Shown: one piece after another, positions 1-64,000 of the stretch
Layout: each line of letters starts with the position of its first letter
How positions within the stretch are numbered: position 1 is the first letter of the stretch
DNA from: an uncultured Gammaproteobacteria bacterium
GTDB lineage: Bacteria; Myxococcota_A; UBA796; JAJRTE01
Assembly (NCBI GenBank): GCA_964418585.1
Contig: CAYQMG010000089.1
Location: forward strand, 95,185 to 159,184
Reading direction: 5' to 3'
DNA: 64,000 bases
The notes under the pieces: model-generated
The model's input: the letters and a program-made list of their open reading frames with translations, nothing else
Database searches by the model: none
Told to the model about the DNA's origin: nothing
Program-made: the position numbers and the translations under genes

Positions 1-386
1 TCCGGGAGGCCAACGACGACTTGCTCGAGATCATGGATCGGGCGGGCGCATGGGCGCACCCGGTGGTCATTCACTGCTTCTCCAGCGACTGGCCGTTCGC
101 CCGCCAGTGCCTCGACAGGGGCGCCACCCTGGGTATCTCCGGTATCGTCACTTTCAAGAACGCGCTCGAGGTCAAGGAGGTCGCGGCACGCGCGCCTGTT
201 GAACGGTTGATCCTGGAAACAGACAGCCCCTATCTGGCCCCGGTGCCTTTCCGAGGTCAGAGGAACGAGCCTGCCCATGTCCACGCCGTCGCCCGCGAGG
301 TGGCAACCTTGAAGGAAATCGATCCTGCGGCCCTCGCCGCTGTCACCACACGCAACGTTCAGAATCTCTTCGCGATCGGGGCGTGA
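1..386 (+). CDS. TatD-family metal-dependent hydrolase, C-terminal part (5'-truncated at window edge)
   Basis: Frame open from window start; translation ...HCFSSDWPFARQCLDRGATLGISGIVTFKNA...ETDSPYLAPVPFRGQRNEPAHV resembles TatD/YabD C-terminal motifs (ETDxPY, NEPA). Track ORF 21..386 is the same frame. Confidence 0.75.
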   Translation, partial: REANDDLLEIMDRAGAWAHPVVIHCFSSDWPFARQCLDRGATLGISGIVTFKNALEVKEVAARAPVERLILETDSPYLAPVPFRGQRNEPAHVHAVAREVATLKEIDPAALAAVTTRNVQNLFAIGA

Positions 387-889
387 GTCTGCCTGGCCCG
401 CTTCGGGCGCGTGCAAATCAGACGACACACCCAATCCCCTCGCGACAGCACCCCGTCCGAGATCATCCCCTCGGACGACCGCCGTGCGTGTGAGTCACCC
501 GCTGTGCGTCGAATCAAGGGTGGTCAGGACGCGGATTCTTCCGGATGGATCGGGAACGGGGGGGTTGAACCATACTTCCGGAGCTTCCTTCGCCGATCCT
601 TCCCGCACCTGCGCCGCGCACGCTTTCGAATGGTCTCCGTCTTCTTCGTATTGGACGCCATACCTCTGTCCCTTGTCGGTGTGCCCGAGCCTCACGGAAA
701 GGCCCGGCCTGTCAAGTCGGATCTGGAAACCCCGGTAAGGTAGTCGCATCAGGAGAGGTTGTCAACCGGAATTCGTGCGATGACCCCTTCGGAGAACCCG
801 TCGGCCTTCACCAACGGGTCCCCCGCAACGGGCATCAAAACCGGTGCGCAGGAAGGGCCGACAGGTCCCGTCCGCCCCGTCGATCCCCA

Positions 890-1261
890 TCAGCCGGCCT
901 GAACCGCAATCTCACGCGGCCGCAGCGAGTCGTGCTTCGGCAGATGGATGGTCAGCACGCCGTTCTTCAACTCCGCAGAGATCCGGTCGGGATCGATTCC
1001 GCCGGGAACCACGAACTTGCGGACATACACGAACCCCTCGTCCTTGTCGTAGTCCTTCAGACAGGTACAGGACCCCTCCATCGTCAGTTGGTTCTTCTCA
1101 AAGTTGATCTTCACCTCGTCGAGCGTCACCCCGGGCATGTCCGCGAACATCAGGATCTCCTCGCTGTTCTCGAAAATGTCCACTGCCGGGGCATAGGTCC
1201 GCCGACGCTCTATCCGCTCGACATCCGTCTGCTCTCGCTTGGCAACGTTCTTGTCGTTCAT
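890..1261 (-). CDS. Hsp20/alpha-crystallin family small heat-shock protein
   Basis: 123 aa; alpha-crystallin domain signature (...PAVDIFE...VKINFEKNQLT...GVLTIHLPK); tandem with a second hsp20. Confidence 0.9.
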   Translation of the reverse strand: MNDKNVAKREQTDVERIERRRTYAPAVDIFENSEEILMFADMPGVTLDEVKINFEKNQLTMEGSCTCLKDYDKDEGFVYVRKFVVPGGIDPDRISAELKNGVLTIHLPKHDSLRPREIAVQAG

Positions 1262-1312
1262 CGTCTCTCTCCTCCCTGATCCTGGAATCCCTCGTGCCGA
1301 CCTCGTCCCACA

Positions 1313-1765
1313 TCAGTTGGACGTGACCTGGATCTGACGCGGCTGGCTCTCCGGCGCCTTGGGCAGCTTGATCGTCAAGATGCCGTTCTTGGCCACCGCC
1401 GTCGTCTTCTCCAGATCCACCTTGCACGGCAGCGCGAAACTCCGCGAGAACTTCACGGACGGCCGCTCGTGCCGGTGCGTCTGGTACCCCTCGGGAATCG
1501 TGGTCTTGCGCTCACCGCTCACCGTCAGCACATCCTGATTCACCGACACGTTGAAGTCCTTCTCGGACAACCCGGGAACCTCGGCCACCAGCACCAGCTC
1601 CTTGCCCATGTCCACGAACTGCATCCTCGGCCACCCGCTCGTCCACTGCGTCAGGGCCGGCGTGTCCCCGCCTTCGGTCATCCGCCGAACCCACTGGTCC
1701 ATTTCTCGGCGAGCCTCGTCCAGGAGTGCGAATGCATTGTCGATGTCATTCCAACGGATCAGCAT
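1313..1765 (-). CDS. Hsp20/alpha-crystallin family small heat-shock protein
   Basis: Track ORF 1313..1849 trimmed to internal ATG at 1765 (MLIRWNDIDNAF...) preceded by GGGAGGAAGGAATC; alpha-crystallin motifs (VAEVPGLSEKDFNVSV...GILTIKLPK). Confidence 0.85.
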   Translation of the reverse strand: MLIRWNDIDNAFALLDEARREMDQWVRRMTEGGDTPALTQWTSGWPRMQFVDMGKELVLVAEVPGLSEKDFNVSVNQDVLTVSGERKTTIPEGYQTHRHERPSVKFSRSFALPCKVDLEKTTAVAKNGILTIKLPKAPESQPRQIQVTSN

Positions 1766-2000
1766 GATTCCTTCCTCCCGTGACAGGTGATTGCCTCCAT
1801 GGTCGCCTGAATCTTCGTTCAGGACGCACGACAACCCACGATATGTCACTACAAATGCTTGCTAGTTCTATCTGCCAAGATAAGCACCCGTGCCCTGTCG
1901 TCAAGGGGATCGCCTGTATGAAACTTTTCGCTTTCGATCCAGCAGGTTAGGTGCCTTTGGCCTTGCATCGTCAATACTAAGCGCACAGATCGCGGTGGCA

Positions 2001-2125
2001 AGGGGGGAAAGTGCGCTCGGCGAAGGAGACTACACAATTGTGGGGTTGTGGGGGTGTGGGGTCCCTGGTGTGGGGCCTGGGTGGGTGGGCGGTGCGGCTT
2101 GTGGGGTTTTGGGGAGGGTGGTCCG
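2001..2125. repeat. G-tract repeat region (reiterated GTGGGG/GGGTGGG units; C-rich on minus strand)
   Basis: Read directly: aaggggggaaag ... gtggggttgtgggggtgtggggtccctggtgtggggcctgggtgggtgggcgg...gtggggttttggggagggtgg, inside a lower-GC intergenic region between hsp20 and the KH gene. Confidence 0.6.
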
Positions 2126-2281
2126 AATGTGTGTAGTAGCCCAGAAAAGCAGATGATATGTACTGCATTTGCTTGCAAAGGTCGCGGTGGTGTGTTATTG
2201 GAATAGTCAATTGGAGGAAGTTGTCGCGCCCCGACCAGAAGCTGTTCCCGGTGGGGTGAAGAACTTGGAAGGAGGTCTGCT

Positions 2282-2539
2282 ATGGATCCGGTGCAGGAAA
2301 CGGCTAGTCTGATGGAGTTGATGGTGAAGGCGCTGGTGGACTTGCCCGAGGCGGTCCGAATCCACGTGGTTTCGGGGACTCAGGCGGTCATTTACGAGGT
2401 CGCGGTGGACCCGGTGGATGTGCGACGGGTGATTGGACGGCGAGGTCGCACGGCGGATGCACTTCGTGAGATTTTGACCAACCTGGGGTCCAAGGCTGGG
2501 AGGCGTTTCATGCTGGAGATTGTGGAGCCCGAGCGGTGA
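2282..2539 (+). CDS. KH-domain RNA-binding protein (UPF0109/YlqC-like), paralog 1
   Basis: 85 aa; ATG at 2282 preceded by GGAAGGAGG; VIGRRGRTADALREIL core typical of small KH proteins; paralogous to the CDSs at 45921 and 46655. Confidence 0.8.
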   Translation: MDPVQETASLMELMVKALVDLPEAVRIHVVSGTQAVIYEVAVDPVDVRRVIGRRGRTADALREILTNLGSKAGRRFMLEIVEPER

Positions 2540-2814
2540 CGAGGGAGGCTGGGCCGATCTCGGTGTGACCAGGTGCCCATCATTTTCCCCCCGGGCGGTT
2601 CTTGCGACCGGGTGCCTGCCTGACGTTTTACCTGCCTGGCCTGGACCTGTCGATAGCGGGTGAAGAAAAAGCTCATGTGAAGCCGTCGAAGTGCCGATAA
2701 CCTTGCGACGCGACCGGCGACTGTCAGAAACGGCAGATTGTGGAGGTTGGGGATATGGAACGGTTTCAGTCAGGCTATCCGTGCTGAAACATTTTTGAAC
2801 CTGTACGACGGAGC

Positions 2815-2833
2815 ATGCAAAAGACGTTTGCAT
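2815..2833. promoter_or_regulatory. Perfect inverted repeat ATGCAAA-N5-TTTGCAT, candidate operator
   Basis: Sequence atgcaaaagacgtttgcat about 70 bp upstream of the MORN-repeat gene start; AT-rich palindrome, not terminator-like. Confidence 0.3.
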
Positions 2834-2902
2834 TTTCGGGCATGGTTGGGAAAAGTGGTAAGAAGCCGGCCATTGTGGCTGAGCAGCTTGGGAGGAAGAC
2901 CG

Positions 2903-3508
2903 ATGAGCAAGACCGTCGACAAGGTGAAACGATCTTCTGATGGGCGCGGTTGGGTGGGACGATTTCTGGTTTTGTGTGCCCTGGTGACGGCGAACTGGGC
3001 CATGGCGGGTCAAAAGACCGGCGTCGAGGCCGGTCCTGCCGGGGAGGACGGGTGCTGGTACCAGGTGGAGTACTACTCGAGTGGACAGGTGAAGAGTCGT
3101 GTGGGCTTCATGACCGGGCAGACCGGCGAGCCGGTCCTGGGGTGCAAGACCACCGTGTACTACGAGAGTGGGAAGGTGGCCATGGAGCAGGAATTCAAGA
3201 ACGGGTTGCCCCATGGAATCTACCGGACGTTTTATGAAAACGGTCAAAAGGAGATGGAGTACGCCTACGATATGGGGACGCCCGACGGACCGGTCACCTA
3301 CTGGTACGAGAACGGGAAGATGAAGGCGCAAGGGACGTTGCACGAGGGATTGAAGGAGGGGGCGTGGACCACGTGGCATGAAGATGGGTCCATCGAGTCT
3401 CAGGGCGAGTATGCCCAGGATCGGAAAGTCGGTACCTGGTTTTATCAGAAGGCCGATGGGGTGACGACGCGGGTGATGGACTACACCTGCGGGACCGAGA
3501 CGCAGTAG
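2903..3508 (+). CDS. MORN-repeat (YwqK-like) secreted/lipoprotein
   Basis: Track ORF 2738..3508 trimmed to ATG 2903 (MSKTVDKVK...) with GGGAGGAAG RBS; signal-peptide-like N-terminus; repeated YYxSGxxxxxxxFxNG / YENGK / WHEDG units typical of MORN/YwqK repeats. Confidence 0.65.
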   Translation: MSKTVDKVKRSSDGRGWVGRFLVLCALVTANWAMAGQKTGVEAGPAGEDGCWYQVEYYSSGQVKSRVGFMTGQTGEPVLGCKTTVYYESGKVAMEQEFKNGLPHGIYRTFYENGQKEMEYAYDMGTPDGPVTYWYENGKMKAQGTLHEGLKEGAWTTWHEDGSIESQGEYAQDRKVGTWFYQKADGVTTRVMDYTCGTETQ

Positions 3509-3561
3509 CCGTCGGGCCGTGATGTGGTCGATGTCCCCAACCGAGGTACCAGGAGGAGATC

Positions 3562-4740
3562 ATGACCGTTCGAGAGACCAAGCGTGGAAAAAGGCAGAGC
3601 GTGAGTATCCGGCGTCGTCCTGTGGTGATGGCCGGGAGTGCCCTGGTCGCCCTGGTGGCCACCGCCACAGCGTGGGCGTTTTTCGAGGAGCCTGAACTGC
3701 CCGACGACCGCAACGAGTCCACGATTCACTATTCTCTGTTGGGTGCGCTTGCCACCTGTGCCGGGTACGAGGACCTGGCCTGGGAGCTTGCCACCTACGA
3801 CCAGCTCACGGATCTGGGCACGGATCCCGCTTACGACGGGACCCTGTGTGAGGGGTGGGTGCCTGCGCCGCCTCCCAATCCGGTCGCCGCTGCCGCCGAC
3901 GGCGCCGTTCTGACAGACCTCGTGGAGGGCGTGGTCAATGGGTGTGCCAGCTACGTGCCCCTGACGTTCCCGAATGACGAAAAAGGGCATGACCCCGCCT
4001 GTTTCACGAATCGGTTCCGGGGGACGGCTCACTTCTTCCATTTCCCCAACGAGGATCGGCTCGAGCGGATTCGTGACTGGGCGTTCACCCCCGGCGCCCT
4101 CCTCTACGGGGACATCTATGCGGCCTACGGTGGATTCACGGCACTGCCTCTCACCTGGCGTTGTGTGGCCGAGTGGCGGGAACAGGTCATCGATACCGGC
4201 CCGATTGAAGGGGGAACCATTGAGGCATTCGGGATCTATCTCCACTCCCTGGCGGACCACGCTTCACACTTCGATTGCATCGCTCATACAGAAAGCGACG
4301 AGATCGCATTGAACATCCCCACGCACTATGGGCAGTGGGGCTCGAGCTACTGCTCCTTCTTCGAGCACTACCAGGAACTGGAGACGGACGAATCCGAACT
4401 CGAGGAGGCACCCCTGTCGCGAACTCTGGAATCGGCCGTGGGGCACGAGGTGATGGAGTGGTTGTACGATGGCGAGGTGCCGCACGATTATCCTTACGAT
4501 TTCAAGGGGATCTATGGCGAACTTCTCGAATGGCGCGATGCGCATCCCGAGCTGTTCGTGGGGAAGCCTGCTCCGATCCCGGCGGACCTGGACAACCTGG
4601 ACTACCAGGAAATCATGGAAATGGTCCAGGGCATGATCGTGGGCAACGCGGGTGAGGGGGGACGCTACAACGGCATGTACCGCATCGAGGATGCCAACGA
4701 CATTGCGGCCTTCTGCCATGCCATTCAGTCCACTCCGTGA
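3562..4740 (+). CDS. Secreted protein, zinc-dependent phospholipase C / S1-P1 nuclease-like
   Basis: 392 aa; AGGAGGAG RBS before ATG 3562; signal peptide; motifs HFFHFPNED and GIYLHSLADHASH resemble the His-rich zinc ligand motifs of Zn-dependent phospholipase C; recalled from memory, not searched. Confidence 0.55.
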   Translation: MTVRETKRGKRQSVSIRRRPVVMAGSALVALVATATAWAFFEEPELPDDRNESTIHYSLLGALATCAGYEDLAWELATYDQLTDLGTDPAYDGTLCEGWVPAPPPNPVAAAADGAVLTDLVEGVVNGCASYVPLTFPNDEKGHDPACFTNRFRGTAHFFHFPNEDRLERIRDWAFTPGALLYGDIYAAYGGFTALPLTWRCVAEWREQVIDTGPIEGGTIEAFGIYLHSLADHASHFDCIAHTESDEIALNIPTHYGQWGSSYCSFFEHYQELETDESELEEAPLSRTLESAVGHEVMEWLYDGEVPHDYPYDFKGIYGELLEWRDAHPELFVGKPAPIPADLDNLDYQEIMEMVQGMIVGNAGEGGRYNGMYRIEDANDIAAFCHAIQSTP

Positions 4741-4879
4741 CGCTCGTCACGGTGGCCCAGCCGGAGTGGGGCGGCCTTCTCTTCACGAACGTTTCCAGGG
4801 ATTCCTCTCCCTCGCTGTTCTGCGTGCACGCTTGTGACCCGTTCGTTGCATTCTGCGAGTGCTGGTTTGTTTGCACGGA

Positions 4880-7282
4880 TCACCAGGAATCTCCGGCGGA
4901 TCGAAAAGCCGGGACGAACAGGTCACCTCCGGCCTCCGGTGTCGTACGGTCGGAATCCAGGGCGAGGTAGGCATACACTCCGACGCAGGCGCACGGGGAA
5001 GGTTGGTAACGGAGTTCGAGGCGGCGGGTCAAGGGCCGTGGTGTGTCGGTCAGGCTGAAGCTGGTGTGGGCCGCAATCGAGAGTCCATCCGGGATCGGTT
5101 TGGCGACCAGGCCGGGGAGAAGAGCAAGATCCAGAGAAGCCTGGAGGTCGACGAACGCTCCCCGGTGTTCAGGGGTGGGATAGTGCCCGGCCGGCGGAAC
5201 TGGAGTCCTGTCCGGGTTCAACCAGCCGACCCCATACTGGAAGTCGAAGCCCTGGAACCTGATCCCACCTTGCGCGAAGGCCCAGGAGGCGGTGTGGAGA
5301 TCCGGGGCCAGGAGCAAGGAAAGAGAGAACCGGGTGGGTTGCTGGGCTTCGAGATGTATTTCCCAGTCGGACCACTGTCCAGCGGCCTCCACATTCTTGC
5401 CCAGGGCCACCTCGAGGGTTCCTATCTCGAGCACGCGCATGGCTCCATGTGGGTCGGTCCGGGCACCGAACAGGTGTTGTGACAGGTTGAGGACCATGCG
5501 GCGTGTGGTGGTTCCCGGGTCACCCAGTGGGGGGAGGAATCCGGGGTCGGTTCGGGTCCAGGCGTCGTAGAGGAGACGGATGTGCGGGGTCACTTCGTGG
5601 TCGAGCAGGGACCAGGTGTGCCCGGGACGCTCGAACGTGCGGCCCATGATAGTCCCCATTTCGGCCGAGAGCGGTATGCGATGGCGGACCGGGAAGAGGG
5701 GGTGGGCCGAGTCCGAAGGTGCGGACGGATAGGACACCTGGATCGCGTAGGCGGCTTCTCCTGTCAGGAACGCGGCGTGTCCGATCTGGCCTGTCCATTC
5801 CAGGCGGGTGGTGGAAGCGGCGTGAACACGCGCCTCCTCGTTGGGGGCTCCAGGGACAGGGAATCTGGTATCGTTGCCCAGGGCCTGGCGGAATGCGGAC
5901 CAGTCGAGGCGCAATCGGGCGGTTCCCCCGGCCATCCGGCGGGGGGGGCTGGAGTATGCGCCGAGCACCTCCGGAACCCTGCCAGCGTGTGAGAAGGTGC
6001 CCTCCCGGGTGGAGATCTGTTCCCGAAGCCCTGTCGAGAGGAACCAGGGACCCGGTGCCGTTTCCACTGCCAGCCTGGAAAGGTGGCGGGCGTCCACGCG
6101 GGCCGACACGGAATTCCCAAAGTCGGCGAGGAAATTCGGGTCTCCGGGAAGGTCGAGGTCGAGGTGCATTCCCAGGAGGCGACCCGCCGGACGGTCGTGA
6201 CGCCAGGTGAGTGCCCACCGGGCGGGTGGTGTGTCCGGCATGCGGTCCCCGTGGACGACCAGCCGGGCCTCGCCCTCACCGACCCCCCCCCGGTAGTCGG
6301 CCCCGCCATTCACCCACGGCCCTCGGCGCTGGAGCCACCCGACCTCCAGGGCCAGTTTCTGTTCACCGTGGGTGCGCCAGACCCAGGGGAACGCGATGTC
6401 GACCCCATCCTGGTTACGGGAGACTCGAGGTGCTCGGGGCCCGGAGTAGCTTCCCGGCTCGAGGGGGACGTGCCAGCCGGGGAGGTAGAGAACTGGAACA
6501 CCCAGGACCCGAACCACGCTCGATTTGAGCCGGAGGCGGGGGGAAGCCGCCGCTTCTTTGTGCTCCCCTGGACTCGCGTCGAGGGGAGAAAGCAGGGCGC
6601 TTCGTGCGGTGACGGAGAGGAACGGCCGGCGTACCCGTCCCCCGCCTTTCTCGGGGCTGGAACGGCTTGAGGGAAGGCAGCCGCAGGGAACAAGGCGAAT
6701 GTCGGACAGGCACAGACCGGTCCCGGGTGCCCAGCGTCCCCCGGCGGCTCCGAGGCGTATCCCGGCTCGAGGCCACTCCAGGCGACAGGATGTGAGGGAA
6801 ATCTGGCCGACCTCGAGGTCAAGGGTGGCACCCGAGGCTTGGACCAGGAGCGCTCCCGAGTCCCATCGGACAGGTCCCTGGAGTCTTGCGAGGCCTCTGT
6901 CCAGATCGATGACGGCGGAAGAGGCGCTCAGCGCGTGGGCCCCCCACTCGATCCAGGTCCCTGCGTGACTCTCGACGCGATGGGACGCTGGGTCCAAGGT
7001 GATGGTGCCGGCCCGAAGCTCGAAACAGGAAGGCGACGTGTTCCGGGCCGTGCTGACCGAAGTCGGGTCGGCGTGCTGAGAGCCAGCCGGGTTCTGCGCA
7101 TGGACCGGGAAGTACAAGAGCGTGCTGAGGACCGCCAGGAACGAGGCGATCCCGGGCGGGCAAGAGTGCAACAATCGGCCGGGACCTCGAGTCGGGTCGT
7201 GCTGCCGCGGGTCGCTGCACGGGCAGTCCTTCCGGACGTGGAGCACGGCCGGCCGGCGGTCAGGAGGGGGGGCAAGGGTCAT
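4880..7282 (-). CDS. lptD: LPS-assembly outer-membrane protein LptD (OstA family)
   Basis: Track ORF 4880..7990 trimmed: upstream part overlaps folC in another frame. OstA-like N-terminal region and barrel motif ...RVLGVPVLYLPGWHVP. ATG at 7282 shares one base with the folC stop (TGATG); true start may be a downstream TTG near 7165 just before the signal peptide. Confidence 0.75.
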   Translation of the reverse strand: MTLAPPPDRRPAVLHVRKDCPCSDPRQHDPTRGPGRLLHSCPPGIASFLAVLSTLLYFPVHAQNPAGSQHADPTSVSTARNTSPSCFELRAGTITLDPASHRVESHAGTWIEWGAHALSASSAVIDLDRGLARLQGPVRWDSGALLVQASGATLDLEVGQISLTSCRLEWPRAGIRLGAAGGRWAPGTGLCLSDIRLVPCGCLPSSRSSPEKGGGRVRRPFLSVTARSALLSPLDASPGEHKEAAASPRLRLKSSVVRVLGVPVLYLPGWHVPLEPGSYSGPRAPRVSRNQDGVDIAFPWVWRTHGEQKLALEVGWLQRRGPWVNGGADYRGGVGEGEARLVVHGDRMPDTPPARWALTWRHDRPAGRLLGMHLDLDLPGDPNFLADFGNSVSARVDARHLSRLAVETAPGPWFLSTGLREQISTREGTFSHAGRVPEVLGAYSSPPRRMAGGTARLRLDWSAFRQALGNDTRFPVPGAPNEEARVHAASTTRLEWTGQIGHAAFLTGEAAYAIQVSYPSAPSDSAHPLFPVRHRIPLSAEMGTIMGRTFERPGHTWSLLDHEVTPHIRLLYDAWTRTDPGFLPPLGDPGTTTRRMVLNLSQHLFGARTDPHGAMRVLEIGTLEVALGKNVEAAGQWSDWEIHLEAQQPTRFSLSLLLAPDLHTASWAFAQGGIRFQGFDFQYGVGWLNPDRTPVPPAGHYPTPEHRGAFVDLQASLDLALLPGLVAKPIPDGLSIAAHTSFSLTDTPRPLTRRLELRYQPSPCACVGVYAYLALDSDRTTPEAGGDLFVPAFRSAGDSW

Positions 7283-8577
7283 CACAACAGCCGCGTTTTC
7301 GGTAGGGTCCGCTCCACCGCCTGTTCTGCTTCCTGGACCACCGAGAGGGAACCGCACAGGAGGTTTACCCCGGCAGGGTTGTATCCGAATTCCGACACCG
7401 CGTCCGCGATGGTGGGCATGGTGCGAATCTGCGGTTTTTCTGCACCGGGAGGGATCACTTCTTGAGCCACCTCGTGCGCCAGGCGGGCGAGGGCTTCCGG
7501 TGGGACGCACCGAGGGGCCGAACTCCGGGTGCACAGGATCCGGTCCGTACCGGGGAGCAGCGCTTCGAGGAATCCCTTGATATCCTTGTCCGAATAGATG
7601 GCAATGGCCACCCAGCGAGGACCGGATTGCCAGTGCGTTTTCAGCGTCCGGGCCAGGGCCGATGCCGCGTCCGGGTTGTGTCCCCCGTCCACAAGGAAAC
7701 GGTATCCTTCCGGGTGCACGAACCATTCGAGTCGACCACGGACCGCAGCCGCGCGGAGACCTTCCCGGACGGCCTCGGGGGAGATGGCGAAGCCCATGTG
7801 ATTGAGGCGTGATGTCGCCTGTACAGCGAGCGCGGCGTTGTGCCGCTGGTGCACACCGAGGAGTCCGATACGCAGTCCCTCGATCCGGATTTCCCGGTTG
7901 GTGAAGACGAGGTTGTCGTCGGCGCCCTGAAGATGGAAGTCCTCGTCGAGGACATCGAGCGGGGATGCCCGGTTGGTAATTTCCGGACAAAGCAGCCGTC
8001 TCGCAGCTCCGTCGGCGCCGGTGATCAGGGGACGCCCCGGGCGGCCGATGGCGGCTTTCTCGAGGGTAATGGATGCCACGCTCCCCCCCAATTCCTGCAC
8101 GTGGTCCATGGACACGCTGGTGAGGATGGAGAGTATGGGCTCACACACATTGGTGGCGTCGTGGCGTCCGCCCATTCCCACTTCGACGATGGCGATGTCC
8201 GGGCGCTCATGGGCGAAGGAGAGGAACGCCATGGCAGCGGCGCTTTCGAACAGGGTAAGGGGCTCCCGGGCGGCCTGTTTGATTTTTTTTGCCCATGCCT
8301 CACTGTCCCGGGCGGTGATGGGCCGGCCCTGGAGGCGGATCTGTTCGTTGAAGTGGGACAGCGCAGGTGAGGTAAACGTCCCGGTTCGGTAGCCGGCGGC
8401 CCGGAAGATGGTCTCGAGGAAGGCCACGGTGGACCCTTTTCCGTTGGTGCCGCCCACCAGGATGGTGGGCACGGCCCGTTCGGGGTGGCCCATCCGGTCG
8501 AGCGCGCGGCGGAATGGTCCGGTCGTCTGACGTTGTCCAGGAGTTATCCAGTTGGCGAGGTAGTCGGGAGTCTGCAT
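7282..8577 (-). CDS. folC: Bifunctional folylpolyglutamate synthase / dihydrofolate synthase
   Basis: 431 aa; P-loop VGGTNGKGST and Mur-ligase-like layout; conserved accD-folC synteny. Confidence 0.9.
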   Translation of the reverse strand: MQTPDYLANWITPGQRQTTGPFRRALDRMGHPERAVPTILVGGTNGKGSTVAFLETIFRAAGYRTGTFTSPALSHFNEQIRLQGRPITARDSEAWAKKIKQAAREPLTLFESAAAMAFLSFAHERPDIAIVEVGMGGRHDATNVCEPILSILTSVSMDHVQELGGSVASITLEKAAIGRPGRPLITGADGAARRLLCPEITNRASPLDVLDEDFHLQGADDNLVFTNREIRIEGLRIGLLGVHQRHNAALAVQATSRLNHMGFAISPEAVREGLRAAAVRGRLEWFVHPEGYRFLVDGGHNPDAASALARTLKTHWQSGPRWVAIAIYSDKDIKGFLEALLPGTDRILCTRSSAPRCVPPEALARLAHEVAQEVIPPGAEKPQIRTMPTIADAVSEFGYNPAGVNLLCGSLSVVQEAEQAVERTLPKTRLL

Positions 8578-8598
8578 GGTCTGCCACCCTGTATCGAG

Positions 8599-10683
8599 TC
8601 AGTGATACAACATGGCATAGATATTGGCAACCACTCGACGCATCTCCTTGCGTTCCACGATCATGTCCACCATGCCGTGCTCGAGCAGATATTCGGCCCG
8701 CTGAAACCCTTCTGGTAGTTTCTGGCGGATGGTCTGCTCGATCACGCGGGGACCGGCGAACCCGATGAGTGCGCCTGGCTCGGCGATGTTGACATCACCG
8801 AGCATGGAGAAGCTTGCGGCCACGCCGCCGGTGGTGGGATGACAGAGGAGGGAGATATACGGGAGGCGTGCGTCCTTGAGCCTGGCCAGGGCGGCGCAGG
8901 ATTTGGCCATCTGCATGAGCGAGAGGACGCCTTCCTGCATGCGAGCGCCTCCTGAGGCGGCGATGAGGATGGCGCCTGTTCCAGCTTCCCGGGCGCGTTC
9001 GAACATGCGGGTGACCTTTTCTCCCACGACCGATCCCATGGAGCCGCCCAGGAATGTGAAGTCGAACACGCCGATATGGACCGGCAGGTCATCGATTCGG
9101 GCGGAGCCATAGAGGAATGCGTCCCGGACGCCCAACTTTTTCTGAACCGCCTGAAGCCGCTCCCGGTAGGTTTTCGAGTCCTTGAACTCGAGGGGGTCGT
9201 CGGGGACGATGTTGGCGTCCAGTTCGACGAAGGTGCCGGGGTCCACCATCATTTCGACGCGGCGAGGCGCCGGCAGGTAGTGGTGGAAGCCGCAGCGGGT
9301 GCACACGTTGAGGTTTTGTTCGAAGTCGGGGCGGTAGATGATTTCCCGGCAGCTCTTGCACTTGAACCAGATGGCCTCGAGGGGCCTGCTGGCCTGGGGC
9401 GGCACGTTGTCGAGGGACTCGCCTTGCGTGTCCGTGGCCGGGACCCATTGAGGCACCACCCCCTGTTGTCCGGGTACGGCGGTGGGGCCGGCGTTGCTGA
9501 CCAGTTCTTCGAACAGGCGGCTTCCCGGTGGGGCATGGCGTTCTGGGACGAGTTGTTCCATCACCAGGTCGTGGAGGATGGGTCGGAACTGTGCGATTTT
9601 TTCGTTGTCGCGTGAGGGATGGACCCGGTTGGTCAGCAAGATGACGATGATTTCCCGGGCCACGTCGATCCACAGGGAAGTGCCCGTGAATCCGAGGTGG
9701 CCGACACTCAGGCCGCTGAAATGCTTGCCGGCGGCGGAGCCTTCTCGAGCAGGGACATCCCAGCCGTAGGCGCGCATGGTGCCGTTGGGAAACACGCGCC
9801 GACGCCAGAATTCCCGGACCACGTCGGGGCCGAAGACGAGCCCCCGTTCGCCGTGATAGGCCCTGAGCATGGTGACCGCGAGTGCGTGGATCTCCTCGGC
9901 GCAGGAGAACAGGCCTGCGTGTCCGGACACGCCGCCCATCGCGTGTGCATTGTCGTCGTGGACTTCTCCGGTCAGGTACCGGTCCAGGCGCTTGTTGTAC
10001 TCGGTGGTGGCGAAGGCCTCGAGGGGGAGTCCACGCCGAGGTGGGCGTTCATCCAGGGGGAGGAAGAATGTACGAGTCAGGCCGAGGTGGCGGTAGATGT
10101 GTTCTTCGCAGAACCGGTCGAGCCGTTCCCCGGTGTTTCGTTCGATGGCCTCGGTCAGGAGGATGAAGCCGAGGTCGCTGTAGATGGCCGTCTCACCCCT
10201 GGGTTTCGCCTGGGGGGAATTCATCACCTCGGCGATGATGGCCGCGCGCGCTTCCGGCGTTCCGGGTTCGAGTCGGCCGTGGGCCGGGTTGTGGACGATC
10301 TCCTCGTGAAAGGGGCGCCAGGCAGGCAACCCGGCCCCGTGCACCAGGAGGTCCGAAATGAGGATGCGGTCCTTCCAACCTCCGCGATATTCCGGGATGT
10401 GCCGTGACACCGGATCTTCGAGCGACATGCGGCCGCGTTCGGTCAGGCTCATCACGGCCGGGGTGGTGGCCAACACCTTGGTCAGTGACGCCAGGTCGAA
10501 GATGGTGTCCGGGGCCATCTCCCGCGTCTCCGGCAATCGTTGAGCGAGGCCGTATGCCTTGAAGTGGCGAATCACGCCACCCGCAGAGACCAGCACGACC
10601 GCTCCAGGGAATACTCCATCGCCCACCGCGTCTTCGACGCACCGATCCACCCGGGGCGACAGGCTCTTCTCACCACTCTCCAT
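8599..10683 (-). CDS. accD: Beta-lactamase-fold serine hydrolase fused in frame to acetyl-CoA carboxylase carboxyltransferase beta subunit (AccD)
   Basis: Single 694-aa ORF with no in-frame stop. N-terminal ~380 aa carry SxxK (FDLASLTKV), YSD and HLGFTGT motifs of class C beta-lactamase/esterase fold; C-terminal ~270 aa are clear AccD (Zn-ribbon CKSCREII...CTRCGFHH, then ...LGGSMGSVVGEK...PTTGGVAASF). Confidence 0.85.
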   Translation of the reverse strand: MESGEKSLSPRVDRCVEDAVGDGVFPGAVVLVSAGGVIRHFKAYGLAQRLPETREMAPDTIFDLASLTKVLATTPAVMSLTERGRMSLEDPVSRHIPEYRGGWKDRILISDLLVHGAGLPAWRPFHEEIVHNPAHGRLEPGTPEARAAIIAEVMNSPQAKPRGETAIYSDLGFILLTEAIERNTGERLDRFCEEHIYRHLGLTRTFFLPLDERPPRRGLPLEAFATTEYNKRLDRYLTGEVHDDNAHAMGGVSGHAGLFSCAEEIHALAVTMLRAYHGERGLVFGPDVVREFWRRRVFPNGTMRAYGWDVPAREGSAAGKHFSGLSVGHLGFTGTSLWIDVAREIIVILLTNRVHPSRDNEKIAQFRPILHDLVMEQLVPERHAPPGSRLFEELVSNAGPTAVPGQQGVVPQWVPATDTQGESLDNVPPQASRPLEAIWFKCKSCREIIYRPDFEQNLNVCTRCGFHHYLPAPRRVEMMVDPGTFVELDANIVPDDPLEFKDSKTYRERLQAVQKKLGVRDAFLYGSARIDDLPVHIGVFDFTFLGGSMGSVVGEKVTRMFERAREAGTGAILIAASGGARMQEGVLSLMQMAKSCAALARLKDARLPYISLLCHPTTGGVAASFSMLGDVNIAEPGALIGFAGPRVIEQTIRQKLPEGFQRAEYLLEHGMVDMIVERKEMRRVVANIYAMLYH

Positions 10684-10704
10684 CGGGCTCTCCCCTCTGT
10701 TCCG

Positions 10705-11625
10705 CTATGTGACGGCAGGCTGAACGAGTTCCAGCTTGCCCGTATCCCCATCCAGCACCGCACGGGCACCAATGGGCAAGGTCAGGTTGTCCTCACCATG
10801 GCCGAAAGGAAACCCGGCCACCACCGGTCCCGGCACCTCACCGGCGTATTCCGCCACGATGTCCAGAATCGGTCGGCCTCCCCCGCCGGGTTCCCGGCAG
10901 TCCTTGAACTCTCCAATCACCAGCCCGGCGGCTTCCTGGAGTTTGCCTGCAAGGTGGAGCTGGGCCAGGAGCCGATCCACACGGTAGGGCCGCTCCCCCA
11001 CCTCCTCCAGGAGCAGAAGCTTGCTCCGGGTATCGATCTCGAAAGGCGTTCCCAGAGTCGCTGCCACCAGGGACAGATTGCCACCGCAAAGACGCCCGGC
11101 GGCTCGCCCCCCTCTCAGGCGCACCTGCGGTCCTCCTGACGAGACCAGGGGGTCCGGAATTCGCCCCGGCTGGGACAACAGACCGATCATCTGGTCCAGA
11201 CTCCTCCTTCCCGTCTTGCCCAGACCGGCCACAAGCGGTCCGTGAAAAGTGATGAGTCCCGCCTCCTGGGTGATCCAGTTGAGCAAGGGGGTCAGGTCCG
11301 AATGGCCGAGCACAACCCTTGGCCTCGAGACAAGGCCGTCGAGCCTGACCCTGCCCAGCAGGTGCATCAGTCCGAACCCGCCGCGCGCGAAGAGAATTGC
11401 TGCCAGATCCGGGGAATCCAACATCTCCTGCAACTCGGCCTCGCGCCGCGCCCGGGAACCTGCCAGGTAGTGATACCTCTCGTGAATGTCCTCCCGGTAA
11501 CGAACCTCGAACCCTTGCGCCCGCAGCCAGGCCACACCGGCCTCGAATGCCCTGCGATCGAATCCGCTCGAAGGGGCGGCGATGCCGATGACGTCACCCT
11601 GGTTCAAGGCTGGTGGAGCAATCAT
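10705..11625 (-). CDS. LD-carboxypeptidase (peptidase S66, LdcA-like)
   Basis: 306 aa; N-terminal GDVIGIAAPSS and overall S66 layout; downstream of accD cluster. Confidence 0.8.
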   Translation of the reverse strand: MIAPPALNQGDVIGIAAPSSGFDRRAFEAGVAWLRAQGFEVRYREDIHERYHYLAGSRARREAELQEMLDSPDLAAILFARGGFGLMHLLGRVRLDGLVSRPRVVLGHSDLTPLLNWITQEAGLITFHGPLVAGLGKTGRRSLDQMIGLLSQPGRIPDPLVSSGGPQVRLRGGRAAGRLCGGNLSLVAATLGTPFEIDTRSKLLLLEEVGERPYRVDRLLAQLHLAGKLQEAAGLVIGEFKDCREPGGGGRPILDIVAEYAGEVPGPVVAGFPFGHGEDNLTLPIGARAVLDGDTGKLELVQPAVT

Positions 11626-11735
11626 GCTGGCATGATGCGTGAACCTGGATCGCGATTCAACGAAATTCCATCCTGGTCATCCGATTCCCAGATGTGACCC
11701 AGGGCCGGATGGCCTTCTCGAGCCGAGGAGAGTCC

Positions 11736-12878
11736 TCATGAGGTGCAGAACGAGGTGTCGGAAGGGGGCCGGACCATTTCACACGCTTCCAGGTGAAGCC
11801 GCTCGAACGGGCAAGACGGGCAGTCCAGCTTCTCAACCCTTCCTGTCGGAGCACAGAGGGCCGTCGGCATGCCCCGGACAGGGTCGAGGAATCCTGCAGC
11901 AAGGCGGAGGAGCACATCGAGAGGAATCGCCGAGGGGGGCACGGTCGGGTTCTTGGGGCTTCCCTTGGACAGAATCTTGCCCGAGTCATGAAGGTACCAC
12001 CCCGCAACAGTCCCCACGTCGCGGAGACCCTCCTCTGGGACGGACTGGCCTCGTACCACGCATTCGGCGATTCGAACGGCTTCTGCCAGGGCGCCGAGAT
12101 GGAGTCGGCCGAGTTGCCCGTTGCTTCTCACCGTGATCCCGGTGTGCCCGCGGGAGTTGCGGTGCACGATGAGATCGGCCCGGTGCAGGCGGGCCACCTT
12201 GAGGGCTGCGGTGCTGTCCGACACCAGGGACACCACCCGGCTGCCGTCCGACAGTCGGAGGATCGTGGCGGTCTTCTTGAAATCGGTCCGTGCCCGGGTC
12301 CAGTCGCGCTCCGTCGCATAGGCCGCGTCATACAGGTCCATCATGATGTCCGTGACACGGTCAGGGCTGTCCGGGTGCACGATGTTGAGCCCCCGGATGA
12401 GATTCGGGAGACACACAAGGTGATCCATGGGATTCCGAGACGCGATCGACCGCGCCCGGGTCTCCTGGAGGCGAACGAACTCGAGAAGCTTGGTGAGTTC
12501 CGGTTCCTCGTTCACGCCCAGGTCCTTGGCCACGAGCCAGGACGCGGACTTGTCTTGCTTCGAACTGTCTCGAGCCCCCTGGTGTGCGTGGGTGTCGAGT
12601 CGCCCACCGCCTGTGTCGACGGCGAGAATGCCCCGATCTCGTTCCAGGGTGTCCGGGTCCAGGCCGTCAGGGAGTTGCCCGGCCGGTACGTAAAGGACCG
12701 GAACCTGGTCGATGCCCGGATACCGATCCCGTCCGAATCGGCGCAGGAGCCAGATACAGAGCGTGTTGTCCAGGTCAGGATTCTCGTGGGTCAAGATCGC
12801 TTTCACGGATTGTTTCCTGTCGGTTGCCATGGGCGATTTCTGGCGGTCGGTGCCGGTGACCACGATGACAACCTCCAT
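11736..12878 (-). CDS. Hypothetical protein with DHH-phosphoesterase-like N-terminal motif
   Basis: 380 aa; HENPDLD near N-terminus resembles DHH motif I and LDTHAH a degenerate motif III; C-terminal CPSCP. Start could also be ATG 12830 (MATDRKQ). Confidence 0.4.
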   Translation of the reverse strand: MEVVIVVTGTDRQKSPMATDRKQSVKAILTHENPDLDNTLCIWLLRRFGRDRYPGIDQVPVLYVPAGQLPDGLDPDTLERDRGILAVDTGGGRLDTHAHQGARDSSKQDKSASWLVAKDLGVNEEPELTKLLEFVRLQETRARSIASRNPMDHLVCLPNLIRGLNIVHPDSPDRVTDIMMDLYDAAYATERDWTRARTDFKKTATILRLSDGSRVVSLVSDSTAALKVARLHRADLIVHRNSRGHTGITVRSNGQLGRLHLGALAEAVRIAECVVRGQSVPEEGLRDVGTVAGWYLHDSGKILSKGSPKNPTVPPSAIPLDVLLRLAAGFLDPVRGMPTALCAPTGRVEKLDCPSCPFERLHLEACEMVRPPSDTSFCTS

Positions 12879-12985
12879 GCCCCGGCTCCGGCACGGAGGC
12901 GCGCACTCCGCCCGGGTGCACGAGCGCGCTACTCTAGTCGATGTTTAGGGAAACTGTCAAGGAGCTTTTCCGCCGACACATGGGG

Positions 12986-15820
12986 TCAGGCAAGGGTCCG
13001 CGCACACCGGAACCCGGCTACCCCCTTGGAAAGCACTGGATCAAGGAAGGAACGGCTGGCGCAGCGCATGTACCGGTCCGTGTCCACCCAGGCACCGCCC
13101 TTGAGCACACGGAGGCCCTGCGACTCGTTGTACCAGTCATCGCACCATTCGCGCACACCTCCCGCCATGTCCCGGACACCGTAGGGCGAGATGTCTTCTG
13201 GAAAACTCTTGATGGGCTCGGGCTCCGGTGCCCAAGGGCGGGAAAGCCGGGACTTGCAGAATGTGGGGTCGAACTGGTTGCCCCACGGAAACACACGCTC
13301 GTCCGCTCCCCGACCCGCCTTCTCCCATTCCACCTCGGTGGGCAGCCGGAACTCCATGCCCGATATCTCCGATTGCCAGGCGCAATAAGCTTCGGCAAAT
13401 TCGAATTCGACGCCAAAAATGGGCACGTCGTAGGCCATTCCGGGACGGCCCAGAGCACGTCCTTCCGGCCCAATCAGGTCCGGGATCGGCTCGTACCCGT
13501 TGGGCCCCAGCACCACCAGGGGAAGCCCCTCGTCCAGCCTCGGCTTGAGCCGCTCCGCTTCCGCTGGATCCACCTCGAGCCAGGCGTTCAGGAACTCGAT
13601 GTACTTGCGAAACGTGACTGGGAACTCCTGGATGGCAAAGCTCGCCACCAGTTTTTTCTCCTTCGGGTAGCCGTCAATGGCCTCCCGGTCGCCCCCGAGA
13701 AAGACCTCGCTCTCCGGAACATAGACGAATCCATCCCCGATTTCGGCATGGGTCCGCATCTTGATGGCAGCCCGGCACGTTTCCTGTCGTTCCAGCTTTA
13801 CCGGGTAGTAGACATCGCGGTATCCGGCTGCTCGAAGCACGATGAGGTAGCTTCCTTGGGGCAGGGCCACCTCCTCCACGGGGGTGTAGCCGAGCATGCG
13901 CGCGTCCACAGGTCGCAACACCCGGTCGCGTTCCTCATACCGGTAGAACCACACCTCTGCACCGGCTGGTTGGGAGGAGACCGAGAGGGTCCCCTCACCC
14001 TTGAGGAACGCTGCGTACCGTTTGACGGTGTACTGCCTCACCATGGATTCGCAGTAGATGGCTTCCGAGCGGTCGCCTTCTCGAATGGCCTTGCGATACT
14101 GGCTGACGAACAGGTCGGCCAGGCCTTCGCGTGCGTCCCGGTTGGAGGGGTCGTGGGCCAGGGCCTGACTGAAACGAGCGACGGCCTCCCCGAACGTGGT
14201 GAGAATCTTGGCCTCGATTTCGGCGACGCGATCCCACGTGGCCCAGACGCCGCGCTTGCGTTCGATGGGCTCCCATCCCTGGATTCCGTGTCCTGCGCGC
14301 CGGGCCACGTTCTTGGCCATCAGCAGGTCCTGTTGAAGCTGCTGGTGCTGCTTCACCAGTTCCTGCGCTTCCACGATCTTCTTTTGGGCCTCTTCCCGCC
14401 GCTTGGTTCCCTCCAGATAGGCCTCGAGTTCCTGCTGAAGGTCCTTGACACTCTGGAACCGTTCGTCCGGGTTCTTGGCCAGGCACCGCATGCAGATTTG
14501 CTCGAGTTCCTCTGGAACCTGATTCTGGGGGGCCATGATGGAGGGGCGGACCGGCATCTCAATGGGGACCCGCCGGAGCACTTCCTTGACATCACCCCGG
14601 AAAGGCGGGCGGTAGGTCAGGATCTCGTACAGGATCGCACCCAGCGCATACACGTCGGTACGCTCATCGATTTCGTCATTCCGGCCTCGAGCCTGCTCCG
14701 GCGCCATGTATGCTGGTGTGCCCTCGATCGCGCCGACCAGGGTGTCCTCGGGCGACCCGTGGCGGACGAGCTTGACCACGCTGAGCCCTTTTTCCCGGGC
14801 CTTCTTGGCAGCGTCCGGGCGCAGTCGGGCGACGCCCCAGTCGAGCACGGTCACCTCACCGTAGCTTCCCAGCATGATGTTGGATGGCTTCAGGTCCCGG
14901 TGGATGACCCCGCGGTCGTGGGCATAGGCAACGGCCTGGCATACCTGGAGTAGAATGGAGATGAGGCGCACCGGGCCGTACTGGAGCCGGAGAAGGGGAT
15001 TCTTTTTGCGAAGCCCCACGATGACGTTTTTGAGCGTTCGCCCCTCGATCTTTTTCATCGTGTAGTAGGGCAGTCCATTCTCCAGTCTTCCCAGTTCGTG
15101 CACCGGTATGATGATCGGGTGCTCGAGCTGCCCCGTGATCTGGGCTTCATCGTAGAACTTCCGCACCTGGCGGGCATCGCTCAGGCCCTTGCGCAACAGT
15201 ACCTTCAGCGCGATGGGCCGACCGATGAAGTCGTCCACCGCATGCAGGATGCGTCCCTGTCCTCCCCGATTGAGTTCGCCAAGAACCCGGTAGCGCCCCC
15301 AGCGGGTCGGCACCACGTCGTCAGGAGGAGCCAGTTCAGGGTCGAGCGCCGGGCCCGGGGCCACTCCGCCACCGATTCCGCTCGAGGAGGGATTTCCGCC
15401 CGAAGGCGTGCCGGTGGCCGAACGCACGCCCGAGCCGCCGCTGGCACTCCGCTCATGACCTCCGCCGCTCCCCATCGCCCCGGAGCCCTGGGCCGGCCCC
15501 CTTTCCCTCGAGGCGTCCGCCGTGCGAGAGTCCGCCTCCGATATGTCCTCGAGCTGGACCGATTCGATCACCGAGGAACTCAGGGCGTCCGAGACCATGG
15601 CTTCCAGGTCGATCTCTTCCTCGACGCTCCGGTCGACCTGCGTGACCTCCCCTTCGGAAGCGGTGTCCTCCGGGCCGGTCTGGGCCACCGCCCCGAACAC
15701 GTCGGACAGGAGGCCGGCCTGAAGGGCTTCAGGAGAAATCGGTTCGGAACCGTGACGCTGGAGAAACCGCTCCAGCGCCTCCTTCACCTGTTCGGGAGTC
15801 AACTGTTTCTGCCGCCCCAC
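12986..15820 (-). CDS. Ser/Thr protein kinase fused to PEGA-like and FGE-sulfatase (SUMF1-like) domains
   Basis: 944 aa; Hanks kinase motifs (HRDLKPSNIML, DWGVAR, GTPAYMAPE); C-terminal ...RVLKGGAWVDTDRYMRCASR...GFRCARTLA typical of FGE-sulfatase domain. Confidence 0.85.
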   Translation of the reverse strand: MGRQKQLTPEQVKEALERFLQRHGSEPISPEALQAGLLSDVFGAVAQTGPEDTASEGEVTQVDRSVEEEIDLEAMVSDALSSSVIESVQLEDISEADSRTADASRERGPAQGSGAMGSGGGHERSASGGSGVRSATGTPSGGNPSSSGIGGGVAPGPALDPELAPPDDVVPTRWGRYRVLGELNRGGQGRILHAVDDFIGRPIALKVLLRKGLSDARQVRKFYDEAQITGQLEHPIIIPVHELGRLENGLPYYTMKKIEGRTLKNVIVGLRKKNPLLRLQYGPVRLISILLQVCQAVAYAHDRGVIHRDLKPSNIMLGSYGEVTVLDWGVARLRPDAAKKAREKGLSVVKLVRHGSPEDTLVGAIEGTPAYMAPEQARGRNDEIDERTDVYALGAILYEILTYRPPFRGDVKEVLRRVPIEMPVRPSIMAPQNQVPEELEQICMRCLAKNPDERFQSVKDLQQELEAYLEGTKRREEAQKKIVEAQELVKQHQQLQQDLLMAKNVARRAGHGIQGWEPIERKRGVWATWDRVAEIEAKILTTFGEAVARFSQALAHDPSNRDAREGLADLFVSQYRKAIREGDRSEAIYCESMVRQYTVKRYAAFLKGEGTLSVSSQPAGAEVWFYRYEERDRVLRPVDARMLGYTPVEEVALPQGSYLIVLRAAGYRDVYYPVKLERQETCRAAIKMRTHAEIGDGFVYVPESEVFLGGDREAIDGYPKEKKLVASFAIQEFPVTFRKYIEFLNAWLEVDPAEAERLKPRLDEGLPLVVLGPNGYEPIPDLIGPEGRALGRPGMAYDVPIFGVEFEFAEAYCAWQSEISGMEFRLPTEVEWEKAGRGADERVFPWGNQFDPTFCKSRLSRPWAPEPEPIKSFPEDISPYGVRDMAGGVREWCDDWYNESQGLRVLKGGAWVDTDRYMRCASRSFLDPVLSKGVAGFRCARTLA

Positions 15821-16019
15821 AACGTGCTCCTGTGCTTTGGTCGGCCCGGCCGCACACGGCCCAGGCCCCGGGACTTCTCGGCGGGACTGGACCTTTTACT
15901 CTACCACGGTCCGAACACCGCATCCAGGGAGAAGCGCCGCTGCGCCACGGCGCCCCGCGCCTTGATAACGCAGACCCATCGGTTCGTTGGGGAGGGTGCG
16001 TGCCTTGCCGCCAAAGCTA

Positions 16020-16047
16020 TTGACGGCCCCGGACCGGGCGGTAAGAT
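16020..16047 (+). promoter_or_regulatory. Candidate sigma70-type promoter for dnaE (TTGACG-16 nt-TAAGAT)
   Basis: attgacggccccggaccgggcggtaagatg about 100 bp upstream of dnaE ATG; by eye only. Confidence 0.3.
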
Positions 16048-16149
16048 GAAACGCACGGTCCGGCCGGGCACAGGGGCTCCGGCCGTTCCACAGGCGTCCG
16101 GGAAAAGCCTGGTGTCACCTCGAGACCCATCCGCTCACAAGGGGAACGT

Positions 16150-19698
<3,549 letters not shown>

Positions 19699-19749
19699 TG
19701 AACCCGAACCGTTCGAGCCTGAGCGGCGCTGGGGTGGCGACAGTCTTTC

Positions 19750-22700
19750 TCAGCCGACCCCGTTCGTCTCGGTCCCGTGGAGCCGTTGGATCCAGAACGA
19801 GGCGATGCGACTCGAGAGGTGGTCCACGAGGGTGTAGGCGAGCGGGACGATGATCAGGGTGAACAGGGTGGCGGCGAAGAGTCCTCCGATCACGGTGAGC
19901 GCCAGGGGCGACATGGTTTCGGAGCCTTCCCCTTTGCTGATCGCCATGGGCAGCATGGCGGTAATGGTGGTGAGCGATGTGATGAGGACGGGGCGCAGGC
20001 GGGTGGAAGCCCCTTCGATCACGGCCTGGCGCATCGCCAACCCTTGCTGACGCAGTTGATTGATGTAGTCCACCATGACGATGCCGTTGTTGACCACGAT
20101 ACCCGCAAGCATGATCACGCCCAGGAACGAAGGCACGGAAAGGGTGGTGCCGGTGAGGAAGAAGATCCATATCACCCCCATGAATGCGAGGGGCATGGTG
20201 AACATCACGGTGAATGGATGGGAGAGGCTTTCGAACTGGCTGGCCATGACCATGTACACCATCAGCACGGCCAGGATCATGGCCTCGAGAAGCTGGATGA
20301 AGGCATCGATCATGTCGGCGAACTCTCCACCGAATTCCACCATGTATCCCTGGGGAAGCTGATGGATCAAGGGGGCGATGGCCTCTTGCACCAGCCCCAT
20401 GGCCTCGTTCAGATTCGTGTCCGCAATGTCTGCTGTGATGGAGACGACCCGTGACTGGTTTTCTCGGGAGATTTTCACCGGGCCTTCACCCACCTCGATG
20501 CGGGCCACCTGCCCAAGGGGGATCGTACCGCCTGTGGGCAGGCTGAGCAGGATTTGCTCGAGGGCGCGGCGGTCGGCGCGATAGGGTTCGGCATACCGCA
20601 CGCGAACGTCGATCTCCTTCCCCGATTCCCGGAAACGGGTGGCCACCGTGCCCAGGGTCGCCGTCTTGATGGTATTGGCAATCTGGCCGACCGTGAGCCC
20701 GTAGGTCGCCGCCTTGTCCCGGTCGATCACGATGTGCTCCTCGGGCTTGGCCACCCGCATGGTGGTGTCCACGTCCACCAGCAAGGGGGCGTTCGAACTT
20801 TCGGATTCGACTCCGAACAGCGCCTTGATTCGCTCGAAAAACGTTGGTGGTTTCGGGATACGGGAGATGGTGTCGGCAACGCGCTCCGACCACAATTTGA
20901 GCTTGTCGAAGTCCGCCCCGAACAGCTTGATGTCGATGGGCCGGTTGCTTCCGCCCCCCATGTTCGACGCCATGTCGATGAACTCGAATTCGACCTGGTC
21001 GAGTTCGGGCAACGCTTCCCGGATCTTGGCCTGAAGTCGCTTGTTCCCGGGGATCTTGCGCTGACCCTTCTCCTTCAGTCGAGCCCACAGCATCGCCTCG
21101 TGCACGCCTGTGTTCGACGTTTGGGACATCCCGGCGCCCACGTCGTTCTCGTCCACGCCCAGCATGGTTCCCACCACGAGCACGTCGTCGAATTGCTCGA
21201 ACACCCGCTCCACACGCCTCGCCACTCGAGAGGTTTCTTCGAGCGGCGTGCCCACGGGCAGGCTGAGCTTGGCGACGAGGATGGGGCGTGACTCGTCGGG
21301 CATGAACTCGGCCCCGACCATGAACGCCATGCCCACGGTGAGGAGGAAGAGGGCACCGAGCGCGCCGAAGGTGGCCTTGCGGTGGTCCAGGCACCAGGCG
21401 AGGACCTGTTGATACCGGGATTTGAACCGTTCGAACCGCCCACCCGCCCTGGTGCGCAAGGTGCTTCCGGAGGAGAAGAAGATCGAGGCGAGAGATGGCA
21501 CGATGGTCAGGGCCACGAAAAGAGAGGAGAACAGCGCCGCCGCAACGGTAATGGCCAGGCCTCGAGCCAGTTGGCCGGCCAGTCCCTGGCTGAACAGGAT
21601 GGGCAGGAACACGACCATGGTCGTGAACGTGGACGCTGAGATGGCCATGCCGACCTCGCCGGCTCCTCGCTTGGCCGCAGTCCGGCGATCTTCTCCTTTT
21701 TCCAGGTGACGAAAGATGTTCTCGATCACCACCACGGCGTTGTCCACCAGCATCCCGATGCCGAGCACCAGGCCTCCCATGGTCATCATGTTGAGCGTCT
21801 CACCCATGAAGTACATCGGGATGAAGGTGGTGAGCAGACTCAGCGGAATCACCACAGCGATCGTGGCCGTGGGCCGGGCGTTCCGAAGGAACAGGTACAT
21901 GATCACCACGGCCAGGAGTGCACCCACGATCCCGTTTTGTGTGACTGAATCGGCGAGCAATTCGATGACTCGTCCGGTGTCCATCAGCAGGTCGAAGTGG
22001 ATCTCCTTGGGGAGCAGTTCCTTCAGTTTCTCCAACTCCTCCATGTAGGCGCGCCGGACCCGGAGCGGATTGGCGCCCGATTCCTTCATGATCATCATCA
22101 TGAGAGATTCGAGACCACCGACGCGCACCATGCTCCGGACATCCTTGGTCGTGCGCTTGACATCGGCAATGGTGCGAAGGTAGATGGGGGCGCCGGTCCT
22201 GGGCGACATCCCGACTGCGGTCTTCTTGATGTCCTCGAGGCTTTTGAACATCCCCACGGTGCGGAGGAGGTATTCCTTTCTCCCTGCTACCTGTCGGCCG
22301 GCAGGCAGGTTCATGTTCTGGGCAGCCAGGGCCATGAGCACCCTGTCCGGGGAGATACCCGAACCCGCCAGTGCGGTCCGGTCGAGGTTGACCTGGATCT
22401 CCTCGGTGCGTCCTCCCAAGAATGCGGCCTGTGCCACCCCTGGGAGACGCTCGAGCCGGCTTTGCACCGTGTCCTTCATCAGGTCGCGCAGGGCAATGGT
22501 GTCCTTCATCCCGGACACGGCGTAGACCGCGGAAGGAAAGGAGGAAAGGTTGAACTTGATGACGATCGGATCCTCCACGTCCGGAGGCATGTAGGGCTCG
22601 ATCAGCGCGACCGCTTCCCGAATGTCTGCTGCTGCCGCGTCCAGGTCGGTCCCCCACACGAAATCGAGCATCAGATAGCAGACATCCTCCTGGGACACCG

Positions 22701-22944
22701 AGCGGATGCTCTCCAGGTTGTCGATCGAGGCCAACGCAGCCTCGTAGTTGCGTGTGACCAGACTCTCGATTTCCTGGGATGGCGCGCCTGGATAGCGCAC
22801 CATGACCGACAGGGTGGGATAGTCCACGTCCGGAAGCATGTCGATGCCCAGTCGGGTAAAGGCGATGCCTCCCAGGACGAGCACGATCAGCACCAACATG
22901 GTGATGGAAACGGGACGTTCGACCGAGAAGTCCGTGACCTTCAC
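19750..22944 (-). CDS. RND family efflux transporter permease (AcrB/HAE1-like)
   Basis: 1064 aa; 12-TM RND architecture with two large periplasmic loops; last gene of regulator-OMF-MFP-RND operon. Confidence 0.95.
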   Translation of the reverse strand: MKVTDFSVERPVSITMLVLIVLVLGGIAFTRLGIDMLPDVDYPTLSVMVRYPGAPSQEIESLVTRNYEAALASIDNLESIRSVSQEDVCYLMLDFVWGTDLDAAAADIREAVALIEPYMPPDVEDPIVIKFNLSSFPSAVYAVSGMKDTIALRDLMKDTVQSRLERLPGVAQAAFLGGRTEEIQVNLDRTALAGSGISPDRVLMALAAQNMNLPAGRQVAGRKEYLLRTVGMFKSLEDIKKTAVGMSPRTGAPIYLRTIADVKRTTKDVRSMVRVGGLESLMMMIMKESGANPLRVRRAYMEELEKLKELLPKEIHFDLLMDTGRVIELLADSVTQNGIVGALLAVVIMYLFLRNARPTATIAVVIPLSLLTTFIPMYFMGETLNMMTMGGLVLGIGMLVDNAVVVIENIFRHLEKGEDRRTAAKRGAGEVGMAISASTFTTMVVFLPILFSQGLAGQLARGLAITVAAALFSSLFVALTIVPSLASIFFSSGSTLRTRAGGRFERFKSRYQQVLAWCLDHRKATFGALGALFLLTVGMAFMVGAEFMPDESRPILVAKLSLPVGTPLEETSRVARRVERVFEQFDDVLVVGTMLGVDENDVGAGMSQTSNTGVHEAMLWARLKEKGQRKIPGNKRLQAKIREALPELDQVEFEFIDMASNMGGGSNRPIDIKLFGADFDKLKLWSERVADTISRIPKPPTFFERIKALFGVESESSNAPLLVDVDTTMRVAKPEEHIVIDRDKAATYGLTVGQIANTIKTATLGTVATRFRESGKEIDVRVRYAEPYRADRRALEQILLSLPTGGTIPLGQVARIEVGEGPVKISRENQSRVVSITADIADTNLNEAMGLVQEAIAPLIHQLPQGYMVEFGGEFADMIDAFIQLLEAMILAVLMVYMVMASQFESLSHPFTVMFTMPLAFMGVIWIFFLTGTTLSVPSFLGVIMLAGIVVNNGIVMVDYINQLRQQGLAMRQAVIEGASTRLRPVLITSLTTITAMLPMAISKGEGSETMSPLALTVIGGLFAATLFTLIIVPLAYTLVDHLSSRIASFWIQRLHGTETNGVG

Positions 22945-24056
22945 TTCGCCACCTCGACCAGTGCACCATCGACCAGACCGAATCCGCCCTCCACGACCAC
23001 GGATTCGCCCCCTTTCAGACCCTCCAGAACCTCCACCCCGCTGTCCCCCTCGAGTCCTGTTCGCACCGGGACCTTGCGCACGCGACCTCCTTCAACCACC
23101 ATGACGTAGCGGTCGCCTTCCTCGCCCAGGAGCGCGGACGCCGGAATCTGAATCGCTCGATCCCGCCGCTCGAGCACGAGGCGCACCCGGGCGTGCATGC
23201 CGACCAGGATGGTTTCATCGGGATTCTCCGCCTGGACACGGACCGGAAAGGTACGGGACGCCGGGTCGGCTGCCTTGCCCACGTACTCGACCCGACCCTC
23301 CACACCTTGAGGCGGTAGCCGGTCGGCCAGAACATCCACGAAGATACGGGCCGGCATGCCTTCCTCGATGTGGGCCACATCCGTGTCCGAGACCTGAAGG
23401 TCGATCCGGATGGTGTGCATGTCCACAATGCTGACAAGCCCGGGGGGCTTCCCGATGCTCATGGACATCGGGTTGAAGTTCTCGTCCTCTTCGCAAGCTA
23501 CCCAGGTCACAACGCCGTCGAACGGTGCCACCACCTTGCCCCCCGCCTGCTGCCGCTTTGCCAGAGCCTGGGCGGCTCGAGCCTGGGCAAGTTGAAGCTT
23601 CGCCATCTCCAGCCCGGTCTGGGCTTGCTCGAACTGCTGCTTGGGCATGGACCCGGAACGGTACAGACCTTCGGCCCGCGCAAACTCCCTTTTCGCTGCT
23701 TCGAGCTGAAGGGTGGCCAGCTTGACGCCCGCCTCCGCTTGACGCATTTGCAGGTCGACCAGGTCGGTGTCGAGTTCCGCAAGGACCTGCCCTTGCTTGA
23801 CGCGATCCCCCACGTGCACGTCCAGACGCCTGACCCGCCCGGGCATGTCCGGCACCAGGTCCGCGGCTCGACCCGCTTCCACCGTACCGGTCAACTCCAG
23901 TGTCCGCTCCAGGGGACTCACCACCACCTCGGCCGTCTCCACGTAGGCCTTGAGCGCCTCTGACACGCCTCCTTCGGTGCTCGTCGTGGTGCATGCGGGG
24001 ACCACCAGGCTCCCCACCAGGAGCAGCAGGCCCGCTCTCGCCATGGTTCGCATCAT
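22941..24056 (-). CDS. RND efflux periplasmic adaptor (membrane fusion protein, HlyD/AcrA family)
   Basis: Track ORF 22941..24659 trimmed to ATG 24056 (MMRTMARAGLLLLVGSLVVPAC, lipobox) with GGAGGT RBS; coiled-coil and beta-barrel MFP layout; stop overlaps RND start (ATGA). Confidence 0.9.
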   Translation of the reverse strand: MMRTMARAGLLLLVGSLVVPACTTTSTEGGVSEALKAYVETAEVVVSPLERTLELTGTVEAGRAADLVPDMPGRVRRLDVHVGDRVKQGQVLAELDTDLVDLQMRQAEAGVKLATLQLEAAKREFARAEGLYRSGSMPKQQFEQAQTGLEMAKLQLAQARAAQALAKRQQAGGKVVAPFDGVVTWVACEEDENFNPMSMSIGKPPGLVSIVDMHTIRIDLQVSDTDVAHIEEGMPARIFVDVLADRLPPQGVEGRVEYVGKAADPASRTFPVRVQAENPDETILVGMHARVRLVLERRDRAIQIPASALLGEEGDRYVMVVEGGRVRKVPVRTGLEGDSGVEVLEGLKGGESVVVEGGFGLVDGALVEVAK

Positions 24057-25516
24057 TCGTTCACCTCCGGATCGAGTCCCGCGGCCTTGCGCAGGGCAGC
24101 ATAGGAAATCCGCATGCGCGCCTGGGCTTGCAACAGGTTCAGCTTGGCTCCGGCCAGCGCCGTCTGTGCCGAGAGAAGCTGAACGTTGTTGACCACCCCG
24201 TACTTGAATCGCTCGTGCTCCAGCCGGTAGGCCTCCTCGGCCTGTGCCAGGCCCACCCGGGCCACCTCGATCTCCCGCATCGCCTCGTCGAACGAGGCAA
24301 GGGCCGACTCGAGTTCCACGCCCATCATCTCTGCCAGCAAATCCCGTTGGTGCCGAAGCTGCAACAGGGCGGCACGGGTCGCCCGATGTTTCTCCAGCGC
24401 CACCCCGCGATCCCACAGGTTCCAGCTCGCCGCCACCGTCAGATCCGCACTCCGGTACCAGACCGGCTCCAGCGAGTAGTTCGGGTTCCGCCAGTTCAGA
24501 TTCCCGCGTATCATCAGGGACGGTAGCCACGACCCCCAGGTCGCACGGCTCAGGTGCTCCATCGCCGCCAAATTCGCATCCAGCGTGGCCAGATCCGGCC
24601 GCCTTGCGCGCGCCTTGGCCAGGAGATCCTCCTTGCTCGCTTCCAGATCCGCCTCCCACGCTTCATCCATCTGTAGCTCGAGCACTTCGTCGCGAGGTAG
24701 TCCCAGAGACACCTTGAACGCCTGTTCGGCCAGTTCCGCCGCATGCTCGCTCCGAATCGCGTCCAGCCGAGATTGACTCTCCTTGGCTCGAGCCGCCATC
24801 AGGTCCGCCTGGCTCGCTACACCGGCTTCCACCAGATTCGAAAGATCCTTCACGTAAGCAGAGACCGTCTCCAGCGCTTCCCGGGAAACTCGAGCTGCGT
24901 CACGGGCAAGTACAAGCTGGTAGAAGGCCTGGGCCGTGTTGTACGCCACCGTCTGCCGCGCAGACCGAACCTGCTGCTGGCTCGCACGATGAAACGCCCG
25001 AGACGCCTGGTAGGATTGCCACAGTGCTCCACCCGCAAACAGGACTTGCTCCACCGTCCCGGTGACGAAGTAGTTGTCCTGAACCCCCATGTCGATCCGC
25101 GTCACCGTGTCCTCCGACGTGTCCACCGTCATCCACCCGAGGATCATGGTGCACATCGATTGCGCCATCTCCAGCGTCCACCCGGGAGGCAGGGTGTCCG
25201 GATCGATGTCGGCACAGGGATCCGTCGTCCCCGTCGTTCCGGTCATCTCACTCATGTCGAACTCGACATACGGAACCTGGTCCAGACGGGTGTACCCGGC
25301 CGTAAACCCAACACGCGGAAACAGGGCGAGAAACGCCTGCCGGAGTTCCGCCCTCGCCTTCTGCTCCCCGGCCGCCGCCGCCCGGATACTTCGATCGCGC
25401 TCCAACGCCAGTCGCGTCGCATCCTCCACCGTCAACGTCACCCCCGACGCGACCCAGGGACGAGAGCAAAGAACCGTCAGTGCCAAAAGAAAACAGAAGA
25501 ACACTTTCCTGAACAT
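24053..25516 (-). CDS. Outer-membrane efflux protein (TolC/OMF family)
   Basis: Track ORF 24053..25636 trimmed to ATG 25516 (MFRKVFFCFLLALTVLCS signal peptide); two-repeat OMF architecture; stop overlaps MFP start. Confidence 0.85.
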   Translation of the reverse strand: MFRKVFFCFLLALTVLCSRPWVASGVTLTVEDATRLALERDRSIRAAAAGEQKARAELRQAFLALFPRVGFTAGYTRLDQVPYVEFDMSEMTGTTGTTDPCADIDPDTLPPGWTLEMAQSMCTMILGWMTVDTSEDTVTRIDMGVQDNYFVTGTVEQVLFAGGALWQSYQASRAFHRASQQQVRSARQTVAYNTAQAFYQLVLARDAARVSREALETVSAYVKDLSNLVEAGVASQADLMAARAKESQSRLDAIRSEHAAELAEQAFKVSLGLPRDEVLELQMDEAWEADLEASKEDLLAKARARRPDLATLDANLAAMEHLSRATWGSWLPSLMIRGNLNWRNPNYSLEPVWYRSADLTVAASWNLWDRGVALEKHRATRAALLQLRHQRDLLAEMMGVELESALASFDEAMREIEVARVGLAQAEEAYRLEHERFKYGVVNNVQLLSAQTALAGAKLNLLQAQARMRISYAALRKAAGLDPEVNE

Positions 25517-25520
25517 CGCT

Positions 25521-26066
25521 TCATCCCGAGTTGTTTCCCCGTCCTTCGTCCGAACCGGGAACTTCTCTCGAACGCCTCTGCCGCTCCTCTTCCCACCGCT
25601 CCAGGAGCCTCGGCATCTCCCGCTCGAAAAACGCATGGAATTCGTACAACTCCCGCAGTCGCTGATTCTCCTCCGTACTCCTCCACGAAAACGTCTTCAG
25701 CCCGTCCTCGGCCAGTTGGCGGATGGCGGTCACGTTCGGGAGCCCGGTCCTGAACATTCGGGTGGCTGCATCCTCCGGAATCCGATAGTAGGCACTGCGC
25801 TCCCCGGGAAACGTGATCCTGTCCACAAGGCCCTTGTCCAGGAGCCCTCGAACGATCGTGTGAACCGCGCTCACACTGGCCTTCAGCGCCCTGGCAAGCT
25901 GGGCCGTGGTCTGGTGCGGCGGCTCACACACCATCAACCACCCCACAACACGCCCCAACATGCGAGGATGACCGTGGTGCTCGGCCAGACGGCCCATCCG
26001 CTCCGAAAAATCCAGCGCTGGCACTCGCCAGTCGTCTGAACCGCTCTGTTCTGATTCCATCTTCAT
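25521..26066 (-). CDS. Winged-helix transcriptional regulator (MarR/GbsR-like), probable efflux-operon regulator
   Basis: ~180 aa; HTH-like segment TTAQLARALKASVSAVHTIVRGLLDKGLV; sits 5 bp upstream of the TolC-like gene. Start approximate. Confidence 0.55.
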   Translation of the reverse strand: MKMESEQSGSDDWRVPALDFSERMGRLAEHHGHPRMLGRVVGWLMVCEPPHQTTAQLARALKASVSAVHTIVRGLLDKGLVDRITFPGERSAYYRIPEDAATRMFRTGLPNVTAIRQLAEDGLKTFSWRSTEENQRLRELYEFHAFFEREMPRLLERWEEERQRRSREVPGSDEGRGNNSG

Positions 26067-26149
26067 CTGTTCCGATCTCCAGGTGGCAGGAGGTTGGCGC
26101 GGCCATCTGTCCCGCACCGGCGCAAGTTCTCATGCTTCCGGGTGCAACG

Positions 26150-26246
26150 GCGCCCGCGTGCACCACTATCAGCTTCCGGGTGTGGTGTCAATACATAAAT
26201 TTCAGTAAATTCCGAAAATCGAGCAGAAAGAACATCACACCGGGCA
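26150..26246 (-). promoter_or_regulatory. AT-rich island with candidate promoter/operator for the regulator-efflux operon
   Basis: gtgtcaatacataaatttcagtaaattccgaaaatcg: minus-strand TTGACA and direct TAAATT repeats in an otherwise GC-rich genome. Confidence 0.3.
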
Positions 26247-29200
26247 TCAGGAGAGGTCGATGTAGCAGTAGACGGGGAAGGGAGAGGCCGGGCGGATTCG
26301 CCAGGAGGTGGTGTGCAGCGTGTGCGCCTGGTTCACCGGGTGCTGATTGAAGTCGAAGCGAGGGTCGTGAACGGAGAAGAAGGCCACGCCCTGGTCCAGT
26401 CGGAGGGTGAGGCGTCGGTTCGGGTTGGACCACAGGATTTCGAGGGTGCGGTGGTGAGCGAGTTTTCGAGGGTGGTCTACCAGTTGGACCTGTGTCTTGG
26501 GGCGGAGGGTTGCGAGGAGGGAGGAGAGGACCTTTTCCTGGGTGGTTGGATTGGTCCAGTCATGGTGGATGAGTCTTGGGGAACGCCAGCCATCCTGCTG
26601 GACGGCGGTGGTGATGATTGAGAGGATGGTATCGGACGAGAGGGTGCCGAGTTTTTCGAGTCCCTGAAGGAGGAGGAACAGGCCGAGCGTGGAGAGTGGG
26701 CTTTTGACGTACCGGTCGGAGTAGGTGACCCGGCGTGCCGGGCCGGCCTGGAGTGCTCTGGCGGTACCGGGGTGAGTTTGTTGGACGAGTTTCCAGAAGT
26801 GGTGAGCGAACCGGGTACGGTTGTGGAACATGGGGTTGTCGTGGTTGATGACGAGTTCGTGCACGGTGCCCGGATCGGGGGGTTGGAGCTGGTCGGGGGA
26901 GAGTGGAGAGAGGTCGTCCGGGAGTGTCGGTGAGTTCAGGGTTGCGTGCACATTGGTGGCGTCCTGGCGTGTGTCGAGCCATGCGGGGCCTGGGAGGAGG
27001 GCGGCGTGGTCGTCGGTGGCGAAGGCGGTGACGGTGTCGTCGTGGTGGAGTTCTGCATAGGTTATTGTGGGGCTGTCGTTTTTCTGGTTGTGTTGGAGGA
27101 AGAGGTGCAACCTGGCGAATTCTGCGAGGTTGGCGAGTTGCCGACGGGTTTGCCAGTCGGCCTGGTCGAGGGCGGATGGGGGGAGGAGGAGGTCCACCTG
27201 GGTACCGGATTCGGCCATGTGGAGGAGGACGTGTCGTGCGTTCCAGGCGCCGAGGTCCCAATCGGCAGGGTTTCCCTGGAGTACGAACCGTGCTCGAGTC
27301 AAGGGGTGGCGCAGTACGACGCGCTGGATGGCCTGAATGGGGGATTGCCATTCCACGGTGGTGGCGTCTCCAAAGCACTTCAAGTCCTGAGGGAGTTCCA
27401 GCGCATGGAGCAACCGTTCGGAGAGGAATGTACGCGCTCGGTGCCGGTTGAGTTGTTTTCTTTCGTGCTGGGTATCGTGTCCGAGGAGGCAGGCGTGGCA
27501 GGCGGCGTCGCAGTGGTTGGGGCAGTCGAGGCGAGCGCGTGCGGCCTTGAGCAGGTGTGTGAGCATGGCCGGTGCCTCGGCGCAGAATCCGGCGCCGCCG
27601 TCGGCGGTGTCGTAGAGGATGACGGCCAGACAGGTGTGTGCTCCCTCGCGCCCGTGTGCCACGGTGCAGCCGATTTCCTCCTCCTCGACGCCCAGGGTTT
27701 CGGCGAGCGCGAGTTTCAGGGCCACGGCGATGGTGATGGCCTCCGATTCCTCCTGGAGCGGCATGCCGGTATGTGGGTTGAGGAAATGGAGTTCGAGCAC
27801 GTCGGTGATGGTGGTGGAGCCCAGGGCCAGGTGTCGCTTGATGGCGAACGGTTCCCCGTTGCCCTCGCAGAGGATTTCGGGGCCTTTTCTTCCGGACGAG
27901 TCGCGTCCTCCTCGCAGGCGTTTGTGCTGGCGCATGGCCTCGGGCAGTTCGGCCGAAGCCGGATTTTCAGGGTCCCAGGGCTCGGAGACGGTTCGACCGC
28001 ACCGGAGGCAGACGGCATAGCCGTGGCCGTGGGCACCGTGGCTGAGGTGGATGAGTTTGCCGTTGGGCGCGTGACGGAGGCGCACGACAGGGGGAGAACC
28101 GAACGGGACGAACGGGTTTTCTCCTGATGAGATCCAGGATTCCAGGGGGGGCATCCAGGGTTTGGCGCCCAGTTCCGTGCTTGCCTTGGAACGGATGTCG
28201 ACGGCAAAGCCGGAGGGGATGAGGAACTGGCGGTGGTGCAGGTTGGAGGAACCGCAGCAGGGGCAGGATTCCACCCAGGTGCGGCCAGCGGTGACCCATC
28301 CACACTGGAGGCAACGGGAACCCACCTGCAGGTCCTGGAGTTCGTTGATCAGATTCTCTGTGGCCTCTGGCGGGATGTGCCAGTTGAGGGTGACTCCCGC
28401 CGACCGATAGGCTCGACCGTCCAGCACCACTTCGAGCCCCGGTGCATATTCGTTCAAGGCCATTCGGAGTTCACGAGTGGGATAGCCGCGCAGGAGCGCC
28501 AGGTTGTCCTCTCGTTTTTCTGACGTTCGTTCCGGCCTGCTCGGGCGCCGACCTCTCTTCCTTCGCACCGCGAGTTCCTCGGCGGTGGTGGTGACGAAGG
28601 GGACCACGTTGGTGGGGAAACCATATCCAGGAAGGAACTGCCGTGTGGCAAGGTAGCCCAGGAGATACTCTTCCCGGTGGCGTTTCAATTGGCGCTGGAT
28701 GGCCAAGGCCACCGGTGAGCCATCCCGGTCTTCGGGTTCCAGCGCGTTCCATTCGGTTTGGAGCCCTTCCAGCGTGTTCAGGTATCCCCTTCGGGCCGCG
28801 TGCATGGATTCGGCCACGTCTTCCAGAAGGTCCTCGATGCGCGTTCTCTCCTTTATCGACCGCCTTCGCAGCACCTCGAGCCGGTATTGCAACTCGTCAC
28901 GAGCCGGTGCGGTTGCCTGGAGATACTCGAAAAACCGGTCGCATACGGAAGGGGCTTCTGAGTCGGCCTCGAAGAACCAGCCGCAATGAAGCTTTGGGAT
29001 GGCCTTGTCTCCGGCCGCCTGGTACTGAAGAAGGAAGTCGGTGAGACAGACCGCGTTCACGTGTCGCTGCACGATGGGTCCACTGTCCAGGCATACGTCG
29101 GTGACGTGGAGCGGCGTGGTGAAGGGCCACAGGGGATTGCGGAATACGGCCTGGTCGTGGGGAAGGTTGCGGCACACGGTCACGCTCACCGCTGTTCGTT

Positions 29201-32200
29201 CGCCTCGACGACCGGCCCGACCCACCCGTTGGAGGAAGTTGGCCGGGTTCGGGGGGGCGTTGTTCATCGACACCGCGGACAACCCACCGATGTCCACTCC
29301 GAGTTCCATGGTGGTGGAACAACTCAGCACATTGATGGAGCCGGCCTTGAACTCACGTTCGTAGCCCTGCAACGTCCCTGCAGGAAGCTGGGCAGAATGC
29401 TCGGCGACCCGAAAATAAAACCACCCCTCCACGATTCGGTCGGTAACCTCGTGCCACACACCGGCGCTCCGGAGTTGCCGCACCTGTTCGTCTTGGGCCA
29501 GCCATGCCCGGATTTGTTCGAGGCTCCAGGGCGTTCCGTCAAAAGCCCGTTTGAAGGCGAACGGGGGGCGGGGCATGGTGACCTTGACACACCGGGTGTC
29601 GTACGCCCAGGGGTCATTGGGTTGGAGCGGTGTGTGCCCTCGCAACGTCGTATCCAGGAGTTGGCCGGTCAGTGGGCAGATCCACGCCTCCTGGATCGGC
29701 TCGAGACATGCCTGTCGTTCCAGGTCGAGCTGGTATCCATCCTGGGTCTGGTGCAGGAGTCGGCGGATGGCTTGCCAGGCTTCGTGGAGAATCTCGTTCA
29801 CCTCCTCGCGGGTTTCCCTGTCGGAACCGAGACCGAAAGCCTGAACCAGGAGGGCGGCGAGGCGCGGTGGCCGGGCGGCCGTCATCCACTGGGGCCACGG
29901 TGTCCGGTGCCGCTCTCGTTTCTCGCCCTGGGGCAGGAGGTAGCTGGGACGGATCCGAGTCCCCATCCAGCGGAACAGCGCCGGTTCCATGGTGAGCGCG
30001 GTGTTGGCCCGAACGAAGAAGTCGAGACAGAGTTTCAGGAAATCCCGCCATGTCTGGAGTGTCTCGCCTCGAGCTTTCCAGGCAGCCGGAACACGGGTGA
30101 TCCGGGTGAGGCCGGGGTAGGTGAGTTTCACGAGTCCCAGGGTCTCCAGTGCGCGTCGGCGGGAAGGTCTCCGGGCGAACTCCCGCACGACCAGGCCTCG
30201 CGCCAGTGCTTGATGGTCCAGGTCGAAGGGATCGTAGGTGCTGCGCGCTGCGTGCATCCAGGAGATCTCCCGTGTTTTCGAAAGTTCCTGGATGGCGGTT
30301 CGGAAGCAGAGAGGTTCGGTCTGGGACAGGCTGTCAATCTCCTGGCGGAGTCGCTCGATGGTTTGGTCGAGCACCGTTCCACGGTCGCCCAGTTCTCGCT
30401 GGAGGGCGAGGAGGCGTCCGAGTTCCGCCTCTTTTTCCTCTCTTTTTTCCTGTTGGTCCGCCTGAGAGGTCCCAGACGTCGCAATGACCTGGGCGTAAAG
30501 AAAACTCCGAACGTAGTTGCGTTCCGAATCCCGCTGGGCCGCCGCTGCAAATCGGGCTGTGCCCTGGCGGCTGTCCGAGAACGTGATGAGTCGCCGACCG
30601 TCGGCGGGGCACCCGTTCCCGGTACGGTCGGCCGGGACCCATTCGAGCAGCCCAGGAAGGACCACGCTCTGGGTGAACTGGATGGCGTTTCGGAACGTTT
30701 TCCAGAAAGGGCGGAGGGACGGGCCCTTGTGGAGGCATCGCGGGCACTGAAGAGGTTCGGAGGCGGATTCCAAAGATTCGAGCACCAGGAAACGGGGGCC
30801 CGGGGTTCCCAGCTCCCCTGTTTTTGGATCGAGTGTTTCCAGGTCCGGAGAGGAGGGGTCTGGGGGCGGTGCGAGCAGGGCCGTGGCGTGGTGTTGGAGC
30901 GGAAAGTGCAATTCGGTACCCATTGGAGTGTCGGCAGGGTGTTCCGGTGCGGGGGACTCGTCGTCTTCTGGAGCGAACGGATCTTCCTCGTCGTCGGTGG
31001 CCGTGTCGCCCCGGTCCGGTGGGGGGCTGTTTGGAGGAAGGAAGCGGTCGGTGGCGTCCTGCTGCACCACGGTTCCTGCCAGGAAGATCTGGCTGCAGGT
31101 GTTGCACAGGACCAGTTCATACACGAGCGAGCCACAGGCCTTGCAGGTGTGGCGTTCGTTGAAGTAGACCGTTCCAAAAGGCCATTCCGAGGACTGGAGC
31201 GGGCGGTGCGTTTTCCCCGGGCACGCCGGGTTGATACAGGCCCAGAGCCCGGGCTGGGTCCGGGCAAACAGGTGCAAGCGTAGAGGCAGGAACGGGGTGC
31301 CATCCGGGCCTGTCGCGCTGCTCAACAGGTCCAGGAACCGGACGGTCTGCTTTCGGGCCTCGGTTTGCTGTCGTGCCGAAGGGCCGAACAGGGTCTGCGT
31401 CAGGTCCGAGAGGCGGGCGGGTCCTCGGGAGACGAAAGCGCTTCGAACCGTCCGTGCTGGGAGGGAGGAACAGAGTTTCTCGTAGCGTTCGTCCTGGGTA
31501 AGCGCGGAGAGGGCGTCCAGGTCCGGGAACGTGGTCTCGAGCGGGTCTTTGTCGGGTAGCCTCGGAATGTCGTGCCGACCCAGCACCACGTGGACCTGAT
31601 GATCCGGTTGGCCCGATACCGAAGCCAGGAAGCGCCGCAGCGCCTCTTCCGGGGTTCTCCCGTGGCGATCCTTGCCCTGGGACGCGATGGTGGCCGAGGT
31701 GGCGATGAACCGGACGTTCTCGGCCCGGACTTCGAAGGCGGTGAGCACACGACGAAGCAGGAGCGCCAGTTCCGCGGCCTGTGACCCCAGGTAGGTGTGC
31801 GCCTCGTCGATGACCACGTATTTGAGTCGGCCCCGGGAAAGCTCGAGGATCGGATGGTCGGCTGGACGAACCAGCATGTATTCGAGCATGGTCGCATTGG
31901 TGAGGAGGATGGGAGGAGGCGCTTTTCTGAGCGACTTGCGGTCCAGCACCTCCTCGGGCCGGTGGCGCTTCTCCGATTCCGGCAAATGGTCCGGGGTGTT
32001 GCCGTTGTAAAGGCAGAACCGAACCGTGCCGTCGAAGCCTCGAGTCCAGGCTGCCAGCCTGTCCTGCTGGCTGTTGATGAGCGCGTTGAGTGGGTAGAGA
32101 AACAGAGCCTGGACTCCGACCAGCGGCCGTCGCCGGTGCCTCGCCTGGAGGGCGAGATCGTTGAGAATCGGGATGAGGAAGCACTCGGTCTTCCCGCTAC

Positions 32201-32621
32201 CCGTGCCTGCACTCACGACCACTGACCGGGGCGGGTCACTCATCAGGTGTCGCCAGGCCTCCCGTTGGTGCAGGTAGGGGTGGATCGATCGCGCCAGTCG
32301 CTGCTCCCGCAGCGTTTCCGGCGGGCTGTCCAGGTAGGAGACCAGGGTGGCATCGAGTTCTCCCGTGTCGGCGAGGTCCTGGAGTGTTTCCGGGCCGGTC
32401 CGGTGGCCGAACTTGGCCTCGAACACCGGGTCGGAGAAGAGCGCGTTCTCGGTCCCGGGCGCGTGTTCGTAGGTGTCGGCGAGGAACTCCCTTAGGGGGC
32501 GGTTTCTGGGCGATAGATAGCTCAGCAAGGCCCGTCCGTACCGAGTGGTCAGGTTGTCCAGCAGGATGTTGAACTCGTTGGAACGCGATCGTTCGGAAGA
32601 AGGGAGATCTGGATTCGTCAT
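26247..32621 (-). CDS. Giant DExH-box SF2 helicase with Zn-ribbon insertions and DUF1998-like (MrfA-type Zn-binding) module; DruE-like
   Basis: Track ORF 26247..32666 (TTG) trimmed to ATG 32621 (MTNPDLPSS) preceded by AAGGAGAG. Motifs: Walker A SAGTGSGKTE, Ia YPLNALINSQ, II VVIDEAHTY, III ATSAT, VI QRVGRAGRRGE about 850 aa downstream; Cys clusters CINPACPGK...HTCKACG...CNTCSQ, CLQCGW...CPCCG, CLRCG, CPNHCDAACHAC; LPGYGFP and ILYDTADGGAGF as recalled for DUF1998. Confidence 0.85.
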   Translation of the reverse strand: MTNPDLPSSERSRSNEFNILLDNLTTRYGRALLSYLSPRNRPLREFLADTYEHAPGTENALFSDPVFEAKFGHRTGPETLQDLADTGELDATLVSYLDSPPETLREQRLARSIHPYLHQREAWRHLMSDPPRSVVVSAGTGSGKTECFLIPILNDLALQARHRRRPLVGVQALFLYPLNALINSQQDRLAAWTRGFDGTVRFCLYNGNTPDHLPESEKRHRPEEVLDRKSLRKAPPPILLTNATMLEYMLVRPADHPILELSRGRLKYVVIDEAHTYLGSQAAELALLLRRVLTAFEVRAENVRFIATSATIASQGKDRHGRTPEEALRRFLASVSGQPDHQVHVVLGRHDIPRLPDKDPLETTFPDLDALSALTQDERYEKLCSSLPARTVRSAFVSRGPARLSDLTQTLFGPSARQQTEARKQTVRFLDLLSSATGPDGTPFLPLRLHLFARTQPGLWACINPACPGKTHRPLQSSEWPFGTVYFNERHTCKACGSLVYELVLCNTCSQIFLAGTVVQQDATDRFLPPNSPPPDRGDTATDDEEDPFAPEDDESPAPEHPADTPMGTELHFPLQHHATALLAPPPDPSSPDLETLDPKTGELGTPGPRFLVLESLESASEPLQCPRCLHKGPSLRPFWKTFRNAIQFTQSVVLPGLLEWVPADRTGNGCPADGRRLITFSDSRQGTARFAAAAQRDSERNYVRSFLYAQVIATSGTSQADQQEKREEKEAELGRLLALQRELGDRGTVLDQTIERLRQEIDSLSQTEPLCFRTAIQELSKTREISWMHAARSTYDPFDLDHQALARGLVVREFARRPSRRRALETLGLVKLTYPGLTRITRVPAAWKARGETLQTWRDFLKLCLDFFVRANTALTMEPALFRWMGTRIRPSYLLPQGEKRERHRTPWPQWMTAARPPRLAALLVQAFGLGSDRETREEVNEILHEAWQAIRRLLHQTQDGYQLDLERQACLEPIQEAWICPLTGQLLDTTLRGHTPLQPNDPWAYDTRCVKVTMPRPPFAFKRAFDGTPWSLEQIRAWLAQDEQVRQLRSAGVWHEVTDRIVEGWFYFRVAEHSAQLPAGTLQGYEREFKAGSINVLSCSTTMELGVDIGGLSAVSMNNAPPNPANFLQRVGRAGRRGERTAVSVTVCRNLPHDQAVFRNPLWPFTTPLHVTDVCLDSGPIVQRHVNAVCLTDFLLQYQAAGDKAIPKLHCGWFFEADSEAPSVCDRFFEYLQATAPARDELQYRLEVLRRRSIKERTRIEDLLEDVAESMHAARRGYLNTLEGLQTEWNALEPEDRDGSPVALAIQRQLKRHREEYLLGYLATRQFLPGYGFPTNVVPFVTTTAEELAVRRKRGRRPSRPERTSEKREDNLALLRGYPTRELRMALNEYAPGLEVVLDGRAYRSAGVTLNWHIPPEATENLINELQDLQVGSRCLQCGWVTAGRTWVESCPCCGSSNLHHRQFLIPSGFAVDIRSKASTELGAKPWMPPLESWISSGENPFVPFGSPPVVRLRHAPNGKLIHLSHGAHGHGYAVCLRCGRTVSEPWDPENPASAELPEAMRQHKRLRGGRDSSGRKGPEILCEGNGEPFAIKRHLALGSTTITDVLELHFLNPHTGMPLQEESEAITIAVALKLALAETLGVEEEEIGCTVAHGREGAHTCLAVILYDTADGGAGFCAEAPAMLTHLLKAARARLDCPNHCDAACHACLLGHDTQHERKQLNRHRARTFLSERLLHALELPQDLKCFGDATTVEWQSPIQAIQRVVLRHPLTRARFVLQGNPADWDLGAWNARHVLLHMAESGTQVDLLLPPSALDQADWQTRRQLANLAEFARLHLFLQHNQKNDSPTITYAELHHDDTVTAFATDDHAALLPGPAWLDTRQDATNVHATLNSPTLPDDLSPLSPDQLQPPDPGTVHELVINHDNPMFHNRTRFAHHFWKLVQQTHPGTARALQAGPARRVTYSDRYVKSPLSTLGLFLLLQGLEKLGTLSSDTILSIITTAVQQDGWRSPRLIHHDWTNPTTQEKVLSSLLATLRPKTQVQLVDHPRKLAHHRTLEILWSNPNRRLTLRLDQGVAFFSVHDPRFDFNQHPVNQAHTLHTTSWRIRPASPFPVYCYIDLS

Positions 32622-32669
32622 CGTTCTCTCCTTTTCTGCGAGGAGACGGCCGGGTGAAAGGCGCAAGGG

Positions 32670-35600
32670 TCAGTCCGCCGCTGAACCGGAAGGGTAAGAT
32701 TTCTTTCGGCGCGTTCGTTTGTGCACCGCCACCGGACCCGCCCCAGCGCGTGCAGCGCTTGCTGGTTTGAAAGGACTCGGCTCGTTTTCCCACGGGGTTT
32801 CGGAGGGGAACGGAGGCAATTTCTCCTGGAACGCGGGCCATGGGCTTTTCCACCGTTCCCTGGCCAGCAGGATCAAGGCGAGTTGATATGCGGTTTCGAA
32901 GTATTCCGGATCGAATTCCTTGAACTCGCGGAGAAAGAAGATGACCCGGCGCTCGAGCCGTGTTCCGGAGACGGCCGCGGAGGCTGCCGCGGCCGGAGCG
33001 AAGACCACGGGCCTGGTGTAGCCGGGGACCAGATTCTTGTCGGTGAAGGGGGACAAGGGACTTTTCCCCAGCGGACCGTGTATGGCCTCTGTTTTCAGCG
33101 TGGTGAAAACCGGGCCGGCCGGGCAGCAGGGCCACTGGTCGGAAGCGTGGCGTTCGCGGAGTTCACGGACGGTATCCCGCAGCGAATCGTAGATGGGTTC
33201 CACCGGTCCGACACCACGGGCCGACAACACCTCGTTTTTCCGGCAGGGTGAATGCTGGATTCCCTCCTGTTCCGCCCACCTGCAGAATGGGATGGTCACC
33301 GTGGGAAGGAGGTTCTCCACCCGCTTGACGCCGTGGGTCAGGGTGCGCTCCACCAGGGTGGCCATCCCCGCGTCCCGGGCGTGCATGGCGGGTAGACAGG
33401 ATCGGTGGTATTGCTCGAAAGCGTTCTCCCAGGCGCCCAGGGGGACGAGTTCCCACATGAACGGGAAGCGCTCGAACAGGTCCCAGATGGCCTCGAAGTC
33501 AGGTTCGTGCATGGATCGAACCGCGGCCATGGCCACCACGTCGGGCATGTAGCTCATGCAGCGCAACACGTCGAACGTGGCGGGTGGGATGTCGGCGGCC
33601 ACCTCGAGGAACCCTGTGACGACGCGCCAGTCCTCGTCTCTCGGGTTGGCTGCCAGGGACCGGAGGGCCAGGGCGATGTGGTCCCAACGGGTTCTGGCAG
33701 GGTGTTGCTCCATGGCCGCAACCAAGGCACTGTCGACCCGGTCCAGGGTCTGTGAGACCCGGCCTGGAGGTTCGTCGACCGTCCAGGCGAGGGTGCGGCC
33801 TCGGTGCCACGCGCCATCTCGAGCCGTGATCAGCCAGGTGCCGGGTTCTCGTGATTCCGGTGCGAATCGCCAACGCGGTGTTCCGGCAGCGTCGTGTCCG
33901 ATGAATGGGAGCGTTTCCGTCTTGCTCACATTTTTCAGTGGTCGTGCCTCCACGGTCACCTCGTCGAGCGGTTGCCCGGTTGCGCCTGTCAGCACCACCT
34001 CCCCGCGGCTCGTGTCTCGTTGAAGGACCCAGTCGTATCGCCGGACCCGGATGCTGGTTCCTTGACCTGGCGTGCTGCCAACCTCGAACACCTGGAGGCG
34101 CACATCGGTGTCGTAGGTATCGCTCATTGCAAGCAGTCGCTCCACTGCCGGGAGCACGTGCCGGAGGGGGAGTTCGTGGAATCCCTCTCGGACTCGAGGC
34201 ACCGGTTGGGTGGTTTCCAGCCTGGTGCTGAGATCGGAACTGGACGCGGACAGGTAGTACCGTCCTGTGGTCGAGGGGGTGATGATTCGGAGGCGATGGC
34301 GTCCCAGTCTGGAGATGTGGATGGGGTGATCATGAGGGAGGGGGTCCGACTTTGCCGATTCGAACGAAGCCCGCTCCACAGGCCAGGGCAGACAAAGGTC
34401 GACCTCGGTCCCGAAATCGAGGCGCAGGTGAAGGTGCGGAAGGTGGGGTGCGACACAGGGCACGTGGACGGTGTGGCCCTCGTTGGTACGGGAGATGTAC
34501 ACGCCCTCGGCCGCGCGAACCAGGCCGACCCTTCGGAGAAAGCGGCTGGAGAGTGTGATTGCGCCGTCCCTCTCCCGGTCACCCACGGTCATGGTCCACC
34601 TGAAATCGGGAGGAAGAACGGTCAACCTATTCTCCCACGCCACCTCCTCCCTCTCTCCGTAGAGACGAAACCGGAGCGTCCCGAACAGGGTTTCGTCCCA
34701 CGGGCGCCAGGATCCATCGGGGTGCCGGACCCGGATCCTCTGGGTGTTCACCGGCGCACGTCGGGCCGAACTCAGGGTTCGATACAGGTCGGGCAGCCCC
34801 AACCAGAGAGTGCTTGAGGTGTCCGGAAGGTCGAGTCGCGCCCCGGAGAAGCTGTACTCCCCTTCTTCGGCTTCGGCCGCAGTGCGAACCCTCACCTGGT
34901 CTCCATTCCGGTGAAAGGTCACGTCCCCCTGGACACGGTAAGCCGTCCTGTCCAGGGGGGCGCCCATGAAGGATGCACCGACCCCCTGGTACGTCTTCGG
35001 AGACCAGTCTGCGCCGGCCAGCACCAGGACCTCCTCCGAGCGCACCTTGCAACTCCCCGTGGCAAGAAGCTCCCACGCTCCCGGTGCTTGCGTATCCTGG
35101 CGGAAGGTCCAGGGAAGGTCAGGGAGTGCCGAGGCCCCCTCGAGCCCGGCGACCTTGGCCAGCACCTCGCTGCCACTGGAAATCTCGAGCAGAATCTCGC
35201 CTGTTTCCTCGAGAACCAGCCCACGTGCTCCGGTGGTGGTCAAGATCCAGTAGGGATTGCCCTGCTCGTGTCGACGGAGGAGCCGGCCGTATGCAGCGAC
35301 CTCGGAGTGTTCTGGAGAGTACATACGGAGTCCCAGGCGTCGCGAGCCAGGGTCCAGCTTTGTGCCGAGAAAGGACTCGAGCACGGCCGGCTCGATGCGT
35401 CGCGCGGCCGACAGGCGTCGTTCGAGGTGCCACTTACCGTTGCGCTCCACCAACCAGGTCGCCATGCGAATCCGGTCCTTCGCCCCGCGCGCCACGTCGC
35501 TCGCCGTGGATACGAGGCCGCGCAGAAACGCCAGGGCCGTGTCGTTTTCGAGCAGAATGGGCATGGTGTCCCGCCAGGCGGGATCATGGAGGTCCAACCA

Positions 35601-36242
35601 GGCGACCGGGTCCTGCTTGTCGTCCAGGGGGTAACGGGAGCGGAGGGACCAGACCTGGGCTACCAGGTCAGCCGCCAGCGCCTCGGTCTCCTCGCTTCGA
35701 AGGGATACCGGCAGCAGGTGCGCGCGGTCCGCCGCCACCTGGAACAGCTCCTCAGACGATTCGGTCCCGCCGTATCCGTACACGCGGAAATCTTCCATGA
35801 TCGCGCGGAAGTAGGCGTGTAGCTTCGACCCCTCCTGTTGGAGCAGCTTCAGGGGCATGCCGCCCTCGCATGCGATGGTCACCAGGTAGAGTTGCCTTCC
35901 GTTTCGGGACAGGACAGGCCTGTCCCACCGTTCGAGCCCGGTCCGGATCACGGCAACCAGTGTGCTCCAGTTCCATTGCTCCTTGCCAATGCTGCATTTG
36001 AGTCCATCCCAGGACCATGCACCGTGCTCATGACGTCGTCGCCACCACTCGGCACCCGCGAGACAGATCATGGCCGCCTCGTCAGGTGAGATCCGGGTGG
36101 AGGGCAGGGAAGACAGCCGCGCACGCAGTCCGGCCAGGATGGCGTGCCATTCTTCCCGGGTACACCGGTAGGCATAAAGCGGACGCCCGTCCGGTTCGGG
36201 TGGTCTGTCCACGTGTCGCTCCAGAAACTCTCTCAGCTTCAT
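32670..36242 (-). CDS. Giant (~1190 aa) protein of unknown function, operon partner upstream of the helicase; DruH-like by position and size
   Basis: Track ORF 32670..37925 trimmed: its upstream 560 codons are antisense to the aldehyde dehydrogenase gene. ATG 36242 (MKLREFLERH) preceded by AAGGAGGGAG; alternative ATG 36374 (MQVLSAG) also has GAGGAG. No recognisable catalytic motifs. 48-bp gap to helicase start. Confidence 0.65.
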   Translation of the reverse strand: MKLREFLERHVDRPPEPDGRPLYAYRCTREEWHAILAGLRARLSSLPSTRISPDEAAMICLAGAEWWRRRHEHGAWSWDGLKCSIGKEQWNWSTLVAVIRTGLERWDRPVLSRNGRQLYLVTIACEGGMPLKLLQQEGSKLHAYFRAIMEDFRVYGYGGTESSEELFQVAADRAHLLPVSLRSEETEALAADLVAQVWSLRSRYPLDDKQDPVAWLDLHDPAWRDTMPILLENDTALAFLRGLVSTASDVARGAKDRIRMATWLVERNGKWHLERRLSAARRIEPAVLESFLGTKLDPGSRRLGLRMYSPEHSEVAAYGRLLRRHEQGNPYWILTTTGARGLVLEETGEILLEISSGSEVLAKVAGLEGASALPDLPWTFRQDTQAPGAWELLATGSCKVRSEEVLVLAGADWSPKTYQGVGASFMGAPLDRTAYRVQGDVTFHRNGDQVRVRTAAEAEEGEYSFSGARLDLPDTSSTLWLGLPDLYRTLSSARRAPVNTQRIRVRHPDGSWRPWDETLFGTLRFRLYGEREEVAWENRLTVLPPDFRWTMTVGDRERDGAITLSSRFLRRVGLVRAAEGVYISRTNEGHTVHVPCVAPHLPHLHLRLDFGTEVDLCLPWPVERASFESAKSDPLPHDHPIHISRLGRHRLRIITPSTTGRYYLSASSSDLSTRLETTQPVPRVREGFHELPLRHVLPAVERLLAMSDTYDTDVRLQVFEVGSTPGQGTSIRVRRYDWVLQRDTSRGEVVLTGATGQPLDEVTVEARPLKNVSKTETLPFIGHDAAGTPRWRFAPESREPGTWLITARDGAWHRGRTLAWTVDEPPGRVSQTLDRVDSALVAAMEQHPARTRWDHIALALRSLAANPRDEDWRVVTGFLEVAADIPPATFDVLRCMSYMPDVVAMAAVRSMHEPDFEAIWDLFERFPFMWELVPLGAWENAFEQYHRSCLPAMHARDAGMATLVERTLTHGVKRVENLLPTVTIPFCRWAEQEGIQHSPCRKNEVLSARGVGPVEPIYDSLRDTVRELRERHASDQWPCCPAGPVFTTLKTEAIHGPLGKSPLSPFTDKNLVPGYTRPVVFAPAAAASAAVSGTRLERRVIFFLREFKEFDPEYFETAYQLALILLARERWKSPWPAFQEKLPPFPSETPWENEPSPFKPASAARAGAGPVAVHKRTRRKKSYPSGSAAD

Positions 36243-36506
36243 CCCACTCCCTCCTTGGACGGCACGCGCCTCGACCACCCCGGGACCGGTCCGGGCCGGG
36301 GGGGCTGAAGGCGGGAAAGCGTGGTATTCCCCACCACCTTGCGCCCTGACCGGTCCCGCGGACAAGACCTGCATGGTCTCCTCTTTCAGGTATTGGCGAT
36401 CAGCAACGAGGAACTGACATCGACCGGCGCACCAACTCGAGTTTGACATCCCGGAGCAGGCTGACGAGAATAGCGAAGCGTGCTCGTGTGAAAGGAGGCC
36501 TCCGTC

Positions 36507-37946
36507 ATGTTGAAGGAATCGTATCCGTGCTACGTGGCCAACCAGCCGGTGACTCCGAACCAGGACCTCGAGGTACGAGACAAGTACTCCGGCCAGACCG
36601 TGACTCGGGTCCCCCTGGCCGGACCGGATCTCATCGAAACCGCCATCGGGAAGGCAGCAGCAGCCGTCCCGGCGATGCGGGAACTGCCTGCCTATCGTCG
36701 GGCCAGTGTCCTGAACCACTGTCTCCAGAGGTTCGAGGAGCGCTTCGACGAACTCGCCATCGCACTCTGTGTGGAAGCCGGAAAGCCCATCCGGGACGCC
36801 CGCGGTGAAGTGACACGGCTCATCGACACCTTCCGGATTGCGGCCGAGGAAGCTGTGCGGCTCAACGCTGATTTCCTCCCTCTGGACATCTCGCCTCGAG
36901 CCGATGGCTACGAGGGCATCACCCGCCGTGTGCCGGTCGGGGCCTGCGCGTTCATCAGCCCATTCAACTTCCCTCTCAACCTCGTCGCCCACAAGGTCGC
37001 TCCCGCAATCGCCGTGGGATGCCCGTTCGTGCTCAAGCCCGCCTCGTTCACCCCGGTCGGGGCCTTGATCATCGGCGAAATCCTCGCAGAGACCGACCTC
37101 CCTGAAGGCGCATTCAGCATCCTCCCCGCGCGGCGACAGGACGCATGGCCGCTGGTCACCGACGACCGGTTGAAACTCCTCTCCTTCACCGGATCCCCGG
37201 AGGTCGGCTGGTCCCTCAAGGCCCAGGCGGGCAAGAAAAGAGTCGTCCTCGAACTCGGGGGGAACGCCGGGTGTATCGTTGACGAGGGCGCAGACCTGGA
37301 ACGGGTCGCGGATCGGATTACCTTCGGCGCTTTCTACCAGTCCGGACAGTCTTGCATCAGTGTCCAGCGCATCCTGATCCACGATTCCCTCTACGATGAC
37401 CTCGTCCCCATGCTCGTGGAACGGGCACGCGCATTGAAACCTGGAAACCCTCAGCACGAATCGGTCTCCCTCGGCCCCATCATCAGCGAGGCGGACGCAA
37501 TCCGTATCGCAACCTGGATCGACGAGGCTGTACAACACGGGGCACGGATCCTCTGTGGCGGTCACCGAAACGGCTCGTTCGTCGAGGCCACGCTCCTCGA
37601 AAACGTCGACCCCAAGGACAAGGTGAGCTGCGCCGAGGTCTTCGGTCCCGTCGCCACAGTCCAGCGGTTCTCCAACTTCCAACAGGCCGTCCAGATCGTC
37701 AATGACAGCAGGTACGGACTCCAGGCCGGCGTCTTCACTCGAGACCTGAACCGGGCCTTCTACGCATGGAACCATCTCGAGGTCGGAGGCGTCGTCATCA
37801 ACGACATCCCGTCCATGCGCGTGGACAGCATGCCTTACGGCGGCGTCAAGGACAGCGGGCTGGGCCGGGAAGGGGTCCCCTACGCCATGGAGCACATGAC
37901 CGAGACCCGCCTGATGGTGCTCCATCGAGCGGGCCGACTGTCGTAA
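36507..37946 (+). CDS. NAD(P)-dependent aldehyde dehydrogenase family protein
   Basis: 479 aa; AAGGAGG RBS; ALDH signatures (FTGSPEVG, ELGGNAG, catalytic Cys in QSGQSCISVQR). Confidence 0.9.
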   Translation: MLKESYPCYVANQPVTPNQDLEVRDKYSGQTVTRVPLAGPDLIETAIGKAAAAVPAMRELPAYRRASVLNHCLQRFEERFDELAIALCVEAGKPIRDARGEVTRLIDTFRIAAEEAVRLNADFLPLDISPRADGYEGITRRVPVGACAFISPFNFPLNLVAHKVAPAIAVGCPFVLKPASFTPVGALIIGEILAETDLPEGAFSILPARRQDAWPLVTDDRLKLLSFTGSPEVGWSLKAQAGKKRVVLELGGNAGCIVDEGADLERVADRITFGAFYQSGQSCISVQRILIHDSLYDDLVPMLVERARALKPGNPQHESVSLGPIISEADAIRIATWIDEAVQHGARILCGGHRNGSFVEATLLENVDPKDKVSCAEVFGPVATVQRFSNFQQAVQIVNDSRYGLQAGVFTRDLNRAFYAWNHLEVGGVVINDIPSMRVDSMPYGGVKDSGLGREGVPYAMEHMTETRLMVLHRAGRLS

Positions 37947-38007
37947 GAGAGGGGGGGGAGCGTGCGGTGCTCTGGAGGCTTGTGGCGAGGAAAGGAGGGG
38001 GGGCGCC

Positions 38008-38035
38008 CTTGACGCTCAGAAAAGTATGCATATAT
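38008..38035 (+). promoter_or_regulatory. Candidate sigma70-type promoter for thioredoxin gene (TTGACG-16 nt-TATATA)
   Basis: cccttgacgctcagaaaagtatgcatatatag in an AT-rich stretch about 60 bp upstream of ATG 38095. Confidence 0.35.
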
Positions 38036-38094
38036 AGTGATGAAAGCAATCAGCCATTTTTTATTGACCTCAAGCAAGAAAGGGAGATGACATC

Positions 38095-38493
38095 ATGGCG
38101 CTCGGTCAACTGACCAACTCGAACGTGGAAAAGCTGATAAAAGACAGCGACATCCTGGTGATCGATTTTTGGGCGAGCTGGTGTGCCCCGTGTCGGATGT
38201 TCGCGCCGACGTTCGAGAAGGCCGCGAAGAAGCACACGGACATGACCTTTGTGAAGTGCAACACGGAGGAGCAGCCTGAAGTTGCGGCGATGTTCGGGAT
38301 CCGGTCGATTCCGACGTTGGCGATTTTCCGCGAAGGTATTCTGGTGTTCATGCAGCCTGGTGCGCTTCCTCCGGATGTTTTGGAGGACATTCTCCAGAAG
38401 GTGAAGGCGCTGGACATGGACGATGTGCGGAAGAAGGTGGCGGAGGAGGAGAAGAAGCTTCGGGCTTCGAAGGGAGCCTCGGCCACTGCGTAG
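38095..38493 (+). CDS. trxA: Thioredoxin (CxxC motif WCAPC)
   Basis: 132 aa; DFWASWCAPCRMFAP active site and thioredoxin fold; Lys/Glu-rich C-terminal tail. Confidence 0.85.
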   Translation: MALGQLTNSNVEKLIKDSDILVIDFWASWCAPCRMFAPTFEKAAKKHTDMTFVKCNTEEQPEVAAMFGIRSIPTLAIFREGILVFMQPGALPPDVLEDILQKVKALDMDDVRKKVAEEEKKLRASKGASATA

Positions 38494-38513
38494 GCGACGT
38501 TCGGGACGATCGA

Positions 38514-38548
38514 GCCGGGTCGGGCGAGGGGTTTGGGTCTGACCCGGC
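38514..38548 (+). terminator. GC-rich hairpin downstream of thioredoxin gene (weak terminator candidate)
   Basis: gccgggtc-N19-gacccggc, 8-bp stem about 20 nt after the stop; no U-tract, large loop. Confidence 0.2.
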
Positions 38549-38683
38549 GGAGGGCCTCCCGGGCGTGGCGAGCGGTTCCGGCTGTTGCAAAAGGCCTGAC
38601 AGTGCTGCCTGTTCTGTGCTATAGGGACGGCAACGGTCTGTGGAGGCTGGAAGGCGCCGCTCATCTCCTGGTAGGGTCTCGAC

Positions 38684-39538
38684 GTGAACCGCTTGCACCT
38701 GTCTGTTGTCATTCCGGCGCTCAATGAGGAGCGCAATCTGCCCTCGACCCTGTCTTCTCTCACCCGCACGCTGGACGAGGAAGGGATACCGTTCGAGATC
38801 ATCGTGGTGAACGATTGCAGCACGGATCGGACCGCGGAGGTGATCCGTGAGTGGTCGGACCGGGATGGTCGGATTCGAGGGGTGTTTCGGTCACCGCCGG
38901 CCGGTTTTGGCCGCTCGGTGCGTGAAGGAGTGGAGGCGGTTCGTGGGGACGTGGTCATCGTGTTCATGGCGGACGGTTCTGACGATCCGGCGGACGCGGT
39001 GGCGTGTTACCGCAAGATCGAGGAGGGGTACGACTGCGTTTTCGGGTCGCGTTTCATGCGGGGCAGTCGTGTGGATCACTATCCACCGGTGAAGTTGGTG
39101 GTGAACCGGGTGGTGAACAAGACCATCCAGCTTCTTTTCTGGTGTCCTTTCAATGATCTGACCAATGCCTTCAAGGCCTATCGCACGCATGTGGTGCGGG
39201 ATTGTGGTCCTTACCGTGCGTGTCACTTCAACATCACGATCGAAATGTCTCTTGGGGCGTTGATCCGGCGATATCAGATCGCACAGATTCCCATTTCCTG
39301 GACCGGGCGTACCTGGGGGAGTTCCAACCTGGACATCCGGGACATGGGTCGGCGATACCTGAGCACCTTGCTCAAGGTGCTTGCCGAGCGATTCCTGATC
39401 GAGGACGATCTGATTGCGGACCGTGTGTCCCGGCAGGCGTTTTACGAGGAGCAGGTGTCCGTGCTTCGTCGTCGACTGGATGATCTCGAGCGTCGTGTGG
39501 ACGAACTCGCGGCCTCGTCTTCGGAACGGGCTGACTGA
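38684..39538 (+). CDS. Family 2 glycosyltransferase (polyprenol-phosphate sugar synthase-like)
   Basis: 284 aa; GTG start; LSVVIPALNEE...IIVVNDCSTDRT...FMADGSDDP motifs of GT2 (Dpm1/GtrB-like). Confidence 0.8.
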   Translation: MNRLHLSVVIPALNEERNLPSTLSSLTRTLDEEGIPFEIIVVNDCSTDRTAEVIREWSDRDGRIRGVFRSPPAGFGRSVREGVEAVRGDVVIVFMADGSDDPADAVACYRKIEEGYDCVFGSRFMRGSRVDHYPPVKLVVNRVVNKTIQLLFWCPFNDLTNAFKAYRTHVVRDCGPYRACHFNITIEMSLGALIRRYQIAQIPISWTGRTWGSSNLDIRDMGRRYLSTLLKVLAERFLIEDDLIADRVSRQAFYEEQVSVLRRRLDDLERRVDELAASSSERAD

Positions 39539-39744
39539 CCCCAGTTGATGATCGTCCGGTCAAGTTCCTTTCGTATCTGGCCATCTTTCATGCGGAATCC
39601 ACTGTTTCTGGTTGCCTGAAATGGCATCTGGCGGTATGCTGTCCCTGTCGAAAGCTGCATGGCATGGTTGGGAGCGGGATGCCGGGAACACGGGGACGAC
39701 GGTGCGTCACTGTCTCGTGCCGGGGTGCCCAGGGGCCGTTCAGG

Positions 39745-41430
39745 ATGGCGGAGTATTGGGACAGCTTGCGAGATTCCGGGTGGACAGCGGGGGTGCTGTG
39801 TGCGTGGCTGGTCGTGCTCCTGCTACTTCCGGAGGCTGTCGGCGCGGCTTCGACCGGGGGAGGGGACCTGGAGATCATCGACTTGACCGGGGGTAGTGCT
39901 CGAGACCGTGCGGTCCGTAAGCTCGTCCGCATGCTCCCCCGGCGTGGAGTGGTGCTTCCTCCTGACGATACGTTGCTGGATGCGTGTCGTTGGGTGTCGG
40001 AAGAGGATACGCTGGCCTGCGCGGACCTCAAGGAGGTGCTCCTGGAGCGGATCGCCCGGGGCCGATGGGTGGTCGCGCCTCTTGGGCGGACGGTTCTGTT
40101 CGAAACCCTGGTACTTCAAGCCGAGGAGCAGCTCGCCTTCCTCGATCTGGACGGCGCACTGGAGACCGCAGCCTGGGTGCGCGAGTGGCTTCCGTGTGAG
40201 CAATCCCTCCTGTCTCACGAGGACATTGTTCGCTTCTTTCTGGTGACAGCTCTGGCGCACCTGTACCGTGGCGACGACGAGGCGGTCGACGCCTTCTTGC
40301 AGTTGTTGGTTGTGGAACCTGGGTTCCGTCTGCCGGGTGAAGTGCGAACTCGGGAAGCGCAAACCGCGTTGGCCAAGGCGCGGGCGCGGGTGGAGGCTCT
40401 GGAGCGGGTTCGGGTGGTGGTGGCTGACGGGGGTGGTGAGGTGGTCTGGGATGGTCGTGCCCGGACCGAACTCTACCCGGGGAAGCATGTGGCGCAGTTG
40501 AAGGCCGCCCATGGCGAGGTGAGAACGCGCTGGGTGGTGGTGGAGGATCCGGGCGGGGGGAGGTTCGAGGTGGATTTCGGGCTTCCTTCGAGGGAAGAGG
40601 CGCGGGCGCGTCTGGCCCGGCGGGTGGGCCGGGGCGACCTGGGCGAGCCGACTGCGGCCCTGCTCGCCTGGTACATGGGCCGACGGGGGCAGCGGGAGCT
40701 TTTTTTTCTGGCGCGTGATGCATGGACCGGCGAACTCGGCCTGTGGCGTTTCTCGCGAGAAGGAGGGCTTCAGCCGGTCGAGGAAGTGGTGGAAAAGGGA
40801 TTGCCGGGCACCGAGCTGACTCCTGGCGGCGAGGCCGGGCAACGGACAGCTTCTTCCTGGCGGATCGGTCTCGAGGCAGGAGCCGTGGCCCTTCTGGGCG
40901 GGGGGGTGGCCTTCCTGGCGGCCGACCGGGAGGCAGGGTTCTCCCTGGGGGTGGCCCGGCTGGGACCGCCTGTCACCATTGAGCTTCGGGGGGGATGGCG
41001 CCCCTATCGGATTGCAGCGGGAGCTTCCTCGAGTTCCTGTCCCCCCGCCCCTGGGACCGCGGAAGCAACCGACATCGCAGCGGTGGTCGCTTGCCTCGAG
41101 TCTCGAGCCGTTGCCGAACTGGGGCTGGGCGTTGGTCGTGCCCTGGCGGAGTCCGCTCGGATCCGGTTTGAGCCGGCCCTGTTTCTCGACCTGGCTCGAG
41201 TTCCGAATGTGGTGGTTGCCGACCCCTCCGGGGGACCCGTGTTGGTTGGAGATGCGGTCATGGGCGGGGCTTCTCTCCGATTCCGTTGCACGTTTGCCGT
41301 CTTTCGCAGACCCGGCTCTCCGGAGGTGGGGGTTGACGTTTCCGTTGGGGGGCTGTGGACGACGGCACAGGACCTGAACCTGGTCGCGACCACCGTGGGT
41401 TTGGCGGCGGTCGTGGACGTTCCTTTTTGA
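39745..41430 (+). CDS. Hypothetical secreted protein
   Basis: Track ORF 39664..41430; ATG 39745 (MAEYWDSL...VLCAWLVVLLLLPEAVGAAS) gives a plausible signal peptide; no recognisable domains. Start uncertain. Confidence 0.4.
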   Translation: MAEYWDSLRDSGWTAGVLCAWLVVLLLLPEAVGAASTGGGDLEIIDLTGGSARDRAVRKLVRMLPRRGVVLPPDDTLLDACRWVSEEDTLACADLKEVLLERIARGRWVVAPLGRTVLFETLVLQAEEQLAFLDLDGALETAAWVREWLPCEQSLLSHEDIVRFFLVTALAHLYRGDDEAVDAFLQLLVVEPGFRLPGEVRTREAQTALAKARARVEALERVRVVVADGGGEVVWDGRARTELYPGKHVAQLKAAHGEVRTRWVVVEDPGGGRFEVDFGLPSREEARARLARRVGRGDLGEPTAALLAWYMGRRGQRELFFLARDAWTGELGLWRFSREGGLQPVEEVVEKGLPGTELTPGGEAGQRTASSWRIGLEAGAVALLGGGVAFLAADREAGFSLGVARLGPPVTIELRGGWRPYRIAAGASSSSCPPAPGTAEATDIAAVVACLESRAVAELGLGVGRALAESARIRFEPALFLDLARVPNVVVADPSGGPVLVGDAVMGGASLRFRCTFAVFRRPGSPEVGVDVSVGGLWTTAQDLNLVATTVGLAAVVDVPF

Positions 41431-41437
41431 GCTTTCC

Positions 41438-43501
41438 ATGCGAGCGCACGTCCGACAACGTGGCTACGCCGCCCTTGCCTTGCTTCTGTCTGCATGTGTT
41501 CTGGACCCCGTCCCCCTGTTCGACCAGGACCGGGACGGCCTGCCCCTTGCCGAGGATTGCGACGATCAAGACCCGACCGTGGGCACCCGGTACCTGGACC
41601 AGGACGGTGACGGCCACGGCGACCAGAACGCCCGTCTCGAGTGCTCTCCTTCCTCGAGCGCCCTGGTGGCGGACGACTGCAACGACCAGGATCCGGCTGT
41701 GTACCCGGCTGCCGAGGAGGTGTGCAACGGTGTGGACGACGATTGTGACGGGCTCGTGGACGAGTCTCTGACGTTCGAGACCCTGTACCTGGACGAGGAC
41801 GGCGATGGGCACGGCGATCCGGAAACCGGCATCGAGACCTGTGGCGCTGTCGGTGATCGGGTCGAGGATGGAACCGACTGCGACGACGGTGATCCACTGG
41901 TGTACCCCGGTGCCGAGGAGGTGTGCAACGGAGTGGACGATGACTGTGACGGCAGGACCGACGAGGGCGTGATCGAGACCTACTATCCGGACGCGGACGG
42001 AGACGGATACGGGAAGGAAGGCGGGAGGCCCGTTCCGGCCTGTGCGCCGCCCGCAGGCCATGTCCAGGACGCCAGCGACTGCGACGATGCGTCGCCCACC
42101 ACCTATCCTGGGGCGGAGGAAGTGTGCAACGGTGTGGACGACGACTGCGACGGGGTGGTGGACGAGGAAGGAACCAGCGTTTACTACCAGGACCTCGATG
42201 GGGACGGTTATGGCGATCCCAACGTTTCAGTAGCCGCCTGTGACACTCCGTCTGGGTTCGTCTCCGACGCAAGCGATTGTGACGACACCCGGGCACTGGC
42301 ATATCCCGGCGCCAGCGAGACCTGCAACGATGCCGACGACGACTGCGACGGGTACGAGGATGAAGATGTGGCCATCGTGGCGGTTTCCGGGGGTATTTTC
42401 CACACGCTGGCGCTCTGCTCCGACGGAACCGTGTGGGCCTGGGGCAACAACGACCAGGGTCAGCTTGGGGACGGGACCCGGGAGGACCGTTCCTGGCCGG
42501 GTCGGGTGGAAGGATTGGACCACGTGGTGGCTGTAGCCGCGGGGGGGTACCATTCCCTGGCCTTGCGGCGAACCGATCAGGGGGAGACGTCGGTTTGGGC
42601 CTGGGGAAGCAACGATCACGGACAGATCGGGGAGGGGTGGGGTGAAGCAGCCGCCTATCCCGTCGAGTTGGAAGGTCTGGACGGCGTGGAAGCGGTGGCT
42701 GCCGGCGATGGATTCAGTCTGGTCTTGCGTACTCGAGCAGCCGGTGGCGCAGGTGAGGTTTGGGGTTGGGGGCGGAACGACCGCGGTCAACTCGGGGATG
42801 GAACCGGGCGGGATCAGGCTGCCCCGGTGCTGGTGGAGGGGCTTGTCGGCGTCGCCCGTATCCGTGCTGGGTCGGTTCACGTGCTGGCGCTCACCGGGCC
42901 GGACTCGGCTTTGCCGGGCCGAGTTTGGGCCTGGGGAGGGAACGATCACGGGCAAGTGGGCGATGGCACGGCCGAGGACCGGTGGCAGCCCGTCCAGGTT
43001 TCCGGTCCGGAGGGGGTGCTGTCGCTTGCCGCCGGGGGAGAACACAGTCTGGCCGTTGCGGGCGGGGAGGGGGATGGCGGCGTGTTGTGGGCCTGGGGGG
43101 ACAACACCTACGGTCAGCTCGGCGATGGGACCACGGTGGCGCGTCTCCGGCCGGCCCGGGTGGAAGGCGTCTCGCCTTTCCTGTTCGTCGCAGCAGGCTA
43201 CCACCATTCGCTCGGAATCGTTCTGGACGATACCGGGGCGACATCCCTCCTGGCCTGGGGGGGCAATAGCGAGGGACAGCTCGGCACCGGGACCACTTCG
43301 AGCAGTGACGTGCCCGTCCCGGTGCTTCTCGATGCGGGCGTGACGGTGCTGGCTGTCGGAGCGGCCCACAGCCTGGCGGTGGCTGACCCTGATGGGGGTG
43401 GGGCCGGGGGTCTGTGGAGTTGGGGAAGCAACGGTTACGGGCAACTGGGAGACGGCACCCGGGAGAACCGGCTCGAGCCGGTGGTCGTTGCTGGAATCTA
43501 G
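41438..43501 (+). CDS. Lipoprotein with tandem Cys-rich putative metal-binding repeats followed by RCC1-like repeats
   Basis: 687 aa; lipobox LLLSAC; about six repeats of CxDxDPxVYPGAEEVCNGVDDDCDG; then repeated WAWGxNxxGQLGDGT units typical of RCC1 beta-propeller blades. Confidence 0.8.
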   Translation: MRAHVRQRGYAALALLLSACVLDPVPLFDQDRDGLPLAEDCDDQDPTVGTRYLDQDGDGHGDQNARLECSPSSSALVADDCNDQDPAVYPAAEEVCNGVDDDCDGLVDESLTFETLYLDEDGDGHGDPETGIETCGAVGDRVEDGTDCDDGDPLVYPGAEEVCNGVDDDCDGRTDEGVIETYYPDADGDGYGKEGGRPVPACAPPAGHVQDASDCDDASPTTYPGAEEVCNGVDDDCDGVVDEEGTSVYYQDLDGDGYGDPNVSVAACDTPSGFVSDASDCDDTRALAYPGASETCNDADDDCDGYEDEDVAIVAVSGGIFHTLALCSDGTVWAWGNNDQGQLGDGTREDRSWPGRVEGLDHVVAVAAGGYHSLALRRTDQGETSVWAWGSNDHGQIGEGWGEAAAYPVELEGLDGVEAVAAGDGFSLVLRTRAAGGAGEVWGWGRNDRGQLGDGTGRDQAAPVLVEGLVGVARIRAGSVHVLALTGPDSALPGRVWAWGGNDHGQVGDGTAEDRWQPVQVSGPEGVLSLAAGGEHSLAVAGGEGDGGVLWAWGDNTYGQLGDGTTVARLRPARVEGVSPFLFVAAGYHHSLGIVLDDTGATSLLAWGGNSEGQLGTGTTSSSDVPVPVLLDAGVTVLAVGAAHSLAVADPDGGGAGGLWSWGSNGYGQLGDGTRENRLEPVVVAGI
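41549..42368 (+). repeat. Tandem coding repeats (Cys-rich CNGxDDDCDG units) within the lipoprotein gene
   Basis: Repeated ...gaggaggtgtgcaacgg(t/a)gtggacga(c/t)ga(c/t)tg(c/t)gacgg... segments; coordinates approximate. Confidence 0.6.
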
Positions 43502-43526
43502 GCTGTCCGTGGGAGGGCTCGCCAGC

Positions 43527-45665
43527 ATGCAAGATACCCCGTCGATGAAACCCGGCCGCCGGTTCGGCCGATACCAACTGCTCGAACCGCTTGGGTCGGG
43601 CGGCATGGCCGATGTCTACAAGGCCGAACTCGAGGGCGTGGGCGGGTTCGGCAAGATCGTGGCCCTGAAAGTGTTCCGGGAGCACCTCTCCAGGGACCCC
43701 CAGTTCGCCCGGACCTTTGTGAGCGAGGCACGCCTCGGCGGGTTCCTCGACCATCCAAACATCATCGCCACGCTCGACTTCGGCCGCCAGGACGGTCGTC
43801 TGTTCATGGCCATGGAGTATGTTCGCGGTATCACGCTCCAGCAGGCGATTCTCGAGCACCGGCGGGCCGGACAACCGCTCCCCGTCCCCCTCGTACTGGA
43901 ACTGTTCCGGCAGGTGTGTGACGCGCTCGAGTACGCCCACGGGGCCACGGACCACGGGGGAAACCCGCTCCGGATGGTGCACCGGGATCTCAAGCCCTCC
44001 AATCTCCTCATCGACCTGCTTGGCACGGTCAAGGTCGCAGACTTCGGCGTGGCCCGGGCCGAGAGCAATGTCGATCAGACCCTGGTGCCGGGAACGCTCA
44101 AGGGCACGGTCCGATACATGTCCCCGGAGCAGGCTCGAGGCGGAACCGATATCGACCGCCGAAGCGACATCTTCGCCCTGGGACTCGTGCTGTACGAGTG
44201 TGTCGCGCTCCGCCCTTGTTACGATGGAACCACGCTCGAGCAAATCCTGGCGCAGGCCCAGGAGGCTCGAGTGGAGGCCCGGCTGGCCGCGCTCCCGGAG
44301 ATTCCTGGTCGAGACGCGGTCCTGGCTGTCCTCGCCCGGGCCGTGGCACGAGACGTGTCCCGTCGCTTTCAAACCTGTGGAGAGATGCGTGCCGCCCTGG
44401 TGGCCGCCCTTCAGCGGTTCGGTCCCCGGCCCGACGTGGCCGCCTGGGTGAAGACACGCACCGGCCTCGTCCCGACCACGCAGGGCCCGCTCGAGGCGAG
44501 GCACCATGCGACCACCGTGGCCCGGCCATTCCCCCCGGCCGGAAACCCACCAGGAGACGAGGTGCTCGAGCCGACCGCGCTCTCTCCTGCGCCCGGGGCC
44601 GGTGCCGCAGGAGACCCGACCGTGCGCGTCGACCCCAACAGGACCGTGGTGAGCAGAAAAAGGGGGTCTCCGGCACAAGCTCGAGAAACGGTGGTGCGTC
44701 CCTATTTTCCAGCGCTTGGTCATCCCACCCGGATTGATCGGCCCTGGACCATGGACAACACCCTCCGGCAGGAGGTGGGGGCCAATCAATCCGCTCTCAC
44801 CCCGACCGCCGGCGTTCCTCCCGCCACACTCCCGGCTGCCCCTCCGCTCGACCCCACGGTTCCGCTGGCTCGCCGAAATGCTCCCGGCAGTGTCGATGTG
44901 TTTCAGAATGCAACCGTTGTCATGGGGGGGCGACGAATGGGGCCGGAAACAGGGGCCGGGCTCCCATCCGACTCCTCCACGGCCGCCTCTGTCTCCCCGG
45001 GAGGGCCTCGCCAGGGCCGTATCAACGAGTCGCGGGGACGCCGGTGGTTCTTTTGGGGCGCCCTTCCACTCGTCCTGGTCGCCCTGCTTTTCTGGGGCCG
45101 CTTTTCCAGTAGGCCGGGCGGTCCGGCACTTCGGGAAACAGGAGGAGCGTCCACCGAGGCCTCGACAGGGTCCGGGCCCGGTGCGTTCCTGGAGGCGGAT
45201 GAGGCTCCGTCCGAAACCCCGGAGGCATTGGAGCCCGGTGATCGTACCGGGCAACCGAGGGGGCCGGAGAGGTCCTCCTTGCATGGCCGGACCGGAACTG
45301 ACCCGAACCAGCGGGCTGTCATCGGCCGCAGTCATCGAACCGAGGGGGCATCGAGCGGATCAACCCGGACCGCGAGCAAGCCGGAGGAACCGGTGCGACC
45401 CCCAGGGCCTGCGCCCGTGCCCGGACCCGGCGCGTCGGGGACCCTCTATCTCTCGTCACGTCCTCCCGCACGGATCACCATCGACGGGCAGGCTGCGGAA
45501 CGTTTTCCCGTCCAGGATCTGCCGGTGGAGCCGGGGGCGCACCGTATCGAGTTTGCCTGGCCTGACAGCACCAGGGACGAGCACGTCGTCCAGGTGGAGG
45601 CTGGTCGAACGGTGCGGTGTGTGGCGGAGCAGGCGTCGGGGCGGATTCGGTGTCGGAGTGATTGA
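43527..45665 (+). CDS. Ser/Thr protein kinase with Pro/Gly-rich linker, TM segment and C-terminal beta-rich domain
   Basis: Track ORF 43392..45665 trimmed to ATG 43527 (MQDTPSMKPGRRFGRYQLLEPLGSGGMADVYKA); Hanks motifs HRDLKPSNLLI, DFGVAR; TM WFFWGALPLVLVALLFW; C-terminal YLSSRPPARITIDGQ...PGAHRIEF looks PEGA-like. Confidence 0.85.
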   Translation: MQDTPSMKPGRRFGRYQLLEPLGSGGMADVYKAELEGVGGFGKIVALKVFREHLSRDPQFARTFVSEARLGGFLDHPNIIATLDFGRQDGRLFMAMEYVRGITLQQAILEHRRAGQPLPVPLVLELFRQVCDALEYAHGATDHGGNPLRMVHRDLKPSNLLIDLLGTVKVADFGVARAESNVDQTLVPGTLKGTVRYMSPEQARGGTDIDRRSDIFALGLVLYECVALRPCYDGTTLEQILAQAQEARVEARLAALPEIPGRDAVLAVLARAVARDVSRRFQTCGEMRAALVAALQRFGPRPDVAAWVKTRTGLVPTTQGPLEARHHATTVARPFPPAGNPPGDEVLEPTALSPAPGAGAAGDPTVRVDPNRTVVSRKRGSPAQARETVVRPYFPALGHPTRIDRPWTMDNTLRQEVGANQSALTPTAGVPPATLPAAPPLDPTVPLARRNAPGSVDVFQNATVVMGGRRMGPETGAGLPSDSSTAASVSPGGPRQGRINESRGRRWFFWGALPLVLVALLFWGRFSSRPGGPALRETGGASTEASTGSGPGAFLEADEAPSETPEALEPGDRTGQPRGPERSSLHGRTGTDPNQRAVIGRSHRTEGASSGSTRTASKPEEPVRPPGPAPVPGPGASGTLYLSSRPPARITIDGQAAERFPVQDLPVEPGAHRIEFAWPDSTRDEHVVQVEAGRTVRCVAEQASGRIRCRSD

Positions 45666-45920
45666 AACATGGTCGGTCAGACCCACAGCGGGCCGTGGGA
45701 AGGACCCGTATGGGTTTCAGGTTCACCCGGGAAATGACAGAATAGACATCGTATGTTGATAGAGTTATAGTATGGTTGCGATTGTTCCGTTCATGGATAC
45801 GCGGAACGCGTGGCTGTCGTTGTCCGCAAGTGGCCGCGTCGGAGTTCGGAAGGAAGTCGTGGCATGCCCCACGGGAGAGTGCTGAACATCATAGCTCCAT
45901 TTCGAGTGAGGAGAAAGAAG

Positions 45921-46175
45921 ATGGAATCGAACGAGTTGAGCGACATTGGGACTCTTGTGCTCACGCTGGTCCGTGCCCTGGTCGATCGGCCGGAAGAGGT
46001 GGTCGTCAATGAAATCGAAGGCTCGCAGGCGACCGTTCTCGAGGTTCGGGTTGCGAAGAGCGACCACGGCAAGCTGGTTGGCAGGCGAGGAAGAACGGCC
46101 AATGCAGTCCGGGAGTTGTTGACCGGATATGGCGGCAAGCGCAACAGGAGGTATCTGCTGGAGATCATCGAGTAG
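45921..46175 (+). CDS. KH-domain RNA-binding protein (UPF0109/YlqC-like), paralog 2
   Basis: Track ORF 45810..46175 trimmed to ATG 45921 with GAGGAG RBS; 84 aa; highly similar to paralog 3. Confidence 0.8.
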   Translation: MESNELSDIGTLVLTLVRALVDRPEEVVVNEIEGSQATVLEVRVAKSDHGKLVGRRGRTANAVRELLTGYGGKRNRRYLLEIIE

Positions 46176-46654
46176 TTCCTACCTGGAATTTCTTTCCACG
46201 AGCAGCGTGTCGCGACCCCCGGGACTTTTGTGGTGCAGGACCGCGGAGGGCTCGGGGCGTGACGTATTGAGGACAGGTCGGTTCGCCCTGGCGGCGGGCT
46301 CGAGGTCTGGGCAAGACCAGGGGGGGGCCGTGCGATTCGGCGCGGGACGAGGTGGTTGTCCTGTCGAGTTCGTTCGATTGGGAGCAGGGGAGAGGTGTGG
46401 CCTGGCGGACCTGCCCAGGGGGAGAGGCGGTTGGGCATCGGATTCCAGAATTCTTTGGCTTTTTGATCGCATGTTCCACTGGATCTCAACTCGAGATCCC
46501 GGTATGGTGTGCCCAGTGCTTGTGTTCAGCCCGCGGCCCTCCGGGAGTCGTCGCCGGTATCCCCGGGTCCTTTGGCCGGCGTCGGACGACTGGAGCGGGA
46601 GGAGGTGCCTGTCGGGATTGACAATCACCCAACGGCCAAAGGAGAACGGAAGCC

Positions 46655-46909
46655 ATGCAAGAGAGAACGCTGAGTGACATTGGAATGTTGATGATGACGC
46701 TGGTTCAGGCCCTGGTAGATCATCCGGGCGAAGTGGTAGTCAATGAAATAGAGGGGACGCAGTCCACGGTGATCGAGGTCCAGGTGGCCAGGTCGGATCA
46801 CGGGAAGCTCATCGGACGGAAGGGTCGTACTGTGGCTGCGATTCGAGAACTTCTTGTGGACATGAGTGGAAAGCGGCGTCGTAGGTTCATGCTTCAGATA
46901 CTGGAATAG
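46655..46909 (+). CDS. KH-domain RNA-binding protein (UPF0109/YlqC-like), paralog 3
   Basis: 84 aa; AAAGGAG RBS; highly similar to paralog 2 (LSDIG.L..TLV.ALVD.P.EVVVNEIEG.Q.TV.EV.VA.SDHGKL.GR.GRT). Confidence 0.8.
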   Translation: MQERTLSDIGMLMMTLVQALVDHPGEVVVNEIEGTQSTVIEVQVARSDHGKLIGRKGRTVAAIRELLVDMSGKRRRRFMLQILE

Positions 46910-47230
46910 TGTCGGTGGCGTCGGGACGGGTCCTGTCCGGTCGGGGAGGCTTCGGCTTGTTCGGGGAGAACCGGGGGTCGGAGGGGGGATGGCGGACGGG
47001 ACGCGGTGCCGGTTGAGACCGGCGCCTGCCCCTTCCGGGCGCCCTCGAGGCGCCCGATTTTCCCTGTCTTTTGCGAACGCCACTGGTTTCGATGTTCGAG
47101 CCGGGTCCTTGCGTTCCATCCTGACAAGAGACGGTATCGGCCACTGCCGCCCGGCAGCAGGTTGCCTCGAGGGGTCTGGGGCGAAAGCTTGCTGATCCAC
47201 GGAGCACTTTCCTTGACAATCGTGGGACGG

Positions 47231-48229
47231 ATGGGTATGAGAGTCTACGGTTTGTCTACCCACCGCCATCACGGGGAGTTGCCGGCCTTGACCAGAGCGG
47301 GAAAGAAGCGCGACAGCCGAACAGGCGACAGCAGCACGACGTTGCTTCCGGCGCCTGCCACGTCTCAGGCAATCGTCGCCCAGGATCTCTTGTCCCGGTA
47401 CATGGCGGAGATACGCAAGTATCCACTCCTCGATGCCAAGGAAGAGCAGAAGCTCACCATGGCCTACAAGGAGACCCGGGATCCCAAGATAGGCTACCGG
47501 CTCATCACGGCCAATCTCAGGCTGGTGGTCAAGATCGCATTTGAATACCGTCGCTCCTGGACCAACGTGCTCGATCTGATCCAGGAAGGCAACATGGGGC
47601 TGGCCCAGGCGCTGGAGAAGTTCGATCCCATGCGCGGGATTCGGTTCACCAGCTATGCCCAGTACTGGATCCGGGCCTACATCCTCCAGTACATCATGAA
47701 CAATATCAGCCTGGTGCGGATTGGAAGCACCCGGTCAGGGCGGAAGCTCTTCTACCAGCTTCAGAAGGAGCGAAAGAAGTTGCTTGCCCAGGGGATCAAT
47801 CCAGCCCCCAAGTTGCTCGCCGAACGGCTCGATGTGCCGGAGGAAGAGGTGGAGTGGGTGAGCGCTCGTATCTCCAACCGTGACATTTCCCTCGACGCTC
47901 CGGTTGGTACCGATTCCGACGGTCGGTCCGTGTCGGAACTTATTTCCGACGAGGACCATGCCGACCCGGAGTCCGAGGTGGGGACCAAGGAGGCGGCTGA
48001 GAAACTCCGGTTGGCCCTCGAGGCCTTTGGAGACACCTTGACCGATGAGCGGGACAAGACCATCTGGACCAGGCGGCTTCTGAGCCAGGACCCGGTCAGC
48101 CTGGCGGAGCTGGGCCAGCAGTTCGGAGTCAGCAAGGAGCGTATTCGACAGCTCGAGGAGCGGCTCAAGAACCGGGCGCGAGCCTTCCTGCTCGATGCAC
48201 TCGGAGACGAGGTGACCATCCAGTTCTGA
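47231..48229 (+). CDS. rpoH: RNA polymerase sigma-32 factor (RpoH family)
   Basis: Sigma70 regions 2-4 (DLIQEGNMGL, FTSYAQYWIRAYI) and RpoH box GRKLFYQLQKERKKL. Start uncertain: track ORF starts at 47006; candidates are ATG 47231/47237, TTG 47342 or ATG 47402. Confidence 0.75.
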   Translation: MGMRVYGLSTHRHHGELPALTRAGKKRDSRTGDSSTTLLPAPATSQAIVAQDLLSRYMAEIRKYPLLDAKEEQKLTMAYKETRDPKIGYRLITANLRLVVKIAFEYRRSWTNVLDLIQEGNMGLAQALEKFDPMRGIRFTSYAQYWIRAYILQYIMNNISLVRIGSTRSGRKLFYQLQKERKKLLAQGINPAPKLLAERLDVPEEEVEWVSARISNRDISLDAPVGTDSDGRSVSELISDEDHADPESEVGTKEAAEKLRLALEAFGDTLTDERDKTIWTRRLLSQDPVSLAELGQQFGVSKERIRQLEERLKNRARAFLLDALGDEVTIQF

Positions 48230-48298
48230 TTCCCGGCCAGGGCCGAATCGGCAGACACGCAAGGCGCTCCATCGACAGGGCGGCCACCACCCTCGCCG

Positions 48299-50065
48299 TC
48301 ACCAGGGCAGCAGGGACACCGCTGGGAGCCGCACCGCTTCCCCTGGAGCAGGCAGGGCGAATGGTCGAGCCCCTTCCCGAGACCAGTGCAGCCACCGATA
48401 CCGCCTGTCCTCCAGGGAGTGGGTGAAACGAAAGGCGACCCGGGCCGGCCGGCCGTCCGAAGTCACCTCCCGCACCGTCGCCTCGAAGTCAGGGCATCTC
48501 ACCGTCTCGCCAGCCTCGAAGGGAGACGCTGGATCGCGCAGCAACCAGTCGATGGGATCTTTGAGAAAACCCGCCTCCGGAGTCAGGACCAGGGTCCGGT
48601 CGTCCTCCCGCAATATCTCCACCTCACGGGAAATACTCGAGAGCAGTCCGATCCGTCGAGGCGCCGGAGCGTCGCCCTCCACCTGCCGGATGATTTGCAA
48701 GTAGGTCACTGGAAACTCCTGCCCGTTTACGAACAGAAACGTCTGCTCCGGGACGGCGGAGTCCGCCGGTGCTGTGCGTGCCCCCAAGGCGAACAGGCTC
48801 CCAAACAGCACCGCAAGGGTCCCTGTCCGGGCAGCGAGTGTCAGGCCTGCCAGGGGGCCGTGGAGGACCAGAAGTCCTCCCAGCAGGGAGCGCCGACCCA
48901 TCCCCCGGCGTCCGTCGGTCCGTTCCGGCCGATACGCCTCGACCAGGGCCATGACCAGGAGGGGGAACGCGCCTATCCCGCAGAAAAGCAACAACCGATC
49001 CATTGGGAAGGCGGCACACAGGGGTATCAAGGACAGAACCATCCCCGTTCCCCAAAATCGGGCTTCCCGCCGCGTGGCCAGGACAGGGTACAGCAGCACC
49101 GCGATCCCCACCGCTGCAGCCACCGATACGACCGTCAACACCGGAACCCACGGCGTCGGCAGCATCAGCACCAGGTCCACCGGAGCCTGCAACCATTGCC
49201 CCGCCATCAGCACGGGCCACCGCTGCACCACCGCCTCGAGGAACCGGAACGGGTGCTGACCGGGGTCGATGTAGAGGCCGGTCGCCGACGTCCCGTAGCC
49301 AAGCCCATCGTAAACCAGGCGCCACAAACCCACCAGCACCCCGTAGGGGACCAGGGCCAGCACCCGGTGCTTCCAGGGGCCGCCGTCCATCGCCAACTGC
49401 CACGCCACCAGGTAGGCTGCCGCTCCAAGCGCTGCCTCCCCGGCAAGCAAACCCACGGTCAACGACACACACGCGCCGCCCAGCCACCACACGCCACGGC
49501 CCGCTCGCCACCGCACGTGACACAGCAAGGCCGTCAGGCCGAGCACACCCGATATCAGCGCGTGCCGGTTCGCCACCCATCCTGCAGGCATCGCGTGCGC
49601 GTCCTCCATCGCAAAAAGTAGCACCGCCACGCCCGCCACCAGGCCCGCTCCGTGCACTCGTTGGTAAACCCGGCCCACCATCCAGATCAACAGCCCGTAC
49701 CAAAAAAGACTGTGCAGGTGGTGCAGCCAGAACGTGTCCCCCCACAGCGCATGATCCAGAAGATGCGTGAGCACGGCGACCGGCCGGAACAGCGATACCT
49801 TCACCCCCCGATCGGCCCACCAGGTCACCAGCCCCGCTTCCATCAGCGGTTCCTGCGCCTCCCCCGACGGCATCAGCGTGAAGAAATCCAAAATCGGTTC
49901 CCTGTCCTGGCCAACCGCTCCCACCCCGAGCAGGATGGCCCGATGATAGTAGTCGTCACCGACCCGGCCCGTCCAGACCGCAGGCAGCGCCAGCACCACC
50001 CCCACGATGACCGCCACCACCGTGGCACGGCGACTGCTCAACATGCCTGTGGTCCACGCTCTCAT
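48299..50065 (-). CDS. Polytopic membrane protein with C-terminal soluble domain (possible GT-C-type glycosyltransferase)
   Basis: Track ORF 48299..50413 trimmed to ATG 50065: the upstream part overlaps clpB on the other strand. Ten or more hydrophobic helices then a ~200-aa hydrophilic C-terminal region. Function not recognised. Confidence 0.45.
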
Positions 50066-50267
50066 GCTTGTCCCCAATCCTTGTGAATCGACCAGCAATT
50101 CGGTCGACTTTTTGCCACGGTACCACGGAACGGGATGGTTGGACAAGGGAGGGCTCGTGACAGGAGCGCTTGACGGAGTTGCGCTGGTGTCTACGTTGAT
50201 AGACGGATACATCAAGACAGACATAACGACACATTGTGATATCAGTGTGCCTGAAAGAGGGGATACG

Positions 50268-52874
<2,607 letters not shown>

Positions 52875-53247
52875 CCCACTTCGAACGGATCCTTCCCCTG
52901 CCGTTTCCTCCCGCGGCAGCGCCCCCGCCCCGCGCCCGCCGGTTCCGAGGGTGAGAAACCCTGCTCACCAGGCGTCATCCACACCAAACCCAACTCCTCT
53001 GCCATGAACCGCTGCGCCTGGTGTCCCGCGCTTCGCGCAAACTCCGCCTCTCGGCGGCAGGCCCACGGCCTACGCCGCCGAAAAAGGATCACGCCTGGCT
53101 CGAGCACGAGGATCGTTGACGGAGGTGCGGAAGTCGGCTACGCTGCAACCCTTCCATGGACCGGCGGAGCCGGGGAATTGGTTCCGGCCGCCGGTATTGT
53201 TGGCAGTCGTGCGGACAGAGGGCCGACAGCAGCGAGGCGGGCATATC

Positions 53248-54540
53248 ATGAGCAGATCCAAGGTGGCGATTCTGAAGACTTCTCCCCGAACGGTGCTTCG
53301 AGACTATCACGAACTCATGAATCTGGCCGGCTACCAGGAGGTGGTGGACCGGACCGTGGACACGGCACTCAAGGTCAACATTTCGTGGCATTTCTTCTTC
53401 CCCGGGTCCTCGACGGTGCCCTGGCAGCTCGACGGAGTGATCCGCGCAATGCTCGCCGACGGGTACAGCAGTGATCTGATTCATGCCTGCCACAATCGGA
53501 CCGTGGTGATCGATGCGCACCTTGGGGAGCGGGAGAATAAGCAACTGGATGTGGTGGAAGCGCATGGTTTGCGGAACATCCATCTGTACGAGGGGGAGGA
53601 GTGGATCGACATCCGGGACGCCGTGGGCGACCTGGTTCGGAAGTTTTTGTGTCTCAACCAGGTATATCCGAAGGGGTTTTCCATACCGCGGCGTTTTCTC
53701 GGCGAGAACATCATCCATCTGCCCACGGTCAAGACGCACGTGTTTACGACCACGACCGGCGCGATGAAGAACGCATTTGGGGGGCTTCTCAACGAGCACC
53801 GGCACTGGACGCACCCGGTGATCCACGAGACACTCGTGGACCTGCTGATGATCCAGAAGCAGATTCATCGGGGGGTGTTTGCGGTGATGGACGGGACCTT
53901 TGCCGGAGACGGGCCTGGTCCGCGGTGCATGATTCCGCACACCAAGAACGTGATTCTGGCGTCCTCGGATCAGGTGGCGATCGATGCCGTGGCCGCGCGT
54001 TTGATGGGGTTCGACCCGCTCAAAGATCTGAAGTACATACGGTTGGCTCACGACCTGGAGTTGGGGTGTGGTGACGTGCGGGAGATCGAGCTTGTGGGGG
54101 ATGTAGCCGCGGCCGAGGAGAACTGGCATTTCGAGGGTCCGTATCGGCACATGACCTTTGCCGCCCGCAACCAGCATCGTATCTACTGGGGGCTGCTGAA
54201 GAAGCCCGTGGAATGGTCGCTCAAGACCTGGTTGGCCCCCTGGGCCTATGTGGCGTCTGTGATCTATCACGACATGTTTTGGTACCCGGTTCATGCCCCG
54301 GAACGGATTGCCCAGGTGATGGACAGTGAGTGGGGGCGTCTGTTTGCGAATTGGGGAAAGGTCCCTGTGGACGAGCAAGGGTTCCTGGAAGTGGGGGAAG
54401 CGGGCGTGGAGGTGAAGCGCGCCGGGCTTGAGCAGTTCAAGGAGGGCCTCCGGTTGCTCGGCATGGCGGTGGTGGAGTCGCCCGAGTTCCTTTCGCATCG
54501 CCGGAGGCACGGCCACCCGCGGGGTCATGGAGGCGAGTAG
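53248..54540 (+). CDS. DUF362 domain-containing protein
   Basis: Track ORF 53116..54540 trimmed to ATG 53248 (MSRSKVAILKT...); layout recalled as DUF362-like; family assignment from memory only. Confidence 0.5.
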   Translation: MSRSKVAILKTSPRTVLRDYHELMNLAGYQEVVDRTVDTALKVNISWHFFFPGSSTVPWQLDGVIRAMLADGYSSDLIHACHNRTVVIDAHLGERENKQLDVVEAHGLRNIHLYEGEEWIDIRDAVGDLVRKFLCLNQVYPKGFSIPRRFLGENIIHLPTVKTHVFTTTTGAMKNAFGGLLNEHRHWTHPVIHETLVDLLMIQKQIHRGVFAVMDGTFAGDGPGPRCMIPHTKNVILASSDQVAIDAVAARLMGFDPLKDLKYIRLAHDLELGCGDVREIELVGDVAAAEENWHFEGPYRHMTFAARNQHRIYWGLLKKPVEWSLKTWLAPWAYVASVIYHDMFWYPVHAPERIAQVMDSEWGRLFANWGKVPVDEQGFLEVGEAGVEVKRAGLEQFKEGLRLLGMAVVESPEFLSHRRRHGHPRGHGGE

Positions 54541-54599
54541 GGAAGGGTCCGGGCCGGCGGTTCCGGCCCCGGGGGCGAATTTCCCGGGAGGAGGTGACC

Positions 54600-56756
54600 A
54601 TGAGACCATTCGCATTCAGGCGCTCCGGGCGCTCGAGCGTGCCGGCATTCGAGGTCGGGTGGGGATTGTGTGCCTTCTGGATGGCCTGCCTGATGGCGGG
54701 TGTGGTGGAGGTCTTCGCCGCGGCCGTGCCGCCGGGGTCGGAGGCTCCCGAGGAAGGTAAGGAGGTCGTCATGAGCGAGGCAGCTTCCCGGGCCATCGAA
54801 GCGTTGGTTCAACGCCATGGCGAATCTCAACGGTCGGTGATCGAGCGGGGGGTTCATCAGGTTCTCACCTTCTGGAGGCAGGAGGACGGGGGTGCGGACG
54901 TGCTCGAGGCGTTCGTGGTGCGGAACTATGCCGGCAGTCCCGCCGTTCGGGACGCCCTGTTCGAGCGGTTCGAATTCGCCCTTGAGCAGCTTGATGGACA
55001 TCTTCTGGAGATCTCCCGGGCGTTTCGCAGGCAGTCGGACCTGGACCTGGGACCGCTCCTGCCGCTGGACGAGATGATGGCGGGATACGATCCCGGAGCG
55101 CACGTGAGCGACGATTTCTTTGCGAACAAGATTGCCTTTGTGGCGCTCCTCAATTTTCCACTGACCACCCTGGAGGTCCGGCTGGAAGAGGGACCGGCCT
55201 GGGATCGTCGGACCTGGGCAGAAGTCCGCCTTGCCCAGCGGTTTTCCCGGCGGGTGCCTGCCGAGGTGGCCCAGGCCGCCGGGCGTGCCGAGGCGGCCAC
55301 GGAACAGTACATTGCCGGATACAATATCTGGATGCATCACCTGGTGGACCAGGAGGGGCGTCGCCTGTTTCGGCCGGGGCTGCGCCTGATCTCTCACTGG
55401 AACCTTCGCGACGAACTCAAGGCCGCCTACAGCGACCCGGACGGGTTGGAGCGACAGCGCATGATCCAGGTCGTGATGGACCGTATCGTGCGCCAGACGA
55501 TTCCCCGGGTGGTGATCGACAACCCGTTCGTGGACTGGAATCCGTACACGAACGAGGTCTGGGCGAGCGATGTGCGGGATCACGATCGGGCTGAGCCGGA
55601 TTCCCTGGCGATTTCGGGGGAGCGGGAGCCGGATACGCGGTATGCCATGATCCTCGAGCGGTTTCATGCCGCACGTCTCGAGGATCCCTATTCCCCGCTC
55701 AATCCCACGCTGCTCGACCGGAAGTTCAACGAGGAGCGCGAGATACCGGAAACCCGTGTGGTCGAACTTCTCGAGGCGGTCCTGACTTCACCTCAGGCGG
55801 TGGAGGTGGCTCGACTCATTCGTGATCGGCTCGGCCGGCCTCTGGAGCCGTTCGACGTCTGGTACAGCGGATTTCGTCCTCGAGGCACGCATACCGAGGA
55901 GGCGTTGGATCGACTGGTGAAGGCGCGCTATCCCGGGCGTGAGGCATTCCAGGCGGATTTGCCGAACCTTTTGGTCGCCATCGGTTTTTCGTCGGATCAG
56001 GCTGCCTATCTGGCGGAGAACATTGTGGTGGATCCTTCTCGAGGCGCGGGTCATGCGATGGGCGCAGCGTGGCGGGGGGATCGAGTGCACCTGCGCACGC
56101 GGATCGGGCCGGACGGAATGAACTACAAGGGGTTCAACGTGGCCGTGCACGAACTGGGGCACAACGTGGAGCAGGTCTACTCCCTCAAGAAGGTGGATCA
56201 CGTGTTGCTGAGCGGTGTCCCGAACTCGGCGTGCACCGAGGCCATCGCGTTCCTGTTTCAGGCCCGGGACCTCGAGTTGCTCGGACTCGCCCGTCCGGAC
56301 ATGCGGGCCCGTGCGTTCGAGGTGCTGGATGACTTCTGGCAGACCTACGAGATAGCGGGCGTGGCCATGGTGGACATTGGCGTGTGGCGTTGGATGTACG
56401 CGCATCCCGATGCGACCCCGGGTGAGCTTCGGGAGGCCACCATCGGAATCGCAAAGGAAGTGTGGAATCGCTACTATGCACCGGCGTTTCATATTGAGGA
56501 CGTGGCGCTTCTTGCCATCTATTCTCACATCGTGGATGCCATGCTCTACACGCCGGACTACCCCATCGGGCACCTCATCGCGTTCCAGCTTCGGGAACAC
56601 ATCGAGAAAAGTGGGCACGTGGGGGAAGAGGTTGAGCGGATTGCCCGTATCGGGCGCCTGACGCCGGACCTGTGGATGATTGAAGCCACCGGGCAGCCCA
56701 TCAGCGCCCAGCCCCTGCTTGAAGCCACGTCTCGAGCCGTCGCCGAGTTGAGATGA
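54600..56756 (+). CDS. Secreted zinc metallopeptidase (HEXXH zincin)
   Basis: Track ORF 54594 (GTG); ATG 54600 preceded by GGGAGGAGG; signal peptide; HEXXH motif VAVHELGHNVE; family not assigned. Confidence 0.55.
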   Translation: MRPFAFRRSGRSSVPAFEVGWGLCAFWMACLMAGVVEVFAAAVPPGSEAPEEGKEVVMSEAASRAIEALVQRHGESQRSVIERGVHQVLTFWRQEDGGADVLEAFVVRNYAGSPAVRDALFERFEFALEQLDGHLLEISRAFRRQSDLDLGPLLPLDEMMAGYDPGAHVSDDFFANKIAFVALLNFPLTTLEVRLEEGPAWDRRTWAEVRLAQRFSRRVPAEVAQAAGRAEAATEQYIAGYNIWMHHLVDQEGRRLFRPGLRLISHWNLRDELKAAYSDPDGLERQRMIQVVMDRIVRQTIPRVVIDNPFVDWNPYTNEVWASDVRDHDRAEPDSLAISGEREPDTRYAMILERFHAARLEDPYSPLNPTLLDRKFNEEREIPETRVVELLEAVLTSPQAVEVARLIRDRLGRPLEPFDVWYSGFRPRGTHTEEALDRLVKARYPGREAFQADLPNLLVAIGFSSDQAAYLAENIVVDPSRGAGHAMGAAWRGDRVHLRTRIGPDGMNYKGFNVAVHELGHNVEQVYSLKKVDHVLLSGVPNSACTEAIAFLFQARDLELLGLARPDMRARAFEVLDDFWQTYEIAGVAMVDIGVWRWMYAHPDATPGELREATIGIAKEVWNRYYAPAFHIEDVALLAIYSHIVDAMLYTPDYPIGHLIAFQLREHIEKSGHVGEEVERIARIGRLTPDLWMIEATGQPISAQPLLEATSRAVAELR

Positions 56757-56956
56757 CCTCCTGGAACGCACCTGCCGAGCAAGACCGCGTCGGGTCCCCG
56801 CCTGCTCGACGTTGAGCGAAGTCGTTGAAACCTTTTCGTTCTTGTCCCGTTGGTATCTCCGCGGGCATCCGTGCGAGGGTTGGCTTGCACCCCCTTGCGG
56901 GAGTGGTATAATGACCACTGTCGATGCGATGGCTTCTGCACTGGAGGCGGAGAGCG

Positions 56957-57907
56957 ATGAGCGCGTGGAAAGCGAGGAAAGCGGACAGGGCGGCCGGGTG
57001 GGTCATGGCGGCCGTGGTGTGGCTGGTCGCGTCGTGGAGCAGTGCCGGGTGCCTGCAGCAGGAGGACCTCTCCGCGGACGTGCTGACCTCTTTCGAGGAG
57101 CCGAGCCCGGGCACGGCCGGGGCTTCCGGGGCGGCCGAGCATGTGACCGTGGCGCACCACCCCATGCCGGCCGGAGCAGCCGCCAATGCCGCCATCGAGG
57201 GGGTGGAGCCTGGCGCGTCCGGGAATGCGGAGGAGGCGAAGAAGGCAGAAGAGGGGGAGGGGGCGGAGGCGCAGGAGGCGGGGACCGGCTCGGCGGAGAA
57301 CATGGCCGGGGCGGAAGCGGGAGCCGATGCGTCGGGTGAAGGGGGGTCTGTGGCCGCCGCCGAGGCAGGGGCCAGCGAACCGGCGGTGGGGGTCCCCGAG
57401 TTTCACCCGCACCGGGAGATGCCGCCGGGCTATGGAAGCAGCCTGCCGCCGGACCCTCATCCCGAGGAAGTGCCGCCGCCGGCCGCCGAGGAAGCCCCCC
57501 CGGGCGCCGGTGCTCCGGGGGAACCCGAGAAGGTGAAGCCAGCGGTGTTGACGCCTTTTGAGCGCGATTTTGCCGGCCAGAAGTTCATCACCGTGAGTGG
57601 CACGATTCAGTACGAAGGAGAGCGGACCGCCACGGTGGACATCGACTGCTTCGTGACCGACACCTCGACCCGGGCGGGGCGCAAGCTCGTCAACAAGGTG
57701 AAGGTGGAAGGTCCGGGTCCCTACACCATGAAGGTCCCTGCCGACTACGGCGAATTGCACGTCACCGCGTTCATGGATCTGGAGAACGACGGGCCTGACA
57801 GCAAGGATCCACAGGGCAGCTACGAGCACAACCCCCTCGTCATCAAGGACGAGGATATCGAGAATGTGGACATCGTGCTCAAGCGTCGCACGGGCGCCGG
57901 GCAATGA
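56957..57907 (+). CDS. Lipoprotein with low-complexity Ala/Glu/Gly-rich linker and C-terminal beta-rich domain
   Basis: Track ORF 56924..57907 trimmed to ATG 56957 (GGAGG RBS); lipobox SSAGC; stop overlaps start of next gene. Confidence 0.45.
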   Translation: MSAWKARKADRAAGWVMAAVVWLVASWSSAGCLQQEDLSADVLTSFEEPSPGTAGASGAAEHVTVAHHPMPAGAAANAAIEGVEPGASGNAEEAKKAEEGEGAEAQEAGTGSAENMAGAEAGADASGEGGSVAAAEAGASEPAVGVPEFHPHREMPPGYGSSLPPDPHPEEVPPPAAEEAPPGAGAPGEPEKVKPAVLTPFERDFAGQKFITVSGTIQYEGERTATVDIDCFVTDTSTRAGRKLVNKVKVEGPGPYTMKVPADYGELHVTAFMDLENDGPDSKDPQGSYEHNPLVIKDEDIENVDIVLKRRTGAGQ

Positions 57908-59727
57908 CGGTGGGAGAAGTAGGCGTCGGCCCCTCGTCGGCAGGCCGTCTGGCCCGTGTCCGTTCCGTACTCCGCAAACCCGGACCCCTGGTCCTGCTCT
58001 ACACTTTCTACCTGTTCCTGGCCACCGGCTGCTTCCTCCCGGCGTTGGATCGGATCGGGACCGGCCTGATCGGCAAGCCCGGCAGTGATGTACTCCGGAA
58101 CGTCTGGGGCTTCTGGTGGTTCAAGGCCATGCTGCTGGAACGCTTCCGGTTCCCCGCATTCACCACCTACCTGAACTTCCCACGCGGCATGACCATCCTG
58201 GTCATCGACCCGCTCAACTGTTTCCTCAGCATTCCTCTCCAGGTCGTCTTCGGGCTGCCCACGGCCTACAACCTTTTCCTCATCGCGGTGGTGGCGTTCA
58301 ACGCTTTTGCTGCATTCCTGTTCGCGCGCCATGTGTCTGGATCCGCCCCGGCAGGAATCGTTGCCGGGGCCATCTACGGGTTTGCCCCTTATGTGCTTTC
58401 CGGCACCATCGCAGGGAACTCGGAGGTGGTGAACGTCGGCTGGATTCCACTGTTCTTCCTCTTCTTTCATCGCGCGTTGACCCGCGCAAGGCCTCGAGAC
58501 GGGTGGCTGGCCGGGCTCTTCCTGGTCTGCACCACAGCCACAAGCTGGTACTACGGATACATCGCAAGCGTGTTTTCCGCCCTGTACCTGGTGGGCTTCC
58601 TCGTGATTCGGGGCGTGCGGCGGCAGCCTGTTGGGCCGTCCATCCGGGTGCTCGCACGGGGTGTCCTCCTGTTCGCGATCTTCAGCCTGGTCATGTTTCT
58701 TCTCTATCGCGACATCCTGCCCAGTGTGCACCGGAGCACCGTTCAGGCGGAATACGATCGCATGACCACCCTGGCGGGGAACGCTGTGAACCTGTGGGAA
58801 GTCTGGCAACCGGCGCCGGACCGGTGGGATCGCCCCTCGTTGTACCATCTGCCCGTCATGGTCCTGGTGGCCTGGTTGCCGGCCCTGGCCCTTGGGTTCA
58901 GACGCGCCTGGTCCTGGGCTCTTCTCGGCGTTGTCGCCCTGATCCTGGCCATGTCGGTCAAGGTCCAGACCTATCCACCCGAGTGGCAAAAGGAGATGTG
59001 GCAGGTATTCGAGATCCTTACGTCCGTCAGTGCGGCGGCGTACCATCTGTTCCTGAAGCTGCCGCTCAGCGGTATGCTGAGGTTCCCGGCCCGATTCATC
59101 GTCATCACCAACTTGATGGTGTCGGTGGTGGTCGCCTGTGGTCTCGCCCGCCTGTTCGTGGCCAGGAAGAAGGTCGTTCCGGTCTGGATCGCCCTGGCGC
59201 TGGTGGGTTCCTGGTGGCTCACCCGGCGCTCGCTCACCATCTCGCGGTTTCACGAAATGTTTGCCATGACGGAGACGGCCTGTCCCGACTATGTGAAGGC
59301 GATCGCTGAGGACCCGGACTGGGTGGGAGTGGCCAACCTGCCCACGAACCTTCAGGGGGGAATGCAGCTCTACTATCAGACGGTCCACGAGAAACCGGTG
59401 ATCAACTATGTGGATTTCGTCACGTCCCGGCTCTACTTCATCAACGAGCACCAGATCCCGCTGTCCCTGTCGGACGGGTTGTACAGCATGCACCTGCGCG
59501 GGTTCGATCGGGCCACCGGGCGCTATCCGGACAAGGTGCCGGACTGGCCCACCCGGGAGAAGCTGGCGCAGGAGATGGCGCTCTGGAAGCGTTTTGGGCT
59601 GCGGTACATCGTGGTGGAGCGGACCTTGTTCAAGGAGGAGAGCTTGTCGGAGTTCGAGTCCCTGTTTTCGCCGTTCGTGGAAGCAGTGATACGGACGGAC
59701 ACCGTGGATCTCTATCGGCTTCGTTGA
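57904..59727 (+). CDS. Polytopic membrane protein, paralog A (possible GT-C-type glycosyltransferase)
   Basis: 607 aa; ATG overlaps upstream stop (ATGA); multiple TM helices; first loop motif GSDVLRNVWGFWWFK; hydrophilic C-terminal domain. Confidence 0.5.
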   Translation: MTVGEVGVGPSSAGRLARVRSVLRKPGPLVLLYTFYLFLATGCFLPALDRIGTGLIGKPGSDVLRNVWGFWWFKAMLLERFRFPAFTTYLNFPRGMTILVIDPLNCFLSIPLQVVFGLPTAYNLFLIAVVAFNAFAAFLFARHVSGSAPAGIVAGAIYGFAPYVLSGTIAGNSEVVNVGWIPLFFLFFHRALTRARPRDGWLAGLFLVCTTATSWYYGYIASVFSALYLVGFLVIRGVRRQPVGPSIRVLARGVLLFAIFSLVMFLLYRDILPSVHRSTVQAEYDRMTTLAGNAVNLWEVWQPAPDRWDRPSLYHLPVMVLVAWLPALALGFRRAWSWALLGVVALILAMSVKVQTYPPEWQKEMWQVFEILTSVSAAAYHLFLKLPLSGMLRFPARFIVITNLMVSVVVACGLARLFVARKKVVPVWIALALVGSWWLTRRSLTISRFHEMFAMTETACPDYVKAIAEDPDWVGVANLPTNLQGGMQLYYQTVHEKPVINYVDFVTSRLYFINEHQIPLSLSDGLYSMHLRGFDRATGRYPDKVPDWPTREKLAQEMALWKRFGLRYIVVERTLFKEESLSEFESLFSPFVEAVIRTDTVDLYRLR

Positions 59728-59807
59728 CCGTGTGGGAGTCGGGGGGGCGAACGGTCTCCCGGAGCCTGGAGTCCATCCGCTTGCGGGCGTCGTGCGGTGA
59801 GGGTGCC

Positions 59808-61847
59808 ATGTTGTCGTGGGGAGACGCAAATCGACGGAAGCGGCTGCGAGTGGGACTGGTCCTGGCCGGTCTCTATGGCCTGCTGGGGTGTGCTGCCCTC
59901 TATCCGGTCCCTTTGGATCCTACCGACCGGATCGTGGGCGGCGGCGAGTTGGGCGGTTGGCTTTGGCGCTACTGGTTCATGAAGCTCGAGCTGGCTGCGC
60001 TTTGGGCCGAGACGTGGAAACATCCGGTGACGTTTCTGCTCCAGGTGATCTCGTTGGGGAGGTTTCCGGAAACCGGGAACATAGCGGATTTGTACCTGAT
60101 TTCGCTTCCTCTCGAAGCCCTGTTCGGCCATCCAGCCTATTACAACATCAAGTGCCTGCTGATCCTGGTGGCCAACGGTCTGGCCGGGTATGCGTTGGCC
60201 CGCCACTTCACCCCGTCGCGAACTCTGGGGTTTCTTGGCGGAACGGTGGCGGCGTTCAACAGTTTCGTGTTTCTCGAACTCTACCAGTCCGGGCTTCGGC
60301 AGGCCATTCTCTGGTGGCTGCTTCTCTCGGTGCTCTTTCTGGAACGTGTGCTCGAGAAGGGAGAAACCCGGGACGGGGTTCTGGCCGGGGTGTTTTTCGG
60401 CATGACCGCGGCGTTCTACTGGTTTTACGGGCTGTTCCTGGCCATGTTTTCGGTCGTCCGCGGGCTGACGGCTGTTCCCGGGTTGGTCCAGTCGGAGCGG
60501 AGGCGGCGCGTCTTGGCATCCGCAGCGATCCTGATTCTGGTCGGACTCGCCATCGCCTATGTCTTTGCTTACCCTTACATCTACATCAAAACCGACCACA
60601 CCGGTGCGTTGCCCGAGGTTCAGTGGTTCGCCCCGTTCCCTCCACTGGACAGGTTGCTTGATGCCCCGATGACGCCCCACACGTTGGAGGAAAACCTGCT
60701 CGCCTCTCTCGCCCGGGTGCTCGTCAGTTCCTGGACCCTCGATTATCTCTGGAATCCCCTGCATCCGCGGAATGTGCCCATCATGCTTGGTCTGCTGGCC
60801 CTTGGGCTGGGTCTCGTCAGGATCCGCAAGGAGTGGTTCTGGCTCGCAGTCACCCTCTTCTTCTGGCTTCACACCGGGGGGCCTTACCTTCAGACCGCCT
60901 TGCATGGAGGAGAGCGGACCTACTTCATGCTGGGGGATGAGCCGCTCAAGTTGCCCTACTACTACACGTTTCAGGTCGTGCCGTTGATGAGCCGTCTGTT
61001 CGCGCCCTACCGATCGGCGGCCATGGTCTGGATCGGGCTCGCCGTGCTCCTGGTTCGCAACCTCGAGGCGCTTCGAGTCCGGTTTTCGAGCCATGAGCGG
61101 GCCGTGGCCCTGGTGCTTGGGGCCCTGGTTCCGGTCTACCTGGGTCAGTACTTCCTGGATGGTGCCATCGTGGCGTGGCTGGAACCGGATGAGCAGGGCT
61201 TGTCGGGGCGCGGTCTGCCTGTGGACAGCAGTATCATGCGGGTTCATCCTTTCTATCATGCCCTGGCCCGGGAGCCGGGAAGGATCGGGATCATTGAGGT
61301 CCCTGTTCGCGAGCAGCAGGACCTGGTCAACTACTACCAGGTGATCCACCAGAAAAAGCTTTTTCGCGGATGGGCACTCCCGGGGGCGCTGCCGCCGGTG
61401 CTTCGGTACAAGCACCGGTCGACCCTCCCCGAAACCAGGCGCCTGATGTGGATCGTGGAGCCGGATACCCCGGCCCCCAACTCGTTCGCGGACGCCCTGG
61501 AACGGATGAATCAGCCTCCTTACGTGCTGCGTGACTACACCGTTTCGGACCGGGACGAGCTGGGTCGAAGGGGGTTCAAGTACCTGATCCTGCACGAACG
61601 AGGGTGCTACGTGCTCCTGCCTTCCAGGGGAACCGCGCTCTACGAGACGTTGAAACGACGACTGGCAAAGCACCTGGGCGAGCACAAGGAGTTCGTGGAA
61701 CTGGTCGCCCCGGACGATCCCGAGTTCGGTCAGATCGATGCCGGCGTGCTCGGTGAGTGGGCGTCCAGTGCACTGCCCGGCGGGGGTCCTCGCCCCACCC
61801 GGTTCCGGATGACCGTGTTTCGAATGCCCGGATATCAGGGACCGTGA
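59808..61847 (+). CDS. Polytopic membrane protein, paralog B (possible GT-C-type glycosyltransferase)
   Basis: Track ORF 59724 (TTG overlapping upstream stop) or ATG 59808 (MLSWGD...); same architecture as paralog A (GGELGGWLWRYWFMK loop motif). Confidence 0.5.
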   Translation: MLSWGDANRRKRLRVGLVLAGLYGLLGCAALYPVPLDPTDRIVGGGELGGWLWRYWFMKLELAALWAETWKHPVTFLLQVISLGRFPETGNIADLYLISLPLEALFGHPAYYNIKCLLILVANGLAGYALARHFTPSRTLGFLGGTVAAFNSFVFLELYQSGLRQAILWWLLLSVLFLERVLEKGETRDGVLAGVFFGMTAAFYWFYGLFLAMFSVVRGLTAVPGLVQSERRRRVLASAAILILVGLAIAYVFAYPYIYIKTDHTGALPEVQWFAPFPPLDRLLDAPMTPHTLEENLLASLARVLVSSWTLDYLWNPLHPRNVPIMLGLLALGLGLVRIRKEWFWLAVTLFFWLHTGGPYLQTALHGGERTYFMLGDEPLKLPYYYTFQVVPLMSRLFAPYRSAAMVWIGLAVLLVRNLEALRVRFSSHERAVALVLGALVPVYLGQYFLDGAIVAWLEPDEQGLSGRGLPVDSSIMRVHPFYHALAREPGRIGIIEVPVREQQDLVNYYQVIHQKKLFRGWALPGALPPVLRYKHRSTLPETRRLMWIVEPDTPAPNSFADALERMNQPPYVLRDYTVSDRDELGRRGFKYLILHERGCYVLLPSRGTALYETLKRRLAKHLGEHKEFVELVAPDDPEFGQIDAGVLGEWASSALPGGGPRPTRFRMTVFRMPGYQGP

Positions 61848-61866
61848 GCGGGGTGGCTCCGGTGAT

Positions 61867-62457
61867 TTACGCCCGGGTGCGGTGGGGGATTTGCTGAAGG
61901 ATCGCCTCGAGCACGGTCTCGGGACGGTCGCCGACGATCAGTCGTGCCAGGTTGTGCGCCTTGATGAATCCCTGTGATACCCCGTGGTGGAGGAACTCGA
62001 GCAACGGGTCGTAGAAACCCCGTACATTCAGCAGGGCCACGGGGCGTCGGTGCAGCCCGAGTTGGCGCCAGGTGAGGGCCTCGAACAATTCCTCGAGGGT
62101 CCCGAGTCCGCCTGGGAGGGCCAGAAAGGCGTCCGACCGGGCGGCCATGAGGGCCTTTCTCGCATGCATGTCCTCGACCTGGTGCAGCCGTGTCAACTCC
62201 GTCTCGAACACCTGACCGGGAAACAGGCCTCGAGGCACCACGCCCTCGACCTGTCCTCCGGAAGCCAGGCAGGCCCGGGCCACGCTCCCCATCATGCCCG
62301 TGGAACCCCCGCCGTAAACCAGGCCCACCCCTCGCCGGGCCAGGTGCATACCCACGAGGCGCGCGGCCTCGAGGTATTCCGGAAGCACCCCTTCGTGGGT
62401 CCCGCAATAGACGCAGATACGAATCCCGCTCGAACCGGTGGAGGTGACCTGTGCCAT
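61867..62457 (-). CDS. LOG family protein (cytokinin riboside 5'-monophosphate phosphoribohydrolase-like, TIGR00730)
   Basis: 196 aa; GGGSTGMMG and PGGLGTLEE motifs characteristic of the LOG/YvdD family. Confidence 0.85.
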   Translation of the reverse strand: MAQVTSTGSSGIRICVYCGTHEGVLPEYLEAARLVGMHLARRGVGLVYGGGSTGMMGSVARACLASGGQVEGVVPRGLFPGQVFETELTRLHQVEDMHARKALMAARSDAFLALPGGLGTLEELFEALTWRQLGLHRRPVALLNVRGFYDPLLEFLHHGVSQGFIKAHNLARLIVGDRPETVLEAILQQIPHRTRA

Positions 62458-62489
62458 GATCTTGCCTCGAGTTGAGATCGCAACCTCGA

Positions 62490-63140
62490 TCAGGGGAGCA
62501 ATCGGGGGCCGGATTCGTTGCTCGCGCCAGGAATTACGATACCGGCGGACATGATCAGCTTGACCCCATCCTCCACACTCATGTCCAGCACCCTCACGTC
62601 GGTCCGGGGAACCATGACAAAGTAACCGGAAGTGGGGTTTGGCGATGTGGGAAGAAATACCGAGATCAGCCCCTCGGTCACGGATTGGCCCTCCGAAGTG
62701 AGGACGGTGGGTTCGTCACGGGTCAGAAACCCGACCGTGAACATCTCCCGCCGGGGATACTCCACCAGCACCACCTTCTTGAACGACGACGCACTGCTGC
62801 TCACCGTGATGGCGTTCACGATCTGCTTGGAGGAAGTGTAGATACTCTTCACCAGGGGCACCCGGGCGAACAGGCTTTCGAAATACCGCAAAATCGATTT
62901 GCCCACGATGTTCTTGGTCAGCAGTCCAATCCCGATGACGGCCGCGACGGTGACGATGAAGCCGAGCCCCCAGATCTTGCGGTCGATGACGGAATAGATG
63001 AAGCCTCCCAAGAGTCCGTCGACCATCTTGAACAGGAAGACCAGGATCCAGACCGTGACAATGATGGGAAGTAGAACGATGAGGCCGGCCGCAAAGGCGT
63101 TCCGCAGTTCCACCAGCAGGCGTTTCTTGTCGATTGGCAT
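62490..63140 (-). CDS. DUF502 domain-containing membrane protein
   Basis: 216 aa; two N-terminal TM helices and conserved ...GYFVMVPR... segment as recalled for DUF502. Confidence 0.7.
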   Translation of the reverse strand: MPIDKKRLLVELRNAFAAGLIVLLPIIVTVWILVFLFKMVDGLLGGFIYSVIDRKIWGLGFIVTVAAVIGIGLLTKNIVGKSILRYFESLFARVPLVKSIYTSSKQIVNAITVSSSASSFKKVVLVEYPRREMFTVGFLTRDEPTVLTSEGQSVTEGLISVFLPTSPNPTSGYFVMVPRTDVRVLDMSVEDGVKLIMSAGIVIPGASNESGPRLLP

Positions 63141-63217
63141 GAGAAATCCTCAGAATCGGATCACGACAACAACTAGGGACAACAACTGGAAGCAACAAAT
63201 CTGTCCTTGATTGGGCG

Positions 63218-64000
63218 CTACCACACCGCGCCCAGTTCCTGTTCCAGGAACGCCAGGGTGGAAGGTCGGGCCAGAACCCGGTAGGCAAGTTGCCCGAGAG
63301 CTTCCTGCAACTCGACGGGCGGGTCCGTCGCGAGCCCGAAGGCCATCAGCACCTCACGGATTTCTCGATCCGCCCACTGGGCATACACGGCCCGCACTAC
63401 CCGTTCGATCCGTTCCCTGTGTCCTTCCTCGCGCACCTGGTGAGCCGCCACGTGGCCTGCCAACGTGAGTTGCCGACGCACCTGGTCTGGAGAAGGGGGC
63501 GGTAGGAGTGAGGAGAGGGGGGCGTCCAGCAGCACGCGAAGGACGTGGAGTCGTGCTTCCTTGGCCAGGCGGGCTTGCTCCTCCCCCTCGAACAGAACCT
63601 CGCTGAGCGTCTGAACGGAGCGGTTCATGAATCCGGAAAGGAAGGGCTGCAACTGCTCCTCAAGCTGCTTGTAAAGTCCGCCACCCACGCCCTCGACCAG
63701 CGACTTCCCCGCACGGGCCGCGCGCTCGGCCCGGTGGGCCAGGCCGCGCCCAATGGTGCCCAGCACTCGCCCTCCCGGAACCTTCCGCGCTCCAAGGTTC
63801 GGACGCAGCCCTTGCAGAAACTGCTGGATTCCCCGCTGCACGAGATTCTTCAAGGCCTGCCGCACATAGGGCTGGTCCATCATCTGCTCGATCAGCTTCC
63901 GGTTCGGCCGGCCGCCCTGGGTCACATGGGTCTCCAGGTGCGCCACGGCGTCCGGACCGAGCAGGTCCCGCAGCTTCAATCCCGACGTGCGGAGTCCCTC
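63218..64000 (-). CDS. Hypothetical protein (N-terminus beyond window edge)
   Basis: Reading frame open from 63218 to the window end with no in-frame stop upstream of the track start at 63979; no recognisable motifs. Confidence 0.35.
   Translation of the reverse strand, partial: EGLRTSGLKLRDLLGPDAVAHLETHVTQGGRPNRKLIEQMMDQPYVRQALKNLVQRGIQQFLQGLRPNLGARKVPGGRVLGTIGRGLAHRAERAARAGKSLVEGVGGGLYKQLEEQLQPFLSGFMNRSVQTLSEVLFEGEEQARLAKEARLHVLRVLLDAPLSSLLPPPSPDQVRRQLTLAGHVAAHQVREEGHRERIERVVRAVYAQWADREIREVLMAFGLATDPPVELQEALGQLAYRVLARPSTLAFLEQELGAVW

Follow-up and report, generated by a model that had tools for sequence, protein, structure and literature searches.

The question raised by this locus is whether two small KH-domain genes in tandem near a sigma factor of the RpoH type, with a third copy elsewhere in the window (the whole stretch of 64,000 nucleotides that was analysed), form a stress-linked module or are simply further copies of a common family. 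In bacteria that have no Hfq or ProQ, KhpA and KhpB are increasingly recognized as global RNA-binding proteins. To our knowledge, nearly all the work on these proteins concerns single-copy genes in Firmicutes, Fusobacteria, Deinococcus and Campylobacterota. The KhpA literature that was consulted described no paralogue pairs, and the search found no paper joining KH-domain proteins and rpoH in Myxococcus.

The first-pass annotation of this DNA had reported three KH-domain genes of 84 or 85 amino acids, and all three open reading frames were found at the positions that it gave:

2282 to 2539, plus strand: KH3, 85 amino acids, a KhpA-family paralogue from a separate, wider subfamily; GXXG loop GRRG, with the motif ...GSKAGRRF
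45921 to 46175, plus strand: KH-A (KH1 in the first-pass annotation), 84 amino acids, a KhpA-family type II KH protein; GXXG loop GRRG at residues 54-57, A-type signature YGGKRNRRY
46655 to 46909, plus strand: KH-B (KH2 in the first-pass annotation), 84 amino acids, KhpA family; GXXG loop GRKG, B-type signature DMSGKRRRRF

Their amino acid sequences matched the Pfam family PF13083 (KH_KhpA-B) with E values of 8e-19 (KH-A), 2e-16 (KH-B) and 9e-16 (KH3). The corresponding scores of 67.7, 60.2 and 58.1 bits lie above the cut-off of 32.1 and place the three proteins in the family. A sequence search matched KH-A to the KhpA structure 7xqc in the PDB (E 1.3e-9). The AlphaFold model of KH-A (pLDDT 92) contains helices at residues 8-20, 46-53 and 55-74 and strands at 28-33, 37-43 and 77-83. 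When this model was submitted to Foldseek, the top match was KhpB/EloR (9lrg), and the KH domains of S3 and Era were also found, with weak E values of about 4e-3. The three genes are KhpA-family paralogues, each coding for a single type II KH domain with an intact GXXG loop. The best NCBIfam matches were the KH-domain equivalogs PRK00468, PRK01064 and PRK02821, with scores below the respective cut-offs (73.5 vs 106 for KH-A, 71.9 vs 85 for KH-B and 65.5 vs 85 for KH3). Searches with the E. coli S16 and RimM sequences produced no matches in the 64-kb window or in the related loci of the A/B clade described below. Since the scores are below the equivalog cut-offs and the genes are not linked to rpsP, the copies are to be regarded as family members, not as canonical KhpA orthologues. 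A strong Shine-Dalgarno sequence precedes each KH gene. Those of the tandem genes could be read directly upstream of the start codons, GAGGAG at 45908-45913 (7 nt before the ATG of KH-A) and AAGGAG at 46639-46644 (10 nt before the ATG of KH-B), in agreement with the earlier claim that each has its own ribosome-binding site.

The members of the tandem pair had been called highly similar, which is overstated. KH-A and KH-B share 65% identity at the protein level and 66% at the DNA level, and the DNA similarity ends about 12 nt upstream of the start codons; KH-A and KH3 share 45% identity. The values for the tandem genes indicate an old duplication and not a recent one. Besides the pair of the window, protein searches and context look-ups identified tandem KH pairs in four other lineages: L004 (grouped with L005 and L093), L006 (with L007 to L011), L186 (with L187 and L188) and L189 (with L190 and L191). 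The window itself is a segment of a metagenomic contig (ENA ERZ27262694; JGI 3300028908). The closest genome, L012, is a MAG labelled Myxococcota bacterium Dive96_bin1.27. It has a single KH gene of the A type, 94% identical to KH-A; KH-B is not present at this locus, and was either lost or relocated elsewhere.

An alignment of all the copies separated the two members of the pair. The first genes and the single gene of L012 have an aromatic residue at position 70, Asn75 and the signature [YF]GGKRNRR[YF]. In the second genes position 70 is Leu or Met, as part of the motif [LM][SG]GK..., and the basic pattern differs (SGKRRRRF, GGKRHRRY, GGKNRRRY). These signatures were consistent across all the tandem pairs, those of the window, L004, L006, L186 and L189. 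Orthologues of KH-A were accordingly recognized in L012, L006, L004, L186 and L189, and those of KH-B are the second genes of L006, L004, L186 and L189 together with P0002. These assignments are based on signature residues and gene order, not on a supported tree, because a protein of 84 amino acids carries a weak phylogenetic signal. The presence of position-specific signatures in five lineages indicates that the duplication took place before at least five uncultured Myxococcota lineages separated and that both copies were retained. The comparison thus supports the view that the tandem KH pair is a genuine conserved module.

The genes that follow the pair, and the promoter-like site in front of the first of them, are:

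47213 to 47241, plus strand: promoter-like site TTGACA-N17-TATGAG of the sigma factor gene, with identical hexamers and spacing in L012
47342 to 48229, plus strand, start uncertain between 47231 and 47342: RpoH-like (sigma-32 family) sigma factor; best match TIGR02392, with Pfam regions 1.2, 2, 3 and 4
50268 to 52874, plus strand: ClpB disaggregase; 1376.6 bits to TIGR03346, above the cut-off of 1232.1

The best NCBIfam match of the sigma factor, TIGR02392 (rpoH_proteo), scored 231 bits where the cut-off is 323. Its RpoH-box region reads GRKLFYQLQ and has 5 of 9 residues in common with the consensus QRKLFFNLR. The protein is best called RpoH-like. The orthologous sigma genes align from about 47333, and the block conserved in L012 starts at 47204. 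This alignment and the promoter-like site that L012 shares at 47213-47241 indicate that the gene probably starts near 47342 rather than at 47231, which makes the gap between KH-B and the sigma gene about 430 bp long. The 321 bp reported before is correct for a start at 47231 and is too short for the likelier one.

The KH pair, the RpoH-like sigma factor and ClpB follow one another in this order in three of the tandem lineages, those of the window, L186 and L189. In L186 the genes for arginase, CHAD and Ppx-GppA lie on the opposite strand and are separated by about 0.9 kb from KH-A and KH-B; an FG-GAP/MopE gene, again on the opposite strand, comes next, and then the genes for a 305-amino acid sigma factor and ClpB. 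From Ppx onwards, L189 is arranged in the same way. The sigma factor of L186 is 73.6% identical to that of the window and 73.4% identical to that of L012. At the DNA level the KH genes of the window and L186 align, as do the sigma genes (47381-48225 with 9150-9994, 72%) and the clpB genes (50249-52298 with 10283-12333, 70%), and L189 aligns with the same blocks of the window, with about 70% DNA identity for sigma and ClpB. In the L012 genome KH-A precedes the same sigma factor. There, blastn aligned 45835-46179 of the window with 3916-4259 at 81% and the sequence from 47204 onwards at 79%, and the counterpart of the intervening 1 kb or so of the window (spacer, KH-B, second spacer) is about 100 bp long. 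Genes for Ppx or arginase are also found upstream of the pair in L006 and L004. The upstream genes of the window and L012 differ from those of the other lineages: no ppx, CHAD or arginase gene was found upstream of the pair in the window, where a Ser/Thr kinase and an RCC1/MopE protein are encoded. Downstream of the L004 pair lie lpdA and pyruvate dehydrogenase genes and not a sigma factor or ClpB.

The general layout, divergent ppx/CHAD/arginase genes, KH-A, KH-B, an inserted gene in some lineages, the RpoH-like sigma factor and ClpB, is therefore partly conserved. A stress-related neighbourhood is supported mainly by the order from the pair to ClpB, which has outlived several local rearrangements. 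At the same time, the relatives in which this order is conserved are fairly close (about 65-80% identity in coding DNA), and common descent alone could account for the synteny. The first-pass annotation had proposed that the tandem copies were linked to stress on account of their neighbours, and what can be upheld of this is the proximity to the RpoH-like sigma factor and ClpB, which recurs in L186 and L189, and that of KH-A to the sigma factor in L012. This conserved neighbourhood suggests that the pair may have a role in post-transcriptional control under proteotoxic or heat stress.

The same proposal had included KH3, which lies beside two divergently oriented genes:

890 to 1261, minus strand: Hsp20-domain gene, identified by an NCBIfam domain match
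1313 to 1849, minus strand, probable start near 1765: Hsp20-domain gene, identified in the same way

The Hsp20/Hsp14 domain matches had E values of 1e-15 and 4e-15 and were under the equivalog cut-offs. The adjacency is real in the window and was found nowhere else. KH3 has 35 relatives in its subfamily, with identities from 93 to 43%. In the closest one for which the context is available (L172, 91% identical) only the coding region and 18 nt upstream align with the KH3 locus, and no hsp20 gene was found; nor was there one beside any other KH3-type gene inspected. Their neighbours include PhdYeFM/PIN/PemK toxin-antitoxin modules and PRiA4_ORF3 (L175), DUF4007, BrxC/PglY and PAPS reductase genes (L178), a TIR_2-AAA_35 gene (L179) and an XRE regulator (L181), and another KH3-type gene adjoins Mur ligase and DUF547 genes. 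A conserved KH3-hsp20 linkage was therefore rejected, as the contexts in the relatives are unrelated. KH3 belongs to a different, wider subfamily without stable neighbours.

A census of KH genes in the genome and metagenome loci of relatives showed how common such copies are. When the E. coli S16 sequence served as the query, 106 of 164 KH genes were located within 1.5 kb of rpsP, which agrees with the linkage that the first-pass annotation had given for the canonical gene. Another 33, many of them from Desulfobacterales, "Deltaproteobacteria" and Myxococcota MAGs, had at least 1.5 kb of upstream sequence, no rpsP and unrelated neighbours. None of the 33 was near hsp20, rpoH or clpB in tblastn searches, in which the rpoH query was out of frame. 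Standalone khpA-like genes with unrelated neighbours are thus ordinary in Desulfobacterota and Myxococcota. The copies studied here are additional members of the known KhpA family, and what is specific to this locus is the conserved A/B pair and its neighbourhood.

The sequences between and around the tandem genes include the following elements:

45743 to 45771, plus strand: sigma-70-type promoter-like site TAGACA-N17-TATAGT upstream of KH-A, 10 of 12 matches, 0.3 expected in shuffled sequences
45835 to 45920, plus strand: proximal KH-A leader, conserved only in the closest relative, L012; folding z-score +0.9
46176 to 46654, plus strand: non-coding A-B spacer, 479 bp, with no conservation and no detectable element
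47036 to 47056, plus strand: terminator-like hairpin with 8 GC pairs and a following ATTTTCC, located 127 nt downstream of the KH-B stop codon

The length that had been given for the A-B spacer proved exact, and its non-coding nature is reflected in a flat GC content by codon position (0.68/0.60/0.64, vs 0.64/0.39/0.74 in KH-A). A 182-amino acid open reading frame placed there by the public annotation has no Pfam match. The spacer is about 120 bp long in L186, about 300 bp in L189 and about 345 bp in L004 and L006, and that of the window aligned with none of these. More generally, blastn and MAFFT at permissive settings found no alignment of spacers or leaders with those of other lineages, five lineages being covered; the upstream sequence common to the window and L012 is limited to the 86 nt of leader directly before KH-A and to the promoter-like site, which reads TGGACA-N17-TATATT at the equivalent place in L012. 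No k-mer or motif was shared across nine leaders. Rfam searches of the window and seven related loci gave no match at the gathering score (the only sub-threshold match was che1, E 3.9), and the folding energies could not be told apart from those of shuffled sequences, with z-scores of +0.21 (479-bp spacer), -0.02 (46910-47230) and +0.89 (KH-A leader). The first-pass annotation had looked to the long spacers for conserved structured RNA, and had itself named a lack of spacer conservation in relatives as an outcome that would speak against its proposal. With every one of these tests negative, the structured-RNA idea is not supported. The gaps around the KH genes are fast-evolving intergenic DNA of variable length, and the long spacers appear to be ordinary intergenic DNA.

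Other candidates considered for these regions were also discarded. For a degraded third KH gene or a hidden open reading frame, tblastn with word size 2 yielded only E values above 0.7, tblastx between spacers returned noise and GC3 was flat; for a mobile repeat, there was no match to the spacer elsewhere in the window. A suggestive half-site of the CIRCE/HrcA operator, GAGTGCTGA, is present in the KH-A leader, and no full CIRCE site was found with up to 3 mismatches. A scan for E. coli-type sigma-32 promoters (CTTGAAA-N12-16-CCCCAT) found none upstream of any KH, hsp20 or clpB gene, and no covariance model of ROSE, fourU or the other Rfam thermometers matched upstream of the KH genes. The terminator-like hairpin is the only such site in 45500-47500, a region where 1.3 are expected by chance.

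Taken jointly, the observations are best explained by KhpA-family paralogues that include an old A/B pair near the RpoH-like sigma factor and ClpB, for which we infer KhpA-like dimeric RNA binding, and we regard this reading as probable. It has to be weighed against the view that the genes are generic, redundant KhpA paralogues with no connection to stress, and that the proximity of the pair to rpoH and clpB, and of KH3 to hsp20, is inherited or accidental synteny in a narrow clade. The 33 rpsP-free genes are what this view predicts, with their unrelated neighbours and none of the three stress genes detected near them by tblastn (with the out-of-frame rpoH query), and it is also in line with the unconserved KH3-hsp20 link, the L004 locus devoid of a downstream sigma factor or ClpB, and promoter-like sites that are sigma-70-like, with no heat-shock promoter or CIRCE. 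However, the order from the pair to ClpB was kept in the window, L186 and L189, and that of KH-A and the sigma factor in L012, although the upstream genes, the inserted FG-GAP gene and the spacers all changed. Furthermore, A and B were kept with distinct signatures in five lineages, contrary to simple redundancy. On balance, we consider the generic-copy account unlikely, while giving it real weight.

We find it improbable that KH3-type genes, and perhaps some of the KH-A type, belong to the accessory gene content of variable or mobile regions, such as defence islands, toxin-antitoxin clusters or large mobile elements, and not to the core stress genes. The toxin-antitoxin, BrxC/PglY, TIR_2-AAA_35 and XRE genes beside the KH3 relatives of L175, L178, L179 and L181 are of the kind expected in such regions, and a KH-A-like gene (71%) was found on a 184-kb contig among small unknown open reading frames, an AcrVA2-like gene and an IS605 TnpB. 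Nevertheless, the KH-A/KH-B pair has a stable chromosomal neighbourhood. No KH copy and no neighbour in L183 had a PHROG match, and 2.9 million viral contigs contained only three distant matches (35-44%), on which grounds a phage origin of the family was also rejected. Even less credence can be given to the idea that the true feature of interest is RNA encoded in the spacers, either cis-regulatory or small (for example RNA thermometers, leaders bound by KH proteins for autoregulation, or an sRNA gene), which we hold to be very improbable. It draws on the length of the gaps (479 bp in the window, 0.9-1.2 kb upstream of KH-A in L186 and L189, about 1.2 kb in L175), on the 86-nt KH-A leader, which is about 80% identical in L012 and could form a CUCC/GGAG pairing at the Shine-Dalgarno sequence, and on a 31-nt motif common to both L006 leaders. 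These features are outweighed by the negative Rfam and folding results given above, the lack of any alignable block between lineages except in the near-identical window/L012 pair, the lack of a motif common to the leaders, and an A-B spacer that shrinks to about 120 bp in L186. The presence of conserved structured RNA in the spacers is thus largely refuted.

The reading as an old, differentiated KhpA-family pair can be extended to a possible mechanism. KhpA forms homodimers, and heterodimers with KhpB, via helices alpha1 and alpha3, and in the pneumococcal protein I61 is critical and Y63 and S64 are at the dimer interface (PMC6403258; PMC13015501). In our alignment, R58 and R64 of KH-A correspond to R53 and R59 of pneumococcal KhpA, and positions 68 and 70, which discriminate A from B, flank the equivalents of I61-S64 in helix alpha3. 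Their location beside the interface is compatible with A-B heterodimers, or with separate A-A and B-B dimers, that would differ in RNA specificity. The most likely function of KH-A and KH-B is dimeric single-stranded-RNA binding. Each KH gene would be transcribed separately from a sigma-70-type promoter, its mRNA carrying a leader and a strong Shine-Dalgarno sequence, and the proteins would dimerise through alpha1 and alpha3 as KhpA does elsewhere. The two GXXG loops of a dimer could then read two short single-stranded RNA motifs, and the choice of partner (A-B, or A-A and B-B) would set the RNA specificity. A role of the pair in heat-shock control is hypothesized from the neighbourhood only. 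The most specific version, in which a heterodimer of bare KH domains stands in for KhpA-KhpB and tunes the adjacent RpoH-like sigma factor, ClpB or both post-transcriptionally, for example through the translation or stability of the rpoH mRNA, seems to us distinctly improbable.

At present these results are a comparative-genomics lead only, and they come from uncultured organisms. Even so, a differentiated tandem pair offers a natural test of whether pairing between KH paralogues can diversify RNA specificity, and its location beside an RpoH-like sigma factor and ClpB a natural test of KhpA-type proteins in stress regulons. If true, the two-subunit reading would link KH-domain RNA-binding proteins to the control of the heat-shock regulon in a Myxococcota lineage.

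Among known systems, the nearest is KhpA itself (YlqC/UPF0109), known from S. pneumoniae, C. difficile, Fusobacterium, Deinococcus and others. The proteins described here share with it a size of about 80 amino acids, a single type II KH domain, the GXXG loop and a conserved helix alpha3, GRxGRTaxAiRel, including the arginines aligned to pneumococcal R53 and R59. They differ in that their genes are not between rpsP and rimM, and that there are three copies, two of which form a conserved tandem A/B pair beside an RpoH-like sigma factor and ClpB. The standalone khpA-like genes of Desulfobacterota and Myxococcota MAGs belong to the same family, lie likewise outside the ribosomal-protein operon and have their own flanking intergenic DNA. 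Unlike the tandem pair, each occurs as a single copy, with 50-62% identity to KH-A and unrelated neighbours. The khpB gene normally sits with yidC and rnpA, and khpA and khpB are normally unlinked, whereas the genes for KH-A and KH-B are adjacent. The resemblance to the KhpA-KhpB (EloR/Jag) system is that two different KH proteins could pair through helix alpha3 and so extend RNA recognition, and the positions that distinguish A from B lie next to the interface residues of KhpA (PMC6403258). KH-B differs from KhpB in being a bare KH domain with neither Jag_N nor R3H, and the heterodimer that we infer here would be built of two such domains.

The public gene calls include an ORF between KH-A and KH-B, the tandem KhpA-family genes of the window:

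46129-46677, + strand, ORF of 182 aa that runs across the entire KH-A/KH-B spacer and into the genes on either side

The ORF had no Pfam match, and the codon-position GC is flat across the part that corresponds to the spacer. The call is very likely spurious. In L006, a related locus, the leaders of both genes of the pair contain a 31-nt motif, CTGTTCCAGATCTGTCRTGGAWTTTGCAGC, that includes TTCCA-N9-TGGAA:

L006 2561-2591 and 3202-3232, copies of the motif in the KH-A and KH-B leaders

The two copies share 90% identity (E 3e-6), and the motif was not found when looked for in the window and the other lineages. This arrangement suggests an operator or promoter common to KH-A and KH-B in the L006 lineage.

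Polyphosphate-related genes (Ppx-GppA, and CHAD in L186) are conserved in relatives on the upstream side of the KH pair, in divergent orientation; none of them is present in the window:

L186 1336-5115; L189 1429-2991; L006 759-2372, polyphosphate-related genes 5' of the pair

The gap between these genes and KH-A is gene-free and unusually long (0.4-1.16 kb) in the three loci, and no alignment was obtained between the gaps of the different lineages. A KH-A-like gene, 71% identical, was located on two 184-kb metagenomic contigs:

L183/L184 6001-6270, KH-A-like gene

The KH-A-like gene comes directly after a giant gene whose product has an InPase domain and is 2278 aa or longer, and 3' of the KH-A-like gene there are tightly packed small ORFs without assigned function, beyond which are found an AcrVA2-like gene, a MerR/HTH_17 gene and an IS605 TnpB. 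The region, which gave no PHROG matches, may be a large mobile element.

A giant gene pair of the window (26247-37925, - strand) is assigned, on the basis of its PADLOC matches, to the Druantia type III anti-phage system:

26247-32666, - strand, DruE3, 2139 aa (2055 bits), with DEAD, Helicase_C and MZB/DUF1998 domains
32670-37925, - strand, DruH3, 1751 aa (306 bits)

The DruH3 match is confined to residues 564-1689 and the protein therefore has about 560 additional N-terminal residues.

Upstream of KH3, the third paralogue, the sequence is strongly G-rich:

2030-2125, + strand, tract with 52 G vs 13 C between hsp20 and KH3

A distance of 160-250 nt separates the tract from the KH3 start, and a canonical G-quadruplex motif occurs within it (2072-2089). 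GC skew is 0.6 in the tract and, in the 300-bp windows surrounding it, ranks among the highest of the window. At two loci of KH3-type relatives, about 480 bp are duplicated in tandem (L175 2061-3010 and L176 4558-5544), with 71% identity between the copies, within a gene-poor stretch of about 1.2 kb upstream of the KH3-type gene. In a third, L172, the locus of the KH3-type gene is flanked by short direct and inverted repeats:

L172 704-781, 4958-5043 and 5220-5314, repeats of 64-87 bp, 83-95% identity

These short repeats resemble miniature repeat elements.
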